A stretch of DNA of 39,586 nt, taken from a virus (Duplodnaviria; Caudoviricetes). Where the stretch lies: positions 1 to 39,586 of IMG/VR virus record IMGVR_UViG_3300032243_000160. One strand, written 5' to 3'. Positions 1-39,586 of the stretch are shown piece after piece. The position numbers and the translations under genes are program-made. The notes under the pieces are model-generated. The model was not told the DNA's origin. It saw only the letters and a program-made list of their open reading frames with translations, and did not search any database. The stretch's first letter is position 1; each line of letters opens with the position of its first letter.

Positions 1-123
1 ACACTGTATTGGTTAATTGCTTCATTAAGACCACCAATATAATTTTGGCTCTTAAGTTCTGTCTTAGTAATAAAGCCAGATGTATATAGTTTAGTAAGAA
101 GATTAGGTAATCCTTTAGGACCA
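1..123. repeat. Terminal direct repeat, left copy (circular-assembly overlap)
   Basis: 1-123 is identical to 39464-39586. It lies inside an ORF that reads through the join. Confidence 0.95.
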
Positions 124-419
124 ATGGCTGTTAATACAGCAGTACGCGCTGCGTTAATATCATTAGTTGGTGTTAACTTATCACCTGGCTTAGGAGGTAT
201 AAATAGAACTGCTCCAGATGTACCAGAACTAGTAACATAAGTCTTACCACTAGGGTCTGTATAAATCTTATAGTTGTTTAATAATGGGTCATTAGCAACA
301 GCGGCTGCTGCTTTAGCAGCAGTGGCAGCACCAGGATTCTTTGCATTGTATGCAGCAAGTCCTTGATTATAGGCTGCTTGTAATTGATTACTTAAACCTT
401 GTAGGTCTTCACCAGCCAT
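1..419 (-). CDS. N-terminal part of origin-spanning virion protein (433 aa in total, continues at 39463..38581)
   Basis: ATG at 419 (MAGEDLQGLSNQLQAAYNQG...) is open to base 1 and continues in frame through the repeat into the 38581..39423 ORF. 419+883 nt = 434 codons. Confidence 0.88.
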   Translation of the reverse strand, partial: MAGEDLQGLSNQLQAAYNQGLAAYNAKNPGAATAAKAAAAVANDPLLNNYKIYTDPSGKTYVTSSGTSGAVLFIPPKPGDKLTPTNDINAARTAVLTAIGPKGLPNLLTKLYTSGFITKTELKSQNYIGGLNEAINQYS

Positions 420-422
420 GTG

Positions 423-3400
423 CTAGAACCCCCTCTTAAATGCTACGTAAGTATCGCGTGAATAAAACTTAAGAATAGGGTCAAAGATTGCACGGTTTGC
501 CTCTGTCAAATAAGCATCACCAAACATCATGTTCTTCAATTGAGCCTCAATTTCTTCTCTACGTTGCTTCTTTAACTCAGTGAAGTTAGAAGCAAGTTTC
601 CATGCTGGGTCTTGTGCAAATGTTAGATAGTCATTAACCATCTTTAAGGCAATGTTCATGCGAGCGCGTGTAGCCATATTAATGTTTGCTTTAGGGTCAG
701 CAACCATCTGGTCTAGGCTAGATAGCAATTGAGTTTCTTTACCAATGTTATTACCAGAGCCAATAAGGGCTGCTTTAAGTAATGGATTAGAAGTCATTAA
801 TGCTTCACGTGCAGCAGTAGCAGTATCAACAATTACTTGTCGCTTGTACCCATCTGGTTCTGCAAGAAGTGCTTTCTTTTCATTAGAACCAATATCATAA
901 TAAGCCTGCTTATCTTGTGAGACAAGTAAGTCGCCATAGTATTTCTCTAATGATTTACTAGAAGTAAGCCCTGCAGCCTGCATATAATTATATGAGTTAA
1001 CATTTAATTTACCTACATGTGGAGCAAAGATATATGCTGCCTCACCATAAGTATTAATAGCACCACGATTATCCCGTGCCCATTGGTTAAGTTGGTCAGT
1101 TTCTTTAATGATAACTTTTACTTGCTTATCACTACGTGATACTGTATAAACTAATTTACCTGGGTTCTGACCCATGAATGTAACTAAAGCCAGTTCATAT
1201 GGGTCTTGAATATCCCCATTATTACGTGCATTGATAGCATCAAGAATGTCATAGAACTCTGAACGTAGGCTAGTTACACCAACGCGCTTAAGGTAATCAG
1301 GTACGCCTTTACTCTCTGTTAATGTAGTAGAAGCAGGTGATATAAGTCCTAAGAAGTTACGTAAAAAGATAATGTTGTGTGCAGATATACGTATATTCTT
1401 TATGTAGTCTGCTTTTTCTTGGTCAGTTGCATTAGCATCTAAATGAATACCATTGGCTGCATTATAAGCCATTGCTTGTTGACCAGCAGTTACTTCTTGG
1501 CGTGACTTTTCGTTAACAGGTAACATATCCCATACACGTTGTAGTGTTTGTGGCATTAATACCTTTTGAAGATTAGTGTTAGTACCAAAACTGCCAAGTG
1601 CTACTTGGCTAACAAAGTCTCCTGTGTTTTCAGCAACAGCATTATGTGTAGCACCAAGGATATTCTTCATTGCTAATACACCTAGCCCTGCAATAGGACC
1701 AGATAGCATTGGTAAACCAGAGTCTTGTTGGAATGATGGGTTAATCATATTTAACTTAACAGTAAAGTCATTAAACAATGGTTGTGCATAACCAGTCTTG
1801 CCAGTTAATACACGAAGAGTAGTATCTGTAGCCTTAAATAGTGTGCTATCCATTGGTACATTAACATATGGGTTACCTTGTTGGTCTGTAAATACAGAAC
1901 CACTAGCAGATAAACCAAGATGCGCTAAGCGCATACGGTATAACACACGTGCTGGTACTTCTTTAAGACGATACATACGGCGTTGGAAGTCTTCAGTTGC
2001 ACGATAGTAACGACCAAGTGTACGAGATGCATAAGCAAAATTAGAACGTACTGCAGGGTTATCTGCATACTTAAGTAGTCTGTCTGCTGCATGGTTCATA
2101 CCTAATTCAGTAAAACGCTTTTCACCATCTTGTGTAATGCGTTCTTCTAAACGAGCAATAGCCCTAATGTTTGAATACTTTTCTGGTTCAGCAGCAATTG
2201 CAGCCTTAACATGGTCTTTAACCCATTGACGTTCAATGCCAGACCAGTTCTTACGTGTCTCTGTATACAAAACATTGAGTGCAGGCTGACGATGAATAGC
2301 CGTAATCTGACGGTCCATCCATTCAAAACCTTTATCGCCTACTTTACGCCATAATGATTCTGGGTCTTGGAATCCTGGGAACTCAATTGCTGTATTGATA
2401 CTACCTGAAGGACGGAAATCATTTGTTAGTTCTCTAAACTTATTAAAGTTCATGCCAGCAGATGCTTGGCTCCAAGAAATATCTTTTTCGCCTTTGTTAA
2501 TCTGTGTTAACTTAGATTTAAGAGTCTTAACTTCAGCAAGTAATGCTTCATTAAACTTATTAGCACCACCATGGAAGGTAGTATAAAGGTCAGTAAGAAT
2601 ACGACCTGCTTGGTCACGCACAATTGCAACATCATCTGTTACTCGTCCGCCCATTTCAACACTACGAGCAGACATACGCTTAAAAGCGTTTACTGCATCT
2701 TGGTCTTTAACAATATAACGGTTAACAGCAGGGTCAAATACAACACCAACAGATGACATAAGTTCATCCATTGCTTTTTTAACATCTGCTTCAGTACGAA
2801 GACCATTGTTAGTTAAGAATACAGTTGCAGGACTAATGATTCGGTTGTTTGGTAACTTTGCTGTGTTAGCAACAAAACCTTTAAACCAGTTATCAAAGTG
2901 CGCTAATGCAACCTCATGTTGAGAAAGGCTAGTTGTGTCAATAGAACGTTGAGTGCGTCCCATTTCAAGTGCTTCTTGTTTAAGAGCAACGTCTAGTTGG
3001 CTAGGTGTAATGATACCTTCAAGAATATCTTCACCATAGTTACCAGACAAACCGCTGTGACCAACAAATGATTGCGCTGTTGAGTTCAACATGTCAGGGT
3101 GATAGATTAATGCTTGGTTAAGATACTTAAATCCTTCAGTATCAATGTTTTTTGCATATGTAGCCTTAAGAGTATCTACAATTGCTTGACGTTTTTGAAC
3201 ATCAAATAGTTCATCTGGATTAATTTTAAGGTCACTAGCCATTTTGTTAATTAGTGCTTGGCGTTGTTCAACAGCAAGAGCATTAGATGGGTCTACCTTA
3301 GGTAGAATCTTACCTAATAGTTCTTGAACTGGACCAACAGCAGACTTACTACCAGTAAATGCAGTAGTGAATCTACCCATACGCTTACCTTCAAGGCTTG

Positions 3401-5504
3401 CGTAACGTAGTAATTCAGTTGGATGTGCAGTTAATGCAAACATCATGCCTTCATCAATAGCAGAACGGATACCAAGACGTGGTAAAAGGGTCAACATAGA
3501 CCAAGCATCTACTGCTTTCTTAGCAAACTTACCGCTACCAATACCAAGTACGGCATTAAAAAGATTTTGTTGTGACTTTACACTAGCAACATGTTCTATA
3601 ATTTGGTCATAAGGTAGTGCACCAATTACATGTGTTGTATGGTAAGGTTGAATTGCTGACTCAGAGTCAAGAGTTTTAACTCCATTGACTTCTTTGATGC
3701 TAGTTGATTCAAGACTTTTAACCATATGTTCTGGTATAGCAGTGTCTTTCATAGTAGCAAAGCCTGCACTGCCACCAAATTTATCACGAAGGATTTTTTC
3801 CATCAGGTCACGACCTGCTTGAGTTCCACCCATACCAAATTTGTGCATGATGCCAGCATAGATGTTACGCAAGATAACAACTTGCTCATCCATTGGAGCA
3901 TCCATAAACTTTTCAGTCATAAAACCAGCCATGTCGCGTGGAAGCAACTGACGAGCCATGTTATTAAAATGACCAGCGGTTTCTGCTGAACGTTCGCCTA
4001 AGCGAATCTCTGCACCTGCTGCAGAACGTGTAGCCTGTTGACCAATCTTGTAACCAAATGCTTTAAGTCCTTTAATTTCCCCACTAATATCAGCAAGTAC
4101 TTTATCAAGTTCTGGATTTGGGTGAACTAACTTATCAAGTGATTCACCAGTTTTAATAAATGTTTCATATAGTGGCTTGCCAAGTTCATCAACCTTAGAA
4201 ATGTCTCTGCCCTGAGTTTTTAATGCACCAAGTGTGCGGGACTCTGTTGCGTTAAAGACACTGTCAAGATAGGTTGTGAACCCTTCAGCAAAGTTACGTG
4301 TACTTTTAGCAGTTGCAACACCGTTACGAGCATACGTAATGCCATCTACACGACCAGAGAGCATAAGGTGTACGTTTTCTGCTTGTGAGAAATATTTTTC
4401 TGCAGCCTTAGCATTAAACACTTGAGCATCTTTAGATGCTAATTGTCTAATTATATCACGGTTTGCATAACCAGGAAATGTTGTAGCAATTTCTTTAAAT
4501 GCTGCATCTTTAGCAGCAGCACCTTCTGCTACAGCATAACGCTGAATAGCAGGTCCTAGTTGTTGTTCCCATAATGTATTAACTGATGGGTTCTGCATTA
4601 CTTTAGAAACACCACCAGCAAGGTCGCCTGCTTTAGCAGACTCCTCAATAGTCTTAGCAAGACGTAATCCAAGTGTAGGAGCCTTATCTAGACCTCCACT
4701 TACCCAAGTAAGAGGGTCAATAGCAATCTGATATACAGCATCAACTGCACCAGACATAAACTTAGTGATGCCACTTACGTGACCAGAGTGTAAACTGCCA
4801 ACAGTTTTATCATCCAACATGCGGAATAAATCACGCCCTGGAGATACTTGTGAAAACTTAACTGAAGACATAACATCTTTAAACTTATCAGGTGTATCAA
4901 ATGCTTTTGTAATTGAGTCAAGCATTGCTTGGTCAAGTGTTCCATGTGCTTGAATAATCTCACCAGGAGTTTTACCAGCAAGTAAACCCTTTGCTACTTC
5001 AACATCACTAGAACCATAAACCTTTGTTACTTCTTCAATTGCTTTGTTATCAAAGAGTGCATTGCCATCCCAAGCAGCCTTCCAAAGTTTTTTATTAAAA
5101 ATATTTGGATTGCTTTCCTGTGCTAATTCACGACCTAATAGGTATGGAGTATTGATAGCGCGGTTATAATTACCAGCAACTTTAAACAAACCAATGATAG
5201 GACTTGCTAAAGTTTTACCTACATACTTTAAAGCACCAGTTACTTCTGAACCAAGTGTTGGCGCAGGCGCAGCATATTGTGCATCTTTGTATAAAAACTT
5301 AAGACCTTCTTGCAAAGATGGGTCAAGTTTACGATAGGCATTAGTAGCACTATCTGGCTTCATAGACATAAGTTCTTTATGCTTTTGAATAGCAAATGAC
5401 ATCTGCTCAACTTGATTAACCTGTGCAGGATTTAAGTTAGCGTTCTTTGCAGCAGAATAAATGTTAGGTGATGTCTGCGCGACAACAGGATTAATAGGTT
5501 GCAT
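423..5504 (-). CDS. Large (1693 aa) putative internal virion / DNA ejection protein
   Basis: Largest ORF, helical-looking, in the structural operon of a phage lacking a tape measure or long-tail module. Function inferred from size and context. Confidence 0.6.
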   Translation of the reverse strand: MQPINPVVAQTSPNIYSAAKNANLNPAQVNQVEQMSFAIQKHKELMSMKPDSATNAYRKLDPSLQEGLKFLYKDAQYAAPAPTLGSEVTGALKYVGKTLASPIIGLFKVAGNYNRAINTPYLLGRELAQESNPNIFNKKLWKAAWDGNALFDNKAIEEVTKVYGSSDVEVAKGLLAGKTPGEIIQAHGTLDQAMLDSITKAFDTPDKFKDVMSSVKFSQVSPGRDLFRMLDDKTVGSLHSGHVSGITKFMSGAVDAVYQIAIDPLTWVSGGLDKAPTLGLRLAKTIEESAKAGDLAGGVSKVMQNPSVNTLWEQQLGPAIQRYAVAEGAAAKDAAFKEIATTFPGYANRDIIRQLASKDAQVFNAKAAEKYFSQAENVHLMLSGRVDGITYARNGVATAKSTRNFAEGFTTYLDSVFNATESRTLGALKTQGRDISKVDELGKPLYETFIKTGESLDKLVHPNPELDKVLADISGEIKGLKAFGYKIGQQATRSAAGAEIRLGERSAETAGHFNNMARQLLPRDMAGFMTEKFMDAPMDEQVVILRNIYAGIMHKFGMGGTQAGRDLMEKILRDKFGGSAGFATMKDTAIPEHMVKSLESTSIKEVNGVKTLDSESAIQPYHTTHVIGALPYDQIIEHVASVKSQQNLFNAVLGIGSGKFAKKAVDAWSMLTLLPRLGIRSAIDEGMMFALTAHPTELLRYASLEGKRMGRFTTAFTGSKSAVGPVQELLGKILPKVDPSNALAVEQRQALINKMASDLKINPDELFDVQKRQAIVDTLKATYAKNIDTEGFKYLNQALIYHPDMLNSTAQSFVGHSGLSGNYGEDILEGIITPSQLDVALKQEALEMGRTQRSIDTTSLSQHEVALAHFDNWFKGFVANTAKLPNNRIISPATVFLTNNGLRTEADVKKAMDELMSSVGVVFDPAVNRYIVKDQDAVNAFKRMSARSVEMGGRVTDDVAIVRDQAGRILTDLYTTFHGGANKFNEALLAEVKTLKSKLTQINKGEKDISWSQASAGMNFNKFRELTNDFRPSGSINTAIEFPGFQDPESLWRKVGDKGFEWMDRQITAIHRQPALNVLYTETRKNWSGIERQWVKDHVKAAIAAEPEKYSNIRAIARLEERITQDGEKRFTELGMNHAADRLLKYADNPAVRSNFAYASRTLGRYYRATEDFQRRMYRLKEVPARVLYRMRLAHLGLSASGSVFTDQQGNPYVNVPMDSTLFKATDTTLRVLTGKTGYAQPLFNDFTVKLNMINPSFQQDSGLPMLSGPIAGLGVLAMKNILGATHNAVAENTGDFVSQVALGSFGTNTNLQKVLMPQTLQRVWDMLPVNEKSRQEVTAGQQAMAYNAANGIHLDANATDQEKADYIKNIRISAHNIIFLRNFLGLISPASTTLTESKGVPDYLKRVGVTSLRSEFYDILDAINARNNGDIQDPYELALVTFMGQNPGKLVYTVSRSDKQVKVIIKETDQLNQWARDNRGAINTYGEAAYIFAPHVGKLNVNSYNYMQAAGLTSSKSLEKYYGDLLVSQDKQAYYDIGSNEKKALLAEPDGYKRQVIVDTATAAREALMTSNPLLKAALIGSGNNIGKETQLLSSLDQMVADPKANINMATRARMNIALKMVNDYLTFAQDPAWKLASNFTELKKQRREEIEAQLKNMMFGDAYLTEANRAIFDPILKFYSRDTYVAFKRGF

Positions 5505-5506
5505 TG

Positions 5507-5944
5507 CTAACCGTTATCTGATATTTGGTTATCCAACAACTGACGGTAAACTAATTCCGCATCTCCCGATGGGTCATACTGTGTAAGATGACGAATAGTA
5601 TCTACAAGCGTAGGTGCTTGATTAGGAAGTGGTCGTGACTCTGTACCCGCTCCTGGTCCAATTGGAATACCTGTAGTAATAGGTTCATTAGGACGTTGTG
5701 ATGGAGCACTTAATGGAACAACAGGTGAAGGCATTTCTGGAATAGGATTACCTGCAAGGTTAGCACCAGACTGTTGGTCATTAACTTCTTTATTGTCTCC
5801 ATAAGGAAGACCAGTCCATTCAGTCTTTGCTTGTGGAGGAGTCATTCCTTCAACAGCACCACCATCAGTACGTTGCGATAAAGCACCTGGTCCCGATACT
5901 GGAGCAGGATTTGCTGGCTGACGATAACCGCCTTGTTCTGCCAT
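5507..5944 (-). CDS. Pro/Gly-rich hypothetical virion-associated protein
   Basis: RBS GGAGGA, tightly packed in the structural operon. Confidence 0.7.
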   Translation of the reverse strand: MAEQGGYRQPANPAPVSGPGALSQRTDGGAVEGMTPPQAKTEWTGLPYGDNKEVNDQQSGANLAGNPIPEMPSPVVPLSAPSQRPNEPITTGIPIGPGAGTESRPLPNQAPTLVDTIRHLTQYDPSGDAELVYRQLLDNQISDNG

Positions 5945-5955
5945 GTGTCCTCCTA

Positions 5956-6495
5956 CTAAATAAGTCTAGATTGTGTTTTTGAAAGGTATGGTCCTGCTGT
6001 AAATGCAGTTAACTTACTAGCAATTTCCATTGCCTCATAAGCATCTGCTCCTGCATGTATTGCACCAAGTACATATGGTGCTCCCGAACCTGCAGCATAA
6101 ACATTTGATGCGGATTTACTTACTGAACATTCTTGGTCTATATCAAACAACTCACCATTAACAGCAATAAGAAATTGAAACCGTATTTCTTTTGTGCCAT
6201 CTTCAAAGTTATATCCATTTTCAGATAAACATTTACGTAGTGATGGCATTACTTTGGCAATCATGAAATGATAAACATCTTTTTTGTCAGTCTTAGTTGG
6301 TGCTGGTGGTTCCCATATATGCTGTGCAATATCACACGGTAGTGTTTCACCGCTTCCTGCTACAAGATATGAACCACGTTCTGATATTTTTTTAACTTCA
6401 GGATGATTATAAACATAACCATTCTCATCAGTTGTCTGACTGTCTGCAATTATAATTGCATGGTCTTTATATTCCAGCCCTATAATTGTAGTCAT
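5956..6495 (-). CDS. Proteasome beta-subunit/HslV-like Ntn-hydrolase (threonine protease fold)
   Basis: N-terminal M-T-T-I-I-G...ADSQTT, conserved K (VKKI), AGSG and AAGSGAPY motifs. Confidence 0.8.
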   Translation of the reverse strand: MTTIIGLEYKDHAIIIADSQTTDENGYVYNHPEVKKISERGSYLVAGSGETLPCDIAQHIWEPPAPTKTDKKDVYHFMIAKVMPSLRKCLSENGYNFEDGTKEIRFQFLIAVNGELFDIDQECSVSKSASNVYAAGSGAPYVLGAIHAGADAYEAMEIASKLTAFTAGPYLSKTQSRLI

Positions 6496-6513
6496 TGTCC
6501 CCCGCCTTAGTTG

Positions 6514-8295
6514 TTATACCGTTCTGCGTTGTGTTATACGAGCAGTACCACGTGCTGCGCCCGTTCCAGTTAAGGTTGAAAGTAATGTTTGTAATTCTGG
6601 CTTCTGCCCTTGAACCATTGGTTGTGCACCTTGTTCAGGTAAAGGAGAGCCTCCCACTGGCGAACCAGGAGCAGCAGGGACAGGTTGCTCGACTGTAGGT
6701 GTTGCGCCAGCAGGAGGATTCTTAGGTGTGAAGACTTCTTGAATTGAGTCTTCTATCGTCTTTCCTTTTTGTCGCAATGAAATAACATCTGCTATTTTGC
6801 GAACAATGTCTGATGGGTCCTGTCCTTGTGTTGCCATTTGTGGAATTGCTTGTGTATATGCTGCAAGTGAACCCAATAGGGAATCACGCATTTTTTCAAT
6901 TTCAATTTTTTCTTGTTCTAGCGTTACGTTAACATTGAATGGTAATTCACGCATAGCCATATCTTTAGATATAAGACCGCCACCTAATGCTTGTAGCATA
7001 AAGATAAGTCCCTGCGCTGGGTTTAATCCAGCCAGCATACCGTAACGTACATCAGCAGAGTAATCACCCTTGATGTCTTTAGACGGTAAATAAGTAATTT
7101 GATATGGAGAACCAGCATCGGTTCCACGAATAGTTTTTTCTACGTTAAATAATTTCTCATCTGTTTCAAAGCAAAAAGAAATAACATCACGTAGTGCAGT
7201 TTGGAAGATAGCCTGTGCAGATTTGATTTGAGTATCAAATGCTCCAAGTAGTGCTTGTACACCCTGTCCAGTGACAACACTTGCATTTACGTTACCTGTT
7301 CGAGATTCAGGATAACGAGCACCAACACGTAGTTCTTCATTAAGAAGTGTAGACTCAGTGAATGCACCTTGTGGTAGTGATAGTTCAACGCGGCGTACGC
7401 CAGCAGGGTTGGATGTGCGGATAACAGCATCTCCACCAAGTTGAAGTTCTTGTACGTCTTGTGGTAAAACAATTGGTGACTGTACTGATTTCTCTGCTGC
7501 TTCCATTGCAAGTAATGCAAATCTGTTGCGAAGCAACTGAATACCAAGTACATCATCAAACTGTCCACGTAATTCACCATCAGGTCCTGGTCGTCTAGCA
7601 ATGATTACGTTCATCTTGCCTAGAGGATTAACTGCTTGTGAAAGCAGCATGTTGTTACGTGATGGTAAATAAAGCACTGATTGGTCTTTATCGTAATAAC
7701 GAATCATTTCAACCATGCCATTTAGTTCTTGCTTATACCCCATCTTACCAAGTAGAGCCATCTCATGTTCAGGGAACTGAGATACTAACTCACCAAGAGT
7801 CATAGAGTATCGTTTAGCAAAAGCAACGCAGCGTCCATAGCGGTCAAATTCGGGATAAGCCCCGACAGGATTTTCTAAGCGGATGCGAGGTTGTTGCTCT
7901 TCTTCATCCAATTCAATAATGAACGGGAGGAAACCATAGGTGATGTACATGTCTGCACCGTTGTACATCTGTACTTGCAAATCAGAAAGGCGGAAGTAGT
8001 TAGACGCAATGCGAGTACGTTTGTCAGCAAATGTACGAGCACGGTCTGATGTTTGATTAACTGCTGAACAGTTAACCGCAGGAAGTGGTGCAATTACTTC
8101 TGCTAAGTCACGGGCAACAATATCAATAAAGTTAGCAACTACGTTCTGGTCAATACCATCTGGAAAGAAGTTAGGGTAAACTTGTGAAATTTTTCCCTGA
8201 CGTACCATTTGGACATCACCATTGCGTTGGTCACGACCATGGGCGCGATAGCGTAGCGTTTGCACGCGTGCGCCAATCTGGTCCATTGTTAGCAT
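6514..8295 (-). CDS. Portal protein (head-tail connector)
   Basis: 593 aa, two genes downstream of terminase. Size and helical C-terminus are typical of podoviral portals. Confidence 0.8.
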   Translation of the reverse strand: MLTMDQIGARVQTLRYRAHGRDQRNGDVQMVRQGKISQVYPNFFPDGIDQNVVANFIDIVARDLAEVIAPLPAVNCSAVNQTSDRARTFADKRTRIASNYFRLSDLQVQMYNGADMYITYGFLPFIIELDEEEQQPRIRLENPVGAYPEFDRYGRCVAFAKRYSMTLGELVSQFPEHEMALLGKMGYKQELNGMVEMIRYYDKDQSVLYLPSRNNMLLSQAVNPLGKMNVIIARRPGPDGELRGQFDDVLGIQLLRNRFALLAMEAAEKSVQSPIVLPQDVQELQLGGDAVIRTSNPAGVRRVELSLPQGAFTESTLLNEELRVGARYPESRTGNVNASVVTGQGVQALLGAFDTQIKSAQAIFQTALRDVISFCFETDEKLFNVEKTIRGTDAGSPYQITYLPSKDIKGDYSADVRYGMLAGLNPAQGLIFMLQALGGGLISKDMAMRELPFNVNVTLEQEKIEIEKMRDSLLGSLAAYTQAIPQMATQGQDPSDIVRKIADVISLRQKGKTIEDSIQEVFTPKNPPAGATPTVEQPVPAAPGSPVGGSPLPEQGAQPMVQGQKPELQTLLSTLTGTGAARGTARITQRRTV

Positions 8296-8319
8296 ATGTT
8301 GTCCTATCTAAAAGTTAAA

Positions 8320-8559
8320 TTACTTCTTTGGCTTATCCATATTAGTCTTCTTGAGACCCTGAGGATTGTTAGATAATTTTTGGTCAGGATTAAACTTTTT
8401 AATACCTGGAACTGTCATTTTTGTTTGCATATTAGCAACATCAGAATGTCCACCCATGTGGGCACCGTGTAGGACTCCAGCCTTGCCGTCAAGGTTTGCA
8501 GATTTAGTAGAATTTACTTTCATTGTATTACGAGGTGTAGCGTCATTTCTCCAAGGCAT
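8320..8559 (-). CDS. Small basic hypothetical protein
   Basis: ATG at 8559 with AGGA RBS. Fills the gap between terminase and portal. Confidence 0.65.
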   Translation of the reverse strand: MPWRNDATPRNTMKVNSTKSANLDGKAGVLHGAHMGGHSDVANMQTKMTVPGIKKFNPDQKLSNNPQGLKKTNMDKPKK

Positions 8560-8567
8560 TTGTTTTC

Positions 8568-10457
8568 CTATCCGTATATATCTTGCCACTGTTCGTGGAA
8601 GGCTTCATCTAAATTAACTGAACCTCTACGTTCCATCTGAGAACGTGTAGCCCAGCGATTACTTGCGTACTTTGCTGAATTGCTACTTGCTTGCATTAAC
8701 TCACGGATGCGAATAACCGCAAACCATAATGCCATAACTGTATCTGTCTTACCTTTAGTCTCTGGCTTCCATGTTAATAGTTGTTGAGTTAAGGCTTTGA
8801 TTCCTTCACTACCCTCTGATGAGGGGAGTTCAATAATGTTATTGTTTTGAAATTTTCCTTCGCGCTCTGTACCAAAGAGGGTTGACATGGACGCAACTCC
8901 GAAGGAGGTGTCCCATTTGTTCTTGCCTGTAAAGTGAGCATCAAGCCGTACGCCGTGTGCAGCAAGCCAGTTTCGTAGTTCGTCATCTAAGGCATATGCT
9001 TTCTGGTGAGCGTTAATTTCAACTCTAAACTCTTGAGGTTTATACTTGTTTACAAGTTCCTCAATTTGTGCTCTAATTTTTTGAGGTGTTGGTTCTATCA
9101 TGTTGATACAATCAACTACATAAATCTTTCCGTCTGCACGGTTATAGGTTGCTACAACAAATGCAGCGTTACCCGTCATAGCAGGGTCAAAACCAACAAC
9201 AGTATGAGGTTCTACTTGTTGTGGGTGTCCCACGACTCCTGACCGTAGCGCACCTCTCTTGCGTGCCCCGTTAGTGCTTCCTTGTACCAGTAATGGTGGG
9301 AAGATGGAGTCTTCTTGAATGTCTTCTTGTTGATAGACGAGTGCCCATGTTGAGGGTGTAACTTCACTTCGTCTTCTTGATAATGCTGCGCCGTCCCATT
9401 TGGGGTAGTAGCCATTCTCCTGAGGAGTATCATCGTCCCCATCCCACGGGACATCTGACTCTTTCCAAAGTGTAAGCCAATCTTCTTTTTTCTCTGCATA
9501 CTCCAGTACCGCAGGCATCCCCATATAAGTAAAGGGGGTGCGACCACCAGACCAATGCTTAGGATTACGAAGTTCTTTATAAAGGTCATTAGCCGCAATT
9601 CGGGTCCCCACCACTAGCAACTTACCATTCTTACCCAAACGGGTAATAACTTCTTTTTGTAACCAGTCCATCTGCTTTTCCCACTCATGGGCATTAGCAG
9701 TAGTAATACAGTCGTCAAGAATAATCAGGTCAGCACGTGCTCCGTAAATCTGACCACCCATACCTAGTGCTTGGATGGTAGGGTCTTTCTCAGAAGAGTT
9801 ACGAGCCTCGCCCCCAAGATATACCGTATCGGTACGCCAAGTATCCGCGTCCTGTTTCCAACCGCCCTCAGGACCATAAGCGGTCTGTAATTTGAGCCAG
9901 CGGGGATGTGACAAGCGTTGCTTGATTGCGTAGACGAACTCTCTCGCTTTTGTAATTGTTTTAGAAACTACAATGATACGGATGTTCGGGTTAAGGGCGA
10001 TTCTGTAAGTAGAATAGTTTACGGTGATAACCGTACTCTTAGCATGCTCAGGTGGTACATTGACCAACAGGCGATTGTTCTCTCCAGGCTCGTACTTCAT
10101 AGACGGATGCAACCATGACGGTTCGCGCCCTTCCAGTAGGTCTACCCAATCTTGATGATGGGGGAAGACTGTCTGGTCTAAAAATGCTTTTGAAAAATCT
10201 TTAAAGGGCATGGACTCTTTCTCCACACCCATAGCGTCAAAGGATTGCTTTTGTCCCTCATCCTTCGCGGCTTCTAACTTGGAGGCAAACTCAGGGTCAC
10301 GGGTCATCCACTGACGAACCGTATCCGCTTTTTTGCCTACTAATGCCATTGCGGCGGGGATGCTTACCCCACTCTTTACCGCTTCAAGTACTTGCTCTTT
10401 GGCTTGGGCTAGACCCTTAACCTTGAAGTGCTCGTCCCCACTCTTAAACCCAGCCAT
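8568..10457 (-). CDS. terL: Terminase large subunit with N-terminal HTH-like extension
   Basis: Walker A variant PPEHAKST, Walker B GARADLIILDD, coupling motif VVGTR, nuclease motifs GFDPA and DTVMALWFA. ATG 10457 preferred over TTG 10469. Confidence 0.92.
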   Translation of the reverse strand: MAGFKSGDEHFKVKGLAQAKEQVLEAVKSGVSIPAAMALVGKKADTVRQWMTRDPEFASKLEAAKDEGQKQSFDAMGVEKESMPFKDFSKAFLDQTVFPHHQDWVDLLEGREPSWLHPSMKYEPGENNRLLVNVPPEHAKSTVITVNYSTYRIALNPNIRIIVVSKTITKAREFVYAIKQRLSHPRWLKLQTAYGPEGGWKQDADTWRTDTVYLGGEARNSSEKDPTIQALGMGGQIYGARADLIILDDCITTANAHEWEKQMDWLQKEVITRLGKNGKLLVVGTRIAANDLYKELRNPKHWSGGRTPFTYMGMPAVLEYAEKKEDWLTLWKESDVPWDGDDDTPQENGYYPKWDGAALSRRRSEVTPSTWALVYQQEDIQEDSIFPPLLVQGSTNGARKRGALRSGVVGHPQQVEPHTVVGFDPAMTGNAAFVVATYNRADGKIYVVDCINMIEPTPQKIRAQIEELVNKYKPQEFRVEINAHQKAYALDDELRNWLAAHGVRLDAHFTGKNKWDTSFGVASMSTLFGTEREGKFQNNNIIELPSSEGSEGIKALTQQLLTWKPETKGKTDTVMALWFAVIRIRELMQASSNSAKYASNRWATRSQMERRGSVNLDEAFHEQWQDIYG

Positions 10458-10469
10458 TGCGTGTCCCAA

Positions 10470-11327
10470 CTTTTAGACAGACTTTACCCGCCATATAGAC
10501 AGACATCTGTACTACAGTTTGTCACAGTACGAAGAAGACTCTAAAAAGGCTTCTGAGTATATTTTACTGTACATATATACTTAATCCGTTCAAAGTACCT
10601 AAACGAACTATTCTGTGGTAAAAATTTTATTACTTAATAGAAACATATAAGTATCTACCCCCTAGTCACTATACTGACAGAAATATGTAGGTAGAGATAC
10701 AATAGATATTACTAACAGTTATTAACATATAGGGGGTCAAACTGTCTGTTCAGACAGATAGACTGTCCCTACATGTATAGTGTGACCTGTCTGTCACAAT
10801 ACAGTCTGCCCAGCCTTCGGCTAGGGGGCACTGTATATTCCTGTTACTAAATAAATATATTTCTACCTGACGGTAGGGCTGCGCCGCTCTATTGCATTGC
10901 ATGCAAACCCGCAGTCTGCCGACAAATGCTTTACTGATTTCTCTGTCTGTCAGTCCAGCCTTCGTCATGGACTCAGGCTAATCAGGACTGCGCCAGAGAC
11001 GGTGTGTTCGCTCCAAGCGTTACGGTGCACAGCCCCTCCACGCAATACGCTCACCTCACACCACACACAGTCGGACGCACGCCACGGCTCTCACTGGCTA
11101 TCGCCAGTTTCTGTTCGAGCCTACACTCACAGCCTACCTCGCTCTGGCTCGGCTTAACGGCTGCTCGCAAGCGTGCTGAACCTTACACCGCGCTGTCAAA
11201 TCGGCATCAGCCGATTGTCGCCCTTACGTCTGGCTTTTCGCCAGACAGGGCAAGAGTGACAGCGGGATGTCGCGGTATCCCGACAGTATGTGCTGTTGAA
11301 CTACTTAAAAACAAGGAGAGTAAAACA
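10470..11327. promoter_or_regulatory. Major non-coding region between divergent arms (promoters; probable packaging site/origin/physical ends)
   Basis: No credible ORF. AT-rich tract at about 10560-10730, repeated GACAGAC/CTGTCTGT motifs, then a GC-rich hairpin cluster. Confidence 0.7.
10799..11285. other. Cluster of nested inverted repeats (structured ssDNA or ncRNA candidate)
   Basis: Stems at 10799-10836, 10863-10876, 10892-10906, 10940-10999, 11086-11121 and a three-way junction at 11191-11264. Confidence 0.6.
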
Positions 11328-11780
11328 ATGTACGATTATACACAAGATAACCTATCAATCGCTACCTCTTGCGCTACTTGCCTCGCCCTCGACACTACGT
11401 GTGACGAGTGCTTGGAAGTCAGCGAAGCAAGAGTGTCTAACCTAGCGCATGAGTTAGTAGATGAAGGCTCAATGCAATACCCTCGGCTCTGGGTCATAAA
11501 CCGACCAGAGCCTTCAGGTCATGATTGGACAGAATCAGAGACCGTGAGTTACATACAACGTGATAAGCAAGGCAATATCACAGGCATTAAATACCGTCAT
11601 GAGTACACAGACCCAACGGTATTTATTACAGACGGTGGGGAACTTGACAACCTATGGGAGTTAGATGACGAGACACAGTTGGCACGTGAAACAGAGTGCC
11701 AATGGTGCCATATACTCACTCCCAAGTTATATAATGATTGTCAATCATGTGACCTACCACTAGAAAGTAATGTAAGATAA
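11328..11780 (+). CDS. Early hypothetical protein with Cys-pair (Zn-binding) motifs
   Basis: RBS ACAAGGAGAG then ATG 11328. CATC, CDEC, CQWC and CQSC motifs. Confidence 0.8.
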   Translation: MYDYTQDNLSIATSCATCLALDTTCDECLEVSEARVSNLAHELVDEGSMQYPRLWVINRPEPSGHDWTESETVSYIQRDKQGNITGIKYRHEYTDPTVFITDGGELDNLWELDDETQLARETECQWCHILTPKLYNDCQSCDLPLESNVR

Positions 11781-11793
11781 CAGTATAAGTTAC

Positions 11794-11825
11794 AGGTAGC
11801 CCTGTTGCCTACGGCAGGGCTACCT
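11794..11825. promoter_or_regulatory. Strong intergenic hairpin without U-tract
   Basis: AGGTAGCCCT-gtt-GCC-tac-GGC-AGGGCTACCT. Confidence 0.6.
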
Positions 11826-11850
11826 TCCACTAAATAGAAAAGAGAGAGTA

Positions 11851-12204
11851 ATGAACCTAGTAAATGAAGTAACTATCACAGGAACACTTAAGAACATCAA
11901 GACATATAGTGGTTCAAAAGGAACCCTAGTGACTGGTTGGTTAAGTCAACGTGATACATCCCGTCTTTCAGACGGAACAGCAGACCGTCCTGTATTCGTA
12001 GCAGGAATCAACATCGTTGGGTTAGACGGAGACGTAGTAACTGACCTAACAAACTTAGATACAGCACGTCAGGGTAGCGAGGAGACAATGCTCGTAACTC
12101 TGAAAGGTCGTTTAGTTACACGCTTTGACCGCCGTTCTAACGTGGCTGAGGCTGACCGTAACAAGCCATCTATTCAGTTGGAAGTATTCGAAGTACATAA
12201 CTAA
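11851..12204 (+). CDS. Single-stranded DNA-binding protein-like (OB fold, no acidic tail)
   Basis: N-terminal NEVTITGTL, later VTLKGRLVT and C-terminal IQLEV strands resemble SSB/PriB. Confidence 0.6.
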   Translation: MNLVNEVTITGTLKNIKTYSGSKGTLVTGWLSQRDTSRLSDGTADRPVFVAGINIVGLDGDVVTDLTNLDTARQGSEETMLVTLKGRLVTRFDRRSNVAEADRNKPSIQLEVFEVHN

Positions 12205-12209
12205 AACAG

Positions 12210-12249
12210 TAGGGAGGTGGGGGGAAACCCTCATCTCCCTATTTTTTTT
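12210..12249 (+). terminator. Rho-independent terminator
   Basis: TAGGGAGGTGGGGG-GAAA-CCCTCATCTCCCTA followed by an 8-T run. Confidence 0.9.
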
Positions 12250-12320
12250 ATGTTAGGATATATCGTAACCTCTACGGAAAACTGCAAGTCCATCTACAAA
12301 TACAAAAGGGAGAAGCAATC

Positions 12321-12500
12321 ATGTACATATCAATCATAGATATAGCAATAGCAACTCTGGCTCTCGCAGTCAGTACAATTCTAGTTCTAATCACAGCGTA
12401 TGCTAATCGCGGATTGCTGCACGAAAACAGAATGATTCGTCAGCGTCTACGTATGAAGACAGACCACTGCAATAACTACCATAGTCCACGTCCATTCTAA
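12321..12500 (+). CDS. Small membrane protein (59 aa; not in ORF track)
   Basis: RBS AAGGGAGA. MYISIIDIAIATLALAVSTILVLITAYAN... has one hydrophobic segment and a basic tail. Confidence 0.75.
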   Translation: MYISIIDIAIATLALAVSTILVLITAYANRGLLHENRMIRQRLRMKTDHCNNYHSPRPF

Positions 12501-12512
12501 GGAGAGAATGTT

Positions 12513-12707
12513 ATGTCTAAGTATAATGTTATAGTTCCATTAGTAGGGCAAGACGGCAACGCCTTTGCCATAATGGGACGAGTAAGTTCTGCATTAAAAG
12601 ATGCAGGTGCTAACGAAGATGAAGTCAATCAATACATGAGAGAGTCTATGTCAGGAGACTACGATAACCTACTGCGGGTAGCCGCAGCATGGGTAGAAGT
12701 GGAGTAA
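12513..12707 (+). CDS. Conserved small phage protein (G-x-DGNAF-x-IMG...SGDYDNLL type)
   Basis: Recognisable motif of a widespread uncharacterised phage family. RBS AAGGAGAG. Confidence 0.8.
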   Translation: MSKYNVIVPLVGQDGNAFAIMGRVSSALKDAGANEDEVNQYMRESMSGDYDNLLRVAAAWVEVE

Positions 12708-12710
12708 GCA

Positions 12711-12974
12711 ATGACCGCACCAAGCATAATGTGTGACGTTCTATTTATGGCTGACCATTTTATTATGGTCACCACTATTGAAACAGTCTATAGTCCAGAC
12801 ACACGGGACGTAGAGAAAGCAGCATGGGATAGATTAAGTGCAGAGTATGGCATTGATTGGGTAGGTATGACCAAGCAATTCATCAAGCAAGTATCTATCG
12901 AAGTAGTAACAGACAAGCCTGAACCTACAGTTAATGATATAAACAAATCAATTGAAGAGGATAAAGGAGAGTAA
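12711..12974 (+). CDS. Hypothetical protein
   Basis: RBS GGAG, operon packing. Confidence 0.75.
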   Translation: MTAPSIMCDVLFMADHFIMVTTIETVYSPDTRDVEKAAWDRLSAEYGIDWVGMTKQFIKQVSIEVVTDKPEPTVNDINKSIEEDKGE

Positions 12975-12975
12975 C

Positions 12976-13332
12976 ATGGGACTAGACATGTGGTTGTATG
13001 AGAAACAAGTACATGAAGTAGCATACTGGCGCAAGGCTAACGCTATTCATAGTTGGATTATCAATCATGTTAATGCAGTAGATGATTGCACACCAATAGA
13101 ACTACGCAAGGAAGACTTGATTAAACTAAGAGATACTTGTGTTGCTGTATTAGAAGTTAAAACAGCAGACTTTGCACAAGAAATGCTACCACCAGCATCA
13201 GGATTCTTCTTTGGTAGCACTGAAATAGATGAATGGTATTGGAAAGATGTAGAAGAAACAGTTACTACATTAAGTAAGATTATAGATGAGTCTGTTGAAG
13301 ATGCATTTTTTGAGTATCAGGCTAGTTGGTAA
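12976..13332 (+). CDS. Conserved phage hypothetical protein (MGLDM...YWRKANAIH...GFFFG type)
   Basis: Motifs of a common phage family. RBS AAGGAGAG before ATG 12976. Confidence 0.85.
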   Translation: MGLDMWLYEKQVHEVAYWRKANAIHSWIINHVNAVDDCTPIELRKEDLIKLRDTCVAVLEVKTADFAQEMLPPASGFFFGSTEIDEWYWKDVEETVTTLSKIIDESVEDAFFEYQASW

Positions 13333-13335
13333 GCC

Positions 13336-13440
13336 ATGAGTAGACCAATAGGTAGCGCATGTTGTAATAATGATGTAGATTTTTACAAAGATAAATACAT
13401 TTGTTGTGAATGCAAAAGAGAATGCGAGACAATAGAATGA
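13336..13440 (+). CDS. Cys-rich microprotein (34 aa; not in ORF track)
   Basis: MSRPIGSACCNNDVDFYKDKYICCECKRECETIE. ATGA overlap with the next ORF. Confidence 0.6.
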   Translation: MSRPIGSACCNNDVDFYKDKYICCECKRECETIE

Positions 13441-13568
13441 GTGAACCAAGATTAGAAGATGACGTAGCGTTCTTTGATTCATGTGACCAGTGTGGTAACT
13501 TCATCCATACATGTGAGTGCGAATCGGAAGACCCTGATAGATTGCATGATGAACTTAACGAAGGATAA
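13437..13568 (+). CDS. Acidic Zn-binding microprotein (43 aa; not in ORF track)
   Basis: MSEPRLEDDVAFFDSCDQCGNFIHTCECESEDPDRLHDELNEG. Translationally coupled. Confidence 0.65.
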   Translation: MSEPRLEDDVAFFDSCDQCGNFIHTCECESEDPDRLHDELNEG

Positions 13569-13577
13569 GGAGCAGCA

Positions 13578-14006
13578 ATGCGTCAACCAGTTAAGAAAGT
13601 TATATCAGTATCTGTTAGTATAATACTTACAGTTACTACCTTAATCAACATACCAATCAAAGCAATAACACACCATAAGTATATACCTAAATGTGTGGGT
13701 GAACCACCTATTCAGTGGACACCTGACCTCATTAAAGTATATGCACGTGGGCTAATGACAATGGATTATCCACAATGGAATCATAATGAATGGATAGCAT
13801 TAGACAATCTCTGGACACAAGAGAGTCATTGGAATCACAAGGCTACCAATAAAAAGTCAACTGCTTACGGAGTAGCGCAAGTTCTTAACACAAAAGTTGG
13901 GACTCCAGCCCCGCAACAAGTTGCGCGGGGGCTGTCGTATATCAAACATAGATACGGCAAGCCATCAATTGCATGGGCACATGCACAAAGACATGGATGG
14001 TACTAA
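13578..14006 (+). CDS. Lytic transglycosylase (SLT/lysozyme-like) with N-terminal signal/anchor
   Basis: LWTQESHWN (catalytic Glu-Ser), STAYGVAQ, GLSYIKHRYG...GWY. Hydrophobic N-terminus. Confidence 0.85.
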   Translation: MRQPVKKVISVSVSIILTVTTLINIPIKAITHHKYIPKCVGEPPIQWTPDLIKVYARGLMTMDYPQWNHNEWIALDNLWTQESHWNHKATNKKSTAYGVAQVLNTKVGTPAPQQVARGLSYIKHRYGKPSIAWAHAQRHGWY

Positions 14007-14161
14007 TGAAGACATACTATAAAGTTACTTGCGACATACAAGTTGAAGCAAGTGATGATGACACTGCTATCTGGCTGTTACAAGATGCATGCCAGTTATA
14101 TCCAGGCTTGAAGTTCGAGCGTTGGATGTTCGTAGAAAAGGATGAGAGAGAATATGACTAA
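14006..14161 (+). CDS. Small hypothetical protein
   Basis: TAATG coupling at 14006. Confidence 0.65.
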   Translation: MKTYYKVTCDIQVEASDDDTAIWLLQDACQLYPGLKFERWMFVEKDEREYD

Positions 14162-14570
14162 AGCACTAACAGTTAAAGTTCCAACCGCTAAAGTAATCAA
14201 AGCATTAGATAATAAATTGATTGCATTAACAAAAGAAAAAGAATCAATACCTACATTAGAAGCAAAGTATAATGTAGTGCATGAAAAATGGTTAAATGAT
14301 GTTAAAAAAATAGCATTGGCTAACCTATCTAAAGGTATTAACATGAGAGTTAATGTAATATCATGGAAAGATGTAGTAAATATTGACTACGATATACCAA
14401 CAGATAAGATTAAAATACCTGAAGAACCAACTAAAGATTGGGTTCACATGGCTGACTGGGAATACAAAAATGCAATAGAAGAAATTACTAATGCACTTAA
14501 CATTCTACGCATGACAGATGAGCCATTAGTTAATACTTCTACTATGAAATCCATAGCCAAGTATCTATAA
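14154..14570 (+). CDS. Hypothetical protein
   Basis: GAGAGAG RBS-like tract, ATG 14154. Confidence 0.8.
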   Translation: MTKALTVKVPTAKVIKALDNKLIALTKEKESIPTLEAKYNVVHEKWLNDVKKIALANLSKGINMRVNVISWKDVVNIDYDIPTDKIKIPEEPTKDWVHMADWEYKNAIEEITNALNILRMTDEPLVNTSTMKSIAKYL

Positions 14571-14848
14571 TGGAACACGCATTACAACATAAATGTTCTT
14601 GCTTACCATGTAAGCAAGATAGAGTAAGACAATGGGTTGGTAAGTTACTTAATGCTGGTATTCCTGCTGATAATATCATGATGGAAATTAATCAGTATGG
14701 TGGTAAAGTAATTATCTATTCAGGTAATGAAGATAAAAGTTGCCATTATTTGCACAAAGAAAAATGGTGTTATCAGTTTAATGATAAGTCATTTGATTGG
14801 GCAATGACATGGTGGCATGCACATGCAAGACAAATACAATATGCATAA
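14570..14848 (+). CDS. Hypothetical protein (Cys/His/Trp-rich)
   Basis: TAATG coupling. Confidence 0.7.
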   Translation: MEHALQHKCSCLPCKQDRVRQWVGKLLNAGIPADNIMMEINQYGGKVIIYSGNEDKSCHYLHKEKWCYQFNDKSFDWAMTWWHAHARQIQYA

Positions 14849-14857
14849 AGGAGAGCA

Positions 14858-15856
14858 ATGACAACAGCACTAGTAGACAACAGACGCAACGCTTGGAAGC
14901 GTGGCGGTACAGCAGTTGAAGGTACATCTGCACGTGAGGTAGCGCAACAGGCTGGACTTGACTGGGAAGTTAAGACAGTACCATTGCAAGGCTATGTTGA
15001 AAGTTCAGTTAACAACTATGAATCTGTTACTGATTACTATGAAGTACCTAACAAGCAAGGCGTACTTAAGTTAGACAAAGACCACAACAACTCCATCATT
15101 GGTGTAGTTGGTAGCAAGTATAAGATTGTCCAGAACATGGAAGTCTTTGGTGCATTAGACTCTCTGATTGAATCAGGTGAGGCACGCTACAGTGCAGCAG
15201 GTGAGTACAATGGTGGTGCTAATGTATGGATGCTTATGGAATTACCTACTGGTATAACAGTAACAGATGACCCACATGCAGCATACCTATTAGCCAAGAC
15301 ATCACATGATGGTTCATGTTCAGTCATCATACGACCTATCATTGAGCGTATCTTTTGTGCTAATCAAATAGGTAAACTTATACATGGCAAGATAAAAAAG
15401 CCACTCATGTATAAGATGAAACACACAACCAACTCTGAGTTATCAGTGTCGGACATACGTAACATCACAACCATTACTTATCAGGCTATTGAAGAGTATG
15501 AATTGATGGCTGACCAATTGCTTAAGCGTGAAGTAGATAAGCAACAAGTAATGAGTATCTTTAAGAAAGTATGGGCATTGCCACCTGAAGTAGAAGGTGT
15601 ATCATATGACCTGCTATCTAAAGGACAGCGCAAACAATTAACTATGGCAGTAGATGCACGTGCAAAAGCATGGGACATCTATAGTCAATCACCTACACAA
15701 GAGAACATCAGAGGCACAGCCTTTGGTGTATGGCAATCAGTCATTGAGTATGCTGATTACTATGCAGCAGGTGGAGATGACAAGCGTGCATTGGCTACCA
15801 TTAGTGGTAGTAATGACCGCATTAAGAACAAAGCACTGTCTATTCTGACAGTATAA
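14858..15856 (+). CDS. DUF932 family protein (phage/plasmid TIGR03299-like)
   Basis: AGLDWEV, GVVGSKYKIVQN, TSHDGS, RIFCANQ, KHT and GTAFGVWQSVIEYAD motifs. Confidence 0.88.
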   Translation: MTTALVDNRRNAWKRGGTAVEGTSAREVAQQAGLDWEVKTVPLQGYVESSVNNYESVTDYYEVPNKQGVLKLDKDHNNSIIGVVGSKYKIVQNMEVFGALDSLIESGEARYSAAGEYNGGANVWMLMELPTGITVTDDPHAAYLLAKTSHDGSCSVIIRPIIERIFCANQIGKLIHGKIKKPLMYKMKHTTNSELSVSDIRNITTITYQAIEEYELMADQLLKREVDKQQVMSIFKKVWALPPEVEGVSYDLLSKGQRKQLTMAVDARAKAWDIYSQSPTQENIRGTAFGVWQSVIEYADYYAAGGDDKRALATISGSNDRIKNKALSILTV

Positions 15857-15859
15857 ATT

Positions 15860-15993
15860 TAGCATAGTGAACCAGCGTAAGGGCAACCGAGATGCAGGTA
15901 GTTTATGCTATACGCACATCTTATATAGTTATATCCTTAAACTATACAAGGGACGTTTCACTGGGTTGCTCCGCCAGTGGCGAACACGGAGTA
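15860..15993 (+). ncRNA. Candidate structured intergenic RNA (two hairpins plus H-type pseudoknot)
   Basis: Stem 15860-15910 capped by a GCAA tetraloop. Hairpin 15920-15950. Pseudoknot CACTGG/CCAGTG plus TGCTCCG/CGGAGTA. Confidence 0.5.
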
Positions 15994-16016
15994 CACACAA
16001 ACAACGAGAGGGAAAC

Positions 16017-16454
16017 ATGAACACAATCACAATCAACACAAGTAACGAAGATGGTACTGTACAATCAGCAATTACATACACTGAAGTAGAAGTTCTACAT
16101 TTCAGAAAGAGAGCACAGGAAATAGATGCTATCCAACAAGTCAACGACAATCAGCGCAAAGAAATCCGTGACTTACGTAATGCTGTCCGTGATTTCTTTA
16201 GTGAAGGTGAATGGGATAATGGTGAACAGACAGTCAACAAGCCTGAAGTCAATGACTTACTCGAACGTATCGGCAGCAACAAACTTACAACCAAGTACAG
16301 AGGAACCTTTACTATCACAGGTTCATTCAATGTTGAAGTAGAAGATGAAGATGAGATTCAAAGTATCATTGAAGATAATACTGACGTGTCAAACTATTCT
16401 GCTGACATGGAAGTAGAAGGTATTGAAACCTTTGACATTGAAGAAGATAACTAA
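16017..16454 (+). CDS. Acidic hypothetical protein with coiled coil
   Basis: RBS GAGAGGG before ATG 16017. The upstream in-frame extension is not protein-like. Confidence 0.8.
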   Translation: MNTITINTSNEDGTVQSAITYTEVEVLHFRKRAQEIDAIQQVNDNQRKEIRDLRNAVRDFFSEGEWDNGEQTVNKPEVNDLLERIGSNKLTTKYRGTFTITGSFNVEVEDEDEIQSIIEDNTDVSNYSADMEVEGIETFDIEEDN

Positions 16455-16825
16455 TGTCATCAGCCTACGTACCATACAACGGCACGGCTGGCTGGTCAGG
16501 TACTGACACCAGTAAAGAACGTGCTCTATTTAATCTACGTACAGGTAAGGAATATAATAAGCAACAAAAAGCGTTAGCACTATTAAAAGATAATGCTAAT
16601 GGTCTTACTTGGAAAGAGTTTGCTGAACAGACAGACGTACATCACGGCACTGCAAGTGGCGTGCTATCAGTATTGCACAAGACAGGTGCAATCATACGTA
16701 GTACACGTGTGCGTAATGGATGCAAAGTTTATTACGGCATACAATACATAGATGAGATTGGTAATGAATCATATAGAAAGAAAGAAAAACTTTGTCCGCA
16801 CTGCGGCAATGACATCAACGCATAG
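16454..16825 (+). CDS. Winged-HTH DNA-binding protein with C-terminal CPHCG
   Basis: GLTWKEFAEQTDVHHGTASGVLSVLHKTG helix-turn-helix pattern. Confidence 0.65.
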   Translation: MSSAYVPYNGTAGWSGTDTSKERALFNLRTGKEYNKQQKALALLKDNANGLTWKEFAEQTDVHHGTASGVLSVLHKTGAIIRSTRVRNGCKVYYGIQYIDEIGNESYRKKEKLCPHCGNDINA

Positions 16826-16836
16826 TCCGTCAACTA

Positions 16837-16845
16837 TGCTATGAT
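16837..16845 (+). promoter_or_regulatory. Extended -10 promoter (TGn-TATGAT) for the replication operon
   Basis: TGCTATGAT in the intergenic gap, 6 nt upstream of a long hairpin. Confidence 0.6.
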
Positions 16846-16851
16846 GGGACA

Positions 16852-16902
16852 ACTAGATGGGCGGTAGGTTTTGGCTCTCTCCTTGTCCTACCCCCGTCTA
16901 GT
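16852..16902 (+). ncRNA. Candidate sRNA / 5'-leader hairpin with anti-Shine-Dalgarno loop
   Basis: 16-bp stem (one bulge, one G-U) enclosing the loop TTTTGGCTCTCTCCTTGT. Confidence 0.55.
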
Positions 16903-16920
16903 ATCTAACAAAGGAGAAGC

Positions 16921-17700
16921 ATGTCGGAACTAGAAATACCAAGAGACAGATACGGGAGACCAATGGTTGTGCCACCTAAAGGTGGTAAGCCAGTACCATA
17001 CACACGTACTACTACAGTTGCAGGTTCATTAGATGATGGCACTGCATTAGTAGCATGGAAATTACGTATGGCAGCAGCAGGTTTAACCTTACGTCCTGAC
17101 TTACTGTTGGCTGCATCAGCAAACAGAGATAACAAGTTAGAGATGGACAAGTTAGTTGAAGATGCAATGGAAGCAGCAGGTGCAACCAAGCAAGCAACTA
17201 TAGGTACAGCCATACATACACTGACAGAAAAGTATGACAGAGGTGAAGACCTCGGTGTCATACCAGATGATTATGTTGCAGACATACAAGCATACGCAGA
17301 TGCAACTAAAAACTTTGAGAACATAAACATAGAACAGTTTTGCGTACTAGACAAGTATAAAATAGCAGGCACGCCTGACCGTATCGTAAGATACAAAGGC
17401 GAGTTATTTATCTCTGACTTAAAAACTGGTAGTATTTCCTACCCAAATAAAATTGCTATGCAGTTAGCAGTGTACGCGCACGGCTTGCCGTACGACCCTG
17501 CTACGGCAACCCGTTCGACTTGGGGAGATGTTAACCAAGACAAAGGAATCATTGTCCACTTACCAGCAGGTGGTGGCAAATGTGAACTACACTTTGTTGA
17601 CATCAAACAAGGTTGGAAAGGTATAGAACTAGCAATGAAAGTACGTAACTTCAGAGATACAAAGAAGTCACTAGTCACACCAATTAAGGAGAACATATGA
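16921..17700 (+). CDS. PD-(D/E)XK exonuclease (RecB/Cas4-like phage nuclease)
   Basis: GTAIH, IEQF, AGTPDRI, DLKTG and QLAVYA motifs. Confidence 0.88.
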   Translation: MSELEIPRDRYGRPMVVPPKGGKPVPYTRTTTVAGSLDDGTALVAWKLRMAAAGLTLRPDLLLAASANRDNKLEMDKLVEDAMEAAGATKQATIGTAIHTLTEKYDRGEDLGVIPDDYVADIQAYADATKNFENINIEQFCVLDKYKIAGTPDRIVRYKGELFISDLKTGSISYPNKIAMQLAVYAHGLPYDPATATRSTWGDVNQDKGIIVHLPAGGGKCELHFVDIKQGWKGIELAMKVRNFRDTKKSLVTPIKENI

Positions 17701-18149
17701 GCAGCACCGAAGCACCTATCAGTATCAACTTAAAAACAGCAGGCGGTACACAGATTACTCTGCGTGCAGAAACACCTGATGAATTTACAGCACTAACATC
17801 TAACGTCTTCCAGATTGTAGAAGCAGTCGGAGAAGTAGAAACAGCAGTACGTGGTAGTAATGCAGCAGTACCACCTAACCCTGCAATTGCTACACTTGCT
17901 ACACAACTTGGTGCCACTGTTATCAGTGAGCAACCAGCATCTGTATTCTCAGCAGTACCAGGAGCAGGTGCTCGTCAATGCCCACACGGTACAATGACAC
18001 GCATCTATGGTATGACTGGTAAATTTGGTCCATACAAGGGACACTTCTGCCCTGCTAAACAAGGCGACCCAAGTAAGTGCACAACTATTTATATCAAAGC
18101 AGGCTCACCAGAGTTTGCATCATTTGTAGCAGACCAAACAAAAGCATAA
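17697..18149 (+). CDS. Hypothetical replication/recombination protein with C-terminal Zn-binding motif
   Basis: CPHG...HFCP...C. Lies between exonuclease and helicase. Confidence 0.7.
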   Translation: MSSTEAPISINLKTAGGTQITLRAETPDEFTALTSNVFQIVEAVGEVETAVRGSNAAVPPNPAIATLATQLGATVISEQPASVFSAVPGAGARQCPHGTMTRIYGMTGKFGPYKGHFCPAKQGDPSKCTTIYIKAGSPEFASFVADQTKA

Positions 18150-18965
18150 GTGAAAACACTTCGCCGTAGTATTGGCAAGCCTGAAGTAGGTGGGGAGCCG
18201 TTAGCCCCACCATTTCAAGCATTCCAACGTGAGGGTATGATTCTGCGTAGAGCAGAAGTATCCGTCATAGCAGGTACTCCAGGCGCAGGTAAGTCTAGTA
18301 TTGCATTACATATAGCAGCAAGATTAAAACAACCAACATTATATTTTTCTGCTGATACTAATGCACATACAATGGCAATGCGTTTGCTTGCTATGAAAGC
18401 CAAGATAACACAGTCAGCAGCAGAACATATGCTCAAGACTAATACAGCATATGCAGAAAACTTACTCAAAGAGTTTGGTAATTTGTATTGGTCATTCGAA
18501 CCTAGCCCTTCACTTGCTGACTTAGCAGATGAAGTGTCAGCGTTTGAAACTATGTGGGGCAGAAGCCCTACGCTTATAGTTGTAGATAACCTAATGGATA
18601 TTGCAACTGATGGGCAAGAAGAATTTGCAGGCATGCGTTCTGTTATGAAAGAACTAAAGTATCTTGCAAGAGATACCAATGCATGTGTGCTTGTACTACA
18701 CCATACCAAAGAAGGTTCACAAGGATTTCCTTGTCAACCACGTTCAGCATTACAAGGTATGGTTAGTCAGATACCAGCAATGGTATTAACAGTAGGGCAA
18801 TTGATGCAAGGACAAGATGCATACTTATGCGTAGCACCAGTAAAGAATCGTTATGGCAAGGCTGACTTCACTGGTAATACTTACGTACAACTATCATTCG
18901 ACCCAGCATCTATGTACCTAGAAGATGTAGTCCGTGATTACCAACAAGTAGAGATGAAGGTATAA
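18150..18965 (+). CDS. DnaB/RecA-fold helicase-like ATPase
   Basis: Walker A GTPGAGKS, Walker B LIVVDNL, VLHH and KNRYG (arginine finger). Confidence 0.9.
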   Translation: MKTLRRSIGKPEVGGEPLAPPFQAFQREGMILRRAEVSVIAGTPGAGKSSIALHIAARLKQPTLYFSADTNAHTMAMRLLAMKAKITQSAAEHMLKTNTAYAENLLKEFGNLYWSFEPSPSLADLADEVSAFETMWGRSPTLIVVDNLMDIATDGQEEFAGMRSVMKELKYLARDTNACVLVLHHTKEGSQGFPCQPRSALQGMVSQIPAMVLTVGQLMQGQDAYLCVAPVKNRYGKADFTGNTYVQLSFDPASMYLEDVVRDYQQVEMKV

Positions 18966-19108
18966 TGCCTAAGTATAGAGTTACATTAGAGCAACATAAA
19001 GAAAAAATTATTCGAGCATCATCATTAGATATTGCAACAGAACGTGCAAACAAAATGGTTAAAGGTAACTGGCAAGTATCTGAAGTTAAAGAAGCACCAG
19101 AAGAATGA
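18965..19108 (+). CDS. Small hypothetical protein (47 aa; not in ORF track)
   Basis: MPKYRVTLEQHKEKIIRASSLDIATERANKMVKGNWQVSEVKEAPEE. Coupled at both ends. Confidence 0.7.
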   Translation: MPKYRVTLEQHKEKIIRASSLDIATERANKMVKGNWQVSEVKEAPEE

Positions 19109-19470
19109 GTAGCGCAGCCAAAGCCAAAGGCTCAGGAGCCGAACGAGATGTAGTTAAGTATCTTAAAGAATGGTTTCCTTATGTTGATAGGCGATTGGCT
19201 GGTGCAACATTAGATAAAGGTGACATCTCAGGTATACCTGGAGTTACAATAGAAATTAAAAACCACGCCAAGATGAACTTGGCTGGATGGGTAGAAGAAT
19301 TGTTAGTTGAAATGGCTAACGATAATGCATGGACAGGTGTAGTGTGGCACAAGCGGGTGGGTAGGGGAAGTCCAGCCGATTGGTATTGCACTATGCCTGG
19401 TCATGTATATGTAGATTTACTACAACGAGCATTGATTGGTGGACATACAGATGGACAAGCCAAGCATTGA
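19105..19470 (+). CDS. Holliday junction resolvase-like PD-(D/E)XK endonuclease
   Basis: KAKGSGAER...GDI...IEIKN (Hjc-type). Confidence 0.8.
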   Translation: MSSAAKAKGSGAERDVVKYLKEWFPYVDRRLAGATLDKGDISGIPGVTIEIKNHAKMNLAGWVEELLVEMANDNAWTGVVWHKRVGRGSPADWYCTMPGHVYVDLLQRALIGGHTDGQAKH

Positions 19471-19828
19471 AGAATATCTACAGTTCATTGGAGCAAATAC
19501 TCCAGCAGTAGGTAGCGGATGGCGCAAGATGAAGTGTCCATTTCATAGTGATAGTCATGCAAGTGCAGCAGTAAACTATGATAAGAATGCTTTCATATGT
19601 CATGGTTGTGGTGTTAAAGGTGATACGTTTAGTTTAATTATGTACAAAGAAGGGGGAGACTATCGTGAGGCTGTCAAGTTCGCAACGTCAGTTCTTACTA
19701 CAGGCAACACAGAGATACGCAGCAAGCATAGAAGTAGCGAGCGAGTATCTTTTAAACCGAAGTCTGTTGGTAGAAGAAGCACGCATCTTTCATCTGGGGG
19801 TAGTCGTAGACCCAGTTCCAGGGCATGA
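19451..19828 (+). CDS. DNA primase zinc-binding (CHC2) subunit
   Basis: CPFHSD...FICHGCGVKGD motif. Confidence 0.88.
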   Translation: MDKPSIEEYLQFIGANTPAVGSGWRKMKCPFHSDSHASAAVNYDKNAFICHGCGVKGDTFSLIMYKEGGDYREAVKFATSVLTTGNTEIRSKHRSSERVSFKPKSVGRRSTHLSSGGSRRPSSRA

Positions 19829-20300
19829 AGCATACAAAGGTAGACTTGCAATACCATACATAACACCATCAGGTGTAGTTGATATTAGATTTCGTGGTAT
19901 GCATGGCGAAGACCCTAAGTATCTAGGATTAGTAGGCAGCAAAACAACTATGTTTAATACACAGGCTTGTTTTGTTGCAGATAAATATATCTGTGTCACC
20001 GAAGGTGAATTTGATTGTATTATGATGTCAGTTAAAACTCTTCATCCAACCATTGGTATTCCTGGTGCTAACAATTGGAAACCACACTATAATAAAATAC
20101 TTGATGACTTTGAAATTGTAATTGTATTAGCAGATGGTGATGCAGCAGGACTAGAGTTCGGTAAGAAAGTTAGCCGAGAGTTAGGCAATGTTAATATCAT
20201 TAGCATGCCTGACGGTGAAGATGTAAACAGTATGATGACTAAGGAAGGGAGCAGATGGATAGATGAGCGAATCAGAGAATGCATTACCATTGGACAGTAG
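19665..20300 (+). CDS. DNA primase catalytic (Toprim) subunit
   Basis: RLAIPY, PKY, VTEGEFD and DGDAAG motifs. Own RBS AAGGGGGAG before GTG. Confidence 0.9.
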   Translation: MRLSSSQRQFLLQATQRYAASIEVASEYLLNRSLLVEEARIFHLGVVVDPVPGHEAYKGRLAIPYITPSGVVDIRFRGMHGEDPKYLGLVGSKTTMFNTQACFVADKYICVTEGEFDCIMMSVKTLHPTIGIPGANNWKPHYNKILDDFEIVIVLADGDAAGLEFGKKVSRELGNVNIISMPDGEDVNSMMTKEGSRWIDERIRECITIGQ

Positions 20301-20571
20301 TTTCTGGGAACACACAGAACACTTAGACTTTACTGTAGGCATACCAGTGTCGGAGACACGCATGATGGATGTGATACAGGTACTCCGAGATATATATGAA
20401 ACAGTAGAAGAAGATGTAAAAGAAGGAAAGAAACTTATTATTGCCATGGCATCAATCCTTGTAGCCTCACGCTACGATAAGGCTGATGAACTATGGGAAC
20501 AGTTTGCAGTAGAAGAAGCCATGAAAGACTTTGACAAACACTTGAAAGGAATACTTAATGAAAAACCTTGA
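20263..20571 (+). CDS. Hypothetical protein
   Basis: Operon packing. Start may be TTG 20290. Confidence 0.7.
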   Translation: MSESENALPLDSSFWEHTEHLDFTVGIPVSETRMMDVIQVLRDIYETVEEDVKEGKKLIIAMASILVASRYDKADELWEQFAVEEAMKDFDKHLKGILNEKP

Positions 20572-20875
20572 AGATGCTAAAGCAATTACAATAGAACTAC
20601 TTACAATTTTATACAAAAAACATGAAGACTATGGTCCAATGAACATAGCAGGAGCACCAGGTGGTGCCATGAATGGGCTACAAGTCCGCATGTATGACAA
20701 ATTAGCCAGACTTAATAACCTTATAAATACAGGCGACACGCCCAAGTACGAATCAATAGAAGATACACTAGTTGACCTTGCAAACTATGCCATAATCGCA
20801 CTACTAGTCCAACGTGGACAGTGGGAAGGCGTACCTAATGGCGCAGCGAAGCAGACGGATAGTAGTCCTCAGTGA
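20558..20875 (+). CDS. DUF1599 / nucleotide-modification-associated domain protein (all-alpha NTP-PPase-like)
   Basis: KKHEDYG...RMYDKLARL...ESIEDTLVDLANYAII motif. Confidence 0.75.
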   Translation: MKNLEDAKAITIELLTILYKKHEDYGPMNIAGAPGGAMNGLQVRMYDKLARLNNLINTGDTPKYESIEDTLVDLANYAIIALLVQRGQWEGVPNGAAKQTDSSPQ

Positions 20876-21587
20876 CTTACAAATTCCGTACCAAGACAAC
20901 CGTGCGGTAGACGCAACACTTGATTTCATTAAGGCTTACAAGCCTGATGAATTGTGGTGCGTTGGTGATGAACTAGACGCACCAGAACCAAGTCGTTGGA
21001 ACAAAGGAATGGCAGGAGAGTACGCAGGTACTCTACAAACAGGCATTGATTTAACAAATGAAATTATGTCTGAGTATCGTAATGCACTAGGAAAAAAGAA
21101 ACCATTTTATATTCAACGCAGTAATCATACTGACCGCATTGATACATACATGCGTAAGTATGCACCTGCATTCTCATCTCTTAAATCATTAGAGATAGAA
21201 ACATTATTAGGTTATGAAGCATTAGATATTACTTACTTACATAAGATGCATGAACTACTACCTGGTTGGGTAATGGCACATGGTGATGAAGGTTCGCTTA
21301 ACCGTGCCCCTGGTGCTACAGCATTAAACCTTGCTAAATCTTTAGGCAAATCAGTAGTGTGTGGACACACACACCGCACTGGTTTACAACATGAGACCCG
21401 TGGATTCTACGGCAAGACACATACATTGTTTGGTCTTGAAGTAGGACACATGATGGATATGTCACAGGCTAGTTACCTAACATCTGGTAACGCTAACTGG
21501 CAACAAGGTATTGGTATTCTTATTCAAGACAAAGGTGTAGTTACACCACATGCAGTACCAATCATTAACGGGGTAATTAACTTCTAA
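20838..21587 (+). CDS. Calcineurin-like metallophosphoesterase
   Basis: SDLQIP, VGDELD, SNH, HGD and GHTHR motifs. Confidence 0.88.
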   Translation: MAQRSRRIVVLSDLQIPYQDNRAVDATLDFIKAYKPDELWCVGDELDAPEPSRWNKGMAGEYAGTLQTGIDLTNEIMSEYRNALGKKKPFYIQRSNHTDRIDTYMRKYAPAFSSLKSLEIETLLGYEALDITYLHKMHELLPGWVMAHGDEGSLNRAPGATALNLAKSLGKSVVCGHTHRTGLQHETRGFYGKTHTLFGLEVGHMMDMSQASYLTSGNANWQQGIGILIQDKGVVTPHAVPIINGVINF

Positions 21588-22273
21588 TGATTAACTACAT
21601 CTCCGAATACAACGACATGGTAAAGACTCTTGCTGCTGAGTATGCTCGTAAATACAGCATGATAGACCAAGATGATATTGCCCAAGAGTTATGGGTGTGG
21701 TTTGTTGCACATCCTCGTAAGTATAAGGAGTGGTCAGCATTACCCAAGAAAGACATGGATAAATTAATAGCCAAGTCTTTACGTAACGCAGCACTTAAAC
21801 ACTGCGAGTATGAAAAATCTAAGAAGATTGGGTATGACACATCAGACTTGTATTACTATGACGCATCAGTTATAGAAACATTTCTACCTTCAATTATATC
21901 TGAATCATATGAGATGCCTGCCAGTCTTAAGGACTTAGGCAACTCTGTTAAGAATCTTAATGTTAGCGATGGAATGAATTGGTTATCTTTACGCTCAGAC
22001 ATTGCATCAGGATTCTATAAACTATCCGAAAATAAGCAAAATATATTACGTCTGCGCTTTAGTGTTGACTCACCAGACTGGAATACATTAGCCAAAGATA
22101 TGGATAGCACCCCCGATGGGGCACGTATGAAAGTACAACGAGCAATCAATTCATTAATCAAACACCTAGGCGGATGGCACTCATACAATGACAAAGACAA
22201 TCAAGAAGAACCAACCACAGACAAAGGAACAGATAGCGCAGAAGATGCAACAGCAGACATCACCGAAGAGTGA
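21587..22273 (+). CDS. Phage sigma-70/ECF-like RNA polymerase sigma factor
   Basis: Region-2-like DDIAQELWVWF and region-4 HTH LSENKQNILRLRF...LAKDM...ARMKVQRAINSL. Confidence 0.75.
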   Translation: MINYISEYNDMVKTLAAEYARKYSMIDQDDIAQELWVWFVAHPRKYKEWSALPKKDMDKLIAKSLRNAALKHCEYEKSKKIGYDTSDLYYYDASVIETFLPSIISESYEMPASLKDLGNSVKNLNVSDGMNWLSLRSDIASGFYKLSENKQNILRLRFSVDSPDWNTLAKDMDSTPDGARMKVQRAINSLIKHLGGWHSYNDKDNQEEPTTDKGTDSAEDATADITEE

Positions 22274-22943
22274 TGACAAAATACTTCTAGGCTGGTGTGA
22301 TAACGGGCTAGTAGATGGCAAGTTTACTGAAGGTATTGTTTATAGTCTTATCACTGGTGCTATACCTATCCACTCAGCCATGCGTGTACAAGGTAATCAA
22401 ATAGGACGACAACGTCAGACAGCCCTTGAACATTGGTATGACAAGACAGACTATGACTGGATGCTGTGGGTTGATAGTGATATTGAAATGACTAAAGAAG
22501 CATTACAACTTGTATGGAATGCGGCAGATAAAGATGAACGTCCTGTAGTTACAGGTACATACTTTATCTCTAAAGAAAATGAACGCAGTCTTATGGCTCC
22601 ATACCCTGCGGTATTTAATTGGGTTGAAGGAGATGATTATAAGATTCAATACGTGCACCCGCTCCCTGCCAACGCACTCATTAGAGTTAATTGTGCAGGC
22701 TTTGGCTTTGTGCTTATGCACCGCAACGCAGTAACGCAAATGCGTAAGGTGCATGGAGCAACAACCTACTTCAATGAAACAGGAGTAGGTGAACAGTTTG
22801 TATCAGAAGACATTAATTTTTTCCGTCTCATGAGTAAGGCTGGTGTACCACTATATACACACACAGGTGCAACAGTTAAACATATGAAACGCTTTGCGCT
22901 TGATATTGAATACTATAAGTTCTTTTGGAATAACACACCATGA
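22188..22943 (+). CDS. GT-A fold (family 2-like) glycosyltransferase
   Basis: WMLWVDSDI (DxD), AGFGFVLM, SEDINFF and HMK motifs. Start uncertain (22188 or 22245). Confidence 0.82.
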   Translation: MTKTIKKNQPQTKEQIAQKMQQQTSPKSDDKILLGWCDNGLVDGKFTEGIVYSLITGAIPIHSAMRVQGNQIGRQRQTALEHWYDKTDYDWMLWVDSDIEMTKEALQLVWNAADKDERPVVTGTYFISKENERSLMAPYPAVFNWVEGDDYKIQYVHPLPANALIRVNCAGFGFVLMHRNAVTQMRKVHGATTYFNETGVGEQFVSEDINFFRLMSKAGVPLYTHTGATVKHMKRFALDIEYYKFFWNNTP

Positions 22944-23041
22944 GTAAAGAAATAGAAGTTACATGTGTACATTGTAGCCGTGTATATAAAATACCAGAAA
23001 AAGAAATACGCACTCCATATTATTGTTGGATATGTAGATAA
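22940..23041 (+). CDS. Zn-ribbon microprotein (33 aa; not in ORF track)
   Basis: MSKEIEVTCVHCSRVYKIPEKEIRTPYYCWICR. Coupled at both ends. Confidence 0.65.
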   Translation: MSKEIEVTCVHCSRVYKIPEKEIRTPYYCWICR

Positions 23042-23232
23042 TGGATGACCTAAGAGGTGTGCCTACTTTTGCTTGCATTTGCGGTTGTCTTATGTTTGAG
23101 ATTACAGTAATGTGGGATGAAGATACCAGAGCAGTAGGCTGGTATGACCTTACTCAAAAATGTAAAGATTGTGGCACAATTACAACAGCACCTACAGAAA
23201 TAGATGGCATGGACGGAGACGATTGTGTATGA
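23041..23232 (+). CDS. Small Zn-binding protein
   Basis: CICGC...CKDCG. Confidence 0.75.
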   Translation: MDDLRGVPTFACICGCLMFEITVMWDEDTRAVGWYDLTQKCKDCGTITTAPTEIDGMDGDDCV

Positions 23233-23425
23233 GCAAAGACTAAAAGAACTAGGACAGATGGTTCAATTACTTGTTACTATGGTTGATGACTTAGGTAGAA
23301 ACATTGACGCTATCTATAAAGAACTAGATATGGTTGATGAAGAAAACCCAGTAACTTCAACCTATGACTTCTGTGATTGTGATAAACACTACGGGCACAT
23401 ATGCCAAGAGATACATAGGATATAA
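23225..23425 (+). CDS. Small coiled-coil hypothetical protein
   Basis: GTG 23225 after GGAG (alternative ATG 23204). Confidence 0.6.
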   Translation: MYEQRLKELGQMVQLLVTMVDDLGRNIDAIYKELDMVDEENPVTSTYDFCDCDKHYGHICQEIHRI

Positions 23426-23428
23426 AGA

Positions 23429-23596
23429 ATGCCATATTATGACTTCAAATGCGAGACTTGTAGCACGGTAGTGGAGTTAGAAGACACGACAGCAACAGGA
23501 TGCACTACCTGTGGTAATACAATGACTAGAATCTGGAACAGTCCTGGAATACAATTCAAGGGCAGCGGGTTCTATACAACTGACAAAGGAAGATAA
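23429..23596 (+). CDS. FmdB-family zinc ribbon regulatory protein (55 aa; not in ORF track)
   Basis: MPYYDFKCETC...CTTCG...IQFKGSGFYTTD signature. Confidence 0.88.
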   Translation: MPYYDFKCETCSTVVELEDTTATGCTTCGNTMTRIWNSPGIQFKGSGFYTTDKGR

Positions 23597-23859
23597 TGTA
23601 TAACTTCACAACCGAAGCAAACTGTATAGGTATAGATGTAGAGATGTTCTTTACAAAAGATGGTCATAGTAATTTTCCTGAAGACACTTTACTTAAACAA
23701 ACCTGTGGTAGTTGTATAGTAAAGACGGAGTGTCTAGACTATGCACTACATAACAAAGTGTTAGGTTGGTGGGGCGGTACATCAGAACTACAACGTAAGA
23801 AATTACGTAAACAACTTAACATAACACCATTACCCATACTAACAGAAGGAGCAGCATGA
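23596..23859 (+). CDS. whiB: WhiB-family Fe-S transcription regulator
   Basis: Four Cys (C...CGSC-x5-C), MFF, GWWGGTS turn and basic tail. Confidence 0.92.
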   Translation: MYNFTTEANCIGIDVEMFFTKDGHSNFPEDTLLKQTCGSCIVKTECLDYALHNKVLGWWGGTSELQRKKLRKQLNITPLPILTEGAA

Positions 23860-24080
23860 GTACATTTGCATCAATTACATGGGGTATTGTTGCAGGCTTT
23901 ACTGTCCTGCAAGCAGTTGAAATACTAACTGATTACATAGAAGGATACATTCATCATCGCCGTTTTCATAAAGCGGTAAGTCAATTTGAAGATGAGTGGG
24001 ATGAGTATGTGTTTGAAGTAGAACAAAACAAACCAGTCCGCAAGAAAAAAACAGCAAAAAAAACAGTTAAACGTAGGTAA
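23856..24080 (+). CDS. Small membrane protein with Lys-rich tail
   Basis: N-terminal hydrophobic helix. RBS AAGGAG. Confidence 0.7.
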   Translation: MSTFASITWGIVAGFTVLQAVEILTDYIEGYIHHRRFHKAVSQFEDEWDEYVFEVEQNKPVRKKKTAKKTVKRR

Positions 24081-24084
24081 GCAG

Positions 24085-24142
24085 GGACAAAAAAAGAACC
24101 CCGCCTGGTAGGTTAATGTACCAGAGCGGGGTCTTCTTGTCT
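24085..24142. terminator. Bidirectional terminator between convergent arms
   Basis: A7 tract, stem ACCCCGC-CTGGTA...TACCAG-AGCGGGGT, then TCTTCTTGTCTT. Confidence 0.85.
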
Positions 24143-24170
24143 TATAGGGGGCTTGTAGCCCCTTTAAAGG

Positions 24171-24413
24171 CTATGCTAGGGGGTCTTGTGTGCCTTCTAC
24201 TACAGCGGCTGCCTTCTTCATTGCTGGCTGAGCGGCTGGGAATTGGTCTCCTGGGTTAGCCCAACGTAGGATTACGGGGATAACTGCAGCAGCACCAGAA
24301 GCAAACAAAGCCTTAACGCTTGTATTGCCTGTCATATATGAGGCTACAACGGCAGCGATAAATGCACGTGCATATGTACCGAGTACTGTGTATACCTTAG
24401 GTGAGATGTTCAT
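24171..24413 (-). CDS. Holin-like membrane protein
   Basis: Two hydrophobic segments (TYARAFIAAVVA; AAAVIPVILRWANP), directly after the endolysin. TAATG coupling. Confidence 0.7.
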   Translation of the reverse strand: MNISPKVYTVLGTYARAFIAAVVASYMTGNTSVKALFASGAAAVIPVILRWANPGDQFPAAQPAMKKAAAVVEGTQDPLA

Positions 24414-24910
24414 TACTTGCTCCATTTCGGTGTGCCAAACCCAACAATAAATGCTGTGAGTTTGCGTTTGTTGTCTTTTCTGTAAGCGCGGATGCGCTGT
24501 GCTACTTCTCCACCATTTGCCTGAGACCCTTTAGTCTTATGCTCTGATGATGTATTGCCCTCAATGGTAGTAACTGTCCCATCAAGATTATCTTTAACTA
24601 CAATACCAACGTGCTCAACTGGAGCACCGCCTTCTACAAAGTCAAAGAAAACTATATCGCCAGCCTTAGGCTTGGCTGTTGCTGCATTTGCCCATGAACC
24701 TATACCTTGAAATCCTGCTACACCTGACGGTGTATAAACTACGTTAGGCATTTGTTGCTTTATCTGTGCAGCACACCACATAACAAATGAACCACACCAT
24801 GGTTGTCCATTATGTTTGGTAAACTCACCATACTTTGTAATGTTATTGCCTGTTTCAACTGTACCAATTTCTTTTGTGGCTACTGCCACTAAGTCCTCTG
24901 CTGTTGCCAT
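24413..24910 (-). CDS. CHAP-domain endolysin
   Basis: QPWCGSFV (Cys), HVGIV (His) and TIEGNT. Confidence 0.9.
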   Translation of the reverse strand: MATAEDLVAVATKEIGTVETGNNITKYGEFTKHNGQPWCGSFVMWCAAQIKQQMPNVVYTPSGVAGFQGIGSWANAATAKPKAGDIVFFDFVEGGAPVEHVGIVVKDNLDGTVTTIEGNTSSEHKTKGSQANGGEVAQRIRAYRKDNKRKLTAFIVGFGTPKWSK

Positions 24911-25164
24911 TACGCTTCCGCCCTTGCTTTCATTACTTCTACATCAATTTTAATCTGTTGTTGATTCTCTATTAATTGGTCTACTTTGTTAATCAATCCA
25001 GTCTTGCCATCGTTGTAAAGAGCGTAATTAATTTTAGTTAACTGGTCTTTAAGTTCTTCTGTATGTTTTTGTATTGTATGTTTGGCTATCATTGCAATAC
25101 CAGCAAATAATGCTGCGGTAACAAAGAAGTATGAGTAAACAACAGTGGCTAAATCGGGAGACAT
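24910..25164 (-). CDS. Single-TM coiled-coil protein of the lysis cassette
   Basis: N-terminal TM helix, position upstream of the endolysin. Confidence 0.65.
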   Translation of the reverse strand: MSPDLATVVYSYFFVTAALFAGIAMIAKHTIQKHTEELKDQLTKINYALYNDGKTGLINKVDQLIENQQQIKIDVEVMKARAEA

Positions 25165-25170
25165 TGCAAG

Positions 25171-27135
25171 TTATACCGTTCTGATTGTAAGAGAAACAAT
25201 ACCGCCAAAGCCCGTAAGTTTCTTATCGGGTGGAGTTACATCTGTAAACACCACTTCTTCAATTAATGCTTGGGCTAGTTCACCCGTACGAAAGTCTTGC
25301 CATGAAACAACATCACCTAATGCTTCAATATTTTCTAAGGCTGCTAGTTTTTCTATAGCATAACCTTCATATCCAATTGATGAGTTGTACTTATCAGTAT
25401 CAACATCATAACAAAGCAATGGAATCTTAATTATTCTAGTACGAGGTGAGGCAGGTACTGCTTTTAATTGGTAGCCTTTAAATACAGGACCAGCAGTAGC
25501 ATCTGCAGCATCTCGGTATAAACCAAATCGTAAACTTAGTGCATCTTGTGCACCTGCTGGCTGAGTAATTGTAATTTCTGGATTACCAATTACTGAATCA
25601 TACGAAACCATATCGTAAAGAGTATTGCTAGTATCGCGGGTAAGAATAGTCATAGACCCTTTAGTAAAGTCACCGCGTCCTACAATACGTTTAAAGTTTT
25701 TTGGTTCTAGTGTGTTGTATCTAATATAACCTGTCTCAATATATCCAGATGGATACAACTCAGTAGCAGATTGAACCCATAAACTAGTAGCGGTTTGACC
25801 TACAGTTTTAGTTAAAGCACCAACAGTAAAGGCTACTTGGTCTAGATTACCTAAATGGCATACACTAATAGCAGAACCTTGGTCAATATTTTCTGCGTAA
25901 ACAAATGTACTATATGCATATTGCAAAGCACCAGCAGATATTTCACTGCCTAAGTTAATGATGTAAAGTCCAGGATAATTTTCACCTGCATCTATATCAT
26001 CAAAAGAACCAGCACAATAAATATAACCATCATGTGCGGCTATGCCGCGAATGGGATAGGTAGTTCTAATCATTAAAGCACCGTATGTTACGTTGCCATT
26101 GCCATCAATGACACCCATACGTACGCCTTTATTAGTAGCAATAACTATGTAAGACATAAGGTGTACATAAATGTTATGAATAACTTCACCAGCAGGTACA
26201 ACTACTGTAGTAATAGCAGATGTTAATGTAGGTAAAGCACCAGTTGCATCAAGAGTAAACTTAACAATAGATGATTTAGTTCCTACATAACCAGATGCAT
26301 AAATAGCATTAGCACCTTCGGCTATACCAGTCCAACGCCAGTTAGTATCTGAATGCGTATACAGCGGGGTAGGCAACACACCGCTACCATTAAGTGCAAG
26401 TTCATAAATCTTATTATCAAGTCCTACTATAAGACGTTCTTTAACGTATGCAATTTTTGCAGTTGTAGGTCCAGATACAATTGTACGTACAGCAGAAGTA
26501 GAACCACCAGCAAGAGGTACAGATACTACGTTACCAGCAGTAACATAATAAGCGTTAACACCAGTAACGGTCATAGCATAAATAGCACTGCTACTAGCCA
26601 ACGTAGTTGGCGCACTAGTAGAACCATCAGTAATTTTAACAGCATTGTTATCTAGATAAACAATTTTATCTGCACCAGATACCTGAACTGAAAACATTTC
26701 AGCAGCGGTAGTAGTTGTTTGAGTTTGTGTTGGTCTACGGAGTAATGTAACTTGACCCTCTTCATCCATTACTTCAACGCCTAAAGATTTATGATAGCGA
26801 TATGAGTTAGACCCTAAAGTAGGGCTATAAGGATTGGCAAATGGGTCATAAAAATTAACACCAGCACCAGTATGAAAAGAAGATTGACTGCGTAACCACC
26901 ATGTAGAAAGTGATTGCTCACCTGGGTCACGCAGTGAGTCAAATTGATTCTTACGGAACTGTGCAGTTGAACGGATGTATGGGTCTTTGTCTGTAATAGC
27001 AGCAAGGAATGGCACACCACCAATTGCAAAGTCATACTGAACACCTGTATTTTGCCAGATGTTTCCTGTACCAACAGAAAGGTCTATGGCAATGGCTCGC
27101 GTTGCGCGACCTTCGGTAATATCACGACCTGACAC
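25171..27135 (-). CDS. Tail nozzle / tail tubular protein B-like (beta-propeller)
   Basis: 654 aa, beta-rich, last structural gene before lysis. RBS AAGGAG. Function from context. Confidence 0.55.
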   Translation of the reverse strand: MSGRDITEGRATRAIAIDLSVGTGNIWQNTGVQYDFAIGGVPFLAAITDKDPYIRSTAQFRKNQFDSLRDPGEQSLSTWWLRSQSSFHTGAGVNFYDPFANPYSPTLGSNSYRYHKSLGVEVMDEEGQVTLLRRPTQTQTTTTAAEMFSVQVSGADKIVYLDNNAVKITDGSTSAPTTLASSSAIYAMTVTGVNAYYVTAGNVVSVPLAGGSTSAVRTIVSGPTTAKIAYVKERLIVGLDNKIYELALNGSGVLPTPLYTHSDTNWRWTGIAEGANAIYASGYVGTKSSIVKFTLDATGALPTLTSAITTVVVPAGEVIHNIYVHLMSYIVIATNKGVRMGVIDGNGNVTYGALMIRTTYPIRGIAAHDGYIYCAGSFDDIDAGENYPGLYIINLGSEISAGALQYAYSTFVYAENIDQGSAISVCHLGNLDQVAFTVGALTKTVGQTATSLWVQSATELYPSGYIETGYIRYNTLEPKNFKRIVGRGDFTKGSMTILTRDTSNTLYDMVSYDSVIGNPEITITQPAGAQDALSLRFGLYRDAADATAGPVFKGYQLKAVPASPRTRIIKIPLLCYDVDTDKYNSSIGYEGYAIEKLAALENIEALGDVVSWQDFRTGELAQALIEEVVFTDVTPPDKKLTGFGGIVSLTIRTV

Positions 27136-27197
27136 GGTACTCCTTTAAGGTAGAAAAATAATAATAAGCAGTTTAAACCCATACTCAGGGGTAAGTA

Positions 27198-27569
27198 TTA
27201 TTTAGTTAAATCAATCCATTTTATTTGAGATTCATCCCAAACCCATTTACCTTCTTCTGTTGGCTTAGGCGTTGGGGGTTCCCATATAAATGTTTCTTGG
27301 TTTAAAATCCAAGAAGGAAAAGTTTGTGGTTCATAAAATGCATCATTAGTTGCATCGTATGTGTAACCTGGTCCAGGATAATTTTTTCTAAGTTGTTTAG
27401 CCTCTGCTAAACTTTTACCACCATAAGTATGTGGGTCACACTCTATCCATGTTCCGCCAAGATTGTCTACTAACCATTGATAACCTTTGTCTCCTTCTGG
27501 AGCATTGTTATCACCAACGGTTACTCGAATAACTTTATTATTATTATCTATTTCTGCCCAGTGTGCCAT
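27198..27569 (-). CDS. Tail-fibre-associated small protein (MAHWAE...RKNYPG...W-x-PP-x-P-x-P type)
   Basis: Motifs typical of partners of glycine-rich fibre proteins. TAATG coupling. Confidence 0.65.
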   Translation of the reverse strand: MAHWAEIDNNNKVIRVTVGDNNAPEGDKGYQWLVDNLGGTWIECDPHTYGGKSLAEAKQLRKNYPGPGYTYDATNDAFYEPQTFPSWILNQETFIWEPPTPKPTEEGKWVWDESQIKWIDLTK

Positions 27570-29002
27570 TATGCAGTCCTTGTCCAAGTACCATTAGATG
27601 TAAATGTATGATATGTGTATCCACCAGCAGTTGAAGTTGTGCCACCAGTTGCTGTCAAGCCACTAGTAGGATAACGAACAATAACAACGCCAGAACCGCC
27701 ACCGTTAACGCTGAAAGAACTGTTTTGTGCGCCGTGACCACCGCCACCACCGCCAAGACCAGCAGTACCAGCACTTGCACTACCTGTACCAGTAGTTGCA
27801 CCGCCGCCATTTCCACCACCACCTGAGCCGCCTGCGATAGTTGAGGAAGTTGTATTGTTACCACGACCACCACCACCGCCACCGCCGTATGTAGTTCCGT
27901 TTCCAGCAGACCATGTGTAACCAGCACTACCAGCAGCACCACCACTTGGTGAGCCGTTATATGAACCACCACTACCACCGCTTCCAAGACCAGTTCCGTT
28001 TGTGCCTCCAGCAGGACCAGTTAGCCCATCGGCACCACCATTGCCAATAGTGCCAGCACCACCAGCAGCACCAACAGTAGTTGAGGTATTAAAACTTGAT
28101 GATGTTCCAGCAGTTCCGTTTGTCTTGCTTGTAATTGCAGCACCGCCACCGCCAACAACAATAGCGTATCCTTGTATTGCTACGGTAAAATTACTTGTTA
28201 ATGTTGCACCACCGCCAGCACCACCTGAACCACCACCTTCATAGTTTAGTGTGGAGTTACCTCCACCACTACCGCCACCGCCAACTGCTAAAATATCAAT
28301 ACTTGCCGCTAATGCAGTAATTGAATTAGATGTCGTTGATAATGAGTTTCCGTTAGCATTTACTGTTGTAACTGTAAATGTGTAAGAAGTTCCAAATGTT
28401 AACCCTGTAAAAGTAAGAGTAGTTCCTGTTGTTGTTTGAGTAGTAGTTATAGGAGAACTTACTACTGAATACTGTGTAATTGCAGAACCACCAGTTGCTG
28501 GCGCTGACCACGAAAGCGATGCTGAGAGAATTCCAGCAGTTGCAGTAACAGAACTTATTGCTTGTGGAACAGTAGTCACTGTTAATGGAGCAGCAGTTGC
28601 TGTTGCAGTACCAAAAGGGTTGACGGCATTAACTGTCCATGTGTAAGCAGTTGCTGATTGCAACCCACTAAAAGTAGCGCTAGTAGCAGAAGTAGTTGTT
28701 GAAAACCCAGCAGGAGAAGAAGTATAAACAAAACTTGTTGCTGGTCCACATAATGCCGTATTGGGAGTTGTAACTACAGTAGCAGAAGCATTGTTATATG
28801 CTTGATTTGTTGCAGTATATGATGTTGTTACAGTAGGTGAACCAGGGGCTGCACTAACTGGTAACCATTGCGTACCACTATACATTTCCAAATAACCTAA
28901 TGTTGAATTGTAAAAAGTAGCGCCAGTAACTTCCGTTGGGCGGTTAGCGGTTGGACCGCTAGGAATACCAGCAGCAGAACCAGGAAATTGATTAAATGCC
29001 AT
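27569..29002 (-). CDS. Fibre/receptor-binding protein: two FN3-like domains plus glycine-rich domain
   Basis: LSWSAPATGGSAITQY...GLTFGTSYTFTV (FN3). VGGGGSGG...GGSGVVIVRY...YTYHTFTSNGT (Gly-rich). Confidence 0.8.
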   Translation of the reverse strand: MAFNQFPGSAAGIPSGPTANRPTEVTGATFYNSTLGYLEMYSGTQWLPVSAAPGSPTVTTSYTATNQAYNNASATVVTTPNTALCGPATSFVYTSSPAGFSTTTSATSATFSGLQSATAYTWTVNAVNPFGTATATAAPLTVTTVPQAISSVTATAGILSASLSWSAPATGGSAITQYSVVSSPITTTQTTTGTTLTFTGLTFGTSYTFTVTTVNANGNSLSTTSNSITALAASIDILAVGGGGSGGGNSTLNYEGGGSGGAGGGATLTSNFTVAIQGYAIVVGGGGAAITSKTNGTAGTSSSFNTSTTVGAAGGAGTIGNGGADGLTGPAGGTNGTGLGSGGSGGSYNGSPSGGAAGSAGYTWSAGNGTTYGGGGGGGRGNNTTSSTIAGGSGGGGNGGGATTGTGSASAGTAGLGGGGGGHGAQNSSFSVNGGGSGVVIVRYPTSGLTATGGTTSTAGGYTYHTFTSNGTWTRTA

Positions 29003-29316
29003 TATGAAATCTCCACTCCACTGATGTGAATAGACACAGCAGTTGTAGATGCAAACCCAGTAATAATCTTAGGTGTTGCGTTGGCAGGTATAACCTGCTT
29101 CATATCAAAGCCAACTACAGAGTTAGCAGGGATAGATACTGCAGGCACAATCGTTACGCCATCAAAAGCAATGGTTGCTGTTGAAGCAGAGGTTGCTGCG
29201 TTAGATAGCACAATGTTTGAAACAACAGTTATAGTTGTTGTTGTTGGCACTGTGTATAGGGTTGTACTGGATGTTGGTGCTGCTCTACGAGCAAGCGCCG
29301 TGGTTGTTGTAGCCAT
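29002..29316 (-). CDS. Small beta-rich tail/fibre structural protein
   Basis: TTLYTVP...ISGVEI motif. RBS AAGG. Confidence 0.7.
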   Translation of the reverse strand: MATTTTALARRAAPTSSTTLYTVPTTTTITVVSNIVLSNAATSASTATIAFDGVTIVPAVSIPANSVVGFDMKQVIPANATPKIITGFASTTAVSIHISGVEIS

Positions 29317-29335
29317 TAGTTACTACCTTTCTTTC

Positions 29336-31630
29336 TTAGAGAGCGCCCATGAGATTGAGCGTTTGAAAATCTTTAATACTTCCAAATGCACCAGAAGCAG
29401 ATAATGTAATATCTCCTGATGCAGTTACTGTTCCAGTTAATATTGGTGCTGTCAGAGTTAGACCAGCAATTGTTGTTACAGTTGCACCCGAGCCAATAGA
29501 TGTTGAACCTAGTGTAGGAGCAGAGTAACCAGCAACAGTTGCCCATTGGGTACCAGTTGCTGTTGATTGCAAGTATTGACCATTAGTGCCAGATGAAGCA
29601 CCCGCTGTTAGTGTACCTGTAAGGGTAAGGTTTGAAATAGTTGGTGCTGTTCCAAATACTAATGCACCGCTGCCAGTCTCATCAGATATAACTCCAGCAA
29701 GTTCTGCCGAAGTTGTAGCAGCATGAACAGATAGTTTATCTGTAGTTACTACTAATGTTTTAGATGTAGGAATAGTAGTTAAATTAATAGTCAAGCCATT
29801 TACGTTGGCATAAGTAGTACCAGAAGCAATAGGTGTACTACCAAGAGTAGGTGCTGTATATGCAGTGTATGTTGAAATTGCTGACCAAGCAGAACCAGTC
29901 CAAGCATACATAGTATTAAGTGATGAGTTCCAGTATGTAGCACCAACAAGCAGTGTTCCACCTAGATTGTCAACAGTAGGAGCAGAAGACTTAGAACCCA
30001 GATACCTAGCATCATATGTCGTATAAGTTGTAGCAGCAGATGATGCGCTAGTTGCTGCAGATGTAGCACTAGTTGCTGCTGCTGTAGCACTGGCTGCTGC
30101 ACTAGTAGCACTAGTAGCGGCGGCTGTTGCTGAGGCTGCAGCCGAAGTAGCAGAAGTAGCAGCAGCGGTTTGACTAGTCAGTGCTGAAGAAGCAGAGGTA
30201 CTAGCAGCAGTTGCAGAAACGTTTGCAGAGGTTGCTGATGTAGATGCAGCGGTTGCACTGGCTGCCGCACTAGTTGCGCTTGTAGCGGCTGCTGTAGCAC
30301 TTGTAGCAGAACTTGAGGCTGAAGTAGCAGCAGCAGAAGTAGAACCTGCTATAGCGGTAGCAGAGGCAGCAGCAGAAGTTGCGCTTGTGGCTGCACTGCT
30401 AGCACTAGTGGCTGCTGCTGTAGCAGACGCTGCAGCAGAAGTAGCCGAAGTAGCGGCAGCATTTTGACTAGTTAAAGCATTAGATGCATATGTAGCAATA
30501 CTTGCTACTGATGCGGCTGCGGTTGTAGCACTGGCAGCAGCAGAAGTAGCAGAAGTTGCTGCTGAGTTGGCTGAGGTTACGGCAGCAGCAGCCTGTGTAG
30601 TAGCCGTAGAAGCCGAGTTAGAGGCTGTAGTGGCGCTTGCAGCGGCACTGGTGGCACTTGTAGCAGCAGCCGTAGCCGAGGCTGCAGCACTGGTAGCAGA
30701 TGTTGACGCCGCGTTTTGGCTTGCCAGCGCATTGCTTGCATAAGTTGCTATACTGGCTACAGAAGCAGCAGCAGTAGTAGCAGAAGCAGCAGAAGAAGTA
30801 GCACTAGTAGCAGCAGCGGTGGCAGAAGCCGCCGCTGATGTAGCAGATGTAGCAGCAGCAGTTGCTGATGTTGCCGCTGATGCGGCACTAGTTGCTGCAG
30901 CAGTAGCCTGAGCAGTTTGCAAAACAAGAATTGCATCTACATAAGATTTAGGTGTAGCAGATGATGTAGACATACCCGCAGATGAAAGACCAGTAATAAC
31001 TGGTGTTCCATTAATAATAGGACTAGTAATTGTTTTATTAGTTAATGTTGTAGCAGAGTCAAGAAGGTCAATTGTACCTGATGTATTAGGTAAAGTAATT
31101 GTATTATCTTGAGTAGGGTCTACTACTGTAAGCAATGTTTCAAAGGCATCAGCAGTTGCGCCTTCAAAAGTAATACCTGCATCATTTTCAAGAGTAGAAG
31201 TAAGTGTGGGTGCAACAAGAGTTTTGTTATAAAGAGTTTGAGAATCTTGAGTTCCAACTACAGAAGATGTAGATGCAATTCCATGCACACCAACAGCAGT
31301 TTCAATATGTGTATTAGGTTCACGAAGGTCACGTCCAATAACCATGTGTCGAACAATTGCACCAGCAGAATGGTCTTGTGCGGTTGAACCATCTATATTA
31401 CGAGAAACAGTAAATACAGTACCAGATACGCCAGTGACATCTAAAATTTCTTCAAGTGCTGTATCTGGGTCAATGACTATAGTAAAAGTAACGCCACCAG
31501 TAATTGAAGCACCAGCAATACCACCAAGGATTGCACTTGAACTTGCTACTGTTATGCTACTTGCACCAGAAGTAACAGAACTGGTGATAGTTGTTTGTTG
31601 AGAACGAGACGTATATTTACGAGTTGTCAT
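29336..31630 (-). CDS. Tail fibre protein with long Ala/Ser/Thr repeat stalk
   Basis: (AATSATSAAASATA)n region, YDARYLGSK motif and LTNKT repeats. Confidence 0.78.
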   Translation of the reverse strand: MTTRKYTSRSQQTTITSSVTSGASSITVASSSAILGGIAGASITGGVTFTIVIDPDTALEEILDVTGVSGTVFTVSRNIDGSTAQDHSAGAIVRHMVIGRDLREPNTHIETAVGVHGIASTSSVVGTQDSQTLYNKTLVAPTLTSTLENDAGITFEGATADAFETLLTVVDPTQDNTITLPNTSGTIDLLDSATTLTNKTITSPIINGTPVITGLSSAGMSTSSATPKSYVDAILVLQTAQATAAATSAASAATSATAAATSATSAAASATAAATSATSSAASATTAAASVASIATYASNALASQNAASTSATSAAASATAAATSATSAAASATTASNSASTATTQAAAAVTSANSAATSATSAAASATTAAASVASIATYASNALTSQNAAATSATSAAASATAAATSASSAATSATSAAASATAIAGSTSAAATSASSSATSATAAATSATSAAASATAASTSATSANVSATAASTSASSALTSQTAAATSATSAAASATAAATSATSAAASATAAATSATSAATSASSAATTYTTYDARYLGSKSSAPTVDNLGGTLLVGATYWNSSLNTMYAWTGSAWSAISTYTAYTAPTLGSTPIASGTTYANVNGLTINLTTIPTSKTLVVTTDKLSVHAATTSAELAGVISDETGSGALVFGTAPTISNLTLTGTLTAGASSGTNGQYLQSTATGTQWATVAGYSAPTLGSTSIGSGATVTTIAGLTLTAPILTGTVTASGDITLSASGAFGSIKDFQTLNLMGAL
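30030..30910 (-). repeat. Coding heptad-like Ala/Ser/Thr repeats
   Basis: AATSATS/AAASATA units with an internal duplication of ASVASIATYASNAL-x-SQNAA. Boundaries approximate. Confidence 0.85.
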
Positions 31631-31638
31631 TTATTTAC

Positions 31639-32535
31639 CTATCGGCTATAGTGGACGCGGGTTGGATATTGAATCTTTTGCTTCAGCGATTCTTCCTCAA
31701 GCCGCTGTTGATACAATGCTTGCAGTCCCTTTGTAACATTTGTGCCCGTGCCGTATGGACGCTTAGCGTCAAACTCATCTGCTGCTGCGGAGGTAATAGA
31801 AATACGGGCTGGGTCAATATAAGAAGATAAACGCCATGCTGCACCATAAATAATTACATCTCTCATAGATGTTGGTAAACCAGTTGTGGTTTCAAAATCA
31901 TCTGTAAGGTTGTTCATTACTGTAGGTAGTTTTGCATAAACAATATTTATAGTACGACCAGGTAATACGTTGTCATAGATTGATACAGTACGTCCTGATG
32001 TAAATGATGGTGAGTAAGCAATAGGGTCCCAACGCCATTGGCGTATAGGTAGCCATTCTTTTGTTGGTCCAACTGATTGCCATGCCATTGAAAGAATTTG
32101 AATTGCTGGGGCTGGTATTTCATAAGTAGTACGGCTAGCAAGGAATGATACTCCTGTAGAACCTACGGCAAATACTTTAGGGTATACAGCGTTGACTGTA
32201 TCATTGACTGCACGCTTAATAGCAGAACGTGGATATGTTGGAGTAATAATTACTTTAGCATTAGCATCATGCGCTGTTGCTGTAGTTGCATTATAGCCAC
32301 GACCAAATGGAGCAACAATAAGAGTATTAGATTGACGGTCATATGCATCAACAAGAATCATCTCATCATCAATTTCAATAACGCCTTTACCAATGTTTTC
32401 AGTAGAGGCTACATAAAGAGTAAGACCACTAGTAGTTGCTGCTTGTGTTAAATAAGTAACACGGTCTTGACGATAAGTAAAACCTGAAAGGTCTAACTGT
32501 ACGTCATTCATAATATCTGTTAATGTTGTTGCCAT
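31639..32535 (-). CDS. Head-tail adaptor / tail tubular protein A-like with inserted beta domain
   Basis: IKRAVNDTV...LPTSMRDVIIYGAAWRL pattern of adaptor proteins, plus position. Confidence 0.6.
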   Translation of the reverse strand: MATTLTDIMNDVQLDLSGFTYRQDRVTYLTQAATTSGLTLYVASTENIGKGVIEIDDEMILVDAYDRQSNTLIVAPFGRGYNATTATAHDANAKVIITPTYPRSAIKRAVNDTVNAVYPKVFAVGSTGVSFLASRTTYEIPAPAIQILSMAWQSVGPTKEWLPIRQWRWDPIAYSPSFTSGRTVSIYDNVLPGRTINIVYAKLPTVMNNLTDDFETTTGLPTSMRDVIIYGAAWRLSSYIDPARISITSAAADEFDAKRPYGTGTNVTKGLQALYQQRLEEESLKQKIQYPTRVHYSR

Positions 32536-32807
32536 TATGATGCAACCTCTCGTAATGCAGTTACGGCTTCTAAGCCTGTTGTACTTGCCAGTAAGTTACA
32601 AATTTTATTTAAGCCAACGTATTTGTCAGCAGTTGCATTACCATACTTTTTATTAAGAGCACCAACAGTGCCTACGCCTGTTGTGCCTGCCCATTTATTA
32701 GCAGCACCTTGCTCTGCAAGGTATGTTGTTTTTGCTGGATAAGTACCGCCATTAGCAAGGCGATTTAATTCATCAGTTAAAGTGCTACCTTCTCTACCGT
32801 ATGTCAT
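32535..32807 (-). CDS. Hypothetical virion protein
   Basis: Coupled at both ends. Confidence 0.75.
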   Translation of the reverse strand: MTYGREGSTLTDELNRLANGGTYPAKTTYLAEQGAANKWAGTTGVGTVGALNKKYGNATADKYVGLNKICNLLASTTGLEAVTALREVAS

Positions 32808-32983
32808 TACTTACCCTTCTTAGAATGGTATTTACCAACTGCTTTTTTTCCAGCAGTAATTGATTTAATTCCAGCCTTTTGAGTTAGGTTAATAGTTTTT
32901 TTAGGATTGCCAGGATGTTTAACAACTACATCTTTAGTAACAATATGTTTTTTACCGTCTGGTCCTTTAAATACTTTAGCCAT
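32807..32983 (-). CDS. Lys-rich microprotein (58 aa; not in ORF track)
   Basis: MAKVFKGPDGKKHIVTKDVVVKHPGNPKKTINLTQKAGIKSITAGKKAVGKYHSKKGK. TAATG overlaps. Confidence 0.75.
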   Translation of the reverse strand: MAKVFKGPDGKKHIVTKDVVVKHPGNPKKTINLTQKAGIKSITAGKKAVGKYHSKKGK

Positions 32984-33138
32984 TATTTACTCTTCTTTGC
33001 TGCTTGCATGTTATCAATAAGGTTTGGATATTTTCTGCCAGCCTTTTTAGCAGCAGCCTTGGCTGATGCTTTAGCGGCAGGAGTTAAAGGTGTTGATTTT
33101 TTCTTAGGGTTAGGTTTGTCCCAAACTTCTTTAGCCAT
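32983..33138 (-). CDS. Lys/Ala-rich microprotein (51 aa; not in ORF track)
   Basis: MAKEVWDKPNPKKKSTPLTPAAKASAKAAAKKAGRKYPNLIDNMQAAKKSK. TAATG overlaps. Confidence 0.78.
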   Translation of the reverse strand: MAKEVWDKPNPKKKSTPLTPAAKASAKAAAKKAGRKYPNLIDNMQAAKKSK

Positions 33139-33440
33139 TACTTCTTACCCTTGTTTCTTTTACTAATTGCAGCAGCCTTAGATTTAGCATCTGCTTTAGA
33201 TGATGCACCCCACGCTTGAAGCGATAGCAACAAGCGAGTGGGGTCACCATTAGGTTTACGTTCTGGTCCAGGCATACCGCCCATGCGTGCAAGAAAACTT
33301 GCTCTACGTGGATTGTCACCAGACTTAACAGGTGGCTTTAGGTTTGAACCCTGAGCCTTAGCCGATGCACGTCCCTTTGCATTTAATCCACCCGTAGGTG
33401 ATTTGCCTTCTTTACGCTGCCATGCTGGTGATTTAGCCAT
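33138..33440 (-). CDS. Basic conserved phage protein (DUF6321-like)
   Basis: AWQRKEGK...GGLNAKGRAS...RRASFLARM motif. Confidence 0.75.
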   Translation of the reverse strand: MAKSPAWQRKEGKSPTGGLNAKGRASAKAQGSNLKPPVKSGDNPRRASFLARMGGMPGPERKPNGDPTRLLLSLQAWGASSKADAKSKAAAISKRNKGKK

Positions 33441-33608
33441 TTACTTTCCCTTAACCTTTTTTAAATTAGGATTTTTCTTTTTTGCTGCTGGACTTGCCTT
33501 GCGTGAAGATGATGCAAGGATTGCACCAGCAGACTTCATTGATACATCTGACTTCTTGGCTATTGACTTTTGTGCTGTTTTAAAGCCCATGCCTTTATGT
33601 GCTGCCAT
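33441..33608 (-). CDS. Lys-rich microprotein (55 aa; not in ORF track)
   Basis: MAAHKGMGFKTAQKSIAKKSDVSMKSAGAILASSSRKASPAAKKKNPNLKKVKGK. Confidence 0.78.
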   Translation of the reverse strand: MAAHKGMGFKTAQKSIAKKSDVSMKSAGAILASSSRKASPAAKKKNPNLKKVKGK

Positions 33609-33889
33609 TACTTCTTAATCTGCTTTCCAGATGAATTATAACGGCGACCTTGTAGAACAGCACCTAGTGCTTGTCCCATTTGTGCATCTTGATTTTTATT
33701 AGCAGCACGCGCACGTGCATTAGCACCTGGCATAATATCTCCTGATGCATCCATTGCTTTCTTCCAAGCACTACCAAATTGTTTAACTTCTTTAACAGCA
33801 TTGCCTAAATAAGAAGCAGGTTTTTGTGCACTAGATGATTTACGTACTGCTGGTGTAGGTATACCTGGAGTTGGTATGCGATTAGGCAT
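33608..33889 (-). CDS. Small basic hypothetical protein
   Basis: Operon packing. Confidence 0.75.
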   Translation of the reverse strand: MPNRIPTPGIPTPAVRKSSSAQKPASYLGNAVKEVKQFGSAWKKAMDASGDIMPGANARARAANKNQDAQMGQALGAVLQGRRYNSSGKQIKK

Positions 33890-33891
33890 AA

Positions 33892-34125
33892 TTAAATCTT
33901 ACGTCCGCCGCCAGATGGCTGAGTGTAGATACCTTGGATTACAGTTGCTGGACCGTTAGCAGTACCTGCGCCTGAGCGAGGTGCTGAAACAGGTGCAACT
34001 CCTGGACCTACTCCACCGTAAAAATCTGAGCCTGCAGATGAAAAATCTGTAGCCTTTGTACGTGTCTTTGCTGGGATTGTAAGACCTGCAGCAACGACAT
34101 TTGAGTTCATGTATTCGTTAGCCAT
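33892..34125 (-). CDS. Small Gly/Pro-rich hypothetical protein
   Basis: ATG 34125 (MANEYMNS...) after AAGGA. Confidence 0.72.
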   Translation of the reverse strand: MANEYMNSNVVAAGLTIPAKTRTKATDFSSAGSDFYGGVGPGVAPVSAPRSGAGTANGPATVIQGIYTQPSGGGRKI

Positions 34126-34126
34126 G

Positions 34127-34282
34127 TTAGTTTCCTTTTCCATATGGTGTTGGTGTATCAAAGCCAGCGATAACTGAAGCATCTTGTCCTTCAGCAACAC
34201 GTACGCCTGCCTTAATTATAATTGCGTCTTCATTGCCTTTAGCGTTAACCATAACGCCATTGCATCCGCATTCGTGACACAT
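34127..34282 (-). CDS. Microprotein with N-terminal MCxxCGC motif (51 aa; not in ORF track)
   Basis: MCHECGCNGVMVNAKGNEDAIIIKAGVRVAEGQDASVIAGFDTPTPYEKEN. Fills the gap exactly. Confidence 0.72.
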   Translation of the reverse strand: MCHECGCNGVMVNAKGNEDAIIIKAGVRVAEGQDASVIAGFDTPTPYGKGN

Positions 34283-34284
34283 AG

Positions 34285-34482
34285 TTACTTGCCCTTCTTT
34301 GCCATAATTTTTTTACGAAGAGCCATGTCCATTTTCATATCTGCTTTAGCAGATGGCTTCTTCTTATCCATTTTCATATCAGCCTTCTTAAAGGCTGCTT
34401 TTTGCACAGGCTTCATGCCTGACATTACTTTCTTATCTTGCTTAGCATCTGCCTTAGCAGACATTGGTTTCATTGCAGCCAT
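34285..34482 (-). CDS. Lys/Met-rich small protein
   Basis: MAAMKPMSAKADAKQDKK... RBS AGGAG. Confidence 0.78.
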   Translation of the reverse strand: MAAMKPMSAKADAKQDKKVMSGMKPVQKAAFKKADMKMDKKKPSAKADMKMDMALRKKIMAKKGK

Positions 34483-34976
34483 TAGATTGCTCCTACTTCT
34501 TTCATGACCTCTGCGGTCTTTGGTGTTATGTATTTGGCTTCGGGCATTTTCCCAGCATCATAAGGTTTATTAATAACCTCTGATGCTTCAAGTGCTTTTT
34601 CTATAGCAGTCCTTGATGTGCCAGCAGGTTGTACACCTTGAGCACGGGCATCTCTATAGTAAGCCAATTCTTTATCCCACTTCTTTTGAGTGGTTCCACT
34701 AGCAATAATATTTCCTGATGCATCACCAGTTGCTAATTGTAATCCTTTTGCTTTACAACCAAAACAAAGACAATCAATATCATTTTCTTTATGGTCTGGG
34801 TTAGATTTAATAACTCCAAAACCATCCCATTGTTCAACTGAAGTTGCATTACAATTAGTGCAACCCCAAAGAACTACTACAGGTAACATATTTTTTTTGT
34901 CTTTAGTTATACGGTATTCATCTTTAAGAACTTTACCTATATGTCCATCTGCTTTACAATCATGTCCCTTTAACAT
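34482..34976 (-). CDS. Hypothetical protein with Cys motifs
   Basis: CTNC and CLCFGC. Coupled. Confidence 0.75.
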   Translation of the reverse strand: MLKGHDCKADGHIGKVLKDEYRITKDKKNMLPVVVLWGCTNCNATSVEQWDGFGVIKSNPDHKENDIDCLCFGCKAKGLQLATGDASGNIIASGTTQKKWDKELAYYRDARAQGVQPAGTSRTAIEKALEASEVINKPYDAGKMPEAKYITPKTAEVMKEVGAI

Positions 34977-35236
34977 TATACCGTCCTTACATTTGCCCCA
35001 TAGCCTGCATTAGTTAACTCTGTATAAACACCTTGGCTAATTTCATATTCATGACCACCAAGATAAAATAGTTCTGCTGCTTTAATTACATCTTCAGTTG
35101 GAAATGAAGTTGTTGTCCATACACCAGCATTACGCATAAGACTTAAACCACGTGTCAATCTATAACGGATAAATAAACGTCCACCGCCTGCTGGTCCGTA
35201 CTCCTCAGTAGGAGGAGTTAGATAATACTTAGTCAT
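34976..35236 (-). CDS. Hypothetical protein downstream of capsid
   Basis: RBS GAGGAG. YLGGHEYEI motif. Confidence 0.78.
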   Translation of the reverse strand: MTKYYLTPPTEEYGPAGGGRLFIRYRLTRGLSLMRNAGVWTTTSFPTEDVIKAAELFYLGGHEYEISQGVYTELTNAGYGANVRTV

Positions 35237-35249
35237 GTTTCTCCTCTAG

Positions 35250-35297
35250 TTGACTTACTCTAATAGAGGGACATTGCTGCCCCTCTATTAGCGTCAA
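35250..35297 (-). terminator. Long stem-loop after the capsid gene (terminator/processing/stabiliser; no U-tract)
   Basis: Minus strand TAATAGAGGG-GCA-GCAA-TGT-CCCTCTATTA, extended by TTGAC/GTCAA. GNRA loop. Confidence 0.7.
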
Positions 35298-35304
35298 TTA
35301 ACTA

Positions 35305-36471
35305 TTAGTAGTTGATTGAAGAAGATGTCTCTACACGGTAGAGAGCCTCTTCACGGTAACGAGCGAAGCCAAGTACGCCGTACCATCCAAGTGGACGATG
35401 ACGCATCAACTTATCAACAACTGGTCCAATAACTACATGTGGCTCTTCTGCAATGGCTTCAGCCAATGCTTGCTGTCCAGCAAAGTAGGTATTAAATACA
35501 TTTGTTTCGTGTGTGAAGGTAACAGACGCACCTGATGTAACCTGTGTGGTGATAGCAATATCAATTGTTACTGTTCCAGTACCAATTGCTGTTACGTTTG
35601 CACCTGTTGGTACGTTAGTACCAGCAACAAGGTCACCAATAACAATGCCTGATGTAGAAGTAAGAGACAGTGATGTTGCTCCGACTGCACCTGAAGCAGT
35701 TGTTGTTGTTGTAGATGTTGACTTACCAGCACCCTTTAGGTCGCTGTACATACGTGGTGATTCAACATAGAATGCGCCTTCGTATGTTCCAATTTCTCCT
35801 GCCCAGATAGCATCATTTGATTGATACTCATGTGGTTGACGCCATGAACCAACGCCTGTTTCGGCGCGTAGGTCATGTGAAACCTCTGGATGGATACCTG
35901 CCCAGTAAAGTGAACCCTTACGTGGAATAGCCTTATTAGCACGCAATTTAGCAGTTGTCTTACGAGCAAGTGCTGAAGTGAATGTATCAGAAGATGTTAG
36001 TGTTGCAGTAGAAGTACGTCCACCAGCATAGAGAACATTGTCTCCACCGCGTAGTACTGTCTGTGCAACATCATCAATTGAGTCAGCCATGTTGAACGCA
36101 ATGATGTTAGCAATTGCAGGGTCTACGTCAGCAAGGCTGAATAGTTCCAATGCACGTGTAACAAGTACTGCGTTACCATACTCAGCAAGAGTAATGGTTG
36201 TGTATGTTGGTGTAGCAAGTGCTACAGCATCTGGGTCAGTCTGTTCTGTAAGAGTTGATGTAACTTTTGTTAAGTCAACGTAGCGTTGCAAAACAACAGA
36301 CGAACCAGGGATGCTTTGTTTCGCAGGAGTCTTATCAGAGACTGAGCGAATTAGTGGTTGTGCACGGAGTGCGAACTCGATAAGACGGTCATACGCCTTT
36401 TGTACGAGACCAGCACCACCAACGGTACCGCCTAGAGAAGCGGAGCCTGTGGTTGTATATGCATTAGCCAT
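35305..36471 (-). CDS. Major capsid protein (HK97 fold, N4-gp56-like family) with internal insertion
   Basis: EYGNAV, YWAGIHPEVSHDLR, GEIGTYEG and GWYGVLG motifs. Strongest RBS (AAGGAGGTG). Follows the scaffold. Confidence 0.9.
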   Translation of the reverse strand: MANAYTTTGSASLGGTVGGAGLVQKAYDRLIEFALRAQPLIRSVSDKTPAKQSIPGSSVVLQRYVDLTKVTSTLTEQTDPDAVALATPTYTTITLAEYGNAVLVTRALELFSLADVDPAIANIIAFNMADSIDDVAQTVLRGGDNVLYAGGRTSTATLTSSDTFTSALARKTTAKLRANKAIPRKGSLYWAGIHPEVSHDLRAETGVGSWRQPHEYQSNDAIWAGEIGTYEGAFYVESPRMYSDLKGAGKSTSTTTTTASGAVGATSLSLTSTSGIVIGDLVAGTNVPTGANVTAIGTGTVTIDIAITTQVTSGASVTFTHETNVFNTYFAGQQALAEAIAEEPHVVIGPVVDKLMRHRPLGWYGVLGFARYREEALYRVETSSSINY

Positions 36472-36509
36472 TTATTGCACCTCCTTATGAGGATTAGATT
36501 TCGGTTGGG

Positions 36510-36989
36510 TTAAAAATTTCCCGACTGAATCATTGCTATAATTTCTTCTGCGCTTGTTGCAGCATTGAGACGTATAGCAGCGTCTTCAGCACGGTCAGGC
36601 GTTAAAGCAGCCTGAGTTACAATGTCCATCTGCCGTAAGGCAGCACGGTCAAGTGATTGTTCAGGCGTTCCTTGTGCTTGTGTTTGCAGTCCAAACATGT
36701 CAGCATTATCGTCAATCCAGTTAGAAACTGAGTCTTCGTTAAACTCTGTTAGTTCGTTCATAATCAAACGTGCAGCCTTTGGGCTTACGCCTTTTGTTTC
36801 TAGGACTTTCTTGATTACAGATTCTTTTTGTGCTTTAGAGAATCCTTCAAGTTGGTCAGACAATTCTTTAATACGCTTCTCGTCTGCACGCTTGGCTTTA
36901 CGTAACTGCTTAATTAAGTCGTTACCTTCCAAGTTGACTTGAGGTGTATCATTATCGTCTTCTTCTTCGTCCCAGTAGTTGTTGCTCAT
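36510..36989 (-). CDS. Capsid scaffolding protein
   Basis: Acidic N-terminus, coiled coil, immediately upstream of the capsid gene. Confidence 0.72.
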   Translation of the reverse strand: MSNNYWDEEEDDNDTPQVNLEGNDLIKQLRKAKRADEKRIKELSDQLEGFSKAQKESVIKKVLETKGVSPKAARLIMNELTEFNEDSVSNWIDDNADMFGLQTQAQGTPEQSLDRAALRQMDIVTQAALTPDRAEDAAIRLNAATSAEEIIAMIQSGNF

Positions 36990-37016
36990 AGCAACCGTCC
37001 TCCCATATCGTTAGTT

Positions 37017-37111
37017 GATTCGCAGACCACAAATCTAGTTTGGGGAAACTAGGTTGGCTTCTACTACCAGTCTTATACACCGCATTGGGCTGGTCGGTCT
37101 ATGCGGGAATC
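37017..37111 (-). ncRNA. Candidate cis-regulatory RNA (multistem plus pseudoknot) in the scaffold leader
   Basis: GATTC/GAATC outer stem, CCGCAT/ATGCGG, loop ACCAG pairing with CTGGT, and CTAGTTT-CCCC-AAACTAG. Confidence 0.5.
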
Positions 37112-37114
37112 TAT

Positions 37115-38581
37115 TTAGAACTTGCCTATGACGTTTCTTGCGCTCGCTAGGTTACCCATTGTTGGGTTAACACCAGAGTCGCCGCCAAATTGGGCACGCT
37201 CCATTGATGCTAAACGCTTACGCTTTTCAGCAGCATCTGCATTTTGTGTAAGGAACTCATTTTCTGCAGTAGTCTGGTCATAGTTAATACCAGCCTGTTT
37301 GTAAATGTCACTTAACTTTTGACCTGTGGGTAGCACTGAGGCTACGCTTTGGTATGCACCATTAATATTACCAAGTGAACCAAGTCCACCCATCTTAGTT
37401 GCTAATTCCATAGCACGTGCTTGGCTTACGTTAGTATTACCATAAGCATCTACAAGTCCTTGCTCTTGTGCAGCAGTACCAATCTGTGCAGCAGCAATCT
37501 TGTTATTAAGAATAGGTAATGTTTCATCAGGTGCTAAGAAGTATGAAACTAAATCACTAGTAGTTAAACCACCATAGTACTGTTTAAATGTAGACATAAC
37601 CACAGGGTCAGCATTAATTACATTAGTTGCTGCAGTTTTAATACGGTCATTAAGTTCAGTTGATGACATATCATTACCAATATATGTAGCAAACTTAGCC
37701 TCATTAACAGCACGGTCTGTGCTTAACATATTACTTAAACCATATGCTCTAAAGGTTTCAGCATATGCATTCTCATTAGCAAGGTATTGTGCTTCAGATA
37801 TAGCATTAAGACCATTGGCTATACGCTTTTGATTACCAGAAAATCTAATAGTGTATGCATCGTTCCATGATTTGCCTGTTGCTGGGTCTACTGTTTTGTC
37901 ATATTTAAGACGAGTTAATGCACCATTAGCAGTTTCACCTTGTGTCATAAGACGTGTAATAGTGTCTGAAAGACTACCTAATCCATAACTATCAAAAGTT
38001 ACTTTAAGCGCGGCAAAAGCATCTGACCGTTCTAACTCAGCCTGTGCATTTGCTGCTGCAGTCTGTGCTGCAATGGCTGCTGTTGTTCTATCGGCTGCTG
38101 CTGCGGCTTCATTAGAAGCATCAATTCCTGCCTGTGCTGCTGCCTGTGCTGCTGCTAAATTTGCTGCTGCTTGCGCTGCTGCTGCTTCTGCTGCTGCTCT
38201 ATCTGCTGCAGTTTTAGCACTAAGTACCTTAGCATCTGCTAACGCTTTAGCAGCCGCTGCATTATCTGCTGCTGTTTTAGCCGCTGCATTTTTAGCAGCC
38301 GTTGCCGCTGCATTATCTGCTGCTGTTTTAGCCGCTGCTGCCGCTGTTTGTGCTGCAGTAGATGCAACAGGTGTTGGTGTTGCAGAAGGCTTTGCTATTA
38401 CTGCTGGTACTACAGGTGTTGTTGCAGGAATATTAATTACTTGTCCTGGTTTAATAACATTAACATTAGTAATTTGTGGATTAGCAGCAGCAATTTTTGC
38501 AACTGTTGTATTATTTGCAGCAGCAATACCACTAAGAGTATTACCTTTTGCTACAGTTACCGTTGCTTTAGGTGCAGCCAT
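37115..38581 (-). CDS. LysM-domain virion protein with Ala-rich linker (putative ejection protein)
   Basis: VAKGNTLSGIAAANNTTVAKIAAANPQITNVNVIKPGQVINIP is a canonical LysM. Confidence 0.82.
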   Translation of the reverse strand: MAAPKATVTVAKGNTLSGIAAANNTTVAKIAAANPQITNVNVIKPGQVINIPATTPVVPAVIAKPSATPTPVASTAAQTAAAAAKTAADNAAATAAKNAAAKTAADNAAAAKALADAKVLSAKTAADRAAAEAAAAQAAANLAAAQAAAQAGIDASNEAAAAADRTTAAIAAQTAAANAQAELERSDAFAALKVTFDSYGLGSLSDTITRLMTQGETANGALTRLKYDKTVDPATGKSWNDAYTIRFSGNQKRIANGLNAISEAQYLANENAYAETFRAYGLSNMLSTDRAVNEAKFATYIGNDMSSTELNDRIKTAATNVINADPVVMSTFKQYYGGLTTSDLVSYFLAPDETLPILNNKIAAAQIGTAAQEQGLVDAYGNTNVSQARAMELATKMGGLGSLGNINGAYQSVASVLPTGQKLSDIYKQAGINYDQTTAENEFLTQNADAAEKRKRLASMERAQFGGDSGVNPTMGNLASARNVIGKF

Positions 38582-39586
38582 TAGTTACCACCAAACCCAA
38601 ATGATTGAAGAATAGTATTAGTAAAATCTGTTGCTGTTTGATGTGCTTCAGCAGTCTTGCGCCAACGAGGGTCAGCCTGTAGTTGACGTTCAAAGTCTGC
38701 CATGTTTAACATGCCACCTTTAAGATTAATAGAAGACATAATCTGATTATCAGCAACTGAATCAGGAATAGTAATGCCAAGTTTGCGAGACTTAATAGAA
38801 CCATATACATCTGCTACATCTTTAACGGTTCCGCCTGCTTGAATGTGTGCTGCAAGATTAGGCATAGTAGATATAGCAATCTGTTGCATACGAGTTTTAA
38901 TTGCATCTGTTGGGCTAGTAGTACCCCATGAATCACCAACATAACTAAGTGCCTGTTGTGGTGTAATTTTAATACCATAATCAGAAGCATACTTCATTGC
39001 AAGGTTAATGTTAGAAGCAAGTTTACCAGGGTTCTTATTATCTGCGCTAAGAATGTTATTAACATCCATGCCAGGAAATGCTTTTTTTGCTACGTTTGCT
39101 TGTAGTATAAGATAATCAGCAGGTCCAAGACGTGAGTCAGCAGTTACTTGGTTCTTAACAGCACCCACAGTGTCAGTAGTAGTTGTTGTTTTTGTTGTAT
39201 TTGTTTTCTCGGCTTTAACCACTTGTGCAAAGTAATCATCCTTTTCAGCCTGCGTAGCAATACGACCAAAGTTTTCTTGAAAGTAAATATTAAGGTCTGC
39301 ATCAGCACGACCACGTGTAGTTGTAAAATCTTGTAATGAAGTCTTTGTTCCAGCAAGACTTCCTGTTCCACCAATTCCACCTACAGTAAACTTCTTTAAA
39401 AATGTATCCATGGTAGGGAACACGCCACTACCTTTGTTAAGTTGATATTCTTGTAAAGCATTAACACTGTATTGGTTAATTGCTTCATTAAGACCACCAA
39501 TATAATTTTGGCTCTTAAGTTCTGTCTTAGTAATAAAGCCAGATGTATATAGTTTAGTAAGAAGATTAGGTAATCCTTTAGGACCA
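38581..39586 (-). CDS. C-terminal part of origin-spanning virion protein (starts at 419)
   Basis: The frame of the 38581..39423 ORF stays open to the window end and joins 419..1. Confidence 0.85.
   Translation of the reverse strand, partial: GPKGLPNLLTKLYTSGFITKTELKSQNYIGGLNEAINQYSVNALQEYQLNKGSGVFPTMDTFLKKFTVGGIGGTGSLAGTKTSLQDFTTTRGRADADLNIYFQENFGRIATQAEKDDYFAQVVKAEKTNTTKTTTTTDTVGAVKNQVTADSRLGPADYLILQANVAKKAFPGMDVNNILSADNKNPGKLASNINLAMKYASDYGIKITPQQALSYVGDSWGTTSPTDAIKTRMQQIAISTMPNLAAHIQAGGTVKDVADVYGSIKSRKLGITIPDSVADNQIMSSINLKGGMLNMADFERQLQADPRWRKTAEAHQTATDFTNTILQSFGFGGN
39464..39586. repeat. Terminal direct repeat, right copy
   Basis: Identical to 1-123. Confidence 0.95.

Follow-up and report, generated by a model that had tools for sequence, protein, structure and literature searches.

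A conserved leader hairpin that mirrors early ribosome-binding sites: a candidate trans-acting anti-RBS RNA in an actinobacterial phage

Directly before the replication operon of a phage genome lies a hairpin whose loop is complementary to the ribosome-binding sites (RBSs) of genes upstream of it, and the question raised by this locus is whether the loop serves its own operon or acts in trans on those other genes. The window (the whole stretch of DNA analyzed, 39,586 nt) carries terminal repeats and is a complete virus record; it belongs to an actinobacterial phage, from a lake. PHROG matches place terminase, portal and capsid on the minus strand. The plus strand holds an upstream block of small genes, mostly without known function (11328-16825), and, after 16825, exonuclease, helicase, resolvase, primase, sigma factor, glycosyltransferase and WhiB. 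The labels early, middle and late are taken from gene content and position alone. The primase (19436-20300) is split over two overlapping frames, and genes 58 and 57 of the Streptomyces phage Kumquat are annotated likewise. Between the divergent terminase and early blocks, ca. 800 nt (10500-11310) contain no evident gene, consist of an AT-rich and a GC-rich half, and form several small hairpins.

Phages of Ca. Planktophila with 39-kb genomes carry sigma factor, glycosyltransferase and WhiB genes (Kavagutti et al., PMC10202952), and the terminase of the window is 63% identical to the Planktophila-phage terminases of that study. This identity and the three common genes make an acI actinobacterium the likely host, as judged from sequence. 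Comparison of WhiB homologues gave no host assignment, a search of prokaryote genomes for relatives found none, and the protein queries P0181 and P0092 recovered no loci. The features around the hairpin are as follows.

16454..16825, plus strand: gene of a helix-turn-helix (HTH) protein, directly 5' of the promoter (PHROG/Pfam annotation)
16813..16846, no strand assigned: inverted repeat over the -10 and the HTH stop codon (two-sided changes at 3 of 6 pairs)
16837..16845, plus strand: extended -10 (TGnTANNNT), predicted promoter, start predicted near 16851-52 (conservation in contexts)
16852..16902, plus strand: RNA hairpin of 16 bp, predicted 5' end of the replication-operon transcript (fold, conservation, G-U bias)
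16869..16886, plus strand: loop of 18 nt, with a U-rich 5' part and the seed at 16877-86 (sequence, covariation)
16911..16917, plus strand: own RBS, AAGGAGA, of the exonuclease gene; 7-nt loop match without the tag base (sequence, pairing)
16921..17700, plus strand: PD-(D/E)XK exonuclease, gene 1 of the replication operon, followed by helicase, resolvase and primase (PHROGs, Pfam)

The first-pass annotation had described an extended -10 followed by a long stem. Both were recovered: the -10 reads TGCTATGAT, and the arms 16852-68 and 16887-902 form 16 pairs with one bulged C and one G-U, exactly as proposed. The linker between the stem and AAGGAGA, put there at about 5 nt, measures 8 nt. Among hairpins of at least 10 pairs and -12 kcal/mol, with both strands of the window scanned, this is the only one that has CTCC in its loop. 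Folded alone, the region yielded a z-score of -2.3 against shuffles (6/200), and so did the minus strand; as the isolated fold beats shuffles just modestly, the case for the hairpin rests on conservation.

Related loci were therefore gathered with the exonuclease and three homologues, at 60-97% identity. A hairpin with at least 8 pairs and the loop core TCTC(C/T)T was present in 227 of the 237 loci with sufficient upstream sequence; the ten loci without a scored hairpin comprise three with a U variant, four with another loop, and one each that precedes an inserted gene, is truncated, or differs. TCTCCT itself was found in the leaders of 334/392 family loci (some contigs being counted twice). 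The stem sequences are entirely different between clades, and within the clade of the window (32 sequences) 8 of 10 consensus pairs display two-sided changes, compensatory covariation that upholds the stem as first drawn. Across 96 distinct hairpins, 107 G-U pairs were counted on the plus strand vs 5 on the minus strand. This excess points to a plus-strand RNA, and a minus-strand decoy was rejected on the same count. An intrinsic terminator was also rejected: the hairpin is absent from the 20 terminator-like sites of the window, and it has an 18-nt loop and no U run. The same terminator scan of the window detected no such site directly after the hairpin that would release a free RNA of 50-70 nt. 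Rfam 15, at the gathering threshold, returned no match in the window or in six related loci (best local E 4.1).

Comparison also places the hairpin at a near-constant distance from a promoter-like element. Of 151 distinct contexts, 145 have TGnTANNNT before the stem, compared to 4.8 expected by shuffling, mostly with a gap of 5-6 nt to the stem base, and on this ground the hairpin is predicted to form the 5' end of the transcript. One metatranscriptome run contained six contigs of low-identity relatives, one of them ending within the 5' arm; contigs cannot show a start, and this end was given no weight. When another gene is inserted, the hairpin keeps its place at the operon start; it tracks the operon and not the exonuclease, and a role as guide for the adjacent exonuclease was rejected, since the neighboring gene varies among relatives. 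Exonuclease relatives at ~50% identity (L251, L253, L264) have no hairpin at the exonuclease gene. Two leaders depart from the common form: L201 lacks the 5' half of the hairpin, with a junction to the pseudoknot described below, and L205 has a different, very long hairpin in place of that of the family.

The RBSs that pair with the loop in the window, and one terminator-like site among them, are given below; the Shine-Dalgarno (SD) extension that the loop mirrors is here called the tag, and energies are in kcal/mol.

11311..11320, plus strand: first gene of the upstream block, tagged RBS; 10-nt match, -16.0
11838..11848, plus strand: gene 11851, tagged RBS; -13.5
12208..12243, plus strand: intrinsic-terminator-like site (terminator scan)
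12304..12313, plus strand: gene 12321, RBS, G-U variant; -13.4
12499..12507, plus strand: gene 12513, tagged RBS; -15.4
12964..12971, plus strand: gene 12976, tagged RBS; -12.6
14144..14150, plus strand: gene 14154, tagged RBS; -13.8
14848..14855, plus strand: DUF932 gene (Pfam), tagged RBS; -12.6
16006..16012, plus strand: gene 16017, RBS; -13.6
17686..17692, plus strand: second operon gene, RBS, core match only; -10.7

Loop bases 16877-86 are the exact complement of the first early RBS (11311-20), and every further RBS match that the first-pass annotation had listed was found where it had been placed. The site at 12208-43 would put the first two tagged genes, the best target included, on a transcript separate from the hairpin. 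The canonical capsid RBS, AAGGAGGTG, set apart in that annotation from the early class, is indeed present; it nonetheless pairs with the loop at -13.3 kcal/mol, a value that falls among those of the tagged early sites (-12.6 to -16.0 kcal/mol). A second conserved RNA lies at 15959-15992 (plus strand), before an A-rich leader. It has a short stem and a loop complementary to a site after the invariant GCGAACAC, is modeled as an H-type pseudoknot, and in relatives its loop and partner co-vary (at least five variants); it has no Rfam match, and its role can be guessed at as a barrier to 5' exonucleases or as something like a riboswitch.

If the loop recognizes the tag, loop variants should be followed by RBS variants, and this was observed: the base 5' of UCUCCU in the loop (16877 in the window, the specificity base) predicts the base after AGGAGA (+1). 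Tallied over distinct AGGAGA sites of the upstream block for each loop class, +1 was T in 134/145 sites with loop A and C in 69/98 with loop G. With loop C, that of the clade of the window, +1 was G in 59 and A in 54 of 150, a loose tag. With loop U it was A at 7/7 listed GGAGA sites of L186-188. Seven loci with a CUCUCUUU loop, counted separately, provided 7 upstream sites, too few to inform the comparison. These counts include kin, which share loop and tag alike. In L011, a sister of L001, the loop and 4/5 sites have switched together. In loci gathered after the rule was set, it held where the loop kept UCUCC, and a second tag position emerged, with T at +2 in 72/152 sites for loop AG vs 5/61 for loop TG. 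On a tree of 129 exonucleases there were five real loop changes, of which four were matched, including L011/L098 in the clade of the window, and that of L270 was not; a sixth (L569, G-to-T) was a search-pattern artefact and was excluded. An independent-pairs test on the first tree gave p 0.5, a test that cannot reach significance with just two pairs. A four-base score (+1 to +4) did not cleanly pick the own loops, since A-rich spacers dominate it.

The tag was also compared between early and late genes, in 21 near-complete genomes and with a crude gene caller. The cognate base follows AGGAGA in 58/80 early sites (27/27, 17/26 and 14/27) vs 2/34 late ones (2/7, 0/9 and 0/18). Mean loop-RBS energies ranged from -9.8 to -10.5 kcal/mol in early genes and from -7.4 to -8.2 kcal/mol in late ones, whereas pairing with a 16S-like tail hardly differed between the two (-7.4, -7.0). 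In 20 of the 21 genomes, the loop that pairs best was of the class which that genome itself carries. The core was present at 80/251 early starts, under half. As for the candidate host, the 16S tail is identical in 60/62 loci matched by an acI probe, and the tag departs from its complement at the position where the loop does, as had been noted at first. AGGAGA precedes 17 of 787 called genes of Planktophila LanE-43 (in 800 kb of its 1.43-Mb genome), and early RBSs are by comparison the more complementary ones; 12% of the candidate-host starts reach -12 with the window loop.

Some relatives do not obey the rule. The early matches expected for an anti-start-like loop were not found in the 35 loci that carry one, nor in L443 (3/143 early starts). 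Non-matching loops keep the position and the stem type of the hairpin and mirror a start-codon region instead (L213, L216, L221, L223, the 35 loci and L443). In L441/442 both the loop and the RBSs have left the GGAGA type, a partial fit. Taken together, the covariation strongly implies that loop and tag pair.

Cultured phages with the same layout were predicted before their sequences were examined, and the groups in which they were found may be convergent.

E7 (L288), ~31630-31690, plus strand: anti-tag hairpin (fold, loop complement)
F5 (L289), ~32680-32740, minus strand: anti-tag hairpin (fold, loop complement)
Streptomyces BF phages, 37700-37760, minus strand (L290), and about 7000-7090 (L291-L293): anti-tag hairpins, with a small hairpin before (fold)
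K1 mycobacteriophages, 1611-1742 (L334), 34800-34930 (L242) and 8580-8700 (L243): reverse-SAS hairpin, after a second long hairpin

A homologue of the exonuclease is absent from the Planktophila phages E7 and F5, which nevertheless carry the hairpin element with another tag. In E7, six starts on one strand bear GACAGGAGA, and the long hairpin whose loop complements it is on the opposite strand, an arrangement which requires action in trans; this hairpin stands directly before a tagged RBS, and in E7 and F5 a free fold pairs part of the loop. In Kumquat (terminase 44%), RBSs of the GGG(G)AGAGAG type were found in the early block, and a 22-pair hairpin with a complementary loop at its end. Pairing of -15.9 or better is reached by 8/11 early-block genes vs 3/51 others, and the next gene pairs at -9.5. 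The hairpin region of Kumquat matches 29 records, and three further BF phages that were examined agree.

In Cluster K phages of mycobacteria, non-structural genes are described as carrying a phage-specific SD extension, the start-associated sequence (SAS), of unknown role (PMC3203893, PMC11373665), and a single reverse SAS is reported in four K1 phages (Pope et al., PMC3203893). The K1 region matched 135 records, of which seven were folded, and the reverse SAS was found in a hairpin loop of 10-11 nt in Anaya, Angelica, Adephagia, LilPharaoh and Peanam. In Ekdilam the loop is changed and SAS is not. Keshu has SAS and no such loop at the homologous place, and Pixie and TM4, read over their last 11 kb and first 3 kb, showed no such loop. 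The Adephagia loop mirrors SAS, and its hairpin occupies the gap between genes 92 and 93, the apparent start of late transcription by RNA-seq (PMC11373665). The 13-nt SAS consensus is absent before the starts of the window, which have AAGGAGAG-type sites instead.

The reading that we favor, with a probability of roughly 0.7 on sequence grounds, is that of a leader RNA acting in trans as the repressor of a regulon of tagged early genes. The new replication-operon transcript would start at the stem base and expose the loop at once; the open loop would bind, in trans, a private tag made up of AGGAGA and one or two bases specific to the clade, and a helix of 7-11 bp over the SD of tagged mRNAs would block 30S loading and turn early translation off. 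Untagged, translationally coupled genes would be silenced via their tagged neighbors, and late and host genes, being without the tag, would mostly escape. The hairpin may act within the mRNA or after being cut free. The HTH protein is a candidate regulator of the promoter, and the inverted repeat at 16813..16846 may be an operator, or else an upstream RNA hairpin. The inverted repeat shows no strand bias and a z-score below -2 in just 36/145 contexts; over the promoters of loop-G clades it has other sequences, and in loop-A clades it is weak. A weaker pairing with the operon's own RBS (16911..16917), a possible feedback site, would add a feedback. In some loop-G leaders (L189, L192, L224) the full tag follows right after the stem and ~10 nt before the start, and another SD-like motif stands between tag and start.

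The first-pass annotation had left the choice between such a multi-target RNA and a conformational switch on the exonuclease RBS. A conserved loop, covarying stems, loops that track the RBS class, and late and candidate-host RBSs that are less complementary all support the former. The locus shares with trans-acting anti-RBS base-pairing RNAs an unpaired seed complementary to distant RBSs, as well as covariation of seed and target, the latter with few independent events. Four other explanations were weighed against it.

The first, which we consider unlikely, is that the loop guides a complex of protein and RNA in which a host or phage nuclease cleaves the tagged mRNAs, an RNA-guided counterpart of RegB, with the adjacent copy of the site freeing the hairpin. 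The full tag adjoins the stem in 16/19 loop-G cases, and neither the ~10-nt distance of that tag from the start nor the second SD-like motif is needed by a plain RBS; in addition, table 1 of PMC11373665 lists gp39 of Adephagia with an Hfq-like predicted fold. A constant partner gene would be expected and was not seen, as the gene after the hairpin is not the same in L069, E7/F5, BF and K phages, and the sequence of the stem varies freely.

Covariation carries no information on the sign of the effect, and the loop might instead replace the 16S tail or shield tagged sites, allowing translation of the tagged genes and not of host messages. A tag that departs from the 16S complement at the same place as the loop would suit such a positive role, as would a host-like promoter that could fire at once and the core or tag before the first operon genes. 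We regard it as quite improbable, since a helix that covers the SD and extends in the direction of the start codon is expected to compete with the 16S tail, as established for anti-SD RNAs such as c4 in the account of PMC12197685, and since in Adephagia the late transcript, at whose start the loop lies, follows expression of the tagged genes.

There is little to recommend a pseudoknot or switch in cis, in which the loop would pair with the RBS directly after the stem and control the first gene only. At least 7 contiguous pairs with the own leader are possible in 147/151 contexts, as for any AAGGAG; own-site variants retain pairing through G-U, and the match is full in loop-G clades and in E7. 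Linkers of 1-8 nt look too short, on geometry, for stems of 12-17 pairs. The own RBS carries the tag base in 0/28 cases of the loop-A clade, although the upstream genes have it, and own sites in BF phages pair at -9.5 vs -16 to -19 for early genes. Such a switch would also leave the covariation with distant RBSs unexplained, and the hairpin that stays at the operon start past an inserted gene speaks against it. Least probable of all is a protein that reads the tag on DNA or RNA, the loop being an extra reverse copy and the stem just stabilizing the 5' end: relatives with non-matching loops do retain the stem, and a pyrimidine loop could bind protein, but the reverse copy is single and always unpaired in a plus-strand RNA stem, the tags sit at SD distance from starts, and both sides show G-U-compatible variants.

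The trans-acting reading can be extended to a broader proposal, to which we give slightly better than even odds: actinobacterial phages would time infection by a programmable RNA code, consisting of a private RBS tag on the genes to be turned off and an anti-tag loop on the next leader, such that the onset of each stage silences the one before. Paired changes of loop and tag would rewrite the code, which would be common to phages of freshwater bacteria, Streptomyces and Mycobacterium and would account for the SAS of Cluster K. The role of SAS, open since 2011 and called unknown in 2024 (PMC11373665), would now have a named candidate partner, which can be tested directly; for these phages, a method of mutagenesis in M. 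smegmatis is established. The proposal would also provide a sequence rule for locating the early regulons of uncultured phages that infect the most abundant freshwater bacteria, and, for use in actinobacteria, a repressor of compact design.

Among the closest known systems, SAS is similar in layout: like the tag described here it is an SD extension, with a reverse copy in a hairpin loop of Anaya, Angelica and Adephagia. It is 13 nt long and near-invariant, whereas the tag is of 7-8 nt and clade-specific, and its loop stands at the start of the late transcript and not of the replication operon; the two are compared by layout, not by homology. The SAS sections of PMC3203893 and PMC11373665 give no RNA partner. 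Searches of literature listings in an open-licence library yielded no description of a phage anti-tag RNA for an early regulon.

The c4 RNA of P1/P7 and sar of P22 are phage RNAs whose loops, as predicted here, pair in trans near an RBS; they block translation, with a specificity that differs between related phages (PMC12197685). According to the same source they have one target, the antirepressor mRNA, in temperate phages, whereas here many targets share a tag read by a single leader loop; in the window there was no Rfam match and no antirepressor among the PHROG annotations of 55 proteins. The Cuckoo/RSs0680/ar14 RNAs of alphaproteobacteria resemble the window family in combining variable stems with a fixed anti-SD-like loop, and are described as bacterial RNAs with 2-4 hairpins and a generic anti-SD loop, CCUCCUCCC (PMC4615179). 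The window has one hairpin with the loop core CUCUCCUU, vs 2-4 adjacent hairpins each with CCUCCUCCC, and is a complete virus record with WhiB, not an alphaproteobacterial genome. RegB of T4 is an endoribonuclease that inactivates early mRNAs through their SD class and so moves infection on; it is a protein that cuts GGAG/U with the help of S1 (PMC9409239), in contrast to the specificity by base pairing predicted here. The window RNA would be like c4 and the anti-SD sRNAs in mode and like RegB in its job, and falls within none of these families. If the favored reading is true, the phage would carry an RNA-only switch from the early to the later part of lytic growth, a job for which T4 uses a protein nuclease.
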